Position numbers and translations under genes: made by a program. The notes beneath the pieces are model-generated. The model ran no database searches and was not told where the DNA came from. It saw nothing but the letters and a program-made list of their open reading frames with translations. From the NCBI GenBank assembly GCA_046346705.1, contig JAXMHR010000010.1, positions 141,602 through 205,601 of the forward strand: a stretch of 64,000 nt of DNA, given 5' to 3'. Source of the stretch: Verrucomicrobiota bacterium. GTDB taxonomy: Bacteria > Verrucomicrobiota > Verrucomicrobiia > Limisphaerales > UBA9464. Positions 1 to 64,000 of the stretch are shown here, one piece after another. The stretch's first letter is position 1; each line of letters opens with the position of its first letter.

Positions 1-1586
1 ATAACGGAGCCTACGGCGAGAAACTCCTTCCCGAAACTATGGGGAGTGGAGCGGCGTTTCTGGACATGGACGGGGACGGAGATTCCGACCTCCTTTTCGT
101 AAACTCCACCACCTGGCCAGGACACGAGGCAGCGGGCGGGAAGCCGTCGACCGCTGCCCTGTATCAAAATGATGGCACGGGGAAATTCACCGACGTGACG
201 GCGGGATCGGGATTGGATGTCCCCCTATACGCGATGGGCGTGGCGACGGGCGACTATGACAACGATGGTCTTCCCGATGTCCTGATCACCACGGTTGGCG
301 GGGCGCGCCTGTTCCACAACGAGGGTCATGGAAAGTTCACCGACGTGACGGCGTCCGCGGGCGTGGGGGGGGATCCGAAGGATTGGAGCACCGCGGCGAC
401 CTTTTTCGACATGGACAACGACGGCGACCTGGACCTGTTTGTTGGGAATTATGTTCGCTGGTCTCGGGACATCGACGCCCAGGTGGGATACAAGATCGAT
501 GGCACGCATCGGGCGTATGGTCCGCCAATGAACTTCCAAGGCGCCTTTCCCCGGTTGTACCGCAATGATGGCCGGGGGAAGTTTACCGACGTGTCCGCCG
601 CCTCCGGGGTCCAGGTGAAGAACCCCTCCACCGGGGTTCCGATGGCCAAGACGCTCGGGGTGTCCCCGATGGACGTCGATGGTGATGGATGGACGGATCT
701 CGCCGTGGCCAACGACACGGTTCAGAATCTCCTGTTCCGGAACAAGCATGATGGGACTTTTGAAGAGGTCGGGGCGTTGAGCGGATTTGCCTTCGACAGC
801 TACGGGAATGTCCGGGGAGCCATGGGCATCGATGCCTGCCGATTCACCAAGGATGGAAGAATTGGATTCGCCATCGGCAATTTCGCCAACGAAATGACGG
901 CCCTCTGCGTATCCCAGCCCACTCCCGGCGGAAGTGCCCACCCACTCTTTGCGGATGAGGCCATCGGTTGGGGAATTGGCGGGCCCAGCCGGGATCCCTT
1001 GAAGTTCGGCATCTTCTTTTTCGACTATGATCTCGACGGCCGTTCGGACCTCCTCAGTGTCAACGGGCACCTTGAGGAGGAGATCAGTAAGATTCAGAAC
1101 GGACAACGCTACCAGCAGCCGGCGCAACTGTTCTGGAATGCCGGGGACTCCGGTTTCACTCCGGTTCAAGGCGAGCAGGCGGGTCCGGATATTTTCCGGC
1201 CCCTCGTTGGACGGGGGAGCGCCTATGCGGATATCGATGGAGATGGAGATCTCGACGTCGTGTTCACCCAGGCGCAGGGCGCCCCGTTGCTGCTGCGGAA
1301 TGACCAGGCCCTGGGGAATCATTTCGTTCGGCTGAAACTGTCGGGATCTTCATCGAATCGGGACGCCGTCGGCGCGCGGGTAAAGTTGACGGCCAATGGC
1401 GAATCCCAATGGAGGGATGTCACTTCGACCCGCAGCTACCTGAGTTCGAGCGAACTACCCGTGACTTTTGGACTGGGTAAGGCAACGACTGTTGAAGGGG
1501 TCGAAATCATCTGGCCCGGAGGAAAACAACAGAAGTTGGATGGAATTCCCCTGGATCGTCTGTCCGTGGTTCAGGAACCGAAATAG
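1..1586 (+). CDS. FG-GAP/VCBS repeat protein with C-terminal ASPIC/UnbV domain (CRTAC1 family), 5' end cut by the window edge
   Basis: The frame is open from nt 3, with no stop before the ATG at 39. Repeated FG-GAP calcium-loop motifs are present (DMDGDGDSDLLF, DYDNDGLPDVLI, DMDNDGDLDLFV, DVDGDGWTDLAV, DIDGDGDLDVVF). The C-terminal signature 'NRDAVGARVKL..RSYLSSSELPVTFGLG' matches UnbV/ASPIC. Confidence 0.8.
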   Translation, partial: NGAYGEKLLPETMGSGAAFLDMDGDGDSDLLFVNSTTWPGHEAAGGKPSTAALYQNDGTGKFTDVTAGSGLDVPLYAMGVATGDYDNDGLPDVLITTVGGARLFHNEGHGKFTDVTASAGVGGDPKDWSTAATFFDMDNDGDLDLFVGNYVRWSRDIDAQVGYKIDGTHRAYGPPMNFQGAFPRLYRNDGRGKFTDVSAASGVQVKNPSTGVPMAKTLGVSPMDVDGDGWTDLAVANDTVQNLLFRNKHDGTFEEVGALSGFAFDSYGNVRGAMGIDACRFTKDGRIGFAIGNFANEMTALCVSQPTPGGSAHPLFADEAIGWGIGGPSRDPLKFGIFFFDYDLDGRSDLLSVNGHLEEEISKIQNGQRYQQPAQLFWNAGDSGFTPVQGEQAGPDIFRPLVGRGSAYADIDGDGDLDVVFTQAQGAPLLLRNDQALGNHFVRLKLSGSSSNRDAVGARVKLTANGESQWRDVTSTRSYLSSSELPVTFGLGKATTVEGVEIIWPGGKQQKLDGIPLDRLSVVQEPK

Positions 1587-1783
1587 CCCAACGAGCCTGG
1601 TCTGGTCTCGGGATGGGTCCCCGTACCTCCGGGTAGAAATTGGAGCCCATCGCCCGATGTTTTCCGATTCCCTTCGAATCGTGAAAACAGCGGCTTCGTC
1701 GGGTACCTGCGCTTGCCTCCGAACGGGTTTCGAGGGTAAGAATGGGGAGTACAGCTCCCCAGAATCCTTTTCCGGAAGTCTCC

Positions 1784-3145
1784 ATGTTGACGATCCTAGG
1801 ATCCAAACCGGCCGGCAGCGCCTATTGCGACGGCATTTCGCGTCGCAATTTCCTGCGGGTGGGAGCCTTGGGGTTGGGGGGACTTGCCCTGCCTGGCGTG
1901 CTGCAGGCGGAGTCGTCGGTTGGAATCAGGAGTGCCGGCAACGGGCACAAGGCGGTCATCATGATTTTCCTGCCGGGAGGGCCATCCCATCAGGACATGT
2001 TCGACCTCAAGCTGGACGCGCCCTCGGAGGTCCGGGGGGAGTTTAAACCAATCCCGACCAACGTCCCGGGGATCCAGATTTGTGAGCACCTTCCCCGATT
2101 GGCCCGACTCGCTGACAAATACACGGTGATCCGGTCCGTCGTGGGAATGGAGGATCGACACGAATCATTCCAGTGCTACACCGGCCGCCTGAACCGCAAT
2201 CAACCTCCCGGGGGGTGGCCCTCGATGGGTTCGCTTTTGACTCGGGTCCAGGGTGCCGGGGACCCTTCATTGCCCGCCTTCGTGGGGTTGGCTCCTAAAA
2301 TGGGGCATGTGCCTTGGTCGGACAACGGCGTTGCCGGGTTTTTGGGGCCTGCCTGCGCTCCCTTTGAGATCAACAAGGGAGGGGGCAAGGACGACATGGT
2401 CTTGAACGGAATCACCCTCGACCGGCTTTCCGATCGACGGTCGCTCCTCACGGCCTTGGATACTTTCCGGCGCGAGGTGGATGTCGGCGGCCAGATCGCT
2501 GGATTGGATGCCTACACGCAGCAGGCGTTCGGAATTTTGACGTCGAGCCGAATGGTGGAGGCCTTGGATTTCCGTCGGGAGGATCCCCGCGTGATTGAGC
2601 GATACGGCAAGGGAGATCCGAAGAACCGGGATGACGGTGCCCCCAAGCTGATGGAGCACTTTCTGGTGGCCCGACGACTGGTCGAGGCGGGAGTCCGGTG
2701 TGTAACCCTGGCGTTCAGCCGCTGGGACCATCACGGCGACAACTTTGGAGCGCTGCGACAGGATCTTCCCCTGCTGGATCAGGGATTGAGCGCGCTCATC
2801 CAGGATCTGCAGGATCGGGGGCTCGACCGGGATGTCACGGTCCTTGTGGCGGGAGAGTTTGGTCGGACGCCCACCATCAACAAGGATGGCGGACGCGACC
2901 ACTGGCCCCGGGTCAGCTTTGCGTTGATGGCGGGTGGTGGTCTCAAACACGGCCAGGTCATCGGTTCAACCGACCGACTGGGGGGGGAAGCAGCGTCCCG
3001 TCCCGTCACCTTTGGAGAAATCCATGCCACCGTTTACCACGCGCTCGGACTTGATGTGAACAAGGTGACCATCAACGACCTGACCGGACGACCCCAATTC
3101 CTGGTTCCGGATGGCTGCCAACCCATGAAGGAATTGGTGGGATGA
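1784..3145 (+). CDS. DUF1501 domain protein (sulfatase/phosphatase-like fold) with Tat-type leader
   Basis: Twin-arginine leader 'ISRRNFLRVGALGLGGLALPG'. Hallmarks 'FLPGGPSHQDMFDLK', 'SRWDHHGDNF' and 'GEFGRTPTINKDGGRDHWP'. I moved the start from the ORF-track ATG at 1742 to the ATG at 1784 by alignment with the paralog at 3177 (MLTI..). Confidence 0.85.
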   Translation: MLTILGSKPAGSAYCDGISRRNFLRVGALGLGGLALPGVLQAESSVGIRSAGNGHKAVIMIFLPGGPSHQDMFDLKLDAPSEVRGEFKPIPTNVPGIQICEHLPRLARLADKYTVIRSVVGMEDRHESFQCYTGRLNRNQPPGGWPSMGSLLTRVQGAGDPSLPAFVGLAPKMGHVPWSDNGVAGFLGPACAPFEINKGGGKDDMVLNGITLDRLSDRRSLLTALDTFRREVDVGGQIAGLDAYTQQAFGILTSSRMVEALDFRREDPRVIERYGKGDPKNRDDGAPKLMEHFLVARRLVEAGVRCVTLAFSRWDHHGDNFGALRQDLPLLDQGLSALIQDLQDRGLDRDVTVLVAGEFGRTPTINKDGGRDHWPRVSFALMAGGGLKHGQVIGSTDRLGGEAASRPVTFGEIHATVYHALGLDVNKVTINDLTGRPQFLVPDGCQPMKELVG

Positions 3146-3176
3146 ATCCGACGCTCCCTTTCCCCGATCCATACCC

Positions 3177-4514
3177 ATGCTGACCATCCCTGGACAGGCG
3201 GCCCGATTTTGCGACGGCGTGACCCGCCGAAACTTCCTTCGCATCGGTGCATTGGGCATGGGAGGCATCGCCATCCCGCAATTGCTCCGCGCCGAGACGG
3301 CTTCCGGGCTTCGTTCGGGCCAGAAGGCGGTGATCATGGTCTACCTGCCGGGTGGACCGCCCCACCAGGACACCTTTGATTTGAAGATGGAGGCGCCGGC
3401 GGAGATCCGCGGCGAATTCAAGCCGATTCCGACCAACGTCCCGGGGACGCAGATCTGCGAATTGCTGCCGCGGCTCGCGAAGATCACCGACCAGTACACC
3501 ATCGTCCGCTCCATCGCTGACGCCGTGGACGACCACTCGGACTTCATGTGCCAGACCGGACGCCGAAAGGGAAACCAGCCTCCGGGGGGGTGGCCAACGA
3601 TGGGCGCCACAGTATCCCGGGTGCTCGGTCCTGCCGATCCGGCCGTCCCTGCCTTCGTGGGGCTCGAACCCCGGATGCAGCATCGCCCCTATAACGCGGC
3701 GACCGCAGGCTATGCCGGAGTCTCCCACGACGCCTTCCGGCCCGCGGCCGATGCGAAGGGGGACATGGTCCTCAATGGCATCACCACGGATCGCCTGAGC
3801 GACCGCCGGGCCCTGTTGACCGCCTTCGATCGGTTCCGTCGGGACGTGGATTCATCGGGATTGATGGCCGGATTGGATGGATTCAACCAACAGGCCTTCG
3901 GGATGCTGACCTCCAGCCGGTTGCTTCAGGCCCTAGACTTGAAGAATGAGGATCCCCGGCTGCTGGAGCGCTATGGCAAGGGAGACGCAAAGGTGCATGG
4001 CGATGCCGCGCCGATGCTGAATGAGCAATTCCTGGTGGCCCGGCGTCTGGTGGAGGCCGGAGCCCGATTTGTGACGGTGGCGTATGGGTTCTGGGATTAT
4101 CACGGCAACAACTTCGGGAACGCCCGAAATGATCTTCCGATGCTCGATCAGGGACTGAGTGCCCTGTTTCAGGACTTGAAGGACCGGGGTTTGGATCACG
4201 ACGTCAGCGTCGTCGTCTGGAGTGAATTCGGCAGGTCCCCGACCATCAACAAGGACGCGGGACGCGATCACTGGCCGCGGGCGAACTGTGCACTGCTTGC
4301 GGGAGGTGGAATGAAGATGGGACAGGTCATCGGGGCGACCGACCGGCTTGGGGGCGAACCCAGCGAACGGCCGGTTCTGTTCGGGGAAATTTTCGCAACC
4401 CTTTATCACACGCTCGGAATCGACGTGAACAAGGTGACTATTCCCGATTTGACAGGGCGTCCCCAATTTCTGGTGCCGGACGGATGTCAGCCCATGAAGG
4501 AGTTGGTGGGATGA
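3177..4514 (+). CDS. DUF1501 domain protein, tandem paralog of 1784..3145
   Basis: Leader 'VTRRNFLRIGALGMGGIAIPQL'. Motifs 'YLPGGPPHQDTFDLK', 'GFWDYHGNNF' and 'SEFGRSPTINKDAGRDHWP'. It shares the C-terminus 'LTGRPQFLVPDGCQPMKELVG' with the upstream copy, but synonymous sites differ. Confidence 0.85.
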   Translation: MLTIPGQAARFCDGVTRRNFLRIGALGMGGIAIPQLLRAETASGLRSGQKAVIMVYLPGGPPHQDTFDLKMEAPAEIRGEFKPIPTNVPGTQICELLPRLAKITDQYTIVRSIADAVDDHSDFMCQTGRRKGNQPPGGWPTMGATVSRVLGPADPAVPAFVGLEPRMQHRPYNAATAGYAGVSHDAFRPAADAKGDMVLNGITTDRLSDRRALLTAFDRFRRDVDSSGLMAGLDGFNQQAFGMLTSSRLLQALDLKNEDPRLLERYGKGDAKVHGDAAPMLNEQFLVARRLVEAGARFVTVAYGFWDYHGNNFGNARNDLPMLDQGLSALFQDLKDRGLDHDVSVVVWSEFGRSPTINKDAGRDHWPRANCALLAGGGMKMGQVIGATDRLGGEPSERPVLFGEIFATLYHTLGIDVNKVTIPDLTGRPQFLVPDGCQPMKELVG

Positions 4515-7096
4515 AAAGGAATTCGATGGCTCGCGTTTTTCGGCCGAGCGCCTTCTGGCTTTTGCTGCTCGGAACAGGCCTATGCTCCGCCCTGCCGAAT
4601 GGAGCTGCAGCGCCGCTCTCCATCCAGTTCCGATCGGGCGCGACCAACCTGTCTCTGAACTCGGCGGATGCCCACCAGCAATTGCTGGCCACCGGGGCGG
4701 GGGATCTCGACCTGACGCGGACGGTTACTTGGACTTCCTCACCGGAGGGCGTGGTCGCGATCGACAAGAGCGGTCGGGTAACTCCGGTGTCCGACGGCGC
4801 TGCTACCGTGGTGGCCACCACGGCGGCGGGCGTCTCCGCGACGTTCCCGGTGTCGGTCACTCATTCCGGAAGCCCTGCTCCCATTCATTTTGCCAACCAG
4901 ATTGTTCCCGTATTCACCAAGTACGGATGCAACGGCGGCGGATGTCATGGCAAGGCGGCGGGACAAAACGGGTTCCGCCTGTCGCTCCTCGGCTTTGAAC
5001 CTGGAGAGGACTATGAGCATTTGGTCAAGGAGGCCCGGGGCCGGCGGCTGTTTCCGGCCGCACCCGAGCGCAGCCTGTTGTTGACCAAGGGGACCGCCCA
5101 GGTGCCGCATGGGGGTGGACGACGCATCGAACCCGGCTCGGACGATTATAAACTCCTCGTTCGATGGATTGCACAGGGAATGCCTCTCGGTGCTGCGGAC
5201 GCTCCGGCGGTCACCCGCGTCGAAGTTTTTCCCACCGAACGGACACTGCCGCTCAACGGGGAGCAGCAGTTGGTCGTGACAGCGCATTACGCGGATGGTT
5301 CAACGGAGGATGTCACGCGGAGCGCCCTTTATGAGCCGAATGACAAGGACATGGCGTCCGCGGATTCCCTGGGCCGGGTGCACGTTTTCAACCAACCGGG
5401 TGAAGTGGCAGTGATGGTCCGTTACCAGGGCAAGGTGGCGGTCTTCCGCGGAACCGTTCCCCTCGGAGTCGAAGTCGCCTCCTTGCCTCCGGCCCGTACC
5501 TTCGTGGATGAGTTGGTCTTCAAGCAGCTGAAAAAGGTCGGGCTCCCGCCAAGCGAAGTCGCGGATGACTCCACATTCCTGAGGCGTGTCACGATCGACA
5601 TTGCGGGACGGCTCCCCACCGTTGAGGAGCAGGATGCGTTCCTCAAGGACTGCGCCCAACGGCGTCAGGGGGCTTTGAAGCCGTCCGATGACCGCATCCC
5701 GGCTGAACCGACTCCGGCGACCGCGGCCGCCCGGGAAGCCGTCATCGACCGGCTCCTGGCAAGTCCGGACTACGCGGAATACTTTGCCAACAAGTGGTCC
5801 GCCCTTCTGCGAAACCGACGGAGCGATGGCAGGCAGGCCCGGGGAACGCTCGCGTTCCACGACTGGATCCGGGAGTCGATGCTTCGCAATAAGCCCTACG
5901 ACCGCTTTGTCCGGGAAATCATCACCGCCACCGGAGATATTCAGGAGAATCCCCCGGTGGCCTGGTATCGACAGGTGAAGTCCCTGCAAAATCAACTGGA
6001 GGACACCGCACAGCTGTTCCTCGGGCAGCGGCTTCAGTGCGCCCAATGTCATCACCACCCTTACGAGCGCTGGAGTCAGGCGGATTACTGGGGATTTGGA
6101 GCGTTCTTTTCCCAGGTCTCCTACCGCCCGGGGACTCAGCCGGGGGAGGAAACCTTGGTGCATCGACGCGGAATGCCCCAGGCGACCAACAAAAAGACCG
6201 GCAAGCCAGTCCCGCCAGCCGGACTCGGGGATCCCATTTCGGGACTCTCACCGGATCAGGATCCTCGCGAAGCCCTGGCCGATTGGATGACCAGCCCCGA
6301 GAACCGCTTCCTCGCCCGGGCCCTGGTGAACCGCTATTGGAAGCACTTTTTCAATCGGGGTCTGATCGACCCGGAGGACGACGTTCGCGATACCAATCCT
6401 GCCACAAATCCGGAATTGCTCGACGCGTTGGCGTCCCATTTTGTGAAAAGTGGTTTTGACCTTAAGGAACTGGTCCGGACCCTGGCGCGGTCCACCGTCT
6501 ATCAGTTGAGCGCCGTTCCGAACGCCCACAACGCCCGGGACCGTCATCACTTCTCCCGGTATTATCCCAGGCGCCTCAATGCCGAAGTGCTTTACGATTC
6601 CTTGAACCTGTTGGCGGGAACCGACGTGAAGTTTGACAGCCTCCCGCCGGGGACCCGGGCGGTGGCGCTCCCCGACAACAGCTTCAACGCCGGCAATTAC
6701 TTTTTGACCGTGTTTGGGCGTCCGGACAGCGCGAGCGCGTGCGAATGCGAACGAAGCGCGGATGCATCCCTCAGCCAGAGTCTTCATCTGTTAAATGCAA
6801 AGGACATTCAGGATCGCCTTGCCTCGGAGTCCGGCCGGGCGATGCGTCTGGCCCGTGAACCGGAGAGTGCCGACGCGGGCAGCATCACCCGCCTTTACCA
6901 ACTCGCCTATGCGCGGAGACCGCAACCGGACGAGTTGAAGATTTCCCTCGATTACCTCGCGAAGAGAACTGCGGCCGCGAAGTCCGGAAAGGACGAGGCG
7001 GAAACCGTGGCCAACCGGCTCAAAGCACGGCGCGAGGGGTTTGAAGATACACTTTGGGCGCTCCTCAACACGAAGGAGTTCCTGTTCAATCATTGA
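4511..7096 (+). CDS. DUF1549/DUF1553 (PSCyt2/PSD1-type) protein with two Big_2-like Ig domains and a cytochrome-like CX4CH segment
   Basis: The start ATG overlaps the upstream TGA (ATGA at 4511-4514). Signal peptide 'ARVFRPSAFWLLLLGTGLCSA'. Big_2-like segments ('VTWTSSPEGVVAIDKSGRVTPVSDGAATVVA', 'LVVTAHYADGSTEDVT'). 'KYGCNGGGCHGK' segment. DUF1549 core 'RLQCAQCHHHPYERW'. DUF1553-like C-terminal half. Confidence 0.85.
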   Translation: MKRNSMARVFRPSAFWLLLLGTGLCSALPNGAAAPLSIQFRSGATNLSLNSADAHQQLLATGAGDLDLTRTVTWTSSPEGVVAIDKSGRVTPVSDGAATVVATTAAGVSATFPVSVTHSGSPAPIHFANQIVPVFTKYGCNGGGCHGKAAGQNGFRLSLLGFEPGEDYEHLVKEARGRRLFPAAPERSLLLTKGTAQVPHGGGRRIEPGSDDYKLLVRWIAQGMPLGAADAPAVTRVEVFPTERTLPLNGEQQLVVTAHYADGSTEDVTRSALYEPNDKDMASADSLGRVHVFNQPGEVAVMVRYQGKVAVFRGTVPLGVEVASLPPARTFVDELVFKQLKKVGLPPSEVADDSTFLRRVTIDIAGRLPTVEEQDAFLKDCAQRRQGALKPSDDRIPAEPTPATAAAREAVIDRLLASPDYAEYFANKWSALLRNRRSDGRQARGTLAFHDWIRESMLRNKPYDRFVREIITATGDIQENPPVAWYRQVKSLQNQLEDTAQLFLGQRLQCAQCHHHPYERWSQADYWGFGAFFSQVSYRPGTQPGEETLVHRRGMPQATNKKTGKPVPPAGLGDPISGLSPDQDPREALADWMTSPENRFLARALVNRYWKHFFNRGLIDPEDDVRDTNPATNPELLDALASHFVKSGFDLKELVRTLARSTVYQLSAVPNAHNARDRHHFSRYYPRRLNAEVLYDSLNLLAGTDVKFDSLPPGTRAVALPDNSFNAGNYFLTVFGRPDSASACECERSADASLSQSLHLLNAKDIQDRLASESGRAMRLAREPESADAGSITRLYQLAYARRPQPDELKISLDYLAKRTAAAKSGKDEAETVANRLKARREGFEDTLWALLNTKEFLFNH

Positions 7097-7144
7097 AACC
7101 CGGCGGACCCGTTGCGGCAGTCCCGCATCAACCAAGTCACTCAC

Positions 7145-7471
7145 ATGCACGTCACGACGACCTTCGAGTTTCAGGGATACCGGATCACCGAGTACAAGGG
7201 CATGGTGCGGGGGATCATTGTCCGTTCCCCAACGATCACCCAGGGAATCCTTGGCGGATTGAAGAACCTCGTGGGCGGCAACATTGGCGCTTACACGGAG
7301 ATGTGTGAACAGGCCCGCCAGCAGGCCCATGATTCGATGATCGCCCACGCCGCGTCTCTGGGCGCGAACGCTGTAGTTGGTGTTCGTTATGACGCCACCG
7401 AGTTGGGAGGGCAGGCGACGGCCACGGAAGTCCTCTGCTACGGAACGGCCGTGGTGGTCACGAGGAGCTGA
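7145..7471 (+). CDS. ybjQ: YbjQ/UPF0145 family heavy-metal-binding-domain protein
   Basis: Full-length resemblance to the YbjQ family: '[62 protein letters not shown]'. Start placed at the internal ATG at 7145. Confidence 0.85.
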
Positions 7472-7624
7472 CCAGGCCCACGGACGCCATCCGATTCCTC
7501 TCTTTACCGGGGGCATGGCGTTGGAAGGGGAATGGGCCGCTGTTCCCAGGGTCGGCGACTTCTCAATTGCCGCGGGGTAGGGAAAGCGGGTACCCGGAGG
7601 GTGGTGAATTCTGATTCCACATCC

Positions 7625-8851
7625 ATGCGTTCCCATTCGGCCGACTTCCGAAGGAGTCGGCCACCCGAGTTGGTGGTGGACCGAACCGGATGGAAGACGC
7701 CCTGGGTCCACCTGAAGTACTACAGTTCGAGTCCGACCCTTTACCCGGCGATGATTCGGGACGCGTCGCCCGATGCAGAGCCCGGATCCTGGGTTCAGGT
7801 TTACGACCGCGATGGGCGCCATTTTGGGGCAGGCCTGTGGAATCCCAAGGCCCGGGTCCCATTGCGGATGGTGCATTACGGGATGGAGCCTGCCGGTGAG
7901 GAGGAATTGCAACGACTCCTCGAACAGGCAGTCCATTTCCGCCTGACCTCGCTCAATCTTCCGGCGGTGACCGACGCCTTTCGCGTGGTGAATTCCGACG
8001 GCGACGGACTCGGTGGCCTCATCGTGGACCGTTTCGGCGACTGCCTCAGCGTACAGGTTCACAGCCTGGGAATGGCACGAAGGATCGAAGGGTGGATTCC
8101 GATGTTGCACGCCCAGTTGGGCACGAAGAGGGCGATCTTCGAAGTGGATCCCGCGATTGGGCGTCAGGAGGGGATTTCCCCAAAGCTTCTCAAATCCGAT
8201 CCGGTTCGTTCCGTGAAGATCCAGGAGCATGGACTCCGGTACGAGGTGGACTTTTCGACCGGACACAAGACCGGGTATTTTTGTGACCAACGGGACAACC
8301 GCCGGCGGCTAACCGGGATCACAGAAGGGAAGCGGGTGCTCGACCTGTGTTGTTACACGGGTGGTTTTTCGATTTCCGCCAAGGTCACCGGAAAAGCCGC
8401 GGAGGTCACCGGAGTCGACCTCGATGAAAAGGCGATATCGCAGGCCCGACGCAACATGAACCTGAATTCGGCGCGGATCGACTGGGTTCACTGCGACGCC
8501 TACAGCTACGCGCGACAGATGAGGAAGGATGGCCGCCGCTTTGACGTCGTGGTGCTGGACCCGCCGAAACTGGTGTTTGACCGAGAATCGGAGGCGGAAG
8601 CCCTCAGGAAGTACGAGGATTTGAACATTCTCGGAATTTCGATCACCGAGCCGGGAGGATTCCTGGTGACCTGCTCCTGTTCGGGACAACTTCCCGCCGA
8701 GGAGTTCGAACGCATCGTGATTCGCGGAGCGCAAAAACTGGATCGCAAGCTCCAGATTCTCGACCGGACGGGTGCCGGCTGGGATCACCCGGTCCTGTCC
8801 AACTGTCCCGAAGGCCGTTACCTGAAAGTGATCTGGGCGCGGGTGCTTTAA
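7625..8851 (+). CDS. rlmI: Class I SAM-dependent rRNA methyltransferase, RlmI-like (PUA + PF10672-type methyltransferase)
   Basis: 'KTGYFCDQRDNRRRL', SAM motif I 'VLDLCCYTGGFS', 'DVVVLDPPK', 'GGFLVTCSCS'. The start is uncertain: ORF-track ATG at 7532, more likely ATG at 7625. Confidence 0.7.
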   Translation: MRSHSADFRRSRPPELVVDRTGWKTPWVHLKYYSSSPTLYPAMIRDASPDAEPGSWVQVYDRDGRHFGAGLWNPKARVPLRMVHYGMEPAGEEELQRLLEQAVHFRLTSLNLPAVTDAFRVVNSDGDGLGGLIVDRFGDCLSVQVHSLGMARRIEGWIPMLHAQLGTKRAIFEVDPAIGRQEGISPKLLKSDPVRSVKIQEHGLRYEVDFSTGHKTGYFCDQRDNRRRLTGITEGKRVLDLCCYTGGFSISAKVTGKAAEVTGVDLDEKAISQARRNMNLNSARIDWVHCDAYSYARQMRKDGRRFDVVVLDPPKLVFDRESEAEALRKYEDLNILGISITEPGGFLVTCSCSGQLPAEEFERIVIRGAQKLDRKLQILDRTGAGWDHPVLSNCPEGRYLKVIWARVL

Positions 8852-8893
8852 GCGAGCGCGGGAGTCACCTGTCTTGGTTTTGACTCCACAGTT

Positions 8894-9847
8894 TCACCGG
8901 TCCTTGGCGAGGAATTCGCAGATCACCGGCCGGTGATCGGAGGCCAGTCCCCATTTGGGCGTGGAAAGGACATAGCTTCCCTCCGGCCGCCACTCTTTGG
9001 CAATTCCCCGACTCATTAGGATATAGTCGATCCGACTGTACGTGTCCTCCTTTCCGTAGTGGTGAGTCCACGTCACGGCTCGGGGACCCTCGGATTGCGG
9101 GCATCCCTCCCCTCGCTCCCCAGGCCTTGGGTCGAGCAACGTGGATCGACCGCGGCCGATCAGGGTTCGAATCGTCGGGGAATCCTGCGTATCGTTGAAG
9201 TCGCCACAAACGATTACATTGGCCTGAGGATAGTTCTCGAGGATGCCATCCACGGTCCGCCGTAGGACTCGGGACTCGGCCTCCCGCATTTCGGCCTCGT
9301 CGGCCAGGACAGACTGCCGCCGGGACTTCAGATGGGTTGTGATCAGCGTGAACCGATACCGGGGAGAGACTTCAATTTCGAGTTCCGCGATTCCACGGCT
9401 TGTAAAGAAGCGCCGTCCATTTAACAGATAGGATTCTCGGACATGGGGCCGGCGGGCAGCAAAGGGAAATCGGCTGAGCACTCCCACGAAGATGTTGGTG
9501 TCCCAACCCGCCACGTGCTCGACGTGCGGAAAGGATACGCCGCGCTCCAAAAGGCGGGCCCGCAGATCCTCCAGCGCGTCGCGGTCGCCAATCTCCTGCA
9601 TCGCCAAAACATCGGGACGAATCGCGACGATCTCGTCAATCACTTGACGTCGGCTTTCCGGGGTCTTCGTGGTGCGGTTGCCAAACGGGTGGAGGTGATA
9701 GTTTTCGAGGTTGAACGTGGCCACCCGGAAGACCTCGGCATCCCCGGCGAAAACGGAGAATCCGCCGAAGCCCAGTACGGCGAAAAGCGAAACAAGAACG
9801 AAGCGAGGCATCCTGGGCATTGGATTCAGGCGATTTCGGGGATCCAT
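8894..9847 (-). CDS. Secreted endonuclease/exonuclease/phosphatase (EEP) family protein
   Basis: Signal peptide 'MPRFVLVSLFAVLGFGGFSVFAG'. EEP motifs 'RVATFNLENY', 'DVLAMQEI', 'VCGDFND', 'SDHRPV'. Alternative starts at 9820 and 9811. Confidence 0.7.
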   Translation of the reverse strand: MDPRNRLNPMPRMPRFVLVSLFAVLGFGGFSVFAGDAEVFRVATFNLENYHLHPFGNRTTKTPESRRQVIDEIVAIRPDVLAMQEIGDRDALEDLRARLLERGVSFPHVEHVAGWDTNIFVGVLSRFPFAARRPHVRESYLLNGRRFFTSRGIAELEIEVSPRYRFTLITTHLKSRRQSVLADEAEMREAESRVLRRTVDGILENYPQANVIVCGDFNDTQDSPTIRTLIGRGRSTLLDPRPGERGEGCPQSEGPRAVTWTHHYGKEDTYSRIDYILMSRGIAKEWRPEGSYVLSTPKWGLASDHRPVICEFLAKDR

Positions 9848-9872
9848 CCCGGCCTGGCTGCACCGGGTGGCA

Positions 9873-10502
9873 TCAATCTTGAAGGCCGGCCTTGCGAAGC
9901 TTCGGGGCGATCACCCGCTGGCAGTACGGATTCCGATCCTTGTTCAGGCGATAGTAATTCTGATGGTAGTTCTCCGCGGGATAGAATTCGGTGGCCCGGG
10001 TGATTTCCGTCACGATGGGCTTTGAAAACTCCTTTCCAGCCTCCGCCTTGGATTTCTCAGCGATCGCCCGCTGTTCGTCCGTGAAGTAGAAGATTGCCGA
10101 ACGATACTGGGTTCCGGCGTCCGCCCCCTGGCGGTTGAGGCTCGTGGGGTCGTGGACGTGCCAGAATTTGGAGAGAATCTTCCCAAGATCCGTAACCTTT
10201 GGATCGAACACGAGGAGTGCCACTTCAGCATGGCCCGTTTCGCCCGTGCAGACCTGATCGTAGGTTGGGTCTTTGACGGTACCCCCCATGTATCCCGAAG
10301 TGACGGACAGCACTCCCGGGATCTGCTGGTAGACCGCCTCCGTGCACCAAAAGCATCCCGCCCCCAACACGACCTTTTCCGCACCTGGCGGCACCGAGGG
10401 AACTGTCGCCGGCTTCTTTGGAGACGGGGTGGCAACGGGCTGACCCAGGCAAAGTTCAAGACCGATCCACGGGAGGAGGAAGAGCCAGAGGATTCGTTTC
10501 AT
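9873..10502 (-). CDS. msrA: Peptide-methionine (S)-S-oxide reductase MsrA with an N-terminal export signal
   Basis: Catalytic 'GAGCFWCTEAVY', 'SGYMGG', 'TGHAEV' and 'YHQNY' motifs. Signal peptide 'MKRILWLFLLPWIGLELCLG'. Confidence 0.9.
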   Translation of the reverse strand: MKRILWLFLLPWIGLELCLGQPVATPSPKKPATVPSVPPGAEKVVLGAGCFWCTEAVYQQIPGVLSVTSGYMGGTVKDPTYDQVCTGETGHAEVALLVFDPKVTDLGKILSKFWHVHDPTSLNRQGADAGTQYRSAIFYFTDEQRAIAEKSKAEAGKEFSKPIVTEITRATEFYPAENYHQNYYRLNKDRNPYCQRVIAPKLRKAGLQD

Positions 10503-10658
10503 TGGAGATGGTGGCGTTCAATATATTTCCCCACGCAGAAGCCATCGCTCTGGAGGGGCCGAACGTCATGACGATGGCAGGAGGTTGGGTTCGGATCAAT
10601 GCCGCCGGGTCCGGGATGCTCTCCCCAGAATCGGTGATCCTGTCGATGGACTTATCCC

Positions 10659-11417
10659 TTGCCGGCACCTCGAATCGGAACGGATGATCCCGAAGTGTTC
10701 GCACGTTTCCCCACCTGGTTGGCGCCATCTCCGTTGGCCCGGAGGGTGGTTCCATTCGCCGTTTTCGCGGCGCTGACTTCACTTCAGGGCGGCCTGGGTC
10801 TGGGGGAAGGTTCCCGGTACTGGATCTATCTGGTGAAGACCGTGCTGGGGGCCTGGATGATCTGGTCTCTCTGGAAGGAGCTTCCCGAGTGTCGATGGGC
10901 GTTGAGTTGGGAGGCGATCGTGGTCGGAGTCCTCGTCTTTGCACTCTGGGTCGGGCTCGACGGTCGCTACCCCTCTCTCTCCGACCTGCTGGCACGAATG
11001 GGAATGGGGAAGGGGGATTCCGCGGAGCATCTCCCGCAGCCATGGAATCCGCATGCTTACTTCGGGTCGGGAAGCGCACTGGCCTGGGTGTTCATCGCCC
11101 TGCGCATCGCCGGGTCATCGCTGGTCGTTCCCCCCATCGAGGAAGTGTTTTACCGTTCATTTCTCTACCGGTATCTGGCGGATCCCCAATGGGAAACCGT
11201 CCCGCTGAATCGGTGGAGTCCGGCGGCGTTCCTGATCACGTCCACCGCCTTTGGAATGGTTCACCAGGAGTGGCTGCCCGGAATCCTGTGTGGCATCGCG
11301 TACCAGGGATTGGTACTGAGGAAGAATCGGCTTGGGGACGCGATGACCGCCCACGCCATTACCAACTTCCTTCTGGGGATCTGGGTGGCTTGGAAGGCTG
11401 CGTGGAACTTCTGGTAA
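10659..11417 (+). CDS. CPBP family intramembrane glutamic endopeptidase (CAAX protease-like)
   Basis: Multiple TM segments. CPBP motifs 'EEVFYRSFLY', 'FGMVHQ' and 'HAITNF'. The stop overlaps the next start (TAATG at 11415-11419). Confidence 0.75.
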   Translation: MPAPRIGTDDPEVFARFPTWLAPSPLARRVVPFAVFAALTSLQGGLGLGEGSRYWIYLVKTVLGAWMIWSLWKELPECRWALSWEAIVVGVLVFALWVGLDGRYPSLSDLLARMGMGKGDSAEHLPQPWNPHAYFGSGSALAWVFIALRIAGSSLVVPPIEEVFYRSFLYRYLADPQWETVPLNRWSPAAFLITSTAFGMVHQEWLPGILCGIAYQGLVLRKNRLGDAMTAHAITNFLLGIWVAWKAAWNFW

Positions 11418-13024
11418 TGAAGGAAACCGCGCCTCCGCCCTGCGTCGTCTTTGAGGACGCCGATCTTCTGGTCGTCCACAAGCCCCCGGGATGGAACACC
11501 CACTCCCCGGCGCCGTTTGCAGGCGAGGGGATTTTCGAGTGGTTTCGGAATCGTTCACCCCGATGGGAGCGGCTGGCCATCATTCACCGACTGGACAAGG
11601 ACACCAGTGGGCTCCTCGTCTTTGGAAAGTCTCCCGAGGCCAATCGTTCCCTCACCGAGCAGTTCGCCCGGCGCAAGGTCCGCAAGGAATACCTCCTCGT
11701 GACGGACCGGCCGGTGAAAAGGGATCCGTTCGTGGTGCGGCTCAACATTCGAAGGCTTGGAGACCGATATGTTTCGGGTCCCCACTCTGAGGGGGGCGAA
11801 TCGGCGGAGACGCGGTTTCGGGTTTTGGGTACGGACGAAAATGGGACTTTGATTGCGGCCGAGCCTGTCACGGGTCGGACCCACCAGATTCGAGTCCACG
11901 CCTCCTCCAGTGGATTTCCCATACTTGGGGACAGCCTTTACGGTGGCGCGCCGGCACACCGTCTTCACCTTCACGCAGCCCGACTCCGTTTGTTTCATCC
12001 CCGAACCGGTGAGGCTTTGGAATGGGAAGCGGCTCCCGAATTTTCCTCCCCGGCAACCGAACGGTTGCGCCGAGCCATTGTGACGCCACCCGAGACGGAT
12101 GCCTTCCGAAGCATCCACGGCGCCGCGGACGGATTTTCCCGGAGGTACCTGGACCGACTGGGAGACTGGTCGCTGGTCGAAGGCGAGGGTGAGGTGCCCT
12201 CGGATGCCGAAGTGGAAAAGCTGCTGCAGTGGTCGGGCTCGAATTCCCGGGGTGTTTACTTCAAAGCCCTCAGAAAACAGGTGCGTCAAACGACACCTGC
12301 GGAGGCCTGCCCGATTTTGAAGACGGGCACCGAAGCACCGCCACGCTTCGAAGTTCGGGAGAATGGCCTTCGATTCGAGCTGAGTTTTCAGGAGGGATAT
12401 TCGACGGGGCTCTTCCTGGATCAGCGGGACAACCGACGACGTCTGCTGACCCAGCATGTGGGCGCCGGTTTCCCCTTGAGCCCGGAAGGTGATGGAACTC
12501 CGCGAGAGCTGCTAAATTGCTTTTCCTACACCTGCGGATTCAGCGTCGCCGGCGCGGCAGGGGGAATGAGAACCACCAGCCTCGATCTTTCGAGGAAGTA
12601 TCTGGATTGGGGACGCCGGAATTTCGTCCTCAATGGACTCGACCCGGCCTCGCACGATTTCATTTACGGGGATGTCTTCGACTGGCTGGGTCGTCTCGCC
12701 AGGAAGTCGCGGCGTTTTCAGGTCCTCGTCCTGGATCCACCGACCTTCTCGCGTTCCCGGGAACACGGTGATTTTCGTGCGGAATCCGACTACGGAAACC
12801 TGGTGAATCTCGCGCTTCCCCTCCTCGCGCCTGGTGGCGTCCTCTTGGCCTCCACGAACGCGTCCCGATTGTCCCCCGACCATTTTGTCGCTCTGATTCG
12901 AGAGGCGATTCACGGCGCCGGGCGGCGGTGCCTCGCCGAGTTGTATGTCCCCCAGCCCCCGGATTTCCCCATCACCCGGGACGAACCCGCACACCTGAAG
13001 ACATTTTGGTGCGCGGTTTCATGA
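11417..13024 (+). CDS. Fusion protein: RluA-family pseudouridine synthase (N) + PF10672/RlmK-RlmI-type SAM methyltransferase (C)
   Basis: N half: 'DLLVVHKPPGWNTHS', 'HRLDKDTSGLLVF', 'GRTHQIRVH', 'LHLHAARL'. C half: 'STGLFLDQRDNRRRL', 'LLNCFSYTCGFSVA', 'VLVLDPPTFS', 'GGVLLASTN'. The 711-aa track ORF from 10889 is an upstream extension that overlaps the CPBP gene, so the ATG at 11417 is used. Confidence 0.75.
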   Translation: MKETAPPPCVVFEDADLLVVHKPPGWNTHSPAPFAGEGIFEWFRNRSPRWERLAIIHRLDKDTSGLLVFGKSPEANRSLTEQFARRKVRKEYLLVTDRPVKRDPFVVRLNIRRLGDRYVSGPHSEGGESAETRFRVLGTDENGTLIAAEPVTGRTHQIRVHASSSGFPILGDSLYGGAPAHRLHLHAARLRLFHPRTGEALEWEAAPEFSSPATERLRRAIVTPPETDAFRSIHGAADGFSRRYLDRLGDWSLVEGEGEVPSDAEVEKLLQWSGSNSRGVYFKALRKQVRQTTPAEACPILKTGTEAPPRFEVRENGLRFELSFQEGYSTGLFLDQRDNRRRLLTQHVGAGFPLSPEGDGTPRELLNCFSYTCGFSVAGAAGGMRTTSLDLSRKYLDWGRRNFVLNGLDPASHDFIYGDVFDWLGRLARKSRRFQVLVLDPPTFSRSREHGDFRAESDYGNLVNLALPLLAPGGVLLASTNASRLSPDHFVALIREAIHGAGRRCLAELYVPQPPDFPITRDEPAHLKTFWCAVS

Positions 13025-13103
13025 ACATCGCGATGGTCAACTCGTTCTTTCGCGTCCGAAGTCCTCGGGGTAGGGTCCGGGGACGTGAAGAAAGGGTCGT
13101 TTG

Positions 13104-14274
13104 ATGAGATTCCCTCGGGTTTTGGATGACATCCAGGGGAAGATGGTGATCGTGGTCGATGATGAGGATCGGGAGAATGAGGGCGACCTGGTGGCGGCCG
13201 CGGAAAAGCCACCCCTGCCACCGTCAATTTCATGGCGAAGTTTGACGCGGGCTTATCTGCGTGCCCGCATCTGAAGACGCCTCGCGCTCGGCATCGAGGA
13301 AATGGTCTCCCAAAACCGGGAGATGTCGACGGCATTCCAGTGAGCGGACGCTGCTGAGAGGTATCACCTCGGGAATCAGTGCCGCCGATCGCGCGCGGAC
13401 GATCCGGGTCCTAGCCAATCCTCGTGCCATTCCCGACGATCTCAAGAAGCCTGGCCACATCTTCCGCTCCGCGCCAAGTCGGGAGGAGTTTTGCAACGTG
13501 CCGGCTACGGAAAGCCGCCGTCGATCTCGGTGACGACTCGCCGGATGCCGCCCCGTCGGCGTCATCTGTAACCGCGAAGGAGCGCGACGGCACGATGGCT
13601 CGCCTTCCGGAGTTGCGACGATCCGCAAGGCGCTACGGACTTCGGATCTGTTCCATTGAGCAGCTGATCCAGTTCCGCCGTGCCTCGGACCGCCTGGTGG
13701 AACACGTGGAGACCATTCGAATGCCGACCGATTACGGCGAATTCAATCTGCATCTTTATCGGTCGAAGATTGACGGGCTACACCATCTCGCGTTGGTCAA
13801 GGGAGAGGTCAAGGGGGCGAAGGGGGTCTTGGTCCGAGTGCACAGTGCACGTTTGACGGGTGACGTATTTGGATCCCGGCGATGCGATTGCGGTCCCTTA
13901 GCCGCATGCCGCCAGCGACGAGGAGGCAGGGCAGGAGTAATCCTGGCTACGCAGAGACAGGAGGGGGCGCGGGGATCGGCCTTCCCGCCAAGTTGCGCGC
14001 CTACCGGTTGCAGGAACAGGGATTGGACACAGTGGATGCTAATCTCAAGCTCGGTTTCCCCATGGATCTCCGGGACTATGGGGTGGGCGCGCAAATGCTC
14101 TGTGATCTCGGTCTGAAAACGATCCGTTTGCTGACCAACAATCCCAAGAAGGTCGTCGGACTTCAGGGCTACGGATTGGAGATCGTCGAGCAGCTTCCGA
14201 TTCGGGTGAAACCAAATCCGCACAATGCGGACTATCTGAAGACCAAGCGGGATCGGATGGGACATCTGCTGTAA
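13104..14274 (+). pseudogene. ribBA: ribBA (3,4-dihydroxy-2-butanone-4-phosphate synthase / GTP cyclohydrolase II) disrupted by many frameshifts
   Basis: Consensus RibB/RibA peptides are scattered over all three + frames. In order they are '[24 protein letters not shown]', '[15 protein letters not shown]', 'LICVPASE', 'RRLALGIEEMV..TAF', 'ITSGISAADRARTIRVLANP..KKPGHIF', 'PLRAKSGGVLQRAG', 'AAVDL', 'RLAGCRPVGVIC', '[31 protein letters not shown]' and '[45 protein letters not shown]'. Confidence 0.75.
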
Positions 14275-14305
14275 GGGGCCGGCTGCTGGGATCCCGGGAT
14301 CCGTC

Positions 14306-14812
14306 ATGGCGGAAAGGGCCGAACTCGGGCAGTCTTTCACCATGCTGAAGACGCAATCGGCCGAGGGGCTTCCCTCGGGGGCGGAGTTTCGATTTGCTGT
14401 GGTCGCCTCCAAATACAACGCGACCTACGTGGACGGCCTGTTGAAGGCGGCGCTGGGTACTCTCCAGGGAGCCGGAGCTCCTGAACCGGAGGTAATCCGT
14501 GTCCCCGGTTCCTGGGAAATTCCTGTCGTGGCCGCGGCTGTGGCGCGCAGGAACCGGGGACGCCCCGATGCCATCCTGTGTTTTGGCGTCATCTGGCAGG
14601 GGGAGACCTTCCATGCCCAGCACATTGGAGATGCCGTGAGCGATGCCCTGATGCGCCTTGCCGTCGAATTCGGGGTGCCCGTAATCCATCAGGTGCTCAC
14701 CGTGTCCACGGAGGAGCAGGCGGTCGCGCGTTGCCTCAATCCCGAAACGAATCGGGGAATAGAAGCCGCCCGGACCGCGCTCGAAATGGCACAGTTGCTT
14801 CGAACCCTCTAG
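14306..14812 (+). CDS. ribH: 6,7-dimethyl-8-ribityllumazine synthase
   Basis: 'RFAVVASKYNATYVDGLL', 'VPGSWEIPV', 'DAILCFGVIWQGETFHAQHIGDAV', 'PVIHQVLT'. A single intact frame. Confidence 0.9.
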   Translation: MAERAELGQSFTMLKTQSAEGLPSGAEFRFAVVASKYNATYVDGLLKAALGTLQGAGAPEPEVIRVPGSWEIPVVAAAVARRNRGRPDAILCFGVIWQGETFHAQHIGDAVSDALMRLAVEFGVPVIHQVLTVSTEEQAVARCLNPETNRGIEAARTALEMAQLLRTL

Positions 14813-14826
14813 GTCCCACCGACGGA

Positions 14827-17154
14827 ATGGGGAAACGACGGGTCATCGAAATCCTTGTCTTCGGCGTCACCTTGGCGGGCGCCGTGGCTTTTGTTCAGTG
14901 GCCATCCCGAACGCCGAAGCCCAACGGCAACCTGACTCCGGCGGAGGCGGAATCCGCAGCCCGCGCCTATTTGGCGTTGGAGGCAAAGGAACAGGAAATG
15001 GACCGGACCCTCTGGGCCCCAGAGATCCACGCGGAACGCTACGAAGACGAATTGACGCGGCTGTGGGACTCCCTGAATGCGTCCACCAATCGTTGGGAAT
15101 TTTGTGCGGCGTATCCGGTTTCGGAGTACCGAATCCCAATTCTCACGGCCCCCGCGATGCTGGCGCATGGCATCTCCCGGAGGACACAAGGCCCGGGTCA
15201 ACCCCGTGTCCTCGATCACGAAGCCTGGAAATCCTGGTGCGCGAAGCTCTCCGGGAATGGATGGACATTGGAAGCCACGCATTGGGCACTGGTATCCCAT
15301 CGAGGGCACACCGGGGCGGTCCCGGAGGTATCGACGGTCCGGTTTTCCGCCCGCCTTCTCAATGCCGCCGAAAACCGGCGCGCGAGTCTGGGGGCGACGG
15401 TGTTCGTGGAATGGAGATCGGAGGAATCCCCGACGCCCATGGTGAAGTCGGCGACGGTCACATCGCTGGAACTTCTGGAACGGGCAGGGACGCCACCGTT
15501 TTCGCATTGGTTGGAAGCGGACCTTCCTGCAGGTCCTGGAGTTTTCAACGATCCGCTCCTTGTTCGTGATCTGAATCGCGATGGAAGACCTGAGATCCTT
15601 TTGGTGGGAGCAGGGGAGCTCTGGCTCAACCAGACCGCCGAAGCCCCTCCGGGTGTCCCCTTTCTACGCAAGACGGCGGGCGCCCTGCCGAAGGAGAGGA
15701 TTCAAGCCGCGGTTTGTGCCGACGCGGACGGGGACGGAACGGAGGATTTGATCCTCGCCGGGCGGGAAGGCGTCCGGTGGATTCGCGGGACCGGTGACGT
15801 CCCTTGGGGAAATCCCGAGGACGGATGGCGAGCACCTGTGCCGCTCAAGCATCCGCAAGCTCTCACCGTTGGCGATGTGGACGGGGACGGGGATCTGGAC
15901 CTGTGGCTGGTCCAGTACAAACTACCCTACCAGCAGGGACAGTTTCCCACCCCCTGGTTTGATGCCCGCGACGGATTCCCTTCCTTTCTCTTGTTGAATG
16001 ACGGACACGGGCATTTCCGCGACGGCACAGACGCCGCAGGGCTTTCGGACGTGCGGCTGCGGCGTGGGTACAGTGCGTCCCTGGTGGACCTGGATCTGGA
16101 CGGCGACCTGGATCTTGTCCTGGTCAGCGATTTCGCGGGACTGGATGTCCTCCTGAACGATGGGAAAGGCCACTTCAAGAATGTTTCCAACGCCCTCGGT
16201 CTGGCGTCACGCGCCTTCGGAATGTCCCATTGCGTATCCGACGTCAATGAGGACGGATTCCCCGATGTTCTCATGCTGGGAATGGGGTCCACCGTTGCCG
16301 AACGTTTGGAATCCCTCGGCTTGGAACGGCGGACACTGGGAGAAGGGCCTGGGACGGTCTCATCCATGATCCGCGGAAACCGACTGTATCTCGGAACACG
16401 GAAGGCCCGGGAACCGTTGCGCCTGTCGAACGATTCCATTGCCGGGGGATTCGGGCAGACGGGGTGGACCTGGGGAGCGGCCTGGGAGGATTTTGACAAT
16501 GACGGGGTTCTTGATTTGGCTGCGGCCACCGGGCACGAAACCCGCCCCAGCACCGCGGACTATGAACGCCAGTTTTGGTTGCATGATCGGTTCGTGGCAG
16601 GATCTGAAAACAATCCGGCGGCCGAGTTTTACTTCCGGACTGCGGCGGGACACAGGCAGGCGGCGGGTGCCAGTTACGGCGGTTGGCAGGACAACCAGTT
16701 TCGATTGGGGAGCCGGGATGGAGTTACGCCGGATGTTGGCTGGTTGCTTGGGTTGGCGGAGCCCGCCGATTCCCGGAATCTGGTGGCGGCGGATCTGGAC
16801 CTCGATGGTCGGATGGACCTTGTGGTAACGACCCAGGAATCCTGGCCGTCTGCGCGACAACGCCTGCTCATCTACCACAATCAGCTCGACTCAGACGGGT
16901 GGGCCGGATTGCAGCTTGGGGGGGGCACGCCTCCTGGGACACGGGTGCAGCTCGAACAGGGGGGCCGAAATCCTGCGCGTTGGCTGCTCACTGGCGATGG
17001 ATTCCGTTCCCAGGGACCGGCTGCGGTACACTTCGGGGTTGGCCGCGATGCCATCTCCGGGTTCAAAGTTTATCAACCCGGTCGCCCGGTCCAAGTCGTG
17101 CGTCCGGCCGTTGCGGAAACGTGGACTGTCCTGCCGGACTCTGGTGGCCGGTAG
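14827..17154 (+). CDS. Membrane-anchored FG-GAP/VCBS repeat protein with ASPIC/UnbV C-terminus (CRTAC1 family)
   Basis: N-terminal TM 'VIEILVFGVTLAGAVAFV'. FG-GAP loops (DADGDGTEDLIL, DVDGDGDLDLWL, DLDLDGDLDLVL, DVNEDGFPDVLM, DFDNDGVLDLAA, DLDLDGRMDLVV). UnbV-like tail. The track ORF from 14578 overlaps ribH, so the ATG at 14827 is used. Confidence 0.75.
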   Translation: MGKRRVIEILVFGVTLAGAVAFVQWPSRTPKPNGNLTPAEAESAARAYLALEAKEQEMDRTLWAPEIHAERYEDELTRLWDSLNASTNRWEFCAAYPVSEYRIPILTAPAMLAHGISRRTQGPGQPRVLDHEAWKSWCAKLSGNGWTLEATHWALVSHRGHTGAVPEVSTVRFSARLLNAAENRRASLGATVFVEWRSEESPTPMVKSATVTSLELLERAGTPPFSHWLEADLPAGPGVFNDPLLVRDLNRDGRPEILLVGAGELWLNQTAEAPPGVPFLRKTAGALPKERIQAAVCADADGDGTEDLILAGREGVRWIRGTGDVPWGNPEDGWRAPVPLKHPQALTVGDVDGDGDLDLWLVQYKLPYQQGQFPTPWFDARDGFPSFLLLNDGHGHFRDGTDAAGLSDVRLRRGYSASLVDLDLDGDLDLVLVSDFAGLDVLLNDGKGHFKNVSNALGLASRAFGMSHCVSDVNEDGFPDVLMLGMGSTVAERLESLGLERRTLGEGPGTVSSMIRGNRLYLGTRKAREPLRLSNDSIAGGFGQTGWTWGAAWEDFDNDGVLDLAAATGHETRPSTADYERQFWLHDRFVAGSENNPAAEFYFRTAAGHRQAAGASYGGWQDNQFRLGSRDGVTPDVGWLLGLAEPADSRNLVAADLDLDGRMDLVVTTQESWPSARQRLLIYHNQLDSDGWAGLQLGGGTPPGTRVQLEQGGRNPARWLLTGDGFRSQGPAAVHFGVGRDAISGFKVYQPGRPVQVVRPAVAETWTVLPDSGGR

Positions 17155-17184
17155 GAGGGAGAGTCGGTTTTTGTACCGGCAAAT

Positions 17185-19191
17185 TCAGGCCGCGGCGGGG
17201 GCAGGGGAGCCAAACCCGGGCAACTTGGGGGGTACCGGCTTGATCACTTCGGGCAGCGGGGTGGCCGCCTGAGCACCACTCGGCGGATCGATCTTGGTGG
17301 AATCCGCGGGCGGAGGAGTAAACTTCCCGGTCTTCACGATTTCCTCGACTTGCGCCCCATCCAAAGTCTCGTACTCCAGCAGCGCATTCGCGATGATTTC
17401 GAGCTTGTCCCGATTCTCGTCAATCAGGCGCTTTGCTGTGTTGTAGCCATCCTCTACAAACCGTTTCACTTCGGCGTCGATGAGTTCCGCGGTCTCGTCG
17501 CTGTAGTCCTTGGATCGCATCATGTCGCGACCGAGGAAGACGTATTCCTGGGATTCCCCGTACAGCACGTGCCCCAGTTTTTCGCTCATGCCCCAATGCA
17601 TGACCATTGACTTGGCGATCGACGTCGCCTGCTGGATGTCGCTTGAGGCCCCACTGGAAATGTCGTCGATGACCAGGGATTCGGCGATCCGGCCCGCCAT
17701 GATCATCGTGATCATGTCCACCGCCTGTTTGCGGCGCATGTTGAGTACGTCCTCCTTGGGAAGGGACATCGTGACCCCCAGGGCCCGCCCTCGGGGAATG
17801 ATGGTCACCTTATGAAGCGGATGCGTGTGCTGAAGGAGTACGTTTACCAGGGCGTGTCCCGCTTCGTGCCAGGCCGTGGCGCGCTTCTCTTCTTCCGACA
17901 TCGCGAGGCTCCGGCGTTCGCGTCCCCAGCGGACCTTGTCCCGGGCCTCCTCAAGTTCGTGCATGCCGATCGCCTTGCGACCGGCGCTGGCGGCAATGAG
18001 GGCGGCCTCATTCAGAAGGTTGGCCAACTCGGCGCCCGAAAACCCCGGAGTCCCTCGCGCTATGACCGAGAGGTCCACACCGCCTTCCAGTTTTACGTTT
18101 TTGGCGTGGACCTTCAGGATCGCTTCCCGTCCTCGAACATCGGGCAAGTTGACGGTGACCTGACGATCAAAGCGTCCCGGCCGAAGGAGCGCGGGATCGA
18201 GAACGTCCGGCCGGTTGGTCGCCGCAATGATGATGATGCCTTCCGTGGTGTCGAAGCCGTCCATCTCGACCAGCAGGGCGTTCAGCGTCTGTTCGCGTTC
18301 ATCATTGCCGCCGCCCATTCCATGTCCACGGGCGCGGCCCACGGCGTCAATCTCGTCGATGAAGATCAAGCAGGGAGTGCTCTTGCGCGCCTGCTCAAAC
18401 ATGTCACGAACGCGGCTGGCACCCACTCCGACGAACATTTCGACGAAGTCGGAGCCGCTGATGCTGAAGAAGGCTGCGTCCGCCTCCCCGGCAATCGCCT
18501 TGGCCAACAGGGTCTTTCCCGTGCCCGGAGGACCAACCATGAGGACACCCTTGGGAATTCGGCCCCCAAGCTTTTGAAATTTCTTGGGATCCTTGAGAAA
18601 CTCCACCAGCTCGGCGACTTCCTCCTTGGCCTCCTCCACCCCGGCGACGTCCTTGAAGGTCGTCTTGTTCTTCTCCTTGCTGAGCAGGCGGGCCTTGGAT
18701 TTCCCGAAGCTCAACGCTCCGCGTCCGGCAGCCTTGATTTGGCGTACGAAGAAAAACCAGATGAGGACCGCCAGAATCAGGATGGGCAGGTATCCCAACA
18801 CGATCTGAAGCAGGGCATTGTTGTTCTCCACCGGGATGAAGACGCCGGTGTCCATGAGGGCGTCCATGCGTTCCGGCGAGAGCACCGCCTCGACCTGAAA
18901 GGAAGCGAGATTCGTTTTGCCCTCTTTCACCACCTGGTATTGGCCTCGCACCAGTCGCAGCTGGGACTGGGGAACGAAATTGATCTCCCCTTTCACCACC
19001 AGGTTCGACGCCACCAGATCGAACAACTCCTTCTGTTTGATTACCTCAATCCCTCGTTGCGAGTTCTTCTGGAAGAACAGCAGAAGGGGAATCAGCGCGG
19101 CGACGGCGATCCAGACCAGCCAAGTGCGCGCAGGGAAACTGGATCCTCCCGAAGGAGAAGGACCTCGACTATTGTCGTTTTGCTCAGGCAT
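17185..19191 (-). CDS. ftsH: ATP-dependent zinc metalloprotease FtsH
   Basis: Walker A '[13 protein letters not shown]', Walker B 'IIFIDEIDA', SRH '[19 protein letters not shown]', zinc site 'HEAGHAL'. Two N-terminal TM segments. Confidence 0.95.
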
Positions 19192-19253
19192 GACGAACTG
19201 CTGAGCAAGCTATCAGTGCCCCGGGACCGCGCAAGCCGCGTTTCCCGGCGTAA

Positions 19254-20621
19254 TCACGCTGCAGATCGCCACTTCCAAATGAGGATTCGTCGGAGTCTGG
19301 GACCAATCTTGAAGGCTTCGCCGGGAGGAAACCCTTCGACCCAGAAGATCTCCCCGGCGCGAGTGGCAGCCACCGTGAGATCCCGGCGCCGTTCGCGCGG
19401 GATTTTTCGGTTGGTGAAGAGATCCTGAAGTTTTACGGGCTTGGACATCCCCAACGGCCGAAACCGATCCCCGGGAGCCCAGTGGCGCAAAACGATGGTT
19501 TCCCTCACCTTGGACGCCGCAAAACACTCACGCCCCGGCGAAAATCTGGGCGATGCGCGCCCGATGTTCCGATACGAGTATTCGATCCGGAGTCCGTCGA
19601 AATGGATCCAGCCTCCGGAGGACTCGAGGCGAATCTCGCGACCTTCGCCCCGGAATGAGGGAAGAGGAGTTGCGTCGACCTTCCTGAGAATACCGTCCGG
19701 ATGCCGGACGATCCGAACTCCCGGGGCAATTTCCTGAACGCGGTTGGACTCGCGAAGCGATTCGATGCGTTCATAACCGGGTTCCTGCCCAAACTTCCAC
19801 AACTGGATCCGAAGAAGGGCGCGTTGCACGGCGGGATGGAGGCTGTCAAACGGATCCCGGCGCCTCGAGGCGAGCCACCCCGCGGCCGTCCGTGAAATAA
19901 AATCGGACTCGGCGCCCACGATGGACGCCGTACGCCGGAGAAGGATTCGGATGGCGGGGGCATACTCGCGCTCCAATCGGGGAAGCAGTTGATGTCGGAT
20001 CCGGTTCCGAAGCATGCGCGGATCGCGATTGCTGCGGTCCTCGCGGAACGGCAATCCCGCCGCTCGTGCAGCGTTCCGCAATTGTTCCTTCGACAGGTCC
20101 AACAGCGGCCGGATGAGACTGATCCTCGGATTCGCTGGCGACGGATCCTGCCACGACATGCCGCCAAGCCCCTCCCCTCCGGCCCCCCTCAGCAATCGAA
20201 GCAGAACGAGTTCCGCCTGATCGTCCGCATGGTGGGCCACTGCAACGGTCGAAATCCCATGGCGAAGGGCGGTCCTCGCAAGAAATTCGTGTCTCAGTCG
20301 CCGGGCGGACATCTCTAAGGACTCTCCTGTTTCCCTGGACTCGCGACGGACTTCCAGGCGCTCGATGACGAAGGGCCAGCCTAGCGCGATGGACACCTGA
20401 CGCACCAGCGCCTCGTCGGTATCCGCCGCCCGCGGTCGGAGTTGGTGGTGGGCGTGCGCAACAACCAGTTGGAAATCGAGCTTCGGGGAAAGAGTGTGCA
20501 GCAGGTGCAGGAGCACCATGGAATCCACGCCGCCGGAGACCGCCACCAGGATCCGGCGATCCCATGGCACGAGGCCGCGGGACTCCAGAGAGCGGGCCAC
20601 TGAATCCAGGAGGGTGCGCAC
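19254..20621 (-). CDS. tilS: tRNA(Ile)-lysidine synthetase
   Basis: PP-loop 'VAVSGGVDSMVLLHLL', 'VAHAHHQLR', 'IRPLL'. C-terminal substrate-binding domain. Lies directly upstream of ftsH, a conserved arrangement. Confidence 0.85.
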   Translation of the reverse strand: MRTLLDSVARSLESRGLVPWDRRILVAVSGGVDSMVLLHLLHTLSPKLDFQLVVAHAHHQLRPRAADTDEALVRQVSIALGWPFVIERLEVRRESRETGESLEMSARRLRHEFLARTALRHGISTVAVAHHADDQAELVLLRLLRGAGGEGLGGMSWQDPSPANPRISLIRPLLDLSKEQLRNAARAAGLPFREDRSNRDPRMLRNRIRHQLLPRLEREYAPAIRILLRRTASIVGAESDFISRTAAGWLASRRRDPFDSLHPAVQRALLRIQLWKFGQEPGYERIESLRESNRVQEIAPGVRIVRHPDGILRKVDATPLPSFRGEGREIRLESSGGWIHFDGLRIEYSYRNIGRASPRFSPGRECFAASKVRETIVLRHWAPGDRFRPLGMSKPVKLQDLFTNRKIPRERRRDLTVAATRAGEIFWVEGFPPGEAFKIGPRLRRILIWKWRSAA

Positions 20622-20713
20622 GGAAGCAGTCTACGGATTTTTCCCGTCAAAGGGGAGACGCGAAGCTTGCGCTTGGCGCGGCGCGCGGGGCTCCGTAGCG
20701 TCGCAGTCCGCGA

Positions 20714-22927
20714 ATGAGATTCACCCCGCTGGGACTGTCCATCCTCCTGACCGCGTCCGCGCTCGGCCAGGGACTGATCTCCACGGCGGGCGGCGGGGGG
20801 GAGGTCACGATCCGCGCCGCGGACGGGCAGGGGGACGCGGAACTGGACCTTCAAACCCAGATTGCCACTGCGGCCAATGGTGTGGTGGTGACGTATGGCA
20901 CGGCCACGCTGACGGCGCGCAAGATCCAGCTCGACATGGCGAACACGTCGGTGCTGGCGGAGGGCGACGTCAGCCTGCAGCGCATCGGTCCCGACGGACG
21001 GGCGGTTCTCTGGCGAGGGGAACGCATCCGGTACAACTACGCAAACGAGACCCTGTCGGCGGACGATTTCCGGTTTGGACAGCCGCCCTTCTTTGCGGCG
21101 GGTCACCATCTCGAAGGGGGAAAGACCAATGCGGTCCAGACGGCGGTGGACGCGATCCTCACCACGGATGACGTCGCCGATCCGGATTATCGGATCAAGG
21201 CGCGACGCATCACCATTGGCCAGGACCGGACCATCACCGCCAAGGAAGCGACGGCGGTGGTCGGGGGTGTCCCGGTGATGTATTTTCCCACCTATTCGAG
21301 GACGCTGACGGAACACAAGTTCTTCTGGACCGCGATGCCGGGGTACCGGAGCACGTGGGGCGCGTTCGCGCTTGGCGCGTACCACCAGAACTGGAACACA
21401 AATGTCCAGACGTCGATCGAGCTCGACTACTACTCGAAGCATGGGCCGGGAGTTGGCCCGTCAGTCGAGTACGACCTGGGACGCTGGGGCAAGGGGCAGG
21501 GGACCTTTTACTATGTCCATGACCGCGATCCGGGCGTGGACCAGTTCGGTCAGCCGAATCCGACGAATCGGGAGCGGCTCGCGCTGAGCCACCAGGCAAA
21601 TCCCTGGGAGGACTTCTATGCAACGGGCGCCCTTTGGCAACAGGGAGACCCCGACATCATCCGGGACTTCTTCCAGAATGAGTACCGCCAAAATACGCCA
21701 CAGCCGCTGACGTATTTCGAGGCGGAGAAGCTTTGGAGCAATTTCAGCCTCGGGGTGCTCGTGACGCCCCAGGTCAATTCGTTCCAGCCCGCGGTGGAGC
21801 GCCTCCCGGAGCTGTTTCTCAACGGAGCACGGCAGCAGCTCGGACCGACGCCGCTGTACTACGATTCCCAAAGCTCCATCGGCTACTATCGGTTTTCGAA
21901 CGGGGACTATTCCAATCTGATTTACGAGGCGTTTCGCGCCGATACCTATCACCAATTGACGCTGCCCAAGACCTTCTTCGGGTTCCTGAACGTGATTCCC
22001 CGGGCGGGTGGGCGCTACACGCATTACGGGGAGCCGGAGGGCTTGGAGACCATCACCACGCCCGGGAACCGATGGATCTTTAATACCGGGGGCGAAGTGA
22101 CGTGGAAGGCGTCAGCAACGTGGAAGGGAGTCCAAAGTGACCTCTGGGATCTGAACGGGCTGCGGCATGTCATTCAGCCTTCCTTCAATTACGCGTACAT
22201 CCCGACTCCCAACCTGCTGCCTCGCCAGGTTCCGCAGTTCGACTATCGGGTGCCGTCGTTTGAATTGCGACCCATCGAGTTTCCGGACGACAACTCCATT
22301 GATACGCTGGGCTACCGGAATGTGATCCGCCTTTCGCTGTTGAATCTGCTGGAGACGAAACGTGAGGGGACCATCCAGGATTTCGTCAACTGGCAGCTCT
22401 ACACGGATTGGAATCTCGACAAGCAGGAGTCGTTCGAAACGACATTCAGCGACGTTTACTCGCGGCTGATGTTCCAGCCCAAGACGTGGGTCAGCTTCGG
22501 TTCGCTGGTGCGATTCGATGTTGAGGATGGACGCCTCAACGAATTCGACAATGCGATCCGGTTCACGCCAAACGATGTATGGAGCTGGACCTTCGCGAAT
22601 CGGTACCTGCGCGAGGATCCGAACCTGGCAAACGACGCCAGCAATACGTTCTTTTCAACGATCGGTTACCGGATGAACGAGGACTGGAGCCTTCGCATGA
22701 GCCACCAGTTCGAAGCGGCGACGGGCACCATGCAGGCCCAGTACTACACGCTGGCCAAGGATTTCCGGAGTTGGGTCGGGGCAATCACTGTTCAGATTCT
22801 CGACAACGGTCCCAACGGGATCGACTGGACGGTCGGGGTGGGGTTCCAGCTAAAGGCGTCCCCCAATCCCAGCCAACAGGATCGTACGACCGGACCCAAT
22901 CGATTGCTCGAACCTTGGATCTTCTAG
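20714..22927 (+). CDS. lptD: LPS-assembly outer-membrane protein LptD/OstA-like
   Basis: Signal peptide 'MRFTPLGLSILLTASALGQG'. OstA-like N-terminal beta-jellyroll segment ('ATLTARKIQLDMANTSVLAEGDVSLQ'). 'GGVPVMYFPTY' motif. Long aromatic-rich beta-barrel-like C-terminal part ending in F. Confidence 0.6.
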   Translation: MRFTPLGLSILLTASALGQGLISTAGGGGEVTIRAADGQGDAELDLQTQIATAANGVVVTYGTATLTARKIQLDMANTSVLAEGDVSLQRIGPDGRAVLWRGERIRYNYANETLSADDFRFGQPPFFAAGHHLEGGKTNAVQTAVDAILTTDDVADPDYRIKARRITIGQDRTITAKEATAVVGGVPVMYFPTYSRTLTEHKFFWTAMPGYRSTWGAFALGAYHQNWNTNVQTSIELDYYSKHGPGVGPSVEYDLGRWGKGQGTFYYVHDRDPGVDQFGQPNPTNRERLALSHQANPWEDFYATGALWQQGDPDIIRDFFQNEYRQNTPQPLTYFEAEKLWSNFSLGVLVTPQVNSFQPAVERLPELFLNGARQQLGPTPLYYDSQSSIGYYRFSNGDYSNLIYEAFRADTYHQLTLPKTFFGFLNVIPRAGGRYTHYGEPEGLETITTPGNRWIFNTGGEVTWKASATWKGVQSDLWDLNGLRHVIQPSFNYAYIPTPNLLPRQVPQFDYRVPSFELRPIEFPDDNSIDTLGYRNVIRLSLLNLLETKREGTIQDFVNWQLYTDWNLDKQESFETTFSDVYSRLMFQPKTWVSFGSLVRFDVEDGRLNEFDNAIRFTPNDVWSWTFANRYLREDPNLANDASNTFFSTIGYRMNEDWSLRMSHQFEAATGTMQAQYYTLAKDFRSWVGAITVQILDNGPNGIDWTVGVGFQLKASPNPSQQDRTTGPNRLLEPWIF

Positions 22928-23102
22928 GGCAAGGGATCGTGGGATGTTGGGAACCGGGGTTTCCAAAACTGTGCCGTCAATCCATTCAAATGAGTTCGGA
23001 TAACGCGATCTGAATTAAATATAACAAATATTGTGCTAAGAATTGAGCTCGAATTTCAAACTCGAAGCGATCGCATCCAATTCCAAATCAATGAGTTTCA
23101 GA

Positions 23103-24614
23103 TTATGCCAGCAAGCCCTGAATGACTTCGCCGTGGACGTCCGTCAGCCGACGATCCACGCCGTTGTGACGGAACGTGAGCTTCGTGTGATCGATGCCAA
23201 GAAGGTGCAGCATGGTGGCGTGAATGTCATACACGGTGGTGGGATGATTGCGATCCAGCGGCTTGTAACCCCAGGGATCGCTTTCCCCGCAAACCACGCC
23301 CCCTCGAATACCCCCTCCGGCCAGCCAGTTGGTGAAGCAATACGGGTTGTGATCCCGACCTTTGCCGCCCTGGGAACTGGGCATGCGTCCGAACTCGGTC
23401 GTCCAAAGGATGATCGTATCATCCAGCAGGCCCCGCTGCTTTAGATCCTGGATCAACGCCGACGCTCCCCGGGCAAATCCCCGAGCCAGAGGCCCGTGAT
23501 CGCGCCGGATGTCTTCATGGGAATCCCAGTTTCGCCGCGGGAACCCGTTGTCGTTTCCGGACCAAATCTGGACAAAACGGACTCCGCGCTCCACGAGGCG
23601 CCGGGCGACGATGCATTTGCGCCCAAAACAATCCATTTCCTCCGCCGCATTGATCTCCTTGGGCCAGACCTTGGTGGAGCGGTCAATACCATACAAATCG
23701 AGCAGGTAATCCGGTTCCTTCGAGAGATCGAGAGCCTCCGGAGCCGCCAACTGCATACGGGCGGCGAGTTCATAACTTCGGATCCGGGCCTCCAACCGGG
23801 AGTCTCCGGGTCTGGCCGTCGCGTGGGCCCCGTTCAAACGGTCCATGAGGGCGTGTGCCGCGGCTTCGCTGTCGGGAGTGACGAATTCCCCTCCGAATCC
23901 CGGAAACAGATCCGCAATCGGCGTCTCCCGACCCGGGAAGATCATGGTTCCGGCGTGCTGCCCTGGAAGGAAGGCCGAATCCCAATTCTTGGGTCCATTC
24001 GAGGCGAATCCCCGATGATCCGGAAGCACCACAAAGGCCGGGAGATTCTCGTTCTCGCTTCCCAGACCGTAGCTGACCCAGCACCCCATCCCGGGAAATC
24101 CCGGGAGCTGGAACCCAGTCGATTGAAGATAAGTGGCCTGGCTGTGGATTCCCGTCTTTCCGACCAGATTGTGGACAAAGGCCAGGTCATCCACCACCGG
24201 CGCCAAATCCGCGACGACTTCACTGAGCGCATGTCCGGACTGACCGTATCTCTGGAAGTCCCACACGGGCTTCAGCCAGGGGCCGAGTCCATCCTGAAAA
24301 GCTTCCACGGACTCACCGAAATCACTCTTCTGTCCATCCCGCTTCACCAGTTCCTCTTTGAAATCGAAGAGGTCCAAATGACTGGCTGCTCCCGCCATGA
24401 AAAGCTGAATGACGCGCTTGGCCCGCGGGACATGGTGCCGACGGCGGACAAGGGCAGGGTCCCCTGCCCCATCGTTCGTTGCGCCCAAGAGTCCTTCCTG
24501 CTGAAGAAGACTGGACAGCGCCAGTCCCCCCAATCCGCCACCGGATCGCCAGAGAAATTCACGCCGTGAGCCCGGACTCTCCGGAACTCGATTGCGATGA
24601 AAGGGGGATTTCAT
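23103..24614 (-). CDS. DUF1501 domain protein with Tat-type leader
   Basis: 'SRREFLWRSGGGLGGLALSSLL', 'LFMAGAASHLDLFDFK', 'NWDSHEDI', 'TEFGRMPSSQGGKGRDHNP'. Confidence 0.85.
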   Translation of the reverse strand: MKSPFHRNRVPESPGSRREFLWRSGGGLGGLALSSLLQQEGLLGATNDGAGDPALVRRRHHVPRAKRVIQLFMAGAASHLDLFDFKEELVKRDGQKSDFGESVEAFQDGLGPWLKPVWDFQRYGQSGHALSEVVADLAPVVDDLAFVHNLVGKTGIHSQATYLQSTGFQLPGFPGMGCWVSYGLGSENENLPAFVVLPDHRGFASNGPKNWDSAFLPGQHAGTMIFPGRETPIADLFPGFGGEFVTPDSEAAAHALMDRLNGAHATARPGDSRLEARIRSYELAARMQLAAPEALDLSKEPDYLLDLYGIDRSTKVWPKEINAAEEMDCFGRKCIVARRLVERGVRFVQIWSGNDNGFPRRNWDSHEDIRRDHGPLARGFARGASALIQDLKQRGLLDDTIILWTTEFGRMPSSQGGKGRDHNPYCFTNWLAGGGIRGGVVCGESDPWGYKPLDRNHPTTVYDIHATMLHLLGIDHTKLTFRHNGVDRRLTDVHGEVIQGLLA

Positions 24615-24623
24615 GATCCAGGT

Positions 24624-27311
24624 TCAGTCCACAAAGGAGAATTCATTCAGGTTGAACAGAACCCGGCAGCAGTTGGTCATGCCGAACCGGGAGGCATATT
24701 CCAAAAGCGCCGCCTGCTCCGATGGCAGCGGATCCCGGCCCAAAATGTTACGGTGGGCGAGCAACACCTGCGCCGGGAGGTCCTTGCCCTCCGATGCAAT
24801 TGCGGCTCCGGCCTCACGGGACAACGACAACACGAGGCCATTGTTGAGGACGGCGAGCGCCTGGAGTGGTGAGGTGCTTTCGTTGCGCCGTGCTACCTGC
24901 ATCGAGGGATCGGCGCAATCCAGCGTCGTCAGAAACGGCTGGGGTTGCGACCGGACAATCCACCGGTAAATGGACCGTCGCTGGGATGCAGGGTCCGTGG
25001 GATTGTGCATCCCGTATTCGTAGTGAGGCGAATGCTCCGGCTTTTCCACCACGAAGTCCCGGAAACTCGGACCGCCCATCCGGAGATCCAACCGTCCTAC
25101 GGTCATCAGGAGGGCGTCCCGGACGGCCTCGGCCTCCAGTTTCCTCCGGTTCATCCGCCACCACAGCCGGTTGCCGGCGTCGATCCGGGCGGCCTCCGGG
25201 CGATCCTCACTGCGTTGGCGATAGGTGGCACTCGTCACCAACAGGCGATGCAACCCCTTAAGCGACTGACTGCCGTCCCGGAATTCCGTGGCGAGCCAGT
25301 CCAGCAATTCCGGATGACTGGGTAGGGCTCCCATGCGGCCAAAGTCATTCGGTGTCTCCACGAGGCCCCGGCCAAAATGGTACTGCCAGATGCGGTTGAC
25401 CGCAGAACGCCAAGTAAGTGGATTGCGAGGGTCCGTCAGCCACGCCGCCAGTGCGGCCCTGCGATCGCCTTCCCGATGATCCAGGGACAGCGAAAACTCG
25501 CCTGGCAATCCGGGAATGCACCGGAGGCTTCCTGGACCAACTTCTGCGCCAGGCTTCTGGATGTTGCCCCGGGCGAGAACGCGGATTGTTCTGGGTTTCC
25601 CTCCACTCTTGCCGGTTCCTGCAAAGGCACCGGACCCCGTGTGAACCGAGGCCACGTAGGCGGTGGATTGGGCGGGAAGGCGGGATTCGGACTCCTTGAG
25701 TGCCGCAAGCGTTCTGGAATTCTCCTCGATCTCGATGCGCTCCGACGCCTTGGTGGACGAAGCCAGGAGTTCCGTCCGTTGGCGCTGAAGCGAGAGAACC
25801 TGAAGATCATTCGTCGTCGCGACCCCGGGATACCAGCCGTCGGTAAGATTGACGCGCTGCCAGCGAGTCGGGGCTTCGATCGAATCTAGAGAAACGACGG
25901 CTGCTCCCAGCGCGGCGTTGCGCCCTTCCGAGGTCAACGCGGAGACTTCGGCAAGCGCGAAAATGTAGTCGTCCTGTCTCGGGGCGAGCTTGGTCGCGGT
26001 GATCCGGATGAATCGAACCCGTCGCCCGGCGGTTTCGGCGGCGAAGGGCTTGAGCCCGGGGTTGGCCACGTCTGCCCGGGTCTCGTCGGCGACCACCACC
26101 GGGTTTCGAAACTCGTCTTCTGCGGACACTTCGATGCGGAAGCGGACGGGAAAACCAAATCCTGCTCCGATGCCATTGAAATCATCCCGGCACGGATGCA
26201 GAACGACGTTCGCAAGAGGAACCGGGGCTCCGAGGTCGACCTCCACCCATTTTTCAACATCCGCCTTCTTCTCGATATTGCTGTGATAGCCGTAGGCGTC
26301 TCCCGTTTTCATGGCCGCCTCACGCGAGGCAATGGACTGCTCGAGATTCGTCAGCGTCACCCCGGCCCTGGCCCTGATGGTGCCGTCTAGGGTTTGTTGA
26401 CGTGCCATCAGCAGTTGAACCTGCCCGCGCAGCTCCTTCCGGGTCAGGGCGACCGCAGGATCTGTGTCGTACTTTTGGTCAGCGCGATCCACTGCGGCAA
26501 AGACCGCCTGCAGGCGGTAGTAATCCTCCTGAGAAATCGGGTCGAACTTGTGGTTATGGCATTGGGCACATTGCACCGTCAGGCTGTTGAAGGTCTGGAG
26601 GGTGTTGACCACCATGTCGTCCCGATCGAGGTGACGCGCCACCTGGCCGTCCAATTTGGACTCCGGAACCTCGGCGTGGCCAATCAGGTCCCAAGGGCCG
26701 GCGGAAATAAATCCAAGCGCTTCCACGCCGTCCCGGGTGTCGGGAAACAGGATGTCCCCGGCGATCTGCTCCTGGATGAACCGGGAATAGGGCCGGTCTT
26801 GGTTGAAGGCGCGAATGACATAATCCCGGTACGGCCACGCATTGGGCCGGGGCTGATCCTTGTCGTAGCCGTGAGTCTCGCCGTAATGCACGACATCGAG
26901 CCAGTGCCTTGCCCACCGCTCCCCGTACTGGGGCGAAGCAAGCCAGCAGTCCACGAGGCGCTCATAGGCATTCGGATCGGGGTCCGCAAGAAATGCATCC
27001 ACCTCGGACGCACTCGGTGGCAATCCCCGAAGGTCAAAGCTCAATCGACGGATCAGCGTCCGCCGGTCCGCCTCCTCCGAAGGAAGGATTCCCGCGGCGC
27101 TCAGATCCGCCCTGATGAAAGAGTCCACCGGATTTCGTCCTCCACCGGACGGTTGAGGGATTGCGGGCCGGATAAGCGGCTGGAGCGACCACCACAGATT
27201 TGTGCCCCCCCGAGAATCCGAATTCCCCTGGGACGCCGCCGACAATCCTCCCACCATCAGGATGCAAGTGGCGATTACCGTCAGGACTGAACTATGGACA
27301 ATATTCCGCAT
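24624..27311 (-). CDS. DUF1549/DUF1553 (PSCyt2/PSD1-type) protein with an inserted discoidin-like domain
   Basis: Signal/TM 'MRNIVHSSVLTVIATCILMVGGLSAA'. DUF1549 core 'TVQCAQCHNHKFDPISQEDYY'. DUF1553-like C-terminal half. Lies 9 nt upstream of its DUF1501 partner. The track ATG at 27434 is replaced by the ATG at 27311. Confidence 0.85.
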   Translation of the reverse strand: MRNIVHSSVLTVIATCILMVGGLSAASQGNSDSRGGTNLWWSLQPLIRPAIPQPSGGGRNPVDSFIRADLSAAGILPSEEADRRTLIRRLSFDLRGLPPSASEVDAFLADPDPNAYERLVDCWLASPQYGERWARHWLDVVHYGETHGYDKDQPRPNAWPYRDYVIRAFNQDRPYSRFIQEQIAGDILFPDTRDGVEALGFISAGPWDLIGHAEVPESKLDGQVARHLDRDDMVVNTLQTFNSLTVQCAQCHNHKFDPISQEDYYRLQAVFAAVDRADQKYDTDPAVALTRKELRGQVQLLMARQQTLDGTIRARAGVTLTNLEQSIASREAAMKTGDAYGYHSNIEKKADVEKWVEVDLGAPVPLANVVLHPCRDDFNGIGAGFGFPVRFRIEVSAEDEFRNPVVVADETRADVANPGLKPFAAETAGRRVRFIRITATKLAPRQDDYIFALAEVSALTSEGRNAALGAAVVSLDSIEAPTRWQRVNLTDGWYPGVATTNDLQVLSLQRQRTELLASSTKASERIEIEENSRTLAALKESESRLPAQSTAYVASVHTGSGAFAGTGKSGGKPRTIRVLARGNIQKPGAEVGPGSLRCIPGLPGEFSLSLDHREGDRRAALAAWLTDPRNPLTWRSAVNRIWQYHFGRGLVETPNDFGRMGALPSHPELLDWLATEFRDGSQSLKGLHRLLVTSATYRQRSEDRPEAARIDAGNRLWWRMNRRKLEAEAVRDALLMTVGRLDLRMGGPSFRDFVVEKPEHSPHYEYGMHNPTDPASQRRSIYRWIVRSQPQPFLTTLDCADPSMQVARRNESTSPLQALAVLNNGLVLSLSREAGAAIASEGKDLPAQVLLAHRNILGRDPLPSEQAALLEYASRFGMTNCCRVLFNLNEFSFVD

Positions 27312-27525
27312 GAAACCCGGCCAAGAACCTTTCGGAACGGCGAATCCGGTTTCTCGAGCCCCGCGTTTATGACGTGGAACCGGGCCGGTTTTCGACGGGC
27401 GATGATCCCTAAACAGAACGGGTGCCCCGTCCAATCGGCAAGGACAGAATCATTTTGAACCTCCCGGGACGCCGGTGGGGCTGCGCTTGACCCCTTCGCT
27501 GGGACCCGCTTCCTTCACGGCCGTC

Positions 27526-27780
27526 ATGCCCACCTACGTGTATGAGACCGTTCCCGCGAAGCCCGGACAGGGGGTTCGCCGTTTCGAATTCAAGCAGTCC
27601 ATGAAGGATGAGCCCCTGACCCGGGATCCGGAGACCGGGCTGCCCGTGCGCCGCGTCATTTCGGGCGGTTTTGATCCCATGATGCAGGGGGCGGCCTCGG
27701 AGACTCCCTGCGACAGTGGCGCTTGCCCGATGCCCCCGCCCTCAGGCCACGGCTGCGGCCCAATGTGCGGCTGCGCCTAG
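27526..27780 (+). CDS. FmdB-like small protein lacking the zinc-ribbon cysteines, with a Cys/Gly-rich tail
   Basis: 'MPTYVYETVP....RFEFKQSMKDEPLT.DPETG.PVRRVIS' follows the FmdB family pattern (MPxYxYxCxxCG..FE..Q.M.D.PL..CP.CG..v.R.I). Both CxxC knuckles are replaced. The tail is 'CDSGACPMPPPSGHGCGPMCGCA'. Confidence 0.5.
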   Translation: MPTYVYETVPAKPGQGVRRFEFKQSMKDEPLTRDPETGLPVRRVISGGFDPMMQGAASETPCDSGACPMPPPSGHGCGPMCGCA

Positions 27781-27793
27781 GGCCGAACACCCG

Positions 27794-27845
27794 GCTTCTT
27801 CGATCACCCGCGGATCCAACTTCCTCGGGTGTTTGCTTCTTCGAT
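27794..27845 (+). promoter_or_regulatory. Perfect 11-nt direct repeat GCTTCTTCGAT x2 in the 93-nt gap upstream of the COG0523 gene
   Basis: Copies at 27794-27804 and 27835-27845, with starts 41 nt apart, read directly from the sequence. A regulatory function is only inferred. Confidence 0.3.
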
Positions 27846-27873
27846 TTGACTCAGTTACCTCTCCCGCCCGTTT

Positions 27874-29364
27874 ATGCCCGCAGATTCCCGCATTCCCGTC
27901 TCCGTTCTCACCGGATTCCTCGGTGCCGGCAAGACCACCCTGCTCAATCACATTCTTACCGCCAATCACGGCAAGCGGATCGCCGTCATTGAAAACGAGT
28001 TTGGCGAAATCGGCATCGACAACGCCCTTGTGATCAATGCCGACGAGGAGATTTTCGAAATGAACAATGGGTGCATTTGCTGCACCGTCCGGGGAGATCT
28101 GATCCGGATCCTCGGACAGCTCCTGAAGCGCCGGGACAAGTTTGACTATATTCTGGTGGAAACTACCGGTCTCGCCGACCCGGGCCCGGTCGCGCAGACC
28201 TTCTTTTCGGATGAGGAAATGAAGGGCGCGTTTCGGTTGGACGGAATTGTCACCCTGGTGGATGCCCGGCACATCTCCCTGCATCTCGACGACGCACCGG
28301 AGGCCAAGGCGCAGATCGCCTTTGCGGATCGCATCCTCCTCAACAAGGTCGATCTCGTGTCAGAGAACGAGCTGGAGGCGCTGGAGGAACGCGTCCGGGG
28401 CATCAATGCGGTGGCGAAGATCTTCCGGACCACGAAGGCCAACCTGACCGTCGACCAGGTCCTCAACATCCACGCATTCGATCTCGATCATAAGCTGTCC
28501 ATCGACGGGGATTTCCTCGCCAAGGATCTGCCGTTCGAGTGGAGCGGAGCCTACCATCTCGACGCAGGCGCCCACGAACTGGTGCTGGAATCCGGTCCCG
28601 ACCCCGTCATGGGGGCGGTGTTGCTACAGTTGGATGCCCATGAGGCGCATTCCCACGACCACGAATGCCATCACCAGCATGACACGGCCCACGGAAAGGA
28701 CGCCGGACATGATCATGATGACGACCATGATCACGGTCACGACCATGATCACGATGGAGAACACTGCCACGGCGGGCTCCATGAGGCTTTGCATGAAGCC
28801 GAAGCCCGCGCCACCGCGCTGTTTTCCTATCCAGCCAAAACGGTCCGCAATGGGGGCGAACTCCGGCCGGCGTCGGCGTTCTATAAGCTGGTCTTGGGAG
28901 AAGACCGCACGACATTCCGGGTGACCATTCCGACCCACGGCAACTACGCCTTGTTCACCCAGCATGGGCTCGGAGAATTCTCAGGAGCGCTTCGGCGGGA
29001 CGGGAAAACCATCGAACCGGAACACGTGCATGAGCACGGAGGCCACGCTCACGGCCATACCCACGATGAGACGGTTACGAGCGTCGGATTCGAGGATCCC
29101 AAGGAACTGGACCCCCGCCGCGTGAATTCGTGGCTGAGTGAGCTGCTTCAAACCAAGGGGCAGGACATTTTCAGGATGAAGGGAATCCTGAACCTGAAGA
29201 ACGTTCCCGAAAGGTTCATTTTCCAAGGAGTCCACATGTTGTTCGAAGGTAAACCGGATCGGGCTTGGAAGGACGGGGAGGAGCGGAAGAGCCAAATTGT
29301 TTTTATCGGCCGCAATCTGGACCGAGAGGCCCTTCAGGCCGGATTCCGGCGCTGCCTCGCCTAG
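27874..29364 (+). CDS. COG0523/CobW-family GTPase metallochaperone with an enlarged His/Asp-rich insertion
   Basis: P-loop 'GFLGAGKTTLLNHIL', metal motif 'GCICCTVRGDL', 'ILVETTGLADP', 'NKVDL'. CobW_C-like end 'DIFRMKGILN...FQGVHMLF'. His-rich runs 'HEAHSHDHECHHQHDTAHGKDAGHDHDDDHDHGHDHDHDGEHCHG' and 'HVHEHGGHAHGHTHDE'. Confidence 0.85.
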   Translation: MPADSRIPVSVLTGFLGAGKTTLLNHILTANHGKRIAVIENEFGEIGIDNALVINADEEIFEMNNGCICCTVRGDLIRILGQLLKRRDKFDYILVETTGLADPGPVAQTFFSDEEMKGAFRLDGIVTLVDARHISLHLDDAPEAKAQIAFADRILLNKVDLVSENELEALEERVRGINAVAKIFRTTKANLTVDQVLNIHAFDLDHKLSIDGDFLAKDLPFEWSGAYHLDAGAHELVLESGPDPVMGAVLLQLDAHEAHSHDHECHHQHDTAHGKDAGHDHDDDHDHGHDHDHDGEHCHGGLHEALHEAEARATALFSYPAKTVRNGGELRPASAFYKLVLGEDRTTFRVTIPTHGNYALFTQHGLGEFSGALRRDGKTIEPEHVHEHGGHAHGHTHDETVTSVGFEDPKELDPRRVNSWLSELLQTKGQDIFRMKGILNLKNVPERFIFQGVHMLFEGKPDRAWKDGEERKSQIVFIGRNLDREALQAGFRRCLA

Positions 29365-29401
29365 GGTTATATCCACGTTCAGGCTCCTCCTGTCCTTTCT
29401 C

Positions 29402-30433
29402 GTGAGTACTTCAGTCGCGATTCAACGGTCTCCGGATTGGATCGTTGAGATCTCTGATTTTGTGGCTTCGGTCAGCTGGACCAAGGAGGGCCGGTCGTTG
29501 GCCGTGGCCGGCTCCTCCGGGCCAGTCGGGCACAGGGCGGCAGGGGATGGCGCCTTGTTGGAAACCTGGGCCGGTCACGAGGGAGGAACCTTCCGGGCGA
29601 CGTTCGGTCCAGTCGGGTCCACGCTGCTTTCCGTGGGGCAGGATGGGCATGTTCGGTTTTGGGAACCCGGTCACATCCTCCCCCAAGCGGAAGTGAAGGT
29701 TCCTGCCTCATGGGTGGAACAGGCCGTATGGGCTCCCGACGGCGCTTCGGCTGCCATCGCGGCCGGGAAGCAGGTGATGACTCTTCGTCCGGACGGCACG
29801 GTCCTGCATCGCCTGTCGCCCCTCCCAAGCACGGTGTCGGGGATCGTTTGGCGGGCCGACGGACGGGAACTTGCCGCGTCCGCGTATGGTCGAATCCAGA
29901 TCTGGGATGCCATTTCGGGACAGCCAAAGGAACCTCTGCTCTGGAAAACGTCCCTGATATCCATTTCCTGGAGTCCGGACCAACGATGGATCGTGGCGGG
30001 AACCCAGGAACAGAGCGTCCAAATCTGGGAGATTCCCTTCCGTCCCGGAAATGAACTCGCCATGAGCGGCTATCCCGGAAAGGTGCGCCATCTGGTGTGG
30101 CACCACAGCAGCCGTTACCTCGCCACCGACGGCGGGCCTGAAATCATGGTGTGGGATTGCGGTGGCCGGGGTCCTGCAGGGTCCACACCGAGGATTCTTG
30201 AAGGCCATCAAGCGCGGGTCTCCGCCTTGGCCTACCCCAAGGCAGGACACATTCTCGCCTCGGGATCGGAGGATGGCCTCGTGCTGCTGTGGAATGCGGG
30301 CAAATCGACGTCTCCGCTGTGTCAGATCCGAATGCCTGATGGCATCACCTGCCTTGATTGGAGTCCCGATGGACAGACTCTCGCCATGGGATGCCGCTCC
30401 GGGGCGGTCGGAGTCGTGAAGCCCGGAATTTAG
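29402..30433 (+). CDS. WD40 repeat protein
   Basis: Six or more WD-like blades ('LLSVGQDGHVRFWE', 'AASAYGRIQIWD', 'IVAGTQEQSVQIWE', 'LATDGGPEIMVWD', 'LASGSEDGLVLLWN', 'LAMGCRSGAVGVV'). The start is uncertain: the track ATG at 29297 overlaps the COG0523 gene, and an in-frame GTG at 29402 lies just after its stop. Confidence 0.65.
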   Translation: MSTSVAIQRSPDWIVEISDFVASVSWTKEGRSLAVAGSSGPVGHRAAGDGALLETWAGHEGGTFRATFGPVGSTLLSVGQDGHVRFWEPGHILPQAEVKVPASWVEQAVWAPDGASAAIAAGKQVMTLRPDGTVLHRLSPLPSTVSGIVWRADGRELAASAYGRIQIWDAISGQPKEPLLWKTSLISISWSPDQRWIVAGTQEQSVQIWEIPFRPGNELAMSGYPGKVRHLVWHHSSRYLATDGGPEIMVWDCGGRGPAGSTPRILEGHQARVSALAYPKAGHILASGSEDGLVLLWNAGKSTSPLCQIRMPDGITCLDWSPDGQTLAMGCRSGAVGVVKPGI

Positions 30434-30452
30434 TCCGATTGGCGCAGCGTTT

Positions 30453-31640
30453 TCACGAGACATCCAGCCCAAACAGGCGCTGGTGTTCGCGGATGAGGTA
30501 GCGATCTGTCATTCCGGCCACGTGATCGCAAACGGCCCGGTGGAGTCCAATGGAGGCCACCCGTTCCCGGGAGCCCTTTCCCATTTCAAAGGGGTGCGCG
30601 ATGAGATGTTGAAACACCTCGCGGAGCATTCGAACCGCCCGCCGGTTGGGTTCATTGACGGCCGGATTGTAATACAGATTTCGATAGAGGTACTTCCTCA
30701 GCTCCAGATTCGCCTTTCGGCGTTCCGGACTATACCGCACCAGCGGTCGCCGCTGAGCACGGACCTCGTCCGCCGATTGGACACCCGTTTCGGCCAGGTG
30801 AGACAGAGTGGTGGTGACCACGTCGGTGACCTGCTCATCAATGATTTCCCGGATTGTGTAGTATCGGCGGCTTTCCGCGGGAAGTGCACCGAACCGGCGC
30901 CGCACGCCGCGGGCGGCGTCAGCCCAAATCTGCAACTGCGATTGGAGCTTCTTTTCTTCGAGCAAACCGGAGTCAAGACCGTCATCCAGATCGTGGCTGT
31001 AGTAAGCGATCTCGTCCGCGAGATTGGCAATCTGGGCTTCTAGGGAAGGCTGCCGGCGTGTGAAGGGCCGGCAACCTGAAGGCAACGGGAACTCTCCCTG
31101 ATGTTTGGCCAGTCCTTCCCGAACTTCCCAGGAAAGATTCAGCCCGGGAAATCGGGGGTATTTCCGCTCCAATTCCTCCACCACCCGGAGGCTTTGCCGG
31201 TTGTGCTCAAACCCCCCATTGCCCTGCATCAATCGATCAAGGGCGTGTTCCCCGGTGTGTCCCACCGGCGAATGGCCCAGGTCATGGGCCAACGCAATGG
31301 TTTCGGCCAGATCCTCATTCAGGCCCAGCGCCCGGGCCAGGTTCCTGGAAATCGCGGCCACCTCCATGGTGTGGGTCAGTCGCGTCCGGAGATGATCCCC
31401 GGTGCCGTTGAGGAACACCTGGGTCTTGTACTCGAGGCGTCGAAACGCACGGCTGTGGATGACCCGGTCGCGGTCCCTTTGGAACTGGGTCCGCCATTCC
31501 GGCGGCTCCTCGTCGTGGAGGCGTCCCCGGCTTTCGCCGCTCAACTGGGCGAAGGCCGCGAGGAACCGCCGCTCGCGGTCCTCGAGATCCACCCGTGTTA
31601 CCGGACCGGGGGACCTGCGAATGGAAGTACGGGGTGCCAT
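30453..31640 (-). CDS. dgt: dGTP triphosphohydrolase-like HD-domain protein
   Basis: 'FQRDRDRVIHSRAFRRLEYKTQVF', 'DHLRTRLTHTMEVAAISR', 'AHDLGHSPVGH', 'ADEIAYYSHDLDDG'. Confidence 0.85.
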   Translation of the reverse strand: MAPRTSIRRSPGPVTRVDLEDRERRFLAAFAQLSGESRGRLHDEEPPEWRTQFQRDRDRVIHSRAFRRLEYKTQVFLNGTGDHLRTRLTHTMEVAAISRNLARALGLNEDLAETIALAHDLGHSPVGHTGEHALDRLMQGNGGFEHNRQSLRVVEELERKYPRFPGLNLSWEVREGLAKHQGEFPLPSGCRPFTRRQPSLEAQIANLADEIAYYSHDLDDGLDSGLLEEKKLQSQLQIWADAARGVRRRFGALPAESRRYYTIREIIDEQVTDVVTTTLSHLAETGVQSADEVRAQRRPLVRYSPERRKANLELRKYLYRNLYYNPAVNEPNRRAVRMLREVFQHLIAHPFEMGKGSRERVASIGLHRAVCDHVAGMTDRYLIREHQRLFGLDVS

Positions 31641-31784
31641 CGGCGCAACGATGGTCGGAATCGCCCAGTGTTGTCACGCCGCCGCACACCGGGTTCCGTC
31701 CGGCGCGTTCACCATTCCCCCGGCTCCGCATTGCCGCCGGGCTCCAAGCGGGCTTTGCTCACGCGTGCGGGAATGCGCGAATCC

Positions 31785-33041
31785 ATGAACATCTACTCCG
31801 ACCCCACCTTCGACATGGCATGTCTCCAGTTCGACGGCGTCGCCGACCGTTTGCAAATTCCCGCCTCCGACCGTGAACGCCTCAAGGTTCCAAAGCGCGC
31901 CCTGGTGGTGGCGGTTCCGACGCGAATGGACGATGGAACGACCCGGGTGTTCTCAGGATACCGGGTCCAGCACCACCTGACGCTGGGCCCCACCAAGGGC
32001 GGCATCCGCTACCATCCGGGCGTTTCGCTCGGCGAGGTCGCAGCATTGGCGATGTGGATGAGTTGGAAATGCGCCCTGGCCGGGCTCCCATTCGGCGGCG
32101 CCAAGGGCGGAGTCACCGTGGATCCCCGGCAGCTGTCCACCGGCGAATTGGAGCGTCTCACCCGTCGCTTCACCCAGGAACTGGTGGGATTCATCGGACC
32201 TCAAACCGACATTCCCGCACCGGATCTGGGTACCAACGAACAAACCATGGCGTGGATGATGGACACCGTTTCCGTCCACGCCGGTCATTCCGTACCCGGA
32301 GTCGTCACCGGAAAACCCATCGTGATTGGAGGTTCACTCGGGCGTCGCGAGGCGACCGGCCGTGGCGTCGCTTATCTTGCGGGCCGCGCCATGGACACCC
32401 TGGGAATTGCCACCGCGGGCGCCACGGCTGTGGTGCAGGGCTACGGCAATGTCGGAGCCATCGCCGCCCATTCCCTGAGCCGTCAGGGCTTCCGGATCCT
32501 CGCCGTCAGCGATGTGAACGGAGGGTTGTACCACCCGCGCGGCCTCGACATGCCGCGGTTGGACGCTTGGGCCCAATCCCGCGGGACCTTGGCGGGCTTT
32601 CCGGAAGCGGAAGCGATCGGCAACGGTGACCTACTGGAACTTTCCTGTGACGTGCTCGTGCCCGCGGCCCTGGAGCGACAGATCACGGGGGCCAACGCGG
32701 GACGGATCCGATGCCGAATTCTTGCAGAAGGAGCGAATGGCCCCACCACCCCAGACGCCGATGCGATCCTCGACGACCGGGGAGACGTGTTCGTCATTCC
32801 GGATATTCTCTGCAACGCGGGTGGCGTCGTGGTGAGCTATTTCGAGTGGGTCCAGGACCTCCAGTCCTTTTTCTGGACCGAAGGCGAGGTCATGGACCGT
32901 CTCTTTCGAATTCTGGAAGGCGCCTTCACCCAGACGCTTCAATTGTCACGACGCGACGCGATTTCCATGCGGACCGCTGCCCTGAGTCTTGGTATCCGCA
33001 GGGTCTGGGAGGCGAAGCGCGCGCGCGGGCTGTTTCCCTAA
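31785..33041 (+). CDS. gdhA: Glutamate dehydrogenase (Glu/Leu/Phe/Val dehydrogenase family)
   Basis: 'GPTKGGIRYHPGVSLGEVAALAMWMSWKCALAGLPFGGAKGGV', NAD(P) fold 'VVQGYGNVG', 'NAGGVVVSYFEWVQ'. The 646-aa track ORF is an extension antisense to dgt. An alternative ATG is at 31773. Confidence 0.9.
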   Translation: MNIYSDPTFDMACLQFDGVADRLQIPASDRERLKVPKRALVVAVPTRMDDGTTRVFSGYRVQHHLTLGPTKGGIRYHPGVSLGEVAALAMWMSWKCALAGLPFGGAKGGVTVDPRQLSTGELERLTRRFTQELVGFIGPQTDIPAPDLGTNEQTMAWMMDTVSVHAGHSVPGVVTGKPIVIGGSLGRREATGRGVAYLAGRAMDTLGIATAGATAVVQGYGNVGAIAAHSLSRQGFRILAVSDVNGGLYHPRGLDMPRLDAWAQSRGTLAGFPEAEAIGNGDLLELSCDVLVPAALERQITGANAGRIRCRILAEGANGPTTPDADAILDDRGDVFVIPDILCNAGGVVVSYFEWVQDLQSFFWTEGEVMDRLFRILEGAFTQTLQLSRRDAISMRTAALSLGIRRVWEAKRARGLFP

Positions 33042-33138
33042 ACTCCCGACCCAGATCAGATCCATCGCGGAGGGTTCATTTCACTCCGGGATGCTCGGAT
33101 GGACTTTGAAGGTCCCCTGCCCCACACTTCCCCGTCCG

Positions 33139-34698
33139 ATGAGCAAGCGCTTCTTCCTCACCACCGCCATTGACTACGTGAATGGGGCTCCGCATCTGGG
33201 GCATGCCTATGAAAAGGTCATTGCCGATGTGATGGCTCGATCCGGCCGCAGCCGTGGGGAGAGCGTTTTCTTTCTGACCGGCCTGGACGAACACGGTCAA
33301 AAGGTTCAGCAAGCCGCGCAGGAACTGGGAAAGACACCCCAGGAATATTGTGATGCCCTGGCATTGCAATGGCGGGATTTCGTGGCCCGCTTGGGATTAT
33401 CCAACGATGACTTCATCCGCACGACCGAAACGCGTCACCAACGCACCGTTCAGGCCATCCTGAACCGCCTCCACGCCGAAGACCATTTCTACAAGGCCGA
33501 GTATCGTGGATTCTACTCCGTCAGGGAGGAGACGTTCCTGACGGACAAGGACCGGAATCCCGACGGCACCTGGGATCCCAAATGGGGGACCGTGAACGAG
33601 TTGGTTGAGGAAAACTGGTACTTCCGTCTCGGACGCCACCAGGCGTGGCTGATCGAGCACATCGAGGCACATCCGGAGTTTATTGAGCCGGAGACCCGTC
33701 GAAACGAGGTCCTGGGCTTCCTCAAAAACAACACCCTTGGGGACCTTTGCATCTCCCGTCCCGCATCCCGTCTCGCCTGGGGAATTCCCATTCCTTTTGA
33801 CCCCGGCTATGTCACCTATGTCTGGTTCGATGCGCTGGTGAATTACTTTTCGGTCCCGGCGTCCCTGGGCGATCCGACCCCGGCCACCGCGTTGGGGGGG
33901 AGCTCACCGGCCGCACCTGGACTCGAACCGCTCTGGCCTCCGGATGTGCACCTGATTGGGAAGGACATTCTCAAGTTTCACGCCGTGTATTGGCCCATCA
34001 TGCTCCGAGCGCTGGGAGTCCCCCTGCCCCTCAAGCTCCTGACCCATGGCTGGTGGCAAAAGGACGGGGCCAAATTGAGCAAGTCCACTGGAAACATTGT
34101 GGACCCGCTCGCCGTCATTGAGGAATGGGGATTGGACGCCTTTCGGTATTTCCTGGTGCGCGAGCTGGCCATCGGTCCCGACGGCAACTGGACGGACGAG
34201 GGCTTCAGAGTCCGATACAATGCCGAACTGGCCAATGGCCTCGGAAACCTGCTCAACCGTTCGGTGAGCATGCTCAACCGCTACCGCGACGGGATCGTCC
34301 CGCCGGTTTCAACTGAGTTGTCCGTCGACGCGGGAGCTGCCGTCCGCGAAACCGTCGCCCATCTGGAATCCCATCGACTTCAGGATGCGCTGGTTTCCAT
34401 CTGGTCGTTGGTGAATCGGGCCAACCTGTACGTCGAACAGACCCGCCCCTTCAATCTGGCCAAGGATCCTTCCCAGGCGGCCCGGCTCGACGAGGTGCTT
34501 TACAATCTGGTTGAAGTCTGTCGGATCCTGGCCGTGTTGCTCTGGCCGTTCCTGCCGGGGACCGCCGAGAAGATCTTCCTTCAGTTGAACGCTTCCGGGA
34601 CTCCGGATCGCATCGAGCACGCCTCATGGGGAGGCATGGTCACCGGAGAACGCATTGGTGCGGCCGTGCCACTGTTCCCGCGCAAGGATTTGAAGTAG
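33139..34698 (+). CDS. metG: Methionine--tRNA ligase (short form without the C-terminal tRNA-binding domain)
   Basis: 'TTAIDYVNGAPHLGHAYE' (HIGH-type), 'KLSKSTGN' (KMSKS), 'YVWFDAL'. Start at the ATG at 33139 (MSKRFFLTT). Confidence 0.9.
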   Translation: MSKRFFLTTAIDYVNGAPHLGHAYEKVIADVMARSGRSRGESVFFLTGLDEHGQKVQQAAQELGKTPQEYCDALALQWRDFVARLGLSNDDFIRTTETRHQRTVQAILNRLHAEDHFYKAEYRGFYSVREETFLTDKDRNPDGTWDPKWGTVNELVEENWYFRLGRHQAWLIEHIEAHPEFIEPETRRNEVLGFLKNNTLGDLCISRPASRLAWGIPIPFDPGYVTYVWFDALVNYFSVPASLGDPTPATALGGSSPAAPGLEPLWPPDVHLIGKDILKFHAVYWPIMLRALGVPLPLKLLTHGWWQKDGAKLSKSTGNIVDPLAVIEEWGLDAFRYFLVRELAIGPDGNWTDEGFRVRYNAELANGLGNLLNRSVSMLNRYRDGIVPPVSTELSVDAGAAVRETVAHLESHRLQDALVSIWSLVNRANLYVEQTRPFNLAKDPSQAARLDEVLYNLVEVCRILAVLLWPFLPGTAEKIFLQLNASGTPDRIEHASWGGMVTGERIGAAVPLFPRKDLK

Positions 34699-34793
34699 GG
34701 GCTCGCCGAATTGGGTTTTCCGCGCTGGTGCAGCTTTAGGCTTGGACGGAAATCCAGAGGAAGTGTTCCCTTCCCCGGTTCCCGCGGCGCCCC

Positions 34794-35837
34794 ATGAATC
34801 CCCGCATTTTTCTCGTCACCGTATCGCTTGGCCTGAGTCTGCTGATCGGCCTCATCGTCTCCCGGCGAAACCTCCCTGCTGGAAAAGAGACTCCAACGGC
34901 GGGCGGGAAGATTCGAATTGGTCTGTCGTTGGACACACTGAAAGAGGAGCGATGGCAGCGGGATCGCGATCGATTCGTCGAAGAGGCGACGAAACTGGGG
35001 GCCGAAGTTTTGACCCAGTCGGCGAATTCCGACGACGCCACACAGATGCGCGATGTGGAGTCGCTGATCAGCAGCCGGGTGGACGTGATGGTCATCGTCC
35101 CCCACAACGGCGAGGCCATGGCCAAGGGCGTCCGCGCCAGCAAGGCTGCCGGAATCCCGGTGATTTCCTACGACCGTCTGATTCGGGACAGCGACGTCGA
35201 TCTCTACATTAGCTTTGACAACATCCGCGTCGGCGAACTGCAGGCGCAGTATTTGGTGGACCAACTCAGGGGTCGGAAGGCACGCCTGGTCCGCATTTAC
35301 GGCTCAAAAACCGACAACAACGCGGTTTTGTTCAAAGCCGGACAAGACCGGGTTCTGCAGCCGCTCATCGACCGGGGCGATCTTGAGGTGGTGTTCGAGG
35401 ACTGGGCGCTCGACTGGAAACCGGAAAACGCGAAGAAAATCGTCAACGCCGCGATCACGGCCAAGGGCAGGAACCTCGACGCCATTCTTGCTTCGAACGA
35501 TGGCACCGCGGGGGGTGCCATTCAGGCGCTGACCGAAGAGGGGCTTGCCGGTAAGATTTTAGTCACCGGTCAGGACGCTGAATTGGCAGCGGTCCAGCGC
35601 ATCCATCGGGGGACCCAGGCCATGACCATCTACAAGCCCGTGAGCCGCCTTGCTGCCCGTGCGGCGGCCACCGCGGTGGCCATGGCTCGGCACCAGGTCA
35701 TCATTGCCAATGGCGCCGTCAACAATGGGTTCAAGGACGTTCCCAGCATTCTGGAGGAGGTCATCGTGGTCAACCGGACCAACATCCTCGAAACGGTGGT
35801 GCGGGATGGATTCCATCGCGCCGAGGATTTGAAGTAA
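34794..35837 (+). CDS. xylF: D-xylose-type ABC transporter substrate-binding protein
   Basis: Close resemblance to XylF: 'IRIGLSLDTLKEERWQRDRDRFVEEATKLGAEVLTQSAN', 'ISYDRLIRDSDVDLYISFDNIRVGELQAQYLV'. Signal/TM at the N-terminus. Confidence 0.8.
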   Translation: MNPRIFLVTVSLGLSLLIGLIVSRRNLPAGKETPTAGGKIRIGLSLDTLKEERWQRDRDRFVEEATKLGAEVLTQSANSDDATQMRDVESLISSRVDVMVIVPHNGEAMAKGVRASKAAGIPVISYDRLIRDSDVDLYISFDNIRVGELQAQYLVDQLRGRKARLVRIYGSKTDNNAVLFKAGQDRVLQPLIDRGDLEVVFEDWALDWKPENAKKIVNAAITAKGRNLDAILASNDGTAGGAIQALTEEGLAGKILVTGQDAELAAVQRIHRGTQAMTIYKPVSRLAARAAATAVAMARHQVIIANGAVNNGFKDVPSILEEVIVVNRTNILETVVRDGFHRAEDLK

Positions 35838-35861
35838 TTCGTATTTTGCCGTCCCGTCCCC

Positions 35862-37394
35862 ATGCCCCTGCTTGAGGCACGCCAGTTGACGAAGCGCTTT
35901 CCCGGGGTCGTTGCCCTGAATGGAGTGAGCTTTGATCTTCAGCCCGGGGAGGTGCATGCCCTGTGCGGGGAAAATGGTGCCGGCAAATCCACCCTGATCA
36001 AAACGCTCTCGGGAATTCATCCGGCCGGGAGCTACGAGGGCGAGATCCGGGTGGACGGTCGCGCGGTCTCCTTTCGCTCGCTTCAGGACGCCGAGGCGGC
36101 AGGGATCGCGGTGATTTATCAGGAGCTGGCCCTGGTGGAGGAAATGTCGGTGGCGGAAAACATTTTCCTCGGCCATGAGCCCCGGCGCGGGTTCTGGGTG
36201 GATTGGGATGAAGTTCGCGCCCAGGCCGCCCGGCTGTTGGAACGGTTTCAGATCCAACTCGACCCGGATACTCCGGTCCGGGACCTGGGGGTTGGACAAA
36301 AACAATTGGTCGAAATCGTCAAGGCACTCGCGAAGCGTTCGAGAATCCTGATCCTCGACGAACCCACGGCCGCGCTGGCGGAAGCCGAGATTGAAATACT
36401 GCTGCGGATCCTCAGGGAACTCAGGGCCTCGGGCGTCGCCTGCATTTACATCTCCCACAAGTTGGGCGAGGTGATGTCGCTGGCGGATCGCATCACCGTG
36501 CTGCGGGACGGCGCCAGCATCACCACCTTGAAGGCGGCTGACGCCAGCATTGCCGGAATCATCCGGCACATGGTGGGACGCGAGATCAAGGACCTCTATC
36601 CACGCAATCGTTCGGCGCCGGTGGGTTCCGTCCTGCTCTCGGTTCGGAATCTCGCAGCGGCACCCGATTCCGAGTCGTCCGCCCGGCTCACCGGAATCGC
36701 GTTTGAGGTTCGGGCGGGAGAAGTGCTCGGCATCGGTGGACTGATGGGTGCCGGACGGTCTGAAACGTTGATGCATCTCTTCGGCGCCTGGGGTGTCCGA
36801 CGTTCAGGTGACGTTGAATTGGGCGGGCAGCGTTATGATGCTCCTGAACCGAGCGAATCCATCCGGCGCGGCTTGGTCATGGTGACCGATGATCGTAAGC
36901 GGTATGGCCTCCATCTCGAACAGCCGATCGGATACAATCTATCGCTTTCTTCCCTGGACCGCCTGACCCGCAACGGCCTGATCGACGAGGTATCTGAGAC
37001 TTTAGTGGACCAGAGATTTTTTGATGCGCTTCGCGTCAAGGCCCTCGGCCTTGAGACGGTCGTGGGCGGCCTTTCGGGTGGAAACCAGCAGAAGGTGGTC
37101 ATTGGCAAGGCGCTCATGACGGAGCCCAAGGTGGTGTTCCTGGACGAACCAACCCGAGGAATCGATGTCGGCGCGAAGCTCGAAGTGTATCACCTGATCA
37201 ATCGATTGACCTCCGAGGGACGTGCCGTGGTGCTCGTGTCCAGTGAACTGCCGGAATTGATGGGCATGAGCGACCGCATCGTCATGCTGCACGAGGGCAC
37301 GGTCGGTGGCACGTTTCTCCCTGCCGCGTTCGACCAGGAACGCTTGATGGCGGCCGCCATGGGACGGTCTGCCGGTCCCGAAGAGATCAACTGA
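35862..37394 (+). CDS. xylG: Sugar (xylose-type) ABC transporter ATP-binding protein, duplicated ABC domains
   Basis: 'GENGAGKSTLIKTLSGIHPAGSYEGEI', 'LILDEPTAAL', second domain 'LSGGNQQKVVIGKAL', 'FLDEPTRGIDVGAK'. Confidence 0.8.
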   Translation: MPLLEARQLTKRFPGVVALNGVSFDLQPGEVHALCGENGAGKSTLIKTLSGIHPAGSYEGEIRVDGRAVSFRSLQDAEAAGIAVIYQELALVEEMSVAENIFLGHEPRRGFWVDWDEVRAQAARLLERFQIQLDPDTPVRDLGVGQKQLVEIVKALAKRSRILILDEPTAALAEAEIEILLRILRELRASGVACIYISHKLGEVMSLADRITVLRDGASITTLKAADASIAGIIRHMVGREIKDLYPRNRSAPVGSVLLSVRNLAAAPDSESSARLTGIAFEVRAGEVLGIGGLMGAGRSETLMHLFGAWGVRRSGDVELGGQRYDAPEPSESIRRGLVMVTDDRKRYGLHLEQPIGYNLSLSSLDRLTRNGLIDEVSETLVDQRFFDALRVKALGLETVVGGLSGGNQQKVVIGKALMTEPKVVFLDEPTRGIDVGAKLEVYHLINRLTSEGRAVVLVSSELPELMGMSDRIVMLHEGTVGGTFLPAAFDQERLMAAAMGRSAGPEEIN

Positions 37395-37395
37395 C

Positions 37396-38571
37396 ATGAA
37401 CACCATGCCCGCCCTCGCAACCCCGTCCGCCGGACCGCGACATCGTCTGGATCCGACGGCGGTTCGCGAGTTGACCATGCCCGCAATGCTGGCGGTGATT
37501 TGGGTATTCTTTGCCCTCGTATCGCCACAGTTCCTGAGCGCCCGCAATCTTTCGATGCTGCTCATTGAGCTTTCCATCACGGCTACTCTTGCCGTCGGAA
37601 TCCTCCTCGTCCTGATTCCGGGTCACACCGATCTGTCCGTGGGCGCGGGGGCGGGCCTGCTCGGCGGCATCGCCAGCGTCCTCGTCTTTCGATTCGGATG
37701 GCCCGCCCCGGCGGCGTTGCTCGTCAGCCTCATTGCCGGCTTCCTGCTTTACCTGGGCATGGGCCGGTTCATTGTCCGTTACCGCATCCAGGCATTTATC
37801 GTAACGCTCGGAGCGATGCTGGCGTTTCGTGGAGGATTCTGGCTCGTCATTCGTAGCGTCACGACCCCGGTGGTGCGGGGTGGCGAATCGAATCTCTATT
37901 CCCTGCTCACCACCTACTATCTCCCGCCGGCAGCAGGATTGATCCTCGCCTTTCTGGTGATGGGCGTTCTTGCCATTGTGGGATTCCGGGGACGTCAACG
38001 TCGCCAGTCAGCCGGTGCCTTGGTTGAACCTGCGGAGCTGGCGTTTCTCAAAGCATTTATCGGAGCCCAGGGAATCCTGTTGGTCGTTCTGATCTGCAAC
38101 CAATACCGGGGCCTTCCCCTGTCGTTCCTCATCCTGTGTGCCGTGGCACTGTCGATTCACGTGGTCACCCAGCATACTCCGTTTGGGCGGTACCTCTACG
38201 CCATTGGAGGAAATGAAGAGGCCGCCGTGGTGTCCGGAATTCCGACCCAACGAACTGTGACGACAGCCTTCCTGATTCTGGGAGGCATTGTCGCCGTCAC
38301 GGGATTCATGGCGACGGCGTACTCCGGGGCGTCCACCACCACGGTCGGGGATCTGATGGAGCTCGACGCCATCGCCGCGTGCGTCATCGGCGGGACGAGT
38401 CTGAAAGGTGGACGGGGAACGGTCCTTGGTGCGCTTTTTGGAGCCTTGATCATGGCGAGCCTTTTGAACGGGATGACTCTGCTCAGTGTGCTGCCGGAAA
38501 CAAAATACATCGTCCGTGGACTTGTCCTCGTATTCGCAGTCTGGATGGACGTCACGTTCCGGCGGCGTTAG
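37396..38571 (+). CDS. xylH: Sugar (xylose-type) ABC transporter permease
   Basis: About 10 predicted TM segments. Branched-chain/sugar permease motif 'GGTSLKGGRGTVLGALFGALIM'. Starts 2 nt after the xylG stop. Confidence 0.75.
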   Translation: MNTMPALATPSAGPRHRLDPTAVRELTMPAMLAVIWVFFALVSPQFLSARNLSMLLIELSITATLAVGILLVLIPGHTDLSVGAGAGLLGGIASVLVFRFGWPAPAALLVSLIAGFLLYLGMGRFIVRYRIQAFIVTLGAMLAFRGGFWLVIRSVTTPVVRGGESNLYSLLTTYYLPPAAGLILAFLVMGVLAIVGFRGRQRRQSAGALVEPAELAFLKAFIGAQGILLVVLICNQYRGLPLSFLILCAVALSIHVVTQHTPFGRYLYAIGGNEEAAVVSGIPTQRTVTTAFLILGGIVAVTGFMATAYSGASTTTVGDLMELDAIAACVIGGTSLKGGRGTVLGALFGALIMASLLNGMTLLSVLPETKYIVRGLVLVFAVWMDVTFRRR

Positions 38572-38594
38572 CCGGCTCCGGGCTTCCTCCAGGA

Positions 38595-38954
38595 TCAGTC
38601 GCGGCTCCAGCCGACGAGATGATCCTTGTCGAAAACCAGGCGACGTCCGTTCTGAGCGACCACTACCGTCGTCAGCTGGGGGGGAATGTAGGCGGCGCCC
38701 GCAAATTTGGAGCGAGCGACCATCTCCCAGTATTCGGTGTCCACCCTTTTCTGTCGCAGCCGGGCTTCCTCCAGCGGAATGGTCATGTCGTCGTCCGTGC
38801 CCGCGAGGACCTTCTCCACCTGCAAATAGTTCATCCCCTTCTTCAAATGTTCCCACCCCACCGTCTCGGGACTCGGGTTCGTGCCGCATCCGGGTACGAC
38901 AACTCCCACCAGCAGCAGGAGTCCCGCCATCAAAATGCTCGAAAACCGACTCAT
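38595..38954 (-). CDS. Small lipoprotein, possibly BamE/SmpA-OmlA-like
   Basis: Lipobox 'LLLVGVVVPGC'. 'KKGMNYLQVEKVLG' resembles the BamE core motif. The assignment is weak. Confidence 0.4.
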   Translation of the reverse strand: MSRFSSILMAGLLLLVGVVVPGCGTNPSPETVGWEHLKKGMNYLQVEKVLAGTDDDMTIPLEEARLRQKRVDTEYWEMVARSKFAGAAYIPPQLTTVVVAQNGRRLVFDKDHLVGWSRD

Positions 38955-39130
38955 TGAGGAAGCCCGTCGACGCGTTGGAGCCTCATCGTTCTAGAGCCCT
39001 TGACGCAAGCATCCGTTGCTTTTGACGCTGGAATCCGTCGTCGGACCCTTTTGGACGAATCCCGCCTGCAAATCATTGCCGCCACTCTCATTTTGCCAAC
39101 CTTGAGCCCCACCTGTGGAATTCCCCGTGT

Positions 39131-40390
39131 TCAACCCAAGAACCAAAAGAACACGATGGCAATTGTCGTCGGTCCCAATGCGCCCTGAAGGAGACCCAAG
39201 GGACTGATTCCTTCCTGCCCAAATACTCGGGATCCCTGAAGGATTCCAATTCCGGCGGGATTCGGTGCATTGGCGATGACCGTCAAGCCGCCCCCGGTGA
39301 CGGCGCCCGCCACGAGCGCGTAGCGCAGTGGCTCCGGCAGTCCCTCCACCAGGGTCCCGAGATAGGTGAGCGCTGCATTGTCGGTGATGGCCGTAAGTGC
39401 GGTGGTTCCAAAGAACAGGGCATTTCCGCCAAGACTTTGGATGAGAGGCTTCAGCCAGTAACCTTGGAGCGAGCCCAGTGTGACCAAGCCCGCGAGGAAA
39501 AATCCCACCAGAAGTCCCTCCCGGAGCTTCAACGGGTCCTGATGCGCCCGGGTCGCCGTTACCAAGCCCAGGAAAAGGACGAAGACGCCAAAGAACACGT
39601 CAGGATGGTGCGCAAAAACCACGACCATTCCGAGAAACCCAAGGTGTATCGACGTTAGCCAGGACGGAACCGGCTGACTCAATCCCGTTTCAAAGGAAAT
39701 CGTCGAAAGTTCCCTGCGAAACCAGGCCACCGTGAGGAGGGTGGAGGTCAAACACGTCGCCGCCGCCCGCCAGCCAAAATGAGTGATCATGAAGCCCGCA
39801 TCCCAATGCCAGCGTGACGAAACCATGAGTACGGGAGGCGCGGCGAAGTGTGTGAGTGTTCCGCCCACGGACACGTTCACAAACAGAAGTCCAAGCGTCG
39901 CATACGCAAATTCCCGGCTGATGCCACGATCAAAGTACCTTTCCTTAAGCAAGAGTGCCAGAAGGGTCATGGCCGCGGGTTCGGTGATCAGGGAACCGAG
40001 CAGGGGTCCCAGCGACAATGCGGCCACGAAAAATGCGACCGATGGCGGACCGGGAACAATCCGGGAGGCGCCTTGAATCAGGATCTCTGCGAAACGTACG
40101 ACCGGACGCGTCGCAGCCACGACCATGATCACCAGGACGAACTTGGGTTCGGAATAGTTGAGTCCCTCGACGTAAGCCGTCGCCTCGTGAAGGGACCCTC
40201 GGAGGAGCGCGATCCCGAGAAACAGGGCGGCGGCCCATAGCCCAAAGACCACCTCGGTTTCCGCGAGGAAATGGAGCAGGGATTCCTGAACCGACCCTGG
40301 TGCGAATCGATGGGACCACGCGGCAAACCGCCGGACTGCGAAGGTATGGACGACCGCAAGGGCAAAAAAGACCGTGGCCAGATACTCCAT
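39131..40390 (-). CDS. Polytopic membrane transporter, putative Na+/H+ antiporter family (PF07399/DUF1504-like)
   Basis: 419 aa, about 11-12 hydrophobic segments, internal two-fold repeat character, 'ITDNAALTYL' and 'IANAPNPAG' motifs. Family call is from memory of similar ~420-aa proteins. Confidence 0.5.
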   Translation of the reverse strand: MEYLATVFFALAVVHTFAVRRFAAWSHRFAPGSVQESLLHFLAETEVVFGLWAAALFLGIALLRGSLHEATAYVEGLNYSEPKFVLVIMVVAATRPVVRFAEILIQGASRIVPGPPSVAFFVAALSLGPLLGSLITEPAAMTLLALLLKERYFDRGISREFAYATLGLLFVNVSVGGTLTHFAAPPVLMVSSRWHWDAGFMITHFGWRAAATCLTSTLLTVAWFRRELSTISFETGLSQPVPSWLTSIHLGFLGMVVVFAHHPDVFFGVFVLFLGLVTATRAHQDPLKLREGLLVGFFLAGLVTLGSLQGYWLKPLIQSLGGNALFFGTTALTAITDNAALTYLGTLVEGLPEPLRYALVAGAVTGGGLTVIANAPNPAGIGILQGSRVFGQEGISPLGLLQGALGPTTIAIVFFWFLG

Positions 40391-40690
40391 TGGCGGCCGG
40401 GTCTACCGGATTTGCGGGCGGCCGTCGAGCCGCGCAGAACGGAGCACCTCGCGTCCCGACAAACTGTCCTTTCCTTGCCGCAATAGTGACCCTGCGCAAC
40501 GGGGGCGCGCCTCCCGAAAGGAGGCAGCCTGAGCTTGAACTTCCGCTGTAGAACTGGGTAATTTCTCTTCCGGCCCCGCCCCAAAGCACGCGTTCCGGGC
40601 GCGGTCTTCCCAGCCGAACCCAGGCCCTCGGGAAATGCAGTTTGCGCTTCTCTCCCTCAGACTCGGTTTGGGAAGGCCTCACGCCTTACC

Positions 40691-40774
40691 CATTTATTTA
40701 GCCAATAACTTTCCAATTATTGTCGTAAGTATTTTTTCACTTGCCGCGTTTCTAATGTAGGTAATTACTCACTT
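40691..40774 (+). promoter_or_regulatory. AT-rich island immediately upstream of the giant ORF (candidate promoter/leader)
   Basis: By my count 26 of 84 nt are G+C (about 31%) in an otherwise G+C-rich window. Contains TTGCCG, then 17 nt, then ATTACT only 5 nt before the ATG. No Shine-Dalgarno sequence. Confidence 0.3.
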
Positions 40775-43700
40775 ATGCCCACGCTCTGTCGCGCCCGACT
40801 TTTGGTGCTGGCTTTCCTCCTGTTGGTGCCGTCTCGCCACCTCCTGGCCGACCCCCAGGTGTGGCAGATAGGCACAAACAATCCCTCCGGAGGCGGAACC
40901 GGCGAATTCTCTGCACAAAATGGCGTGAACGACGCCCCGCCGGGATCCTCGACCGCATTGGACGACGACTACTATACCGCCGGTACCTATCCCGCAGGAT
41001 TCAACGGCCTCGCCTCGACGCTGACCGTAGCGGCAAATGAGCCTTGGCTGAACTGGGAAAGTGCCCTGACGCTGGGTGACAAGACGAATAGGATCCACCT
41101 GAATTTGACCAGCGCCCAGGTGACGCCTTCTTCATGGTTCCGTCTCTCGTTTGAGTTTGCCTCGGCCAATGGGACCTCAAACGGGGTTAGCCTCGGATTC
41201 GGGGATCACGACATTCTCGTTCAATTCAAAAACGCGGCCGGCACGCCGACGGTCCTGTTCTCGAATCGGATTTCCGCCGCCACCAATGTTGTCCTCGAAT
41301 TTCCGATGAGCTCGGTGGTCTCAACGGCCGGCGCGAACACCATCGAATTCATCCGGACTGGCCCGTCGCCCGCCGGCACCTCCTACTACATTGCTTTCGA
41401 TTACGTCCTTCTTGAGGCGGATGCGGGAGGAAACACCCCGCCCGTTCCTACTCCAGTGGGAACCGTGGCCGTCAATGAATTGGCTCCCTTGACCCTCAAT
41501 TTGGCGACTTCGGATACGGACTCCACGGCAGCAGAGCTAGTTTACGAATTGATCTCCGGACCGGTCGGCTTGGCGGTCTCCCCAACAGGGACGGTCACCT
41601 GGACGCCCACCGAGGCGCAGGGACCCGGCTCCTACGGTGTCGCGGTGCGTGTCACGGACGCCGGTGTGCCGCGAATGAGCGCGACCAACAGTTTCACCAT
41701 TACCGTCAACGAACTGAATACGGCGCCGACCACCGCCACCATCTTCAACAGCACGTTTGACGAAGGATTCAATTACACGGCGCAGATCAATGTCTCCGAC
41801 ATCGATCTGCCCGCGAACACCTTCACGTACACAATTCTCTCCGGACCGGCCGGACTCACCGTTTCCCCCACCGGTCTCATTTCCTGGCCCACCACCGAGG
41901 CTTCCGGACCCTCCGTAAACACGGTCTCGATCAAGACTTCGGACAGCGGTCCGGGAAATCTTAGCGTGACCAACACCTTTACACTCACGGTTCGCGAGGT
42001 CGTAACGGCTCCCGTTCTTCCCGTCCCCGCCACAGTGACCATCGACGAAGGAGCTACCTATTCCTTCCAGCTCGCCGCAACGGATGCCGACCTCCCCGCC
42101 AATACCCTCACCTATGCACTCGTCTCCGGACCGGCCGGCCTCACGGTCAGTACCGGCGGACTCATCAACTGGGTGACGACGGAAGCCACCGGTCCGTCGA
42201 CCAATATCGTTCAGGTCAAGGTGACCGACAATGGCGTCCCAACTTCCAGCACCACCAACCAGTTCCAAATTGTGGTTCGAGAGGTAAATTCGGCGCCAGT
42301 ATTGCCTGCAGTCACGACCCAGTATGTGGATGCGCTCTCCCCCATGGCGCTCAACATCCCCGTCGTGGATTCCGACCTACCCGCGAACTCTCTGACGTTT
42401 TTCCTCCAAAGTGGGCCGACTGGATTAACCCTCAGTTCCTCGGGCCTTGCGTCCTGGGTGCCGACTCCTTCGCAGATTCCATCCACCAACGTCGTGGTCT
42501 ACTCGGTCACCGATGGGGGGTCTCCGCCACTGTCCGCCACCAATCAATTCACGGTGGTGACCCGGACTGCCAGCCTCCGGTATCTCTGGCAAATCGGAAC
42601 TGAAAGCAACCCGGGAAGTTCCGCGGAATTCAGTGTGCAGAACAATGTCAATGACCTCGCACCCGGAAAGGTGACCCGCCTTGCTTCCGACCCCGAGTAC
42701 AACGCGGTTTCGAATCCCACCGCGGATGACGATTATTATTTTTCAGGAATCTATCCTGCAGGCTTCAACAAGCTGACTTCACTGATTCAGGTTCCCAACG
42801 ATGAACCAAGCACCGCCTGGGAACACAGCCACACCTTGGGGGATCTGACCAACCGAATTCACTTCCGCCTCGGTCCCGCCCAGGTCGTCGGTTCCTCCCA
42901 GCTTCGATTTTCCTTCAAGTTCCATACCGCCGCCCGGTATTCGAACAATGTGGTCCAAGGGTTCGGTGACCATGACATGGTGGTACGTTTCCGGAATGGA
43001 AACGGAATCGAGACAATCCTTTACTCGGACCGCATTTCCCAAGCGACCAACATCAGTCTCCTGTTCGGATCCACCACAGCCCAGGCGACGCTCGGCCCCA
43101 ATACGATCGAAATCGTTCGGACCGGCCCCACGGCCGTGAATACCTCGTATTGGATCACCTACGACTATCTCCGACTCGAGGCGGACGCCAGCGGCAACAC
43201 CTCGCCCGTGCCAACACCCGTGGCAGATACTCCCATCGATGAAATGGTTCCATTCTCACTGGCCCTCGGAGCGACGGATTCCGATGTACCGGCGCAGTCG
43301 TTGCTTTTTGAAAAAATTTCAGGTCCGGCAAACCTGACTATCAGCCCCACGGGCCAGCTCGCCTGGACCCCGGATGAGTCCGAAGGGCCGGCCACTGTAC
43401 CTGTTAGTGTTCGAATCACGGATTCAGGTTCACCTCCGCTGAGCGTCACCAACACCTTTAATTTGATAGTTCGCGAGGTGAACCGGCCGCCGGTCCCCGT
43501 GGCCGTCGGAACCCAGACCATCGATGAACTGGTGCCCTGGTCCCTGACGCTGTCCTCCAGCGACCCGGACCTGCCCGCGAACTCCCTGAGTTACTCAAAA
43601 CTGTCCGGCCCCGGAAACCTCGCGGTCAGTACTGCCGGCGTTGTCACATGGACCCCGGCGGAAACCGACGGTCCCGGAACCTATCCGGTGAGCGTCCTGG

Positions 43701-46700
43701 TCACAGATTCAGGGAGTCCTGCCCTCAGTGCCACCAACAACTTCAATGTGACGGTTCGCGAGATCAATCTGGCGCCTTCCATCGTATCCGTAACCCAGCA
43801 GGACGCAACCGAGCTTAGCGCCTTCTCCGTCAATCTGACCGCTTTCGATCCGGACCTGCCCGCCAACGCCCTCAGTTTCTCGCTCGTGTCCGGACCAACG
43901 GGTCTAACCGTGAGTCCCGGAGGGACCGTCAATTGGACGCCAGCCGAAGATCAGGGGCCTTCCACCCAAACCGTCGTCGTGAAGGTGACCGACAACGGCA
44001 ACCCCAATCTTAGCGGAACCAATTCCTTCGTCATCGTCGTTGCGGAAACGAATGCCCCGCCCGCGTTTCAGCCCATCGCCGATGTCACCCTTGACGAACT
44101 TACACTTCTGAGTTTCTCAATCACCGCGACGGATCCCGACATTCCGGCAAATTCACTTTCCTACGGACTCGTCAGCGGGCCTGGCGGATTGACGGTTTCC
44201 GCAGCAGGCTTAGTAACCTGGACTCCGACCGAAGCCCAGGGCCCCTCCACCAACCTCGTCCTCGTCCGCGCAACCGACAACGGCGTCCCATCCCGCAGCG
44301 TCACCAATCAGTTCACGGTCGTTGTCCGTGAAGTAAACACGGCACCCACAACGGTGTCCCTGGGTGTCTTGGCTCTCGATGAGCTGACTTCCCTCTCCGC
44401 TTCGGTGACGGCCTCCGATACTGACGTGCCTGGCAACACGCTGACCTACCAGCTGATTTCCGGCCCCACCGGGCTGACCGTCTCCTCCTCCGGAGCCGTG
44501 GCATGGAACCCCGGGGAAACCGATGGGCCATCCACCAACGCCGTCCTGGTCCGGGTTACCGACAACGGATCCCCCCAGTTAAGTGCCACCAATCAGTTTT
44601 CGGTCATCGTCCGCGAAGTCAACAGTGCGCCGTCCATCACGTCCCTCCCCCCCACCACGATCTCCCAACTGGCGCCACTCTCCCTCCAACTGACTGGCGT
44701 CGATCCGGATCAACCGCTCAATTCCCTGTCCTTCACCCTGCTCTCCGGGCCCGCCGGACTCAGTGTAAGCTCGGGAGGACTTGCGACGTGGTCGCCCTCC
44801 GCGGTGTTTAATCGGACGACGAATCAATTCATCGTCCGGGTCACCGATTCGGGGATCCCATCGCTTAGTGGCACCAACCAGTTCACGGTCATTGTCGCGG
44901 AGCCCGAGGCGCGGACGGTTTGGCAGATTGGAATTGCCGACGATCCCCAGGTGCTCCCCTACAATCCGGACGCCGAATTCGGGGTCCCTAACGGATTGGT
45001 GGATTCCGCCCCCGGAGCAATTACTCCTCCCGCGGGCGGTCCGCCGCCGGCGGACGACGACTTCTATTTCGCCGGGACCTATCCCGCCGGCTACTTCAGT
45101 CATGCCACCGACCGGGTGGTGACGAACGACGAGCCGGATTCCGCATGGGAACGGGCCCTCACCTCTTCGGATCCGCTGAATCGGTTCCACTTTCTCCTGA
45201 ACAGCGGCCAAATCGGCCTTCGCTCCCACCTCTTTCTGACCGTTGGATTGCCCCTCGGCGGATCGGTGGTGGGAGGCGTTCCTGCGTCCGAATTCGGAGA
45301 ACATGATTTTGTCGTCCGCTTCCGAAACGGAATTGGGGGAATTACCGTTCTTTACTCCAATCGGCTGACGTTCGGAACCAATCTCGTGTTGGATATTCCC
45401 GCGACCGCAGTCGGCGCAACGCTGGGAGCAAATGCCATTGAACTGGAACGGACGGGTCCCTCCGCCCCGGACACGACCTACTCCCTCTCCTTTGATTATG
45501 TTCGCCTCGAATCGGTCACCGGGGCGAACGAACCCCCAACCGTCGGAAGCATTCCGCAGCTCACTGTGGACGAGCTGACGACACTGAACTTCACGATTCC
45601 GTCTACCGACAGTGATACGCCCCAATTCAACCTAATCCACACCCTGCTCTCCGGGCCATCCGGGCTGCAGATCAATGCGTCGGGAGGACTGGTGTGGACC
45701 CCGACCGAGGCCCAAGGACCCTCGACGAACACCGTTGTCTTCCGAGTCACGGATGATGGTGTGCCGCCCCTGAGTTCGACCAACCAACTCACGGTCGTCG
45801 TCACGGAAGTCAATACGAGCCCCACTCTCACACCGGCTCCCGATACCATCATCAGCGAAGGGTCCGTCCTCAATCAGACGCTCGGAGCAACCGACTCGGA
45901 CCTTCCCTCCAATTCCCTCACGTATTCCCTAGTCTCCGGGCCGCCGGGACTCACGGTTTCGCCTTCGGGTTCGATGCAATGGACGACCGGCGAGGGCACG
46001 GGGCCGGTCTCGGCCACGGTTTACGTCCGGGTCACGGACAACGGTGAACCCCAACTCAGTTCCACCAATGCCTATACGGTGGTCGTCCTCGAGGTCAACC
46101 AACCTCCGGTCATGGACCCGGTTGCCGACCAGACCCTGGACGAACTGACCCCACTATCGATCAATTTGACCGGCAGCGATGCTGACGTCCCGGCGAATAC
46201 ATTGACCTACTCACTGGTGAGTGGCCCGGCCGGCATGAACGTTTCCTCTGGAGGCCTCCTGACCTGGATTCCCGCGGAAAGCCAAGGGCCATCCTCCACG
46301 CTCATCAAGGTCCGAATCTCGGACAACGGCACCCCCCCGATGAGCGCGACAAACCAGTTCACGGTCACCGTCCGGGAAATCAATACCGGCCCCGTCCTTG
46401 CCGCAATTCCGAACCAGAACATCAGTTCCGGAACCATTCTCAATCTCACCCTCTCTGCAGTCGACTCCGATCTGCCTCCGAACCCGCTGACCTACGCCCT
46501 CGTGTCGGGCCCCTCGGGGATGACGGTCAGCACTGCTGGCCAGCTGACTTGGAATCCCGGCAACGCACAGATCCCCTCCACCAACACGGTCCAGGTCAGC
46601 GTAAATGACAATGGAACTCCTGCACTGGGCATGACCAATCAGTTCACTGTGGTCGTGACAGGAACCGCACCCCGCTTTGTATGGGCCATTGGAACCAACG

Positions 46701-49700
46701 ACGCTCCCGGTACCGCTGCTTCGAAGGAATTCACCCCCCAAAACAACAAGAACGACGTCAAACCCGGCTCCGCTTCCCTCCTCGACGACGACTACTACAC
46801 GGCCGGCACTTATCCTGCCGGATTCAACGGACTCACCTCGCCTCTCGTCGTAGCATCCGATGAAGCCTGGCTGAACTGGGAAAGCAGCCTGACCCTCGGC
46901 GACAAGACAAACCGTCTTCATCTAGTTCTCGACCCCACCCAGGTAACACCCGATTCGATCTTCCGACTTAGTTTCGAGTTCTATCTTGGTCAAATGACGG
47001 TCTCCAATGTCGCCTCGGGCTTTGGCGATCACGACATCCTCGTGCTGCTCAAGAACGGTGTTGGGGGATCGACCCAGTTGTTTTCCGGGCGAATCTCCGC
47101 GCCGAGCACAAACATCATCACGCTCCCGATGAGCGCTGTTGGCGCGACTGCCGGAGCCAACACCATTGAGTTTATCCGCACCGGGCCCACGGCGCCCAGC
47201 ACCTCCTATTATATAACCTTTGACTACGTTCTCGTTGAAGTGGATGGCGGTGGAAATCTCCCACCGATTCTTCCGGTTTTGCCTCCCATCAATGTGAACG
47301 AACAAACGACCGTCGCCTTGGATCTCAGCGCCACTGACAGCGACACCGCCAAGAATCAGCTCGTGCACACGATGCTGAGCGGACCCCCGGGTTCCACGCT
47401 GACCACCGCCGGACAGTTCACGTGGCCCACCACGGAGACCAATGGAAACTCCTCTGCTACCGTGGTGGTCAAGGTCACGGACAATGGAATCCCGAACCTG
47501 AGTGCCACCAACCAGTACACGATTAATGTCCTCGAAGTGAATCGTGTCCCCGTATTCGCGGCGGTTCCACAGATGGTGGCGGACACCCTGACTCCTCTTT
47601 CCATCTCCCTCAGTGCCACGGACCCGGATATCCCGGTGAATGCCCTGTTCTACGACCTCGTTAGTGGTCCGGACGGCCTTGTCGTTTCACCGGCGGGCAA
47701 GGTGACGTGGATGCCGTCACCGAGCCAGATTCCATCCACCAACACCGTACTGGTCCGGGTAACCGACGACGGAATCCCCCCCCTCAGCGCCACCAATCAG
47801 TTTGTCGTGGTGACCCAGCCTGTGGTGGATCGTGACGCATGGCTCATCGGCGTGGACGACAGTCCTCTCATTCTTCCCTACAACCCGGCTGGTGAGTTTT
47901 CCGCACCGAACTATTTAAATGATTTACCCCCCGGGTTGGTGACCCGGTTACCAGGAGATCCCCAGTACAACGCAGGGAGCAATCCGCTACGGGACGATGA
48001 CTTCTATTTCACCGGAGTCTACCCTGCTGGCTTTAACGGTCTGACCAGCCAGTTACTCGTGCCAAATGACGAGCCATTTTCAGCGTGGGAATCGATGCTG
48101 ACCCAGTCAGATAGGACCAATCGATTCCATTTCCGACTGAACGCGGGACAAATCAGCGCCAGTGGCCATCTACAGCTCCGATTCGAGTTTCCTTCCGCAT
48201 TCATCATCAGCAACGGAGTGGCATCCTCGGTCTTTGGAGACCATGACATAGTGATCCGATTCAAAAGCGGTGCAGGCGATAGTACTGTGCTTTACTCGAA
48301 CCGCGTGAGTCAGCCCACGCAGGCCACGATCGAAATACCCGCCACAAACATCACGGCGACTCTGGGAGCGAACTCCATCGAAATCGTCCGCACCGGCCCG
48401 AATCCAACATCCCCTCAATATTACCTCTACATGGACTATGTCCATTTGCGGGCCGATGCCGGAGCGCGCCTGGATGCCGACGGCGACGGTCTGCCTCTGG
48501 CCTGGGAGAGAGACAATTACCTCGACGACAACAATCCCGCGGATGCGAATTCTGATTCCGACCATGACGGCTTGACGGCTCTTCAGGAATATAATGGCGG
48601 AGTAAATTCCACCGACCCGCGGCGCCCCGATTCCGACTTCGACGGCTTGACGGACGCCCAGGAACGACTCTTGGGTACGGACCCCAACAAGGCCGACACC
48701 GACGGCGACGGACTCACTGACTTCGAGGAGGTCAACGGGGTCCCCGCAAGTTCGCCCCTCTTGGTCGATTCCGACGGGGACGGTTTCTGGGATGCGGTCG
48801 AACGTCGCAGGGGTACCGATCCCATGGACCCCGCGAGCAAGCCCACCCGCTTCCGCGGGGCCGTCGGAATCAGTTTTGTCTCTACCGGGGGTCTGGAGGG
48901 AAGGATTGGGCCCAATGCGCTCGCCGGCGTCATTCCGCAGCTCAACTGGAACGAGACCGCGCCGTTGACTCTCGGAAGCAAGCCCTCCGGAAACCTCTCT
49001 GACATCGCGTCTCCAGTCGTTGGGCAATTAGTGCGAAGTGACGGAACGAATCTTCCAAACCTATCCTTCTCCTGGACTGCGGACGGTGCTGCGTCAACCG
49101 GAAACAGCGGCACACCGGACAGCCAGTTGATGAACGGCTACATCCGGGCATCCTCGTTGATGCCGGCGACCTTGACGGTCAGCAACGTGCCGTTCTCCCA
49201 GTATGATGTGTACGTCGTGGTTGGAGCACCCTCGGATCAATATCAAGGACGCGTCCGCCTCGGGACGGACCCGAGCACAGATCGCCTATTCCAAGCACTG
49301 AGCACGGCCCCACAGTCGGAGTTCGTCGATATTCCTGCAGGATCGGCCCAAAACCGGCCCGCGAACGTTGTTCGCTATTCGGGTCTGACCTCCACCGCAT
49401 TTTCCGTGACCGTTACTCGTGTTTCGGGAACCAGTGTTGGAATCCACGCCATTCAGATCGTTGACACCCAACTCGACAGTGATCTCTCCGGTATTCCCGA
49501 CTGGTGGGAAGTCAAATATGCACTTCAACCGGGTTCAGCGGCACTGGCCGCGAGTGACTCGGATGGCGACGGTCTCTCCAATATTCAGGAATACCTGCGG
49601 GGAAGCGACCCCCGGGTTGCCGATACGGATGGCGACGGCATCCCGGACGGCCAGGAAACCGCAGTCAGCGCCCTGAAATGGGACACCGACGGCGACGGTA

Positions 49701-50656
49701 TCTCCGACAAGGCTGAACTTACCGCGGTGTTTCCCACGGACCCCTCCCTCCAAGATACCGATGGTGACGGAATCTCTGATTCGGTCGAAAACCTTTATCG
49801 ATCCGATCCAACCTATAATGAGGCGAGCAGCCCCACCTTCTATGGGTGGACTCCAGTTTATCGGAGTATTTCCGCCCAGTGGGAATGGAATCTGGAGAAC
49901 GTCCAACTCGTATGGGATCACGGCGTCGGCGCTCCTGCCCCCACGGACGTCAACGAATTGGAATTGCTCAACCTTTCCGTGCGCAACAGCAACGGAGCGG
50001 ATCCGCAAACGTTCCAGATGGTGCTGCGCTATTTCCGGGGAGTCGTCACCCACTCGTTCTCCAGTGACGCCTTGGGCGGATTCAGCCTCCCAGACGGTCC
50101 CGGAAAGAATCTTCGGGACGAACCCGCATCATCCCGGCTCGACGATATCACGGGTGCCCTCGGATTCAGTGGGTATGGTCCAGCGGATGTCTCCGACCGG
50201 CTGCGGTTCCGGCTCTTTGCCCAAAGGGGAACCGGGAACTCGTGGAATCTGAACTTCGAGATTCGAAACCAGACCAAGAACCAGGTGGTCGTTTCCCGCA
50301 ATTTCCTCAATTGCACCGCGGCCGCATCCGTGGACGCCGGGACAGCAGCCTGGATGGATTCCAACGGCACTACCAATCGGGTATCATTCTCCACCAGCAC
50401 GGGCATCGCCCTTTATTTCTCACCGACACCCCTCGAAACCCGCCCGCAATTTGCAGCGACCCGAGATTCGGATGATGATGGAATTCCAGACGTCTGGGAG
50501 ACCGCGCACGGCGGAAACCCTCTGATTGCCGGAGATGCCTTAAAGGACGTCGACAATGACGGCTTGAATGCCCGGGATGAATACTCTCGCCGGAACCGAC
50601 CCGAAGAATCCGGATTCGGACGGAGATGGGATTCGAGATGGGACGGAGTATCGTAA
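40775..50656 (+). CDS. Giant secreted modular protein: 5 unassigned ~200-aa modules + 16 cadherin-like/He_PIG-type repeats + thrombospondin-type-3-like Ca repeats; probably continuous with the DUF1800 ORF
   Basis: Signal peptide 'MPTLCRARLLVLAFLLLVPSRHLLA'. Single 3,293-codon frame. Repeat architecture was read directly from the translation (see the repeat features and findings). Confidence 0.85.
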   Translation: MPTLCRARLLVLAFLLLVPSRHLLADPQVWQIGTNNPSGGGTGEFSAQNGVNDAPPGSSTALDDDYYTAGTYPAGFNGLASTLTVAANEPWLNWESALTLGDKTNRIHLNLTSAQVTPSSWFRLSFEFASANGTSNGVSLGFGDHDILVQFKNAAGTPTVLFSNRISAATNVVLEFPMSSVVSTAGANTIEFIRTGPSPAGTSYYIAFDYVLLEADAGGNTPPVPTPVGTVAVNELAPLTLNLATSDTDSTAAELVYELISGPVGLAVSPTGTVTWTPTEAQGPGSYGVAVRVTDAGVPRMSATNSFTITVNELNTAPTTATIFNSTFDEGFNYTAQINVSDIDLPANTFTYTILSGPAGLTVSPTGLISWPTTEASGPSVNTVSIKTSDSGPGNLSVTNTFTLTVREVVTAPVLPVPATVTIDEGATYSFQLAATDADLPANTLTYALVSGPAGLTVSTGGLINWVTTEATGPSTNIVQVKVTDNGVPTSSTTNQFQIVVREVNSAPVLPAVTTQYVDALSPMALNIPVVDSDLPANSLTFFLQSGPTGLTLSSSGLASWVPTPSQIPSTNVVVYSVTDGGSPPLSATNQFTVVTRTASLRYLWQIGTESNPGSSAEFSVQNNVNDLAPGKVTRLASDPEYNAVSNPTADDDYYFSGIYPAGFNKLTSLIQVPNDEPSTAWEHSHTLGDLTNRIHFRLGPAQVVGSSQLRFSFKFHTAARYSNNVVQGFGDHDMVVRFRNGNGIETILYSDRISQATNISLLFGSTTAQATLGPNTIEIVRTGPTAVNTSYWITYDYLRLEADASGNTSPVPTPVADTPIDEMVPFSLALGATDSDVPAQSLLFEKISGPANLTISPTGQLAWTPDESEGPATVPVSVRITDSGSPPLSVTNTFNLIVREVNRPPVPVAVGTQTIDELVPWSLTLSSSDPDLPANSLSYSKLSGPGNLAVSTAGVVTWTPAETDGPGTYPVSVLVTDSGSPALSATNNFNVTVREINLAPSIVSVTQQDATELSAFSVNLTAFDPDLPANALSFSLVSGPTGLTVSPGGTVNWTPAEDQGPSTQTVVVKVTDNGNPNLSGTNSFVIVVAETNAPPAFQPIADVTLDELTLLSFSITATDPDIPANSLSYGLVSGPGGLTVSAAGLVTWTPTEAQGPSTNLVLVRATDNGVPSRSVTNQFTVVVREVNTAPTTVSLGVLALDELTSLSASVTASDTDVPGNTLTYQLISGPTGLTVSSSGAVAWNPGETDGPSTNAVLVRVTDNGSPQLSATNQFSVIVREVNSAPSITSLPPTTISQLAPLSLQLTGVDPDQPLNSLSFTLLSGPAGLSVSSGGLATWSPSAVFNRTTNQFIVRVTDSGIPSLSGTNQFTVIVAEPEARTVWQIGIADDPQVLPYNPDAEFGVPNGLVDSAPGAITPPAGGPPPADDDFYFAGTYPAGYFSHATDRVVTNDEPDSAWERALTSSDPLNRFHFLLNSGQIGLRSHLFLTVGLPLGGSVVGGVPASEFGEHDFVVRFRNGIGGITVLYSNRLTFGTNLVLDIPATAVGATLGANAIELERTGPSAPDTTYSLSFDYVRLESVTGANEPPTVGSIPQLTVDELTTLNFTIPSTDSDTPQFNLIHTLLSGPSGLQINASGGLVWTPTEAQGPSTNTVVFRVTDDGVPPLSSTNQLTVVVTEVNTSPTLTPAPDTIISEGSVLNQTLGATDSDLPSNSLTYSLVSGPPGLTVSPSGSMQWTTGEGTGPVSATVYVRVTDNGEPQLSSTNAYTVVVLEVNQPPVMDPVADQTLDELTPLSINLTGSDADVPANTLTYSLVSGPAGMNVSSGGLLTWIPAESQGPSSTLIKVRISDNGTPPMSATNQFTVTVREINTGPVLAAIPNQNISSGTILNLTLSAVDSDLPPNPLTYALVSGPSGMTVSTAGQLTWNPGNAQIPSTNTVQVSVNDNGTPALGMTNQFTVVVTGTAPRFVWAIGTNDAPGTAASKEFTPQNNKNDVKPGSASLLDDDYYTAGTYPAGFNGLTSPLVVASDEAWLNWESSLTLGDKTNRLHLVLDPTQVTPDSIFRLSFEFYLGQMTVSNVASGFGDHDILVLLKNGVGGSTQLFSGRISAPSTNIITLPMSAVGATAGANTIEFIRTGPTAPSTSYYITFDYVLVEVDGGGNLPPILPVLPPINVNEQTTVALDLSATDSDTAKNQLVHTMLSGPPGSTLTTAGQFTWPTTETNGNSSATVVVKVTDNGIPNLSATNQYTINVLEVNRVPVFAAVPQMVADTLTPLSISLSATDPDIPVNALFYDLVSGPDGLVVSPAGKVTWMPSPSQIPSTNTVLVRVTDDGIPPLSATNQFVVVTQPVVDRDAWLIGVDDSPLILPYNPAGEFSAPNYLNDLPPGLVTRLPGDPQYNAGSNPLRDDDFYFTGVYPAGFNGLTSQLLVPNDEPFSAWESMLTQSDRTNRFHFRLNAGQISASGHLQLRFEFPSAFIISNGVASSVFGDHDIVIRFKSGAGDSTVLYSNRVSQPTQATIEIPATNITATLGANSIEIVRTGPNPTSPQYYLYMDYVHLRADAGARLDADGDGLPLAWERDNYLDDNNPADANSDSDHDGLTALQEYNGGVNSTDPRRPDSDFDGLTDAQERLLGTDPNKADTDGDGLTDFEEVNGVPASSPLLVDSDGDGFWDAVERRRGTDPMDPASKPTRFRGAVGISFVSTGGLEGRIGPNALAGVIPQLNWNETAPLTLGSKPSGNLSDIASPVVGQLVRSDGTNLPNLSFSWTADGAASTGNSGTPDSQLMNGYIRASSLMPATLTVSNVPFSQYDVYVVVGAPSDQYQGRVRLGTDPSTDRLFQALSTAPQSEFVDIPAGSAQNRPANVVRYSGLTSTAFSVTVTRVSGTSVGIHAIQIVDTQLDSDLSGIPDWWEVKYALQPGSAALAASDSDGDGLSNIQEYLRGSDPRVADTDGDGIPDGQETAVSALKWDTDGDGISDKAELTAVFPTDPSLQDTDGDGISDSVENLYRSDPTYNEASSPTFYGWTPVYRSISAQWEWNLENVQLVWDHGVGAPAPTDVNELELLNLSVRNSNGADPQTFQMVLRYFRGVVTHSFSSDALGGFSLPDGPGKNLRDEPASSRLDDITGALGFSGYGPADVSDRLRFRLFAQRGTGNSWNLNFEIRNQTKNQVVVSRNFLNCTAAASVDAGTAAWMDSNGTTNRVSFSTSTGIALYFSPTPLETRPQFAATRDSDDDGIPDVWETAHGGNPLIAGDALKDVDNDGLNARDEYSRRNRPEESGFGRRWDSRWDGVS
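40859..41435 (+). repeat. Unassigned module copy A1 (subtype 1)
   Basis: 'VWQIGTNN..EFSAQNGVNDAPPGSSTALDDDYYTAGTYPAGFNGL..NEPWLNWESALTLGDKTNRIHLNL..FGDHDILVQFKN..LFSNRIS..GANTIEFIRTGP..YYIAFDYVLLEADAGGN'. Boundaries are approximate. Confidence 0.7.
41436..42583 (+). repeat. Run of 4 cadherin-like/He_PIG-type ~95-aa repeats
   Basis: Each unit carries 'D.DLPAN(T/S)(L/F)TY.L.SGPAGLTVS..G.I.W.TTEA.GPS.N.V.VK..D.G....TN.F...VREV..AP'-type landmarks. Confidence 0.7.
42584..43198 (+). repeat. Unassigned module copy A2 (subtype 2)
   Basis: 'LWQIGTES..DPEYNAVSNPTADDDYYFSGIYPAGFNKLTS..VPNDEPSTAWEH..TNRIHFRL..FGDHDMVVRFRN..LYSDRISQ..GPNTIEIVRTGP..DYLRLEADASGN'. Confidence 0.7.
43199..44917 (+). repeat. 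Run of 6 cadherin-like/He_PIG-type repeats
   Basis: 573 aa at ~95 aa per unit. Units contain 'DPDLPANSLSY..LSGP.GLTVS..G.VTWTP.E..GPST..V.V.VTD.G.P.LS.TN.F.V.VRE.N.AP'. Confidence 0.7.
44918..45530 (+). repeat. Unassigned module copy A3 (divergent subtype 2)
   Basis: 'VWQIGIADDP..ADDDFYFAGTYPAGYFSH..TNDEPDSAWERAL..LNRFHFLL..FGEHDFVVRFRN..LYSNRLT..GANAIELERTGP..FDYVRLESVTGAN'. Confidence 0.7.
45531..46678 (+). repeat. Run of 4 cadherin-like/He_PIG-type repeats
   Basis: 383 aa, four units with the same landmarks (for example 'DSDLPSNSLTYSLVSGPPGLTVSPSG', 'DADVPANTLTYSLVSGPAGMNVSSGG'). Confidence 0.7.
46679..47257 (+). repeat. Unassigned module copy A4 (subtype 1, closest to A1)
   Basis: 'VWAIGTND..EFTPQNNKNDVKPGSASLLDDDYYTAGTYPAGFNGL..DEAWLNWESSLTLGDKTNRLHLVL..FGDHDILVLLKN..LFSGRIS..GANTIEFIRTGP..YYITFDYVLVEVDGGGN'. 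Confidence 0.7.
47258..47836 (+). repeat. Run of 2 cadherin-like/He_PIG-type repeats
   Basis: 193 aa, two units ('DSDTAKNQLVHTMLSGPPGSTLTTAG', 'DPDIPVNALFYDLVSGPDGLVVSPAG'). Confidence 0.7.
47837..48462 (+). repeat. Unassigned module copy A5 (subtype 2, closest to A2)
   Basis: 'AWLIGVDD..DPQYNAGSNPLRDDDFYFTGVYPAGFNGLTS..VPNDEPFSAWES..TNRFHFRL..FGDHDIVIRFKS..LYSNRVSQ..GANSIEIVRTGP..MDYVHLRADAG'. Confidence 0.7.
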
Positions 50657-52862
50657 TGGTTCGGATCCAGCAAATCCGGCGAGCCTGCCCCAGTTTGCCG
50701 GATTCACCTGGCCCACAGGAGAAGATTTGAATGGTGACGGCTTGCCCGACGCATGGCAGGCATTTTACCACGCCTTCGAACTCGATCCCTCCGGGGACGC
50801 CGATGGCGACGGTCAATCCAATGCACAGGAAGCCCTTTGGGGAACCAATCCGTTCGACCCCGCGTCCAAAGTCTCTCTTACATTCACTCCGCAGGACCCC
50901 AATGTATTGCTAACCTGGCCCAATCAGCCCGGGAAATCTCAGACTCTGCTCTGGAAGACGGGTACGAATGATTGGGTCCAGTATTCGTCACCTCCGCAGG
51001 TGGACAACGGAATCGCCAGTGTTGTCCTGGAGAACCGGATCGCACTCTATACCAGCGAACTGTATCGATTGGACACCGTCGATCAGGATTCCGATGGGGA
51101 CGGCCTATCGGATTGGGCAGAAATGATTATCGGGAGCGATCCCAATAATGCAAACAGCACCCGTTCCCCGGTTCGCATCCTGAGTTCAACGGGGACCGTT
51201 CTCGGATCTGTGTCCGGCGACTATGCCGCATTCGTCGAGCAAATCCGCCAGGCGCCCAACATGGGGGCCCAAAAGATGTCCAGGGTGCACGCCTCCCGCT
51301 TTCTCCAGCAGGCCACCTTCGGATCCACCTCTTCGGAAATCGCCCGCCTGCAACAAATGGGCTACGCAGCGTGGATCGACGATCAGATCCAGAATCAGCC
51401 GAAAACCCTATTTTCCCCCTACATCCAGGAGATCCGAAAGGACTTTTACGGACCCCAGCTGGACCTCACTTACAGCTACGCATCCTTCGACAATGCCGTT
51501 CGGGCGAACAACATTCTGACGAGTTTTGCGCGAGGCGCGCTTCAGGGGCCCGATCAGTTGCGTCAACGGGTGGCGTTCGCCCTAAGTCAAATCCTCGTAA
51601 CCTCACGTCGCGCCGGCCAGTTCCTCATGTCTCCCCTGGCCATGACGACCTACTACGACATTTTCGTCCGAAGAGCCTTCGACAACTACTATGATATCCT
51701 GAGGGAAGTTACGTTCAGTCCGGTGATGGGACAATATCTCAGCCATATCGGCAATCAAAAGGCTATTCCGGAAATCAACCAGTATCCGGACGAGAACTAT
51801 GCCCGTGAGGTTCAACAGCTCTTTACCATCGGCCTCTGGGAGTTGAACCAGGACGGGACAAAAGTCCTAAATTCTCTCGGAAATCCGATTCCGACCTATG
51901 GCACCCGTGAAATCACTGAATTTGCCCGGGTTTTTACGGGCATGTGGTATGGGGGCCAGCCTTGGGGTACCGGCGGATACAACGACGTGGACAATACGAT
52001 CCCGATGAAGATGTGGACGGACAAGCATGACTTCGATTCCAAGTCACTGCTCAAGGGATTCGTTATCCCCGCTCGCACTCCGAGCGTGACGAACGCCGAG
52101 CGGGATGTCGAAGACGCGCTTCACAGCCTTATCGATCATCCGAACACCGCACCCTTCCTCAGTTCACAACTGATTCAGTTCCTGGTCACGGCCAATCCCT
52201 CACCTGCCTATGTCGCCCGAATCGCTGCGGTATTCGCCAACGATGGATCCGGAAACCGGGGAAATCTCGGAGCCGTCGTTAAAGCCATCCTGCTCGACCC
52301 AGAAGCGCGCGACCCGCGATGGATTGTGGGTAATCCGAGCTACGGGCGCCTGAAGGAGCCGATCCAAAGGGCCATGGCAGTCGCCCGGGTGGCCAATCTG
52401 GGGCGGTATCCCAAGCTTCTTTGGTGGAGTTTCGATGATTTCTACAACGCCTCCCTCCAGGAACCCATGCTGGCGCCGACGGTCTTCAACTTCTTCCATC
52501 CTAAATATCAACCCCCTGGCTTAATGGCGGATGCGGGCCTCGTAGGGCCGGTATTTGAAATTACCGACAGTTACACCAGCATTTCCCTGCCAAACAAACT
52601 GTGGGAGTACACGGAGAAGGGATTCCGGTATGACGCCTATCAGTTCCTGCCCGACTATTCCGAGTTACTGGCCATCGCGGACGACGTGGATGCCTTGATT
52701 GACGAGGTAAACGTGCTCTTCTGCGGCGGACTGATGTCGGGCCAGACCCGGGCTCTCCTCCGGGAGCCTCTCCTGCAGATTCCGTCCTATGACCGCCTGA
52801 TGCGGGTCAAGATTGCCATCTACGTCACGATCGCCTGCCCCGAAGGCGCGGTCCAACGATGA
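50568..52862 (+). CDS. DUF1800 domain protein with N-terminal thrombospondin-type-3-like repeats; lacks its own signal peptide and is probably the frame-shifted C-terminal part of the giant ORF
   Basis: DUF1800-type region from about 51270 ('SRVHASRFLQQATFGSTSSEIARLQQMGYAAWIDDQI', 'YPDENYAREVQQLFTIGLWELNQDGT', 'HDFDSKSLL', 'FNFFHPKYQPPG'). N-terminal 'GTDPKNPDSDGDGIRDGTEYRNGSDP' continues the repeat of the upstream ORF. The two ORFs overlap by 89 nt in different frames. Confidence 0.8.
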   Translation: MPGMNTLAGTDPKNPDSDGDGIRDGTEYRNGSDPANPASLPQFAGFTWPTGEDLNGDGLPDAWQAFYHAFELDPSGDADGDGQSNAQEALWGTNPFDPASKVSLTFTPQDPNVLLTWPNQPGKSQTLLWKTGTNDWVQYSSPPQVDNGIASVVLENRIALYTSELYRLDTVDQDSDGDGLSDWAEMIIGSDPNNANSTRSPVRILSSTGTVLGSVSGDYAAFVEQIRQAPNMGAQKMSRVHASRFLQQATFGSTSSEIARLQQMGYAAWIDDQIQNQPKTLFSPYIQEIRKDFYGPQLDLTYSYASFDNAVRANNILTSFARGALQGPDQLRQRVAFALSQILVTSRRAGQFLMSPLAMTTYYDIFVRRAFDNYYDILREVTFSPVMGQYLSHIGNQKAIPEINQYPDENYAREVQQLFTIGLWELNQDGTKVLNSLGNPIPTYGTREITEFARVFTGMWYGGQPWGTGGYNDVDNTIPMKMWTDKHDFDSKSLLKGFVIPARTPSVTNAERDVEDALHSLIDHPNTAPFLSSQLIQFLVTANPSPAYVARIAAVFANDGSGNRGNLGAVVKAILLDPEARDPRWIVGNPSYGRLKEPIQRAMAVARVANLGRYPKLLWWSFDDFYNASLQEPMLAPTVFNFFHPKYQPPGLMADAGLVGPVFEITDSYTSISLPNKLWEYTEKGFRYDAYQFLPDYSELLAIADDVDALIDEVNVLFCGGLMSGQTRALLREPLLQIPSYDRLMRVKIAIYVTIACPEGAVQR

Positions 52863-52893
52863 CCCAGCCGGGATAACTCCACTAAATTAAATT

Positions 52894-54354
52894 ATGACAC
52901 CCATCTCACGCCGTGGCTTCCTACGGCAGATCAATTGTGCCGCAGTCGGTTCGGGCGCCCTTCTCAACACCCTGTTGAATCTCAAGCTGGCGAATAGCCT
53001 GACGGCACAGAGTGCGTCCGGACGCAAGGCGCTGGTTTGCTTGTTTCTCAACGGGGGAATGGATTCGTTCAATTTCCTCGTGCCCACCGATTCGCGGTAC
53101 AGCACCTACTCTGCCTCGCGGGGCGTGGCCGGTTCCGAGGGTGGGCTCTCCCTCGCTCAGGCATCCCTCCTTCCGCTGTCCGCGCCCCTTGCCGACTATG
53201 GATTGCACCCTTCCTGTCCACAGATCCGGGACATGGTCAACGGCACCGGCACCCGGTTCTCCGGGAAACGTCGACTTTCGTTTATCGCGAACCTCGGAAC
53301 ACTGGTTCAACCCATCACCAAGTCTCAATACAATGCCTGGGAGCAGGGAAACAATGCCGCGCTACCGGTGCCGCGCGCGTTGTTCTCCCACGCCGACCAG
53401 GCGGAGCACTGGCAGACGGCGGTTCCACAGGGTCTGCGGCACCTAACGGGTTGGGTGGGCCGGGCAGCGGACATCCTGGATGCTGCGAACAACCAAGGAG
53501 GGATCTCCATGAGCATTTCCCTCAACGGCAACAACGTGTTGCAAGTGGGGAATCAAACCCAGCCGTTTGCGATCACCCCCAATGGGTCCCTGACGTTTTC
53601 GGCAGATGCCGGGGGCTCTCCGATCAACCCACTCCAACTCAAGAACAGCACCCTTCGGAACACGCTGGATCAGCATTACGCCAACTTGTTGACTGAATCA
53701 TTTTCCCGGATCACCAAGGCCGCGGACGAGGCCCAGCAATACTTCCAAGCGCAGTATGAATCCCCCGGAGCAAGCCTCGGCGCAACCGTGGATGCCCTGT
53801 TTCCCGCCAGCAACGCCGTCGCGATGACGCTGAAGGCCGTGCTCAAGTCGATCAAGATTAGCAGTCAACTCGGACTGAGCCGACAGAGCTTTTTTGTAAA
53901 CATCGGGGGATGGGACCACCACGGTGAGCTTCTCGACACCCAGGCGGGCATGCTGGCCACACTGGACACCGCCATTGGCGCCTTCCAGTACGGCTTGGAG
54001 CTTCTCGGTCTCGCCAACGACGTCATCACATTCAGCGCGTCCGATTTCGGGCGGACCCTGCGTTCGAACGGCCGGGGCAGCGATCATGCCTGGGGGGGCA
54101 ATGCCTTTGTGTTCGGCGCACCCGTGGATGGCGGAAAGCTGTTCGGCACCTTTCCCAGCCTCGCTCTGGATGGTCCGGACGACGTCGGACGCGGAGGGCG
54201 GATGCTTCCCAGCATGCCGATCGACAAGTATTTTGCCGAACTGATGCAGTGGTTCGGGGTCCCCAGCGGCAACCTCAGCTACGTGCTTCCCAACATCGCC
54301 AACTTCTATAACGTGAACTCCACGACGCCGCCCATCGGCTTCGTGAAGCCATGA
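52894..54354 (+). CDS. DUF1501 domain protein (canonical partner of DUF1800) with Tat-type leader
   Basis: 'ISRRGFLRQINCAAVGSGALL', 'LFLNGGMDSFNFLVP', 'GGWDHHGELL', 'SDFGRTLRSNGRGSDHAWGG'. Confidence 0.85.
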   Translation: MTPISRRGFLRQINCAAVGSGALLNTLLNLKLANSLTAQSASGRKALVCLFLNGGMDSFNFLVPTDSRYSTYSASRGVAGSEGGLSLAQASLLPLSAPLADYGLHPSCPQIRDMVNGTGTRFSGKRRLSFIANLGTLVQPITKSQYNAWEQGNNAALPVPRALFSHADQAEHWQTAVPQGLRHLTGWVGRAADILDAANNQGGISMSISLNGNNVLQVGNQTQPFAITPNGSLTFSADAGGSPINPLQLKNSTLRNTLDQHYANLLTESFSRITKAADEAQQYFQAQYESPGASLGATVDALFPASNAVAMTLKAVLKSIKISSQLGLSRQSFFVNIGGWDHHGELLDTQAGMLATLDTAIGAFQYGLELLGLANDVITFSASDFGRTLRSNGRGSDHAWGGNAFVFGAPVDGGKLFGTFPSLALDGPDDVGRGGRMLPSMPIDKYFAELMQWFGVPSGNLSYVLPNIANFYNVNSTTPPIGFVKP

Positions 54355-54968
54355 AACGAACGGGCCTCGGGGTCGGTCTCATCATTATTGCGGGTTTGCT
54401 GGTCTGGCTATTCGTCAGGCATTCGCCCCCCCCCGTTTCGGTCCCGGTGCCAGTCGTACCGGAGGCGCCCCCGCCAACATCCGGGATCCGGGTGACGTCC
54501 ACCCCGATCGTCCAAGGGCCTGACCCCGGTTCCCTCCGGCCCTTGATCGGCGAGGAGATGCTTTTGGACTATGGGTCCCCGGCTACGACCCCGGTCAATG
54601 ACCTCAAACTCCTTGGGGCATTGATCAACAACATGGGCCTGCTCGTGAAGAACCTGTATGAGCGGCCCATGAGCGGAAACGAAGATTGGTCGAGGGCTCT
54701 TCGCGGACAGAATCCCGCCCACGAGCGGTTCCTTCCCGACAACTATCGCATTTTTAATTCAGATGGCCTTCTGGTGGATCGCTGGGGGACGCCCTTGTTT
54801 TTTCATCCGGTCGGATACAAGCGGTTCGACATTCGTTCCGCGGGCCCCGACCGTCGGATGTGGACCGCGGACGACATTCATCGGGATGCCGACGGAACCT
54901 TTCGAGAACCTTCGGACCTGAATCGGCCTGGCCTCTACGAACCCCCCGTGTCCGGCAGGCCGAATTAA
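54351..54968 (+). CDS. Membrane-anchored protein with a GspG/pseudopilin-like C-terminal motif but no prepilin cleavage motif
   Basis: The ATG overlaps the DUF1501 stop (ATGA at 54351-54354). TM 'GLGVGLIIIAGLLVWLFV'. C-terminal 'LVDRWGTPLFFHPVGYKRFDIRSAGPDRRMWTADDI' resembles the T2SS G-type 'D.WG.P..Y......Y.l.S.G.D...gT.DDI' pattern. No 'GFTLIE'. Confidence 0.45.
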   Translation: MKRTGLGVGLIIIAGLLVWLFVRHSPPPVSVPVPVVPEAPPPTSGIRVTSTPIVQGPDPGSLRPLIGEEMLLDYGSPATTPVNDLKLLGALINNMGLLVKNLYERPMSGNEDWSRALRGQNPAHERFLPDNYRIFNSDGLLVDRWGTPLFFHPVGYKRFDIRSAGPDRRMWTADDIHRDADGTFREPSDLNRPGLYEPPVSGRPN

Positions 54969-55146
54969 TCCTGCGAGCATACAGGGTCCTAATTCCGACT
55001 GCTAACCCGGGTTTCGCTCTTCGAGAGGAGGTGGACGCGGATAGGCCGAGGTCCTCCACGCAACCGTCTTGTGCACGGAAGATAGTCACGATGATCCGGA
55101 GGGGACCATCGCTGGTGGAACTCCCAGCCCAAAAGATTAGGTATCA

Positions 55147-55410
55147 GCGCTTGCACCATCTCGGGTTCGGTAGCGCGTGGCGCGGCAGGCATAGGTTCCT
55201 CCCTTCCGTCAGCCGAAACCACATCTCCACTATCATCATCTCGCCAAGGACTTCCCGCACCCGCGCCAAAGTCAGTGACGGCCCCGGCGACCGCAATTTG
55301 TGCTTCAGACATACCCAAAGGTAGTAGCCCAGGAACGCCCCCACTTGTGGGCCTGTCCGGTTCCAGACCGGCCACAAGTTCGGTTCGCTCTTCAGAATCT
55401 GGATGAATTT
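55147..55410 (-). pseudogene. Possible relic of an IS5/IS1182-type transposase N-terminal (DUF4096-like HTH) segment
   Basis: The minus-strand translation 'RTGPQVGAFLGYYLWVCLKHKLRSPGP...TLARVREVLGEMMIVEMW' loosely follows the family pattern 'GRPR...R..L.GIL.VL.TG..W..LP.....T...R...W...GVW'. There is no start codon and no DDE domain. The match is weak. Confidence 0.2.
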
Positions 55411-55446
55411 GGGCCTAAGAAATCCCTGATCGACGCGTAGTCCCGA

Positions 55447-56016
55447 GTGCACGGCATGGAGTCCAAGAATCTCGCACCCCTCACCGAACTCCGAGACCAG
55501 CACTCGGAGTTCATCCGGACCGCCTTGGAGCGTTACGAGTCTCCACTCGTTCGCTACTGCTACGGGCTGACTGGAAACTTGGATACGGCGCGAGACGTGG
55601 TGCAGGACACCTTCCTCAGATTGTGCGAACAGGCGCCGGGCGCGGTTGAAGGCCATTTGGCGCAGTGGTTGTTCACAGTCTGCAGAAACCGGGCCCTCGA
55701 CGTGCAACGAAAGGCAACCCGCATGACTTCCCTCAATGAAGGCGAGCTCGACCACCGGGCCTCCGCCGACCCCTCGCCGGCCGAATCCGCGGCTACCCGG
55801 GATACCGTACACCGTATCGACGAGTTGTTGGCGGATCTTCCCCTGAACCAACGGGAAGTCGTCCGGTTGAAGTTTCAGAACCAACTGAGCTACCAGGAGA
55901 TTGCCGCCGTGACGTCCCTTAGCGTTGGAAACGTCGGATTCCTGCTCCACACGGCCCTAAAAACACTCCGGAGTCGCCTCGACAGGCTCGAGCGAACGTC
56001 ACCTTCCCGCGCCTGA
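55447..56016 (+). CDS. ECF-type RNA polymerase sigma-70 family factor
   Basis: Region 2 'DTARDVVQDTFLRL..WLFTVCRNRALDVQRK'. Region 4 'LPLNQREVVRLKFQNQLSYQEIAAVTSLSVGNVGFLLHTALKTLR'. Confidence 0.85.
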   Translation: MHGMESKNLAPLTELRDQHSEFIRTALERYESPLVRYCYGLTGNLDTARDVVQDTFLRLCEQAPGAVEGHLAQWLFTVCRNRALDVQRKATRMTSLNEGELDHRASADPSPAESAATRDTVHRIDELLADLPLNQREVVRLKFQNQLSYQEIAAVTSLSVGNVGFLLHTALKTLRSRLDRLERTSPSRA

Positions 56017-56046
56017 CCTTCTCCGCCGACTGAACTCCAACGTTCC

Positions 56047-58416
56047 ATGATCATGAAACTTTCCCCCGATTCCCCTGAACTCACTGCTTACCTCCTGGAT
56101 GAACTGCCTCCTGCCGAGCGAGCCCTTGTCGAAACCGCCTTGGGAGAATCCGAAGAACTCCGGATCGAAGTGGAGCGGCTTCGCGACACGACCGAGCGAC
56201 TGGTGGAGGTCTTCGTCAACGAACCCGCGACGGCCCTAACTCCGGAGCAGCGGCGCCGAATTCTAGCTCAGGACCGCAACTCCATGGTGCGGAATTCAGC
56301 TCCCTCAATGACGTCGTGGAGTACCACAGTGCAGACCTGGTGCAGGAATCTTCGCGCCCATTGGGCGTGGACGACGACAACCGCTTTGGCTGCTCTGGCA
56401 ATGACCCTCATCGCGCTCCGGCCAGAACGCTCGGCCGAGCATCGTTTCCAGGAATTGCGGTACCAACTTCAGCCTCCATCCAAATCGATCCAGCCCGGCC
56501 GTCCGGAAAGCAAATGGGAGCTTCCCGCCCAATCCCCGGCTGCGGCAGACGCCGGCAACCATTCCCAGCCGAATTCCCAGGAAAGCCCGGTCCCGCTCGC
56601 GGAGGTCCTGCTTCAGCCTTCTCCGGTCGTCCCGCCCGCGCCCGCGCCCTCTCCGGTTTCGAGATTGGAGAAGCCTTCTCCTTCCAAGCTGGGTGCCAGC
56701 GTCGCCCCGGTTGTCCCGAAAGAGCGGCAATTGAGTTTGGCGCCCGCTTCCGCCTCGAAGCCCGTCGACCTGGCTCAAAGAGGGTTCCAGGAACCGCAGG
56801 GGCGGTCGTCCGTCCCACGGGAGAGCCTTCTCCGGGAATCCCTAAGGGACCCCCTTTCAGCATCGGTCCCCGCCGCGGGAAGAACCGATTCCCATTCGAT
56901 TGAGCCGGCGAATCCGCAGACCCCCGCCCTCTCAAAACTCGACGCGTCCGCGCGCCGGTACGCCGGGTTTGGTGAACTCGCTGACGCGGAGTCCTACACC
57001 TCGCTCCCCGACAACGCCTTCAAATCCCCTGCCGCGGCTCCCTTGTCCACGTTCAGTCTCGACGTGGATACCGCCAGCTACGCGAATATCCGACGTTTCC
57101 TTCGAGAAGGATTTCTCCCGCCCGCTGATGCCGTCCGGATCGAGGAGCTGATTAACTACTTTCACTACGACTACCCCCAGCCCAAGTCGGGCGAACCCTT
57201 CGGCGCGGACATCGAAATAGCGGACTGTCCCTGGCGTGAGGGGAACAAGATTGTCCGGATCGGACTCCAGGCGCGCCGGGTGGACTTCCGTGAGCGTCCC
57301 CGGGCGAATTTGATTTTCCTTCTCGATGTCAGCGGTTCCATGAAACCGGAGAACAAGCTGCCCCTTGTCCAACGCTCCCTGCGCCTGCTGCTCGACCGTC
57401 TGGGAGAACGGGATGCCGTCGGGATTGTCACCTATGCCGGGGAATCCCGGGTCGCTTTGGAGCCCACCCAGGTCACGGATGAGGGCCGGCAGCGCATCCG
57501 GCAGGTGATCGACGGGCTTCGCGCCGGCAGCGGGACTGCAGGGTCCGTGGGAATCCAAAATGCCTACAGCCTCGCCACCAACCACTTTATCCCCGGCGGA
57601 GTCAACCGGGTGATCCTGTGCACGGACGGGGACTTCAACATTGGCATCACGGATCCCGGGGAACTCCACGCATTGATCGAAGAAAGGGCCAGGTCCGGGG
57701 TCTTTCTGAGCGTTCTGGGCTTCGGGATGGGGAACTTGAAGGACAGCACGATGGAGATGCTCGCCGACAAGGGAAATGGCAACTACTCGTACGTGGATTC
57801 CTATTCCGAGGCCCGGAAAGTCTTCGGTGAGCAACTCGAAGGCACCCTGATTACCGTCGCCAAGGACGTCAAAGTGCAGGTGGAATTCAACCCAGCGCGG
57901 GTTCGATCCTACCGCCTGATCGGATACGAGAACCGGTTGCTCCGAGACCGGGATTTCAACGACGACACCAAGGATGCCGGCGAGGTGGGCGCGGGACATC
58001 AGGTCACCGTCCTTTATGAAATCGAACCACTCCTTCCCAATCTCGCAGGAACGGATCCCCTCCGATACTCGCCAACGGCGGAAGCACCCGTCCCGAGGCT
58101 CAAGGCCGGACATGAAGGGGAACTCCTCAATCTGAAGATTCGCTTCAAGGCTCCGGACGGCGAGAAAAGTCAGTTGATCGAGCGACCGGTTCTGGACGGC
58201 GACCGCGAACTCGTCCGGGCGAGTCCCGATTTCAAGTTCGCCGCCGCAGTCGCTGGATATGGAATGCTGCTCAAGAACTCCCCCTACAAGGGAGACTGGA
58301 CCTGGGATGCCGTGCTCCGGCTCGCCGAACAGGGGGTGGGTGAGGATCGCGAGGGCTACCGTTCCGAATTCGTGGATCTCGCCCGCAAGGCGCAGCGCCT
58401 GTCGAACGGCAAGTGA
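56047..58416 (+). CDS. Anti-sigma-like N-terminus + TM + Pro-rich linker + YfbK-type von Willebrand factor A domain protein
   Basis: N-terminal 'LTAYLLDELPPAERALVETAL..SEELRIEVERL' (anti-sigma type). TM 'WAWTTTTALAALAMTLIAL'. 'LSTFSLDVDTASYANIRRFL..G.LPP.DAVRIEELINYF.YDYP' and MIDAS 'LIFLLDVSGSM' are typical of YfbK/vWA-DUF3520 proteins. Starts 31 nt after the sigma gene. Confidence 0.8.
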   Translation: MIMKLSPDSPELTAYLLDELPPAERALVETALGESEELRIEVERLRDTTERLVEVFVNEPATALTPEQRRRILAQDRNSMVRNSAPSMTSWSTTVQTWCRNLRAHWAWTTTTALAALAMTLIALRPERSAEHRFQELRYQLQPPSKSIQPGRPESKWELPAQSPAAADAGNHSQPNSQESPVPLAEVLLQPSPVVPPAPAPSPVSRLEKPSPSKLGASVAPVVPKERQLSLAPASASKPVDLAQRGFQEPQGRSSVPRESLLRESLRDPLSASVPAAGRTDSHSIEPANPQTPALSKLDASARRYAGFGELADAESYTSLPDNAFKSPAAAPLSTFSLDVDTASYANIRRFLREGFLPPADAVRIEELINYFHYDYPQPKSGEPFGADIEIADCPWREGNKIVRIGLQARRVDFRERPRANLIFLLDVSGSMKPENKLPLVQRSLRLLLDRLGERDAVGIVTYAGESRVALEPTQVTDEGRQRIRQVIDGLRAGSGTAGSVGIQNAYSLATNHFIPGGVNRVILCTDGDFNIGITDPGELHALIEERARSGVFLSVLGFGMGNLKDSTMEMLADKGNGNYSYVDSYSEARKVFGEQLEGTLITVAKDVKVQVEFNPARVRSYRLIGYENRLLRDRDFNDDTKDAGEVGAGHQVTVLYEIEPLLPNLAGTDPLRYSPTAEAPVPRLKAGHEGELLNLKIRFKAPDGEKSQLIERPVLDGDRELVRASPDFKFAAAVAGYGMLLKNSPYKGDWTWDAVLRLAEQGVGEDREGYRSEFVDLARKAQRLSNGK

Positions 58417-58442
58417 CCGGTGAATTCTTCGGAATCAGGTTC

Positions 58443-59807
58443 CTAAGGTGAATCGGTGCCGGAATCCATGGCCACTCCATCGGCAGGAGCAGATGCGTCA
58501 ATCCGCCGGAGAATCACCCGGGCCACCCGTAATCCGGTCAATTCCTCGACGGTGACCTGATACTCACCCAGTTCCAAACGGTCCCCCCGCCTCGGAAATC
58601 GCCCGAGCCGATGGGTAACCCAACCATTGATTGTGGTGATGCCCTCGGCATCGACGGATGTACCGGTGAGTTCCGCGAGTTCAAACAGCGGCAGCGTCCC
58701 GTCGAGATCCCAATTGCCTTCGCTGGTCCGCGTTAGGCGCGGCTTCTCGTGGTCGAACTCGTCCTGAATCTGCCCAACCAGCTCTTCCAGCACATTTTCC
58801 AGGGTCAGCATTCCGGTCGTTCCCCCGTGTTCATCAACCACCAGTGCGAAATGCAGTTTCCGGTCGAGGAACAGTTTCAAGACCTTCTCGAGTCGTGCGG
58901 TTTCCGGGACGTAGATGACGGGACGTGCCGACTGAATAAGATCGGCGCCGGTGGATGCCTGGTTCCGGAGCGCGAACAGATCCTTGAAATGGACGACTCC
59001 GGGCGTGCGGTCCAAATCTCCCGCTTCACACAGGGGAAATCGCGAATAGCGGCTGCGTTCCGCAATCTCGAGGCATTGAGTTATGGTGGCGGTCGTGCTC
59101 AGTCCAGTGATCTCCCTTCGCGGACGCATCACTTCGGCAACCACGCGGCGGCGCAGGTCGAGGGAGTTTAGTACAATTTCATGACCCAGATCCGTGCCGG
59201 CTGTCTCCTTCCCTGCGGAAAGAATCATGAGACGCAGCTCCTCCGCACTGTGCCGCTCCTCTTCGTCCATTGCTTCGACACCCAGCTTGCGGGCCATCCA
59301 CAATGCCGTGCCGTTCACGACCCAGATGAAGGGGGTTGCGAGGCGGAAGAACGCGGTCAGTGGCGCGGCCGTCACGAGGGCCACCGGTTCCGTTCGATGG
59401 ATCGCCAGTGCCTTCGGCAGCGCCTCACCCAGCGTCATCAGAAGGAAGGACATGACGACGAATCCGGCACCAATCAGGACGCCGTAGGCCCAATGCCGCG
59501 GGGGTAAATGCAGGGAGTGCAGCAATGGTTCCCCGAGGACCTCCACCATGGGCTCGACCCAACGGCCCAGACCCATTCCCGCCAGCGTGATCCCCAACTG
59601 CGTGGCGGTGATTGCGGCGTTGAGATTCCGCTTAAGGTCCCGCGCGGTCTTCGCACCGCGACGACGACGGGCAACCAGCGCGTCGAGCTGTGTTTCCCGG
59701 ATTTTCACCAGGGCCAGTTCGGACGCGACAAAGAACCCATTCAGAAAAATCAACAACAGGGCCACCAGCATTCGGAAGCCAAGGGTGGTGGAAAGTTCCA
59801 GGATCAC
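58443..59807 (-). CDS. CNNM/CorC-HlyC family protein (DUF21 + CBS pair + CorC_HlyC)
   Basis: DUF21 'LLIFLNGFFVASELALVKIR'. CBS pair region. C-terminal transporter-associated domain 'NGWVTHRLGRFPRRGDRLELGEYQVTVEEL'. Confidence 0.85.
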   Translation of the reverse strand: MILELSTTLGFRMLVALLLIFLNGFFVASELALVKIRETQLDALVARRRRGAKTARDLKRNLNAAITATQLGITLAGMGLGRWVEPMVEVLGEPLLHSLHLPPRHWAYGVLIGAGFVVMSFLLMTLGEALPKALAIHRTEPVALVTAAPLTAFFRLATPFIWVVNGTALWMARKLGVEAMDEEERHSAEELRLMILSAGKETAGTDLGHEIVLNSLDLRRRVVAEVMRPRREITGLSTTATITQCLEIAERSRYSRFPLCEAGDLDRTPGVVHFKDLFALRNQASTGADLIQSARPVIYVPETARLEKVLKLFLDRKLHFALVVDEHGGTTGMLTLENVLEELVGQIQDEFDHEKPRLTRTSEGNWDLDGTLPLFELAELTGTSVDAEGITTINGWVTHRLGRFPRRGDRLELGEYQVTVEELTGLRVARVILRRIDASAPADGVAMDSGTDSP

Positions 59808-60793
59808 AGGGCCACCTCACCAAATACCGCCCCAAGAACATCCGCGAGCGACAGGAACCCGCGTTCGCGCCGGGCGGAGTCCACCACGATGGCCAGAGGC
59901 TGCCCGCTCCGTTGCAACCGGCGCAGGGCCTCCTCCAGGGACACGGTCTCCTCAAGGAACAACGCCGGCCTCAGATAGTCCCCGGCCACAGAACGCGAGG
60001 CTCCGCTGGTGTCGTAGAGGATATTTTTGAGGCTCACGATTCCTGCGATGCGCGCCGAGGACTTGCCGGAGTCCCAGACTGGAAGGCGGGTGTGGCCCTT
60101 CTCCCGGCACAAGCGAATGACCTCGGGAACCGGAGTTGAAACGTTGACGCTATCGGCGAGCGCCAGCGGTCGGGCCAAGTGCCCCACATTGCGATACTTC
60201 AGGTCCAGGACGCGATGGATCAGCGTGCGCTCGATGGACGCCAATTGCGTGCCCGGATCCAGGACCAAGTCCCGCACCTCGTCACGGCTGGCGAAAAACT
60301 GACTGTTCACAGACCGGCCGCCGGTCCATCGCAGGAGCGCGCCGGTGAAACCCTCGATCATCGACACCAGAGGCCACAACAGCGCATGCACCAGGCGGAA
60401 CGGCCAGACGAGCCAAAGCGCCAGTCGATTGGGGAACTGCCGGAACAGGGCTTTGGGGAGCAGATCATCGACGAAATACAGGACCAACGCCGTGGCCGCG
60501 GTCAGCGCCCAGAACAGCGGAGGCGACGCGCCCACCTGGGCGTCGAGCCACGTCACCGCAATGACGACGATGACGAAGTTGGCGAGCGTATTGCCCACCA
60601 GCAGGGTCCAGAGGAAATTCTCCGGATTCGCGAGATACCCCTGCAGCGCCCGTGCCCCGGGGCGTCCCTCGCGGACCCACTGGCGAATCCGGAGTCGGCT
60701 CAGCGCCATGACGGCCGCCTCCATTCCCGACAGGAAGGCTGATAGAAGGATCGCAAGAAAGAGGACCGCGAGCTGAAGCATCACGATATTCAT
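59804..60793 (-). CDS. CNNM-like protein, short form (DUF21 + CBS pair, no CorC_HlyC domain)
   Basis: DUF21 'LAILLSAFLSGMEAAVMALSRLRI'. CBS region. Ends after the CBS pair at 329 aa. Has 4-nt overlaps with both neighbours. Confidence 0.8.
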   Translation of the reverse strand: MNIVMLQLAVLFLAILLSAFLSGMEAAVMALSRLRIRQWVREGRPGARALQGYLANPENFLWTLLVGNTLANFVIVVIAVTWLDAQVGASPPLFWALTAATALVLYFVDDLLPKALFRQFPNRLALWLVWPFRLVHALLWPLVSMIEGFTGALLRWTGGRSVNSQFFASRDEVRDLVLDPGTQLASIERTLIHRVLDLKYRNVGHLARPLALADSVNVSTPVPEVIRLCREKGHTRLPVWDSGKSSARIAGIVSLKNILYDTSGASRSVAGDYLRPALFLEETVSLEEALRRLQRSGQPLAIVVDSARRERGFLSLADVLGAVFGEVAL

Positions 60794-62067
60794 GCCGTTC
60801 CTCCGACCGCCTCAACCAGGAGTTCCCGAACCCGGCGTTCGTCCGCCGCCCTGACGGTGAACCGCACCCCGCGATGCGTGAACACCTCCCCGGGCGCAGG
60901 AACCACCTCGGCTAGTTTCACCACGAGTCCGCCGAGCGTATCCACGTCGTCATCGTCACCCAGTGCCGGGAACTCTCGCGCAAAGTCATCCAATCGCATT
61001 GAGCCGCTCGCACGCCATCGCCCGGGTGCCAGGCGTTCCATGACAAATCCTTCAGCCTCCCCTTCCCCGCGAATCGGTCCCACCACCGTCTCCAGGATGT
61101 CCTCCACCGTCACCAGTCCGGCGGCTCCCCCAAATTCATCGAGAACAATGGCCATGCCCCGCTGCTGTCGTTGAAGCGCCTGGAACAGCGTCATGAGGTT
61201 CATGGTTTCCGGGACGAAGGAGGGAAACTCCAACGCTTCGTCCAATCCCGATTCTGGGGAAAGCAACAGCGTCCGCGTATTCAACACCGCGACAATGTTG
61301 TCGGGGGTTTCGTCATAGAGGGGAATCCGATGATGCCGCGATTCCCGCGCAGCCCGGATCAGCGCGCCAACCTCCAGGTCGTCGGGAAGCACCGTCATGC
61401 GCGTCCGTGGTCGCATGGCGTCCCCGGCCGTGCGTTGATCCAGCGCCAGGACTCGATGGATGATCTCCTTTTCCGTGACGTTGAGTGCGCCCTGCTGCTG
61501 GGCGAGATCCACCAAGTCGGCATACTCCTCCCCGGATAATCCCTGCGGCGCAGCCGGAGTGTGGCGCAGCACCGGGTTCAGAATCCGGGCGACCAAACCG
61601 CGGGCAAAGGCCAGCAGGGGATGGGTCCCTTTCACAAAGATTCGGAGGGGCCGGGACACGCGGAGGGACCAGGCCTCCGGACTGCGGATCGCGAGAGCCT
61701 TCGGGGTGACTTCGCAGACAAACAACAGGACACCCAACAGGAAAATCGCCCCCAGGAACCGCTGCCAGTTCTCTCCGCCCAGCGACAAGATGGCGAGGGC
61801 TACCAACAGGAAGTTCGCCACGGTATTCCCGAGGACCAGGCTCGCGAGCAGGTCGTCCGGTCTGGCCAGCAATTCGGTAACGACGGCTCCGGCACCGGGC
61901 CGTTGTTCTGCCAGACGACGCGTCCTCCACGGCCCGAGGGAAAAGAGGGCGGTTTCCGCCGCCGCGAAGAAAAAGCTCGCGGCCACCAGCAACAGCAACA
62001 GCGGGATGACCCAAGTCCAGGGCAGCGGCACAGCCCGCACCATGGCCGGAACTTCGCGTCCATTCAA
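60790..62067 (-). CDS. CNNM/CorC-HlyC family protein (DUF21 + CBS pair + CorC_HlyC)
   Basis: DUF21 'FFFAAAETALFSLGPWR'. CBS pair. C-terminal 'DTLGGLVVKLAEVVPAPGEVFTHRGVRFTV'. An alternative start is at 62043. Confidence 0.85.
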   Translation of the reverse strand: MNGREVPAMVRAVPLPWTWVIPLLLLLVAASFFFAAAETALFSLGPWRTRRLAEQRPGAGAVVTELLARPDDLLASLVLGNTVANFLLVALAILSLGGENWQRFLGAIFLLGVLLFVCEVTPKALAIRSPEAWSLRVSRPLRIFVKGTHPLLAFARGLVARILNPVLRHTPAAPQGLSGEEYADLVDLAQQQGALNVTEKEIIHRVLALDQRTAGDAMRPRTRMTVLPDDLEVGALIRAARESRHHRIPLYDETPDNIVAVLNTRTLLLSPESGLDEALEFPSFVPETMNLMTLFQALQRQQRGMAIVLDEFGGAAGLVTVEDILETVVGPIRGEGEAEGFVMERLAPGRWRASGSMRLDDFAREFPALGDDDDVDTLGGLVVKLAEVVPAPGEVFTHRGVRFTVRAADERRVRELLVEAVGGTA

Positions 62068-62153
62068 TCCGCGGATGCGACGGGGTTGAAACTGGAGACG
62101 AAATGTTCCGGGAACTTGACGTTACCCCGGGGCTCGGCGTGCACTGGACGCCA

Positions 62154-62354
62154 ATGAAACTCACATGGAAGGACTCCGAGGAAATCGCCTGGGCCCTGAT
62201 GGACCAGTTTCCGGACCAGGATCCCCTCAAGCTCAGCTTCCCAAAGCTTCACAAGATGGTCTGTGAACTGGAGGATTTCAGCGATTCGCCCGAGGCATCG
62301 AACGAAAAGATCCTCGAAAACATCCAGATGGCTTGGTTTGAGGAGAAACAATAG
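62154..62354 (+). CDS. iscX: Fe-S cluster assembly protein IscX (YfhJ)
   Basis: 66 aa. 'MKLTWKDSEEIAWALMDQFPDQDPLKLSFPKLHKMVCELEDFSDSPEASNEKILENIQMAWFEE' matches IscX along its whole length (W.DS.EI...L....PD.DP....F..........F.D.P..SNEKILE.I...W). Confidence 0.85.
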   Translation: MKLTWKDSEEIAWALMDQFPDQDPLKLSFPKLHKMVCELEDFSDSPEASNEKILENIQMAWFEEKQ

Positions 62355-62362
62355 CCCTTCCC

Positions 62363-62755
62363 ATGCCGAAGATTCCTGTCAGTCCTCCGACGGCGGCTCC
62401 CGCATTGGGACCCTATACCCACGGCATTCGAGTCGGTGACCTGCTCTTTTGTTCGGGACAAATCCCCATCAACCCCGCGCAACCCGGTGGACCGGTGCTT
62501 GGGGACATCCGGGACCAGACTCGTCGGGTTCTCGAGAACGTACGGCTGATCCTGAAGGATCAGCACCTCAACTTCGCGCATGTCGTCAAGACGACCGTCT
62601 TCATGACCAATCTCGCGGAATTTCAGGGCATGAACGAGGTGTACTCGGAATTCTTCCCGGCTCCCCACCCTGCCCGTTCGACCGTTCAGGTCTCGGCTCT
62701 GCCCCGGGGTGCCAGTGTCGAAATCGAGGTGGTTGCAAGTGCTGCCGCCGGATAG
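62363..62755 (+). CDS. ridA: RidA/YjgF family reactive-intermediate deaminase
   Basis: 'PAALGPYTHGIRVGDLLFCSGQIPINP', 'VVKTTVFMTNLAEFQGMNEVY', 'PARSTVQVSALPRGASVEIE'. Confidence 0.9.
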   Translation: MPKIPVSPPTAAPALGPYTHGIRVGDLLFCSGQIPINPAQPGGPVLGDIRDQTRRVLENVRLILKDQHLNFAHVVKTTVFMTNLAEFQGMNEVYSEFFPAPHPARSTVQVSALPRGASVEIEVVASAAAG

Positions 62756-62785
62756 CTTTTTGAAACTGCCGTTCCGTCGGCGCCC

Positions 62786-63553
62786 GTGCATCCCTCCCAA
62801 CTCCGCCTACTCCCGGATGCCCGTCCGCTTGTGGATCGGCTGGGTGCGGCTTTTTTTCGAAGCATTCCGGAAGTTCCAGGCGTTTACCTGCTTCGGGATG
62901 CCGCGGATACCGTCTTGTATGTCGGCAAGGCCCGCAACCTCCGCCGCCGCCTTCACAGCTATCGTGTCGCCAATCCCGAGGTGCTGCCTCGGCGACGTCT
63001 CCGACTGCTCCATCTGGCGCGGCGCATTGAGTGGCAGACGATGGCGGATGAAGCGTCCGCGCTCGCACGGGAGCGCGTCCTGCTCCGCGAACTGAAGCCG
63101 CGATTCAATCGAGCCGGCATCTGGCAGGGACAGCCCCGTCATCTTGCCTGGAGGGTTTCCGGGGATGGACTCGAACTGGCCCTGAAGGACACGGAAACCC
63201 GGGACTGGAGCCGGTACGGACCGCTCGGATCCGGCGCCTTGCGGGTCCGGAGTACCTGTGTCCGGTTGGTGTGGTGTGGATGGTATCCGGAGCGAGGCGT
63301 CGAGGCATTTCCAGCCGGCTGGCTCCAGGGCCGCTTTCCGGACGTCGTCTCGCTGAACCCGGGATCTGAAGGACCGGATGCGCGTACGGTCGCGACTTGG
63401 CTGTCCGAGTTACTCGGGGGCCGGACAGAGACGGTGCGTGCCTGGCTGGAGAAGGGAGTCCTTCGGTCTGGGAGTCCGTTTTTGCGAACGCTCCTTACCG
63501 CCGACCTGGAATGGATGGCAAACCGGAAGCGTCCGTTGGAAACCGACCATTGA
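62786..63553 (+). CDS. GIY-YIG nuclease domain protein (UvrC N-terminal-like) with an unassigned C-terminal half
   Basis: 'PGVYLLRDAADTVLYVGKARNLRRRLHSY', 'E..ALARERVLLRELKPRFN'. Confidence 0.6.
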   Translation: MHPSQLRLLPDARPLVDRLGAAFFRSIPEVPGVYLLRDAADTVLYVGKARNLRRRLHSYRVANPEVLPRRRLRLLHLARRIEWQTMADEASALARERVLLRELKPRFNRAGIWQGQPRHLAWRVSGDGLELALKDTETRDWSRYGPLGSGALRVRSTCVRLVWCGWYPERGVEAFPAGWLQGRFPDVVSLNPGSEGPDARTVATWLSELLGGRTETVRAWLEKGVLRSGSPFLRTLLTADLEWMANRKRPLETDH

Positions 63554-63648
63554 CCTGTGGCCGCGGGCCGATGTAACTCGACCGACATGCTGCCGCCACC
63601 CGGTCATGGTTTTTCACGTCGGGGCACCCCCCGGACTTTCCCTTTTTG

Positions 63649-64000
63649 ATGCGCTGGAGCCGATTCATAGGACTAACCCTCGCGACGCTGGGTGCGGGGA
63701 TCAACGCAGTTGCCGGAACCATCACCATCCGGGGATCCGATACCATGGTGGTGTTGACCCAGCGATGGGCCGAATCCTACATGGCACTTCATCCCGGCAC
63801 GGCCATTCAGGTCAACGGTGGCGGCACCGGAACGGGATTCGCAGCCCTTCAGAATCGAGCCACGGACATCTGCAACGCGTCACGCCGGATCCGGGCCCGC
63901 GAGAAGGAGAACTGCCTCCGCGCATTTCGGAAAATTCCCGCCGAATATCGCGTGGCGCTCGACGGATTGAACATCTACGTCAACAGTGGAAATACCGTGG
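63649..64000 (+). CDS. pstS: Phosphate ABC transporter substrate-binding protein PstS family, 3' end cut by the window edge
   Basis: Not in the ORF track because there is no stop inside the window. The frame from the ATG at 63649 reads 'MRWSRFIGLTLATLGAGINAVAGTITIRGSDTMVVLTQRWAESYMALHPGTAIQVNGGGTGTGFAALQNRATDICNASRRI'. This gives a signal peptide plus the 'GSDT...GGGSG.G' PstS pattern. Confidence 0.7.
   Translation, partial: MRWSRFIGLTLATLGAGINAVAGTITIRGSDTMVVLTQRWAESYMALHPGTAIQVNGGGTGTGFAALQNRATDICNASRRIRAREKENCLRAFRKIPAEYRVALDGLNIYVNSGNTV

Follow-up and report, generated by a model that had tools for sequence, protein, structure and literature searches.

A Verrucomicrobiota DUF1800 protein with five predicted carbohydrate-binding-like modules on Ig-like and TSP3 spacers

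INTRODUCTION

Giant repeat adhesins such as Marinomonas MpIBP and proteins of the LapA/SiiE type have Ig-like stalks that are rigidified by Ca2+, carry ligand-binding modules at one end, and finish with a C-terminal type I secretion signal and RTX repeats. A second type of system relevant here is PL4 rhamnogalacturonan (RG) lyase, with Aspergillus aculeatus RGL4 as the reference (PDB 1nkg, 2xhn, and 3njx); its CBM-like domain III is described by Pfam family PF14683, and in 1nkg this domain is reported to contain a bound calcium ion. A third comprises the CBM35/CBM6 modules (CBM_35, PF16990; PDB 5x7o and 5fui), which are typically ~120-140 aa long. Finally, ordinary DUF1800 proteins have ~450-700 aa and are not known to carry CBM-like arms, and DUF1501 belongs to the alkaline-phosphatase/sulfatase-like superfamily. 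The DUF1800/DUF1501 gene pair occurs in several bacterial phyla. Such a pair has been described as a two-gene operon that travels with genes for bacterial chitin synthase and a sugar epimerase (PMC5122149); this company is a weak hint at a link to polysaccharides. On the function of the pair, we found only statements of co-occurrence in the literature, and open-access papers yielded nothing useful describing PL4 domain III.

Here, we present an analysis of a giant gene in a 64-kb stretch of Verrucomicrobiota DNA (the window). An initial annotation, made from the sequence alone, had described its product as an adhesin-like secreted protein in which five copies of a ~200-aa module, here called A, alternate with 16 cadherin-like repeats, and had been unable to place A in any domain family.

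RESULTS

A one-base insertion divides a 4,028-codon gene

The open reading frame at 40775-50656 (plus strand) starts with ATG and has 3,293 codons. We found that, counted from the N-terminus, it covers 82% of a Verrucomicrobial protein of 4,028 residues with DUF1800 at its C-terminal end, and that it supplies the first 3,269 of the 4,028 codons. Its stop codon (50654-50656) results from a 1-nt insertion (T50585), and the gene truly extends to 52862; this frameshift is the sole reason why the remainder is called as an ORF of its own.

50585..50585, plus strand: extra T and frame shift; GATGAATAC[T]CTCGCC splits DNDGLNARDEY from LAGTDPKNPDSDGDG
50568..52862, plus strand: C-terminal part of the gene, with TSP3 repeats, a small beta domain, and DUF1800 (approximately nt 51297-52790)

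Consequently, in the window as given, the A-module arm and the DUF1800 part lie in different frames. Homologues align straight across the frame switch, and T50585 is missing from three independent assemblies (L080, L081, and L082), which are identical apart from that base and encode a single protein of 4,028 aa. In silico deletion of T50585 gave an ORF of 4,028 aa, matching in length the gene called on L080. We also weighed programmed frameshifting at 50585 but rejected it: neither a slippery sequence nor a stop-codon context is present, and the base is simply missing from the identical assemblies.

The frameshift in the window, together with the observation that other public contigs of the gene are chimeric or frameshift-rich (P0014 and P0033), could be taken as signs of an assembly artefact in the repeat architecture or of a dead pseudogene. 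We consider this very improbable. In the Logan assembly L080, 14.8 kb running from A2 through A5 and the tail and further downstream align to the window with no mismatch and a single gap; L081 and L082 agree equally well over shorter spans. The independent loci retrieved cover the gene downstream of 42892; the segment 40775-42892 comprises A1, stalk 1, and ~105 codons at the start of A2. Because an independent assembly matches over 14.8 kb save for one base, mis-assembly of the repeats, which the initial annotation had named as grounds for giving up its reading, is unlikely. Moreover, every A copy pairs with a copy from a different genome, and no further stops occur across the 4,028 codons once T50585 is removed. 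The DNA copies of the repeats show only 60-85% similarity, in matches of up to 76 nt, and are thus too diverged for collapse; Tandem Repeats Finder detected no tandem arrays and a search for long DNA repeats was likewise empty, on which basis repeat collapse and recent duplication were rejected.

Five A modules alternate with 16 Ig-like repeats

The N-terminal part of the protein consists of the following features:

40775..40849, plus strand: Sec-type signal peptide, aa 1-25, MPTLCRARLLVLAFLLLVPSRHLLA followed by DPQ, read from the translation
40853..41428, plus strand: A1 module, aa 27-218, predicted divergent PF14683/CBM-like beta jelly roll; E 1.5e-58 against the family profile
41429..42577, plus strand: stalk 1, four 95-aa Big_9/cadherin-like Ig repeats
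42578..43192, plus strand: A2 module, aa 602-806, the copy used for modelling
43193..44911, plus strand: stalk 2, six Big_9/cadherin-like repeats
44912..45523, plus strand: A3 module, aa 1380-1583
45524..46672, plus strand: stalk 3, four Big_9/cadherin-like repeats
46673..47251, plus strand: A4 module, aa 1967-2159
47252..47830, plus strand: stalk 4, two Big_9/cadherin-like repeats
47831..48463, plus strand: A5 module, aa 2353-2563, adjoining the TSP3/D1 tail

On inspection of the translation, the signal peptide has a basic n-region, a hydrophobic core, and an LLA cleavage-like site. The five ~200-aa A modules are real, each matching the family profile with an E-value of 1e-48 to 1e-58; their pairwise identity is 42-64%, and A4 is 64% identical to A1, with a ~14-aa PGDPxYN loop absent from both. 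The same profile found no sixth copy in the 64-kb window. The spacers between the A modules measure 383, 573, 383, and 193 aa, corresponding to 4, 6, 4, and 2 units of 95 aa (4.03, 6.03, 4.03, and 2.03). These lengths fit the DNA periodicity of 285 nt, and the count of 16 repeats is therefore correct; the repeats also reach the Pfam thresholds (Big_9, 137.9 bits; Cadherin_3, 73.9 bits). Module coordinates and spacer lengths thus bear out the order first read from the sequence, A1-(4)-A2-(6)-A3-(4)-A4-(2)-A5-tail. The start and landmark motifs listed for the modules are likewise all present, but with three one-residue deviations (NEP instead of DE(P/A) in A1, DYVLVEV at the close of A4, and FGDHDIVI in A5).

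A is a Verrucomicrobiota domain family with matches to PF14683 and CBM_35

The initial annotation had suggested a family-profile search for distribution and genomic partners. A occurs in ~345 sequence clusters among 1.84 billion representatives, almost all from Verrucomicrobiota. Some genomes have many paralogous A loci. The partner domains include purple acid phosphatase, GSDH, peptidase C25, LVIVD, cohesin, C-type lectin, and DUF1800, and stand-alone A proteins with a PEP-CTERM anchor exist. Related Verrucomicrobiota commonly have proteins with two to five A modules, which are either spaced by Ig repeats or follow each other directly; the head-plus-stalk supermodule is thus not unique. Altogether, A behaves like an accessory module that occurs beside many unrelated domains and also alone or in two to five copies.

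Can A be placed in a known family? All five copies in the window score below the curated thresholds of Pfam and NCBIfam, and the NCBIfam search with all five returned nothing relevant; to this extent the module did escape placement. In the wider family, however, 15 of the 41 members match PF14683 co-linearly. The slice of one member, P0140 (E 6.7e-29 against the A profile), passes the PF14683 gathering threshold of 27 bits with 32.0 bits (E 1.4e-7) and aligns end to end (residues 1-172 to positions 1-160 of 160). A2 also aligns end to end, at 17 bits (E 0.0058) and thus below the cut-off, and A1, A3, A4, and A5 gave no match to PF14683. CBM_35 matches three of the 41 members at 16-23.5 bits (best E 7.5e-5), with the best score falling below the 28-bit cut-off. 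The PF14683 matches come close to the confident match to a functionally annotated family that, by the initial annotation's own standard, would refute its reading, although PF14683 is itself poorly characterized.

In the PDB, the A family profile matched the CBM35 region of the GH31 protein 5x7o (E 0.003) over its C-terminal ~65 residues only, and profiles built from the five copies and from 20 homologues found only C5a peptidase (E 2.5) among PDB sequences. Using phmmer, the member scoring best against PF14683 gave only chance matches in the PDB and did not retrieve RG lyase; therefore, the Pfam HMM and Foldseek are what links A to PL4.

A and PF14683/RGL4 domain III are alike in being ~160-200-aa beta jelly rolls (predicted, in the case of A) with co-linear end-to-end HMM alignments, and they share an opening W-x-[IVL]-G...EF motif and a closing D-[YF]-[IV]-x-L-E strand. 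They differ in that A has an extra N-terminal loop region of ~45 residues bearing the DDD[YF]Y motif and in that A is multi-copy, found in quite different proteins, and almost entirely confined to Verrucomicrobiota. In addition, the A-bearing protein of the window is without the PL4 catalytic or Fn3 domains; Pfam found neither the PL4 N-terminal domain nor fn3_3 in the whole 3,293-aa product. With CBM35/CBM6, A shares the predicted jelly-roll fold, and the C-terminal G-x-N-x-[IV]...D-Y-[IV]-x-[LV] strands of CBM35 align with A; like CBMs, A is appended to many different enzymes. In contrast, A exceeds the typical length of these modules, and all sequence scores stay below threshold. In the alignment of the 41 family sequences, the acidic positions D50, D52, E76, D89, and D196 (A2 numbering) are conserved, and R93, H95, and N175 likewise belong to the conserved residues of A; the FGDHD motif, initially regarded as invariant, holds in the close subfamily but not across the wider family.

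The predicted fold of A is a jelly roll

The AF2 model of A2 is an all-beta jelly roll (pLDDT 88). With this model, Foldseek retrieved the RG lyase structures 2xhn (E 2.1e-4), 3njx (E 4.4e-4; 145 columns, rmsd 4.9), and 1nkg (E 5.2e-4) at a probability of 1.0, with TMq of only 0.36-0.39 and with other jelly rolls scoring equally well. The list also contains CBM4, a TNF-like lectin, and jelly rolls that do not bind sugars, i.e., the furin P domain, Cry toxin domains, and birnavirus VP2. Thus, the structure prediction proposed in the initial annotation returned a jelly roll, but the matches to RG lyase, CBM4, and Cry toxin are weak (TMq 0.25-0.39 overall). Based on the profile matches and the model, we suggest that A represents a divergent branch of CBM-like jelly rolls in the PF14683/CBM35-like group.

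The furin P domains and Cry11 domains, with Foldseek E-values as good as those of the CBMs, raise the alternative that A recognizes no external ligand and is instead a structural or self-anchoring jelly roll, by which secreted proteins would attach to an envelope polymer of the cell itself or to partner proteins. The presence of A on many unrelated secreted enzymes, as expected of a cell-wall-binding module, would fit this alternative. However, we regard it as quite unlikely: the profile links are specific to PF14683 and CBM_35 rather than to P domains, and the stand-alone A proteins already have a PEP-CTERM anchor of their own, and A is therefore their only other domain. In this alternative, A would resemble furin P domains or domain III of Cry.

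The tail leads into DUF1800 and a conserved operon with DUF1501

Downstream from A5, the gene and its neighbors are organized as follows:

48464..48847, plus strand: TSP3 (DxDxDG) calcium-binding repeat block 1; TSP3_bac E 7.4e-35 over the tail
48848..49465, plus strand: D1, aa 2692-2897, second beta-sandwich domain, CBM6/35/36-like by predicted fold
49466..49837, plus strand: TSP3 repeat block 2
49838..50437, plus strand: D2, aa 3022-3221, third conserved domain
52894..54354, plus strand: DUF1501 gene with a twin-arginine signal (MTPISRRGFLRQ); PF07394 E 2.9e-27, 96.3 bits
54351..54968, plus strand: 205-aa protein with an N-terminal membrane helix; its start overlaps the DUF1501 stop

Pfam gave no match for D1, D2, or the 205-aa protein. 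The AF2 model of D1 has a pLDDT of 94, and its best Foldseek match is the CBM6 5fui (E 9.7e-4, TMq ~0.3). The possibility that D1 is a sixth, degenerate A was rejected, as hhalign assigned A versus D1 a probability of 0.2%. The C-terminal 764 aa match DUF1800 (PF08811) with 250.7 bits (E 4.1e-74). Both DUF1800 and the immediate downstream PF07394 gene are thus present in the window, and the single-ORF state of the A-module arm and DUF1800 follows from the relatives and from the assemblies without T50585. Searches of DUF1800 and DUF1501 against PDB sequences gave nothing usable.

At least 30 Verrucomicrobiota genomes encode, in a single ORF, a signal peptide, A, TSP3, D1, TSP3, D2, TSP3, and DUF1800, followed by the DUF1501 gene and the small membrane protein. 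The ORF has 1,650-1,920 aa in relatives; DUF1501 lies downstream in 24 related loci, the 205-aa membrane protein is kept in 19, and D2 is kept beside D1 in the relatives. This core protein has one A module, in the position of A5, and no Ig-repeat stalk. The one-A form is the ancestral and widely conserved one, to which the lineage of the window added four head-plus-stalk units N-terminally. DUF1800 and DUF1501, the latter with a Tat signal here, correspond to the two-gene operon of the literature. In contrast to ordinary DUF1800 proteins, the Verrucomicrobiota form has A-TSP3-D1-TSP3-D2-TSP3 in front, and the window copy bears the four additional A-plus-stalk units. We found no glycoside hydrolase, lyase, or sulfatase conserved beside the operon.

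DISCUSSION

The label "adhesin-like" overlooked that the ORF is only a part, cut off by a frameshift, of a DUF1800 fusion protein encoded in a conserved operon with DUF1501. Nevertheless, a classical giant surface adhesin, in which the heads would bind particles, algae, or host glycans and the DUF1800 end would be an anchor or irrelevant, has to be considered. The protein resembles adhesins of the MpIBP/LapA/SiiE type in being very long and secreted, with tens of Ig-like repeats in long stalks, calcium-binding motifs, and putative lectin-like ligand-binding modules, and the stand-alone A proteins with PEP-CTERM anchors resemble surface proteins. On the other hand, its heads are interspersed along the stalk, it has a Sec signal peptide at the N-terminus and DUF1800 at the C-terminus, and it lacks a type I secretion signal, an RTX block (no RTX/HemolysinCabind match), an autotransporter barrel, and a PEP-CTERM tail. 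Moreover, the tail-side A belongs to the core found in at least 30 genomes, with one A and no Ig stalk; in every case this core continues into DUF1800 and has DUF1501 as its next gene, and the Tat signal on the DUF1501 partner points at least to the periplasm. An adhesin is thus unlikely.

Rather, we suggest that the A modules most likely serve the DUF1800/DUF1501 pair as a multivalent arm, stiffened by calcium, that would capture glycans. A function of A as a binding "head", as initially proposed, is the most reasonable reading of the predicted CBM-like fold and the PF14683 and CBM_35 matches in the family. According to this model, the A modules would be non-catalytic binding modules, most likely for glycans and probably calcium-dependent; five such heads on semi-rigid Ig/TSP3 spacers would make a long capture or tethering arm; and, in the periplasm or at the cell surface, this arm would either convey a polymeric ligand to the DUF1800/DUF1501 pair or keep the protein near the pair. 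The many TSP3_bac repeats and the conserved acidic positions in A suggest that calcium probably has a role in the arm. "Delivery" of the ligand to DUF1800/DUF1501 is speculation. Taken as a whole, a five-headed, CBM-like DUF1800 protein with a capture or tethering arm is our best explanation, and we hold it with moderate confidence.

These findings have a practical side, in that a one-base frameshift in the public source assembly divides a 4,028-aa gene into two annotated proteins. A is a real domain family for which there is no Pfam or NCBIfam model, and its placement in the PF14683/CBM35-like group provides annotators with a name and a testable hypothesis on binding. The CBM-like domains are physically joined to DUF1800, and a polymer or glycan substrate is therefore suggested; being small and soluble, these domains are suited to experiment. 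We speculate further that the Verrucomicrobiota cassette, i.e., the protein with signal peptide-A-TSP3-D1-TSP3-D2-TSP3-DUF1800 together with Tat-DUF1501 and the small membrane protein, could be a previously unrecognized envelope machine that captures and processes a polymer, probably a polysaccharide, with A as the recognition domain and the five-headed form as a "fishing-line" elaboration. This proposal is tentative and, in its full extent, doubtful; if true, the cassette would offer a first way into the function of the widespread DUF1800/DUF1501 pair.

Results

The ATG ORF at 40775-50656 (+; 3,293 codons) encodes a product that, as read from the sequence, starts with a Sec-type signal peptide (MPTLCRARLLVLAFLLLVPSRHLLA/DPQ) and contains five copies of module A, each of 192-211 aa. 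Pairwise identity among the five copies is 42-64%, and each matches the family profile with E 1e-48 to 1e-58; the same profile search gave no sixth copy in the 64-kb window. The landmark motifs listed in the initial annotation are all present, with three single-residue deviations. The spacers between the A modules are 383, 573, 383, and 193 aa, equivalent to 4, 6, 4, and 2 units of 95 aa, in agreement with a DNA periodicity of 285 nt. Because the spacers have these lengths and match Pfam Big_9 (137.9 bits) and Cadherin_3 (73.9 bits), the earlier count of 16 cadherin-like repeats is correct, and the description of five modules on repeat stalks holds. On the + strand, GC skew falls to about -0.16 over 40001-48000, along the giant gene, with a turning point of the cumulative skew near 38 kb; the dip may reflect Thr/Pro/Ser-rich, C-rich repeat coding rather than a replication landmark.

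Features of the giant ORF and its operon
A1, aa 27-218 of the giant ORF: module A
A2, aa 602-806 of the giant ORF: module A
A3, aa 1380-1583 of the giant ORF: module A
A4, aa 1967-2159 of the giant ORF: module A
A5, aa 2353-2563 of the giant ORF: module A
D1, aa 2692-2897, 48848-49465, +: beta sandwich, CBM6/35/36-like by prediction
D2, aa 3022-3221, 49838-50437, +: conserved domain with no Pfam model
205-aa protein, 54351-54968, +: N-terminal membrane helix and Pro-rich linker

The giant frame ends with ...DVDNDGLNARDEYSRRNRPEE...* and is overlapped by an ORF at 50568-52862, which starts with MPGMNTLAGTDPKNPDSDGDG... and encodes TSP3 repeats and a DUF1800 domain. Three related genomes have homologues whose alignment to the window is unbroken and changes frame at about 50585; one of these homologues reads DGDGLNNRDEFLAGTNP where the window has DNDGLNARDEY/LAGTDP. 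Looking up the downstream DUF1501 protein retrieved three independent Logan assemblies that match the window base for base over 5.7-14.8 kb, except that T50585 is missing. On L080, the longest of the three contigs, gene calling yields one 4,028-residue product for the upstream gene, while in the two shorter ones the gene runs past the contig end; once T50585 is deleted, the window reads through exactly 4,028 codons without meeting an internal stop. Because homologues cross the frame switch, three assemblies lack T50585, and the deletion restores 4,028 codons, we conclude that the true gene is 40775-52862 and that a one-base T insertion at 50585 splits it. This T is either an assembly error or a variant of the one source. 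The split products of 3,293 and 761 aa are those recorded at NCBI for the 225.5-kb source contig.

Repeat mis-assembly, which had been raised as an alternative, is very unlikely, because the DNA copies have diverged (60-85% alike, over at most 76 nt only), no tandem arrays were detected in the repeat DNA, and independent short-read assemblies reproduce the window sequence, apart from T50585, along stretches of up to 14.8 kb; among the loci retrieved, this independent coverage begins after the first 2.1 kb, which holds A1, stalk 1, and the beginning of A2. That the architecture as a whole is an artefact is thus extremely improbable, the split frame notwithstanding. Other public contigs of the same gene are flawed. 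P0014 is chimeric, with ~165 aa at 99% identity running on into aconitase-like sequence, and P0033, from a 102-kb contig, has a version of A1 and stalk 1 riddled with frameshifts.

None of the five window copies reached curated thresholds in Pfam or NCBIfam. A2, alone among the five, matched PF14683 ("CBM-like, polysaccharide lyase family 4 domain III") end-to-end but below threshold (E 0.0058, 17 bits). Relatives were collected in a word-indexed search (36 matches) and an exhaustive HMMER search over 1.84 billion representatives (345 proteins at E <= 1e-3; 106 at E <= 1e-30). When 41 diverse members were scanned individually against Pfam, 15 matched PF14683 and three matched CBM_35, with no other recurring family; the PF14683 alignments are co-linear across the whole 160-position model. 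The core-type protein P0140, a bona fide family member (1,679 aa; A profile match E 6.7e-29), exceeds the gathering score of 27 over residues 35-211 (32.0 bits, E 1.4e-7). A further match of the 41-sequence A profile, at E 0.003, is to the CBM35 region of 5x7o, a GH31 enzyme, and is carried by the C-terminal strands with G-x-N-x-[IV]...D-Y-I-x-[LV].

Modelled with AlphaFold2 from a 20-sequence alignment, A2 gave a confident prediction (pLDDT 88, pTM 0.86) that is all beta, with approximately eleven strands behind an N-terminal loop region of ~45 residues. Foldseek gave 42 PDB matches at E <= 1e-3, with query-normalised TM-scores of only 0.25-0.39; among them are rhamnogalacturonan lyase (2xhn, 3njx, 1nkg), CBM4, a TNF-like lectin, and BcsB, and also Cry11 toxins, the furin P domain, and a birnavirus capsid protein. 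Across the wide A family, W4, G7, F18, P29-G30, D50, D52, Y54, G57, Y59, E76, D89, R93, H95, G173, N175, and D196 (A2 numbering) are conserved; FGDHD, proposed to be invariant, is conserved only in the close subfamily. Judged by profile and model, A is best placed among the PF14683/CBM35-like jelly rolls, as a divergent branch that currently has no model of its own. The module was initially considered unplaceable; databases indeed lack a model for it as such, but with PF14683 matches in 15 of 41 members and a jelly-roll-type model, we reject an unplaceable fold.

Scanning one genome per GTDB species, we found 78 loci with A, nearly all in Verrucomicrobiota, including Verrucomicrobiales, Akkermansiaceae, Chthoniobacteraceae, Luteolibacter, and Haloferula. 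In 32 of the 78, A precedes homologues of D1, D2, and DUF1800, and the best 25 of these 32 come from 25 different assemblies. In ten inspected loci, A to DUF1800 lies in one ORF of about 1,650-1,920 aa, except for a 2,052-aa ORF running off its contig. Downstream, 24 loci have a DUF1501 gene and 19 a homologue of the 205-aa ORF. It follows that the conserved unit is a signal peptide, one A, TSP3, D1, TSP3, D2, TSP3, and DUF1800, then DUF1501 and a small membrane protein. The window DUF1501 protein carries a Tat signal (SRRGFL). The 205-aa protein has no Pfam match, and we take its C-terminal motif (DRWGTPLFFHPVG...FDIRSAGPDRRMWTADDI) to be reminiscent of the type II secretion pseudopilin GspG fold. 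D1, likewise without a Pfam match, is confidently predicted to be another beta sandwich (pLDDT 94) with weak best structural matches to CBM6, CBM36, CBM35, Cry domain III, and ephrin-receptor ligand-binding domains; no relationship between D1 and A was detectable. The cassette or A modules also occur in MAGs labelled Limnocylindria, Proteobacteria, or Enterobacteriaceae (L028, DATJII010000243.1; L044; L050), labels that are probably binning errors rather than true occurrence beyond Verrucomicrobiota.

The window protein is this core with four additional N-terminal A-plus-stalk units. Similar expansions, with four A modules ahead of D1 and D2, are present in locus L022 and protein P0038. A rough neighbour-joining tree places each window copy beside a copy of another genome and not beside its neighbours, and A5 groups with the DUF1800-proximal copy of locus L035; on these groupings, the A paralogues are old.

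Elsewhere, A occurs in 1-5 copies per protein, spaced by at least one Ig repeat or in direct tandem, and some MAGs are rich in A loci (>20 of the 78 were retrieved from one river MAG). It is found in a stand-alone protein of ~250 aa with a signal peptide and a PEP-CTERM anchor, and joined to purple acid phosphatase, glucose/sorbosone dehydrogenase, peptidase C25, LVIVD propeller, cohesin, C-type lectin, and InlB B-repeats. Because it is joined to so many unrelated domains, A resembles, by analogy, accessory binding modules.

Just 3' of the operon, the identical Logan contig has an ECF-type sigma-70 gene (~55455-56015, +, 186 aa) and then a VWA/YfbK_C protein (56047-58416, +, 789 aa); a minus-strand ORF overlapping the sigma gene (55144-55950, 268 aa) is probably spurious. 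Upstream, 34794-38571 (+) and 39131-40390 (-) encode a sugar-type ABC transporter (periplasmic binding protein, ATPase, permease) and a Na+/H+ antiporter, which are not kept beside the cassette in relatives, except for the antiporter in locus L062.

Discussion

With the domain composition, predicted fold class, DUF1800 fusion, operon, export signals, and abundance of DxDxDG calcium-binding repeats established, we suggest that the A modules are non-catalytic, probably Ca2+-dependent glycan-binding heads. Five such heads on Ig/TSP3 spacers would form a long multivalent arm, which may capture or tether a polymer for the DUF1800/DUF1501 pair. This suggestion is weakened because the Foldseek similarity is low and extends to jelly rolls that bind no sugar, and because no carbohydrate-active enzyme is conserved near the operon. 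A self-anchoring or structural jelly roll would suit those sugar-free matches; given the profile link to PF14683, we consider it rather improbable. The initial interpretation is thus supported in part. The heads on stalks first suggested a plain adhesin, a reading that is incomplete, having missed the frameshift at 50585 and the DUF1800 fusion, and that we regard as unlikely.

In the literature, we found only co-occurrence statements for DUF1800/DUF1501: for example, they co-occur with bacterial chitin synthase genes (PMC5122149) and are described as a module conserved throughout the PVC group (PMC3542564, as cited in PMC5122149 and PMC4960237). The conserved fusion of a CBM-like module to DUF1800 offers a testable entry into the DUF1800/DUF1501 problem, and A is a clean new domain family for annotation.

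Follow-up and report, generated by a model that had tools for sequence, protein, structure and literature searches.

One long DUF1800 gene divided by a single extra base, most likely an assembly error, in a Verrucomicrobiota contig

The window, that is the whole stretch of 64,000 nucleotides analyzed here (Verrucomicrobiota bacterium, assembly GCA_046346705.1, contig JAXMHR010000010.1, positions 141,602 to 205,601), contains two overlapping open reading frames (ORFs), a giant one and one encoding a DUF1800 protein, followed by a gene for a DUF1501 protein and by a third, small gene:

40775..50656, + strand: giant ORF of 3,293 aa, which reads ...DVDNDGLNARDEY, then SRRNRPEESGFGRRWDSRWDGVS and a stop
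50568..52862, + strand: DUF1800 ORF of 764 aa, which reads MPGMNT-LAGTDPKNPDSDGDGIRDGTEYRNGSDPANP...
50585..50585, + strand: extra T (GAATAC-T-CTCGCC), missing in every independent assembly examined
50586..50656, + strand: out-of-frame tail of the giant ORF (SRRNRPEESGFGRRWDSRWDGVS and stop), a by-product of the insertion, noncoding in that frame
50568..50584, + strand: apparent start of the DUF1800 ORF (MPGMNT), an out-of-frame reading of the ..NARDEY codons and a false start
52894..54354, + strand: DUF1501 partner gene, with twin-arginine signal MTPISRRGFLRQ... (Pfam 96.3 bits, cut-off 27)
54351..54968, + strand: third gene of the cassette, 205 aa, overlapping the DUF1501 stop by 4 nt

The overlap shared by the two ORFs is 89 nt long. 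After ...DVDNDGLNARDEY the calcium-repeat text resumes in the +1 frame as LAGTDPKNPDSDGDG..., leading into the DUF1800 ORF, and once the T at 50585 is removed (GAA TAC t CTC GCC) a single open frame results, 12,087 nt long and encoding 4,028 aa. The insertion changes ACCTCG into ACTCTCG, a context that is not a homopolymer, and the stretch SRRNRPEESGFGR is unique to the truncated form, just as the tryptic peptide DEYLAGTDPK, across the junction, is unique to the fused one. TSP3_bac repeats (Pfam) flank the break, and the continuation in the +1 frame is no chance resemblance. The original prediction had located a single-nucleotide break near 50585 and a continuation of the calcium repeat in the +1 frame: the break is found exactly there, as independent assemblies lack that T, and the continuation is confirmed by TSP3_bac repeats on both sides and by orthologs that run straight through. 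Its count of 22 codons for the tail has to be corrected to 23.

Why then does the downstream ORF look leaderless? Its N-terminus is hydrophilic and has no signal peptide, as had been predicted. Its ATG is embedded in G+C-rich DNA of coding type, whereas A+T-rich leaders precede the genuine starts of both the giant ORF and the DUF1501 gene. The lack of a ribosome-binding site, which had also been put forward as a sign, is by itself not diagnostic, since a clear Shine-Dalgarno site was found at none of the three starts compared (giant ORF, DUF1800 ORF and DUF1501).

The base at 50585 is absent from the contigs of X1, X2, X3, X4, X6, X7, X8, X10 and X12, which represent eight or nine public wastewater or activated-sludge runs from at least six studies, the comparison being made on assembled contigs, where minority variants get dropped. 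Between positions 20001 and 60000, the window shows zero substitutions against the X1-X3 contigs, and the indel at 50585 is the sole difference. In no run did the share of sampled junction-region words exceed 0.97. On a 23.9-kb contig (L001), the gene is called as a single product of 4,028 aa, in agreement with the predicted product of about 4,030 aa ending in DUF1800; this product matches Big_9, Cadherin_3, TSP3_bac and DUF1800, the contig is identical to the window at 14,834/14,834 other compared positions, and, once translated, it reproduces the last 3,322 aa of the conceptual fusion. Direct alignment shows that L001 and two further loci (L002 and L003) lack the T, the latter two likewise reading GAATACCTCGCC. 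The gene-position collection holds no record of the 3,293-aa and 764-aa products, and look-ups of the 711-aa and 439-aa ORFs of the window gave none either. Neither form of the exact junction, with or without the T, has a match in genome_contigs or metagenome_contigs, so that neither collection contains the source genome or its conspecifics in exact form.

The fused protein has a modular architecture, whose parts are placed as follows:

40775..50584, + strand: part of the gene before the break, first 3,270 codons
40775-40849, + strand: Sec-type signal peptide MPTLCRARLLVLAFLLLVPSRHLLA/DP, with which the gene begins
40862..47839, + strand: four super-modules specific to this lineage, with aa 30, 605, 1383 and 1970 as their first residues (motif map)
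47840..50584, + strand: canonical body up to the break, fused aa 2356 onward, collinear with L007-L010 by tblastn
48473-48844 and 49556-49804, + strand: TSP3 clusters in the canonical body
50465..50675, + strand: TSP3 calcium-binding repeat cluster with the break, D.D.DG cores at fused aa 3231, 3258 and 3280
50586..52862, + strand: part of the gene after the break, last 758 codons and stop, with TSP3 repeats, a small beta-rich domain and DUF1800
about 51297-52790, + strand: DUF1800 domain (PF08811), residues 244-741 of the downstream ORF

Each super-module consists of a module of about 200 aa ("WQIG..DDDYY..GDHD..RTGP..FDYxxLE") followed by Big_9/cadherin-like Ig domains, which number 4, 6, 4 and 2, respectively (Pfam Big_9, Cadherin_3), and all four are missing from the orthologs of about 1,700 aa. 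The five copies of the WQIG module are 45-51% identical in alignment; its structural model is of low confidence (pLDDT 53.6), and its weak Foldseek matches to jelly-roll or carbohydrate-binding-type domains are a hint only. The canonical body, common to all orthologs, contains the fifth WQIG module and two domains of about 200 aa without family assignment. The break falls at fused aa 3270, between the second and third repeats of its TSP3 cluster (cores 3258 and 3280), and TSP3 (PF18884) scores above the gathering threshold in both the giant ORF (93.8 bits) and the DUF1800 ORF (63.7 bits). DUF1800 itself scores 250.7 bits (Pfam cut-off 26.1), and its AlphaFold2 model is largely alpha-helical (pLDDT 91.4, pTM 0.92); the fold search gave this model no neighbor in the PDB (best E 0.63, TM at most 0.14), and the PDB sequence search likewise found no match. 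Comparison with NCBIfam yielded no informative names.

Are the relatives fused or split? The junction was compared at the GTDB species loci of Verrucomicrobiota whose upstream stop lies within the locus, 66 in all: in 65 of them one ORF aligns through the equivalent point, so that the ortholog comparison proposed at the outset comes out in favor of fusion. At 61 of these 66 loci, a single ORF starts with a signal peptide, ends in DUF1800 and spans 1,500 aa or more. The ORFs that cross the junction carry a Sec signal peptide at the N-terminus and DUF1800 at the C-terminus, their median length being about 1,680 aa. At the species level the nearest relative is L011 (85% aa identity), which shows DVDNDGLNARDEYLYGTDPKNPDSDSDG in a single frame and aligns without gaps to fused aa 2453-4028. 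In a library-wide HMMER search, where 2,876 proteins match DUF1800 at E<=1e-30, residues 6-764 of the DUF1800 ORF map inside proteins of 1,600-2,260 aa, from about residue 900 onward. The conserved TSP3 columns in alignment A2 are D218, D220, G221, E227, G231, T232, D238, D240 and D242. The architecture had been described as unfamiliar for the family, which does not hold: proteins of about 1,650-1,950 aa with signal peptide, N-terminal module, TSP3 and DUF1800 are the rule in Verrucomicrobiota. The expectation that DUF1800 should be exported fared better, as a Sec signal peptide heads the whole protein; for that same reason, the domain needs no export signal of its own.

The downstream genes are conserved too. 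The DUF1501 neighbor is kept in L001-L010, and a gene of 177-206 aa occupies the third position of the cassette in L001, L002 and L007-L010, although the 205-aa product in the window has no family match.

A search with the DUF1800 domain in a word-indexed collection gave only proteins shorter than 1,000 aa among the matches listed, several of which began mid-domain without a signal peptide. Recurrent biological splitting of the family was considered on this account and rejected as an ascertainment artefact: L007-L010 carry the same long gene frameshifted elsewhere, and intact genes of about 1,700 aa are the norm both in the DNA-based sample and in the library-wide HMMER search.

The locus is thus a single gene, as read directly from the independent assemblies. 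The T is unique to the present assembly, and the independent assemblies and relatives examined all encode one long secreted protein with DUF1800 at its end, so the ORF split is not biological. We consider it quite probable that one gene is interrupted by a single extra T specific to this assembly, with an error of consensus or polishing as its likeliest source, this origin being inferred; a private mutation is the less likely source. Positions 40775..52862 form one gene, encoding a predicted Sec-exported, calcium-binding multi-domain protein of 4,028 aa with DUF1800 at its C-terminus, and the Tat-exported DUF1501 partner and the small conserved third gene come after it. The T at 50585, in the linker between two TSP3 repeats, shifts the frame, giving rise to a 3,293-aa ORF with a 23-codon nonsense tail and to an overlapping, seemingly leaderless DUF1800 ORF of 764 aa; neither a frameshifting mechanism nor a separate translation start is required.

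Two observations count against an error: a site outside any homopolymer is not the most typical one for a long-read error, and no further difference occurs within 40 kb.

It is unlikely that the T is a recent, true frameshift in the source strain or population, making the gene a fresh pseudogene, although the insertion site is no homopolymer and the surrounding 40 kb are letter-perfect against short-read contigs, so that the local consensus appears well polished. Several other metagenome-assembled genomes also bear frameshifts elsewhere in their orthologs (L007-L010, L023 and L043). However, the contigs that carry the broken orthologs of L008 ("...np1212") and L023 ("np2-np3") are named in nanopore style, and L008 and L009 are broken at homopolymers (GGG, TTTT), so sequencing error is favored over biology for L008, L009 and L023. 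Demonstrable errors also exist within the window itself, in a housekeeping gene: ribBA, at 13.1-14.3 kb, is split across three frames, and comparison of this region with three runs revealed about 39 indels and 21 substitutions, the indels being absent from the short-read contigs. Products of the split form are not on record, and all eight or nine runs covering the site lack the T, the population consensus being the intact allele. Were the pseudogene real, the cell would secrete a truncated 3,293-aa protein without DUF1800; the DUF1800 part would either disappear or be produced only in traces, with no export signal.

As contigs lose minority variants, the T may be an actual low-frequency or strain-private allele. 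That a sub-population of this wastewater species truly carries it, so that two cell states exist, seems decidedly unlikely; some cells would then display the full 4,028-aa protein and others secrete the 3,293-aa repeat protein, a natural DUF1800 knockout that could be used to probe the role of the DUF1800/DUF1501 pair.

If the locus held two real genes under translational coupling, one for a giant adhesin and the other for a DUF1800 protein of its own, cytoplasmic or leaderless, this would account for the 89-nt overlap and for the ATG at 50568, yet such an arrangement is very improbable: this ATG lies within conserved TSP3 repeat codons, the final 23 codons of the giant ORF match no homolog, homolog alignments begin at residue 6-7 of the DUF1800 ORF and map inside longer proteins, and the relatives with clean sequence are all fused. 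Scarcely credible is programmed +1 ribosomal frameshifting at UAC-UCU-CGC, or a phase-variable switch toggling DUF1800, with the T genuine: the geometry does need a +1 shift, which restores the full-length product, and a slip would be tolerable in a flexible linker, but on inspection GAU GAA UAC UCU CGC CGG has no in-frame stop or rare codon, no GGAGG/Shine-Dalgarno stimulator lies upstream and tRNA-Tyr is unable to re-pair from UAC to ACU, while conspecific contigs and 65/66 orthologs are in frame, so the shift is not conserved, and the change is one base rather than a CT-run unit, hence not slipped-strand phase variation.

The annotation should either merge the two ORFs into one gene of 4,028 aa or flag it as frameshifted, and the "leaderless DUF1800" should not be read as a sign that the family has a cytoplasmic form. 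Judging from sequence, DUF1800 in Verrucomicrobiota regularly closes long calcium-repeat proteins that are Sec-exported and encoded beside a Tat-exported DUF1501, which places the pair outside the cytoplasm, a modest descriptive point on predicted localization rather than a surprise. The architecture is standard for the clade, and only the 2,330 aa of additional repeats on the N-terminal side set this lineage apart.

How does this locus compare with what is already known? As with the residual indel errors that split genes in long-read metagenome assemblies, an indel of one base turns the gene into a pair of overlapping ORFs; the gene is also interrupted at other places in L008 (at a homopolymer) and in L023, and ribBA in the window is indel-dense. 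Unlike such errors, the insertion at 50585 lies off a homopolymer and is the only discrepancy across 40 kb.

In Proteobacteria, DUF1800 and DUF1501 genes form adjacent pairs, predicted to be single operons, next to bacterial chitin synthase genes, and DUF1501 proteins and Tat export have been discussed as well (PMC5122149). No N-terminal repeat region is described there for DUF1800, and the gene context is unlike that of the window (PMC5122149).

Shorter exported DUF1800 proteins occur in cultured relatives, namely Coraliomargarita akajimensis (P0068, 960 aa), Rubellicoccus peritrichatus (P0080, 946 aa) and Pontiella agarivorans (P0052, 734 aa). Their DUF1800 domain is 47-50% identical, P0068 and P0052 each begin with a signal peptide of their own, and calcium-repeat-like motifs (DxDGNGxPDxWE / DADGDG) precede DUF1800 in all three, but their N-terminal region is far shorter and different, and both the WQIG module and the pair of middle domains are missing.

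The closest counterparts are the TSP3/DUF1800 proteins of about 1,700 aa in Verrucomicrobiota, such as those of Verrucomicrobium sp. BvORR034 (L042, 1,705 aa), P0121 (1,715 aa) and P0122 (1,705 aa). They share the plan of fused aa 2356-4028, with a Sec signal, one WQIG..DDDFY module, TSP3 clusters with two unassigned domains between them and a C-terminal DUF1800, and they have the same continuous ..DGL.N.DE[YF]LAGT.P..DSDGDG.. junction, as well as the same downstream neighbors (DUF1501 and a gene of about 200 aa) where these are listed (L001-L010). At 4,028 aa, the window protein is the longest member seen here, the longest of 150 library hits having 2,261 aa, and the longest at a GTDB locus measuring 1,917 aa from the first ATG, or 2,137 aa if every type of start codon is allowed. 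On its N-terminal side it carries four super-modules more than these counterparts, which add about 2,330 aa in the form of WQIG modules and 16 Ig-like domains.

The giant ORF and the DUF1800-bearing ORF downstream of it meet at an overlap of 89 nt, at the head of a gene series laid out in the window as follows.

40775..50656, plus strand: giant ORF, 3,293 aa, with Pfam matches to Big_9, cadherin-like Ig domains and TSP3_bac repeats
50568..52862, plus strand: downstream ORF, 764 aa, with Pfam matches to two TSP3_bac repeats and DUF1800 (250.7 bits)
52894..54354: the next gene, DUF1501 (Pfam)

In its own frame the giant ORF runs to ...DVDNDGLNARDEY and then through 23 codons rich in Arg, Ser and Gly before it stops, while the +1 frame opens the downstream ORF as MPGMNT-LAGTDPKNPDSDGDGIRDGTEYRNGSDPANP..., so that the window sequence confirms the original prediction in its reading of the giant ORF, the break and the +1-frame continuation. 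When the T at 50585 is deleted in silico, a single frame of 12,087 nt results, encoding 4,028 aa.

The base was checked by aligning contigs from public wastewater and activated-sludge runs to the window, at contig level since the runs are available in assembled form. Contigs of four runs (X1, X2, X6, X7) match 50300-50900 perfectly apart from one base missing at 50585, and this base is likewise missing in X8, X10 and X12 and in the X3 and X4 contigs. The runs without it, from both activated sludge and wastewater, represent at least six studies, X7 and X8 looking like the same data. Across 20001-60000, the X1-X3 contigs show 0 substitutions and no indel other than that at 50585. Direct alignment of the conspecific Logan contigs L001-L003 gives GAATAC-CTCGCC against GAATACTCTCGCC in the window. 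Apart from that base, L001 agrees with the window wherever the two were compared (14,834 positions) and translates to the C-terminal part of the conceptual fusion, and its gene is called as a single 4,028-aa product matching Cadherin_3, Big_9, Sde0182_C, TSP3_bac and DUF1800; no record was found of either split product (3,293 or 764 aa). The proposal that the two ORFs are one protein of about 4,030 aa is thus supported, both by the frame restored without the T and by this called product. Around the junction, the best runs contain a fraction of 0.97 of the words sampled and fall short of 1.0, the missing words presumably being those specific to the T, which no indexed run would carry.

A base at 50839 is missing in one X10 contig (depth 2.3), probably an error of this low-depth contig; X8, one other run covering the site, agrees with the window. 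At 17174, the window has T where the X1, X2 and X3 contigs have A, the sole other point difference seen outside a noisy patch at 13100-14300. Three short-read runs that agree with one another depart from the window there in about 39 small indels and 21 substitutions, and the riboflavin gene ribBA (DHBP synthase/GTP cyclohydrolase II) is fragmented over at least three frames.

13261..13533, 13424..14116 and 13882..14274: ORFs of the split ribBA; one ORF has DHBP_synthase positions 86-121, a second has positions 149-190 together with GTP_cyclohydro2 positions 3-89, and a third has GTP_cyclohydro2 positions 87-165
14306..14812: ribH, intact

This is probably an unpolished stretch, and the window's assembly does contain uncorrected indel noise; for that reason an assembly error is the most economical reading of the extra T. 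The break is most likely no biological feature. A real private mutation keeps a small but appreciable probability, given that the site lies outside any homopolymer and that the sequence around it is otherwise clean. Programmed +1 frameshifting is not supported, the site having no slippery or stalling context and the shift being present in neither conspecifics nor orthologs. Phase variation does not fit, as the change is one base within a CT run, a poor match to repeat slippage. Two genuine coupled genes are excluded by the giant ORF's 23-codon tail, which matches nothing, by the downstream ATG, which sits inside a conserved repeat, and by the clean relatives, which are all fused.

The orthologs were sampled at the DNA level from GTDB species representatives, yielding 80 Verrucomicrobiota loci, 66 of them with the upstream stop inside the locus. 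To the question of whether orthologs are fused or split, the answer is that 65 of these 66 have a single ORF whose alignment runs through the equivalent of the junction, ..DGL.N.DE[YF]LAGT.P..D[ST]D.DG... The closest species-level locus (L011, a "Verrucomicrobiales bacterium" MAG; 85% amino acid identity over 1,576 residues, gapless) reads DVDNDGLNARDEYLYGTDPKNPDSDSDG there in one frame. A library-wide HMMER search places residues 6-764 of the downstream ORF inside proteins of 1,600-2,261 aa, from about 850-1,500 onward.

A word-indexed search listed only DUF1800 matches below 1,000 aa, some starting mid-domain, but these were rejected as the typical gene form: the list is biased to broken or truncated genes, because its loci L007-L010 carry the same long gene, frameshifted elsewhere (L007 at ~9780-9800; L008 at ~8650 and ~9975; L009 at ~9230; L010 at ~350). 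L023 and L043 are also frameshifted. Homopolymers (GGG, TTTT) mark the breaks in L008 and L009; the contigs of L008 and L023 are of nanopore style. As a result of such frameshifts in other metagenome assemblies, protein databases contain many 400-1,000-aa "DUF1800" fragments that start mid-domain and have no signal peptide. Three loci (L013, L015, L022) come from MAGs titled either "uncultured Bifidobacterium sp." or "Bifidobacteriaceae", and the title "Akkermansia muciniphila" is given to several others; these titles look like mislabels or placeholders, because the loci have the Verrucomicrobiota-type DUF1800 gene of ~1,700 aa.

The relatives examined share a conserved cassette made up of the DUF1800 protein, a Tat-signal DUF1501 protein and a third protein of ~200 aa. 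Its end and the genes that follow it in the window are these.

54351-58416: stretch downstream of DUF1501, starting with the conserved 205-aa protein, which has no family match
55447..56016: ECF sigma factor, after the cassette
After the ECF sigma gene: 789-aa protein with a weak N-terminal zf-HC2, vWF_A/VWA and YfbK_C

The 789-aa protein is possibly an anti-sigma factor; an ECF sigma gene beside the cassette is not conserved in L007-L010. In the literature library searched, the six papers that mention DUF1800 give it no function. Its domain (window 51297-52790) is modelled confidently by AlphaFold2 as mostly alpha-helical (pLDDT 91.4, pTM 0.92). Foldseek gives it no structural neighbour in the PDB (best E 0.63), and no solved chain matches it in sequence; its invariant motifs include DQLRQR and PDENxAREvxQLF. 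The working model is a large, calcium-stiffened extracytoplasmic protein that would display DUF1800, outside the cytoplasm, to the DUF1501 partner.

The full-length protein is organized as follows.

aa 1-25: signal peptide
aa 30, 605, 1383, 1970 and 2356: starts of five super-modules, with 4, 6, 4, 2 and 0 Ig-like domains, respectively
aa 2567-2690, 2928-3010 and 3231-3300: TSP3 clusters, with the break at aa 3270
Between the TSP3 clusters: two ~200-aa domains without family assignment
aa 3341 and 3436: single TSP3 repeats
From about aa 3510 to the protein end: DUF1800

Each super-module opens with a ~200-aa module, "WQIG..DDDYY..GDHD..RTGP..FDYxxLE", whose five copies (window 40862-48460) are 45-51% identical and match nothing in Pfam or NCBIfam. 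The module has the look of a beta-sandwich domain family not yet described; its low-confidence structure model weakly resembles jelly-roll and carbohydrate-binding domains, a likeness that is only a hint.

In the GTDB sample, 61 of the 66 loci have DUF1800 at the end of a single ORF that reaches 1,500 aa or more (median ~1,680 aa; up to 1,917 aa when the first ATG is taken as the start), and in most of the N-termini inspected a "WQIG...DDDFY" module comes after a Sec signal peptide. Residues 2356-4028 are the equivalent of the entire mature ortholog in other species, and the N-terminal 2,330 aa are an expansion particular to this lineage. The architecture, which the original prediction had found unfamiliar for the DUF1800 family, is standard for this clade, and the window's copy is the longest seen.
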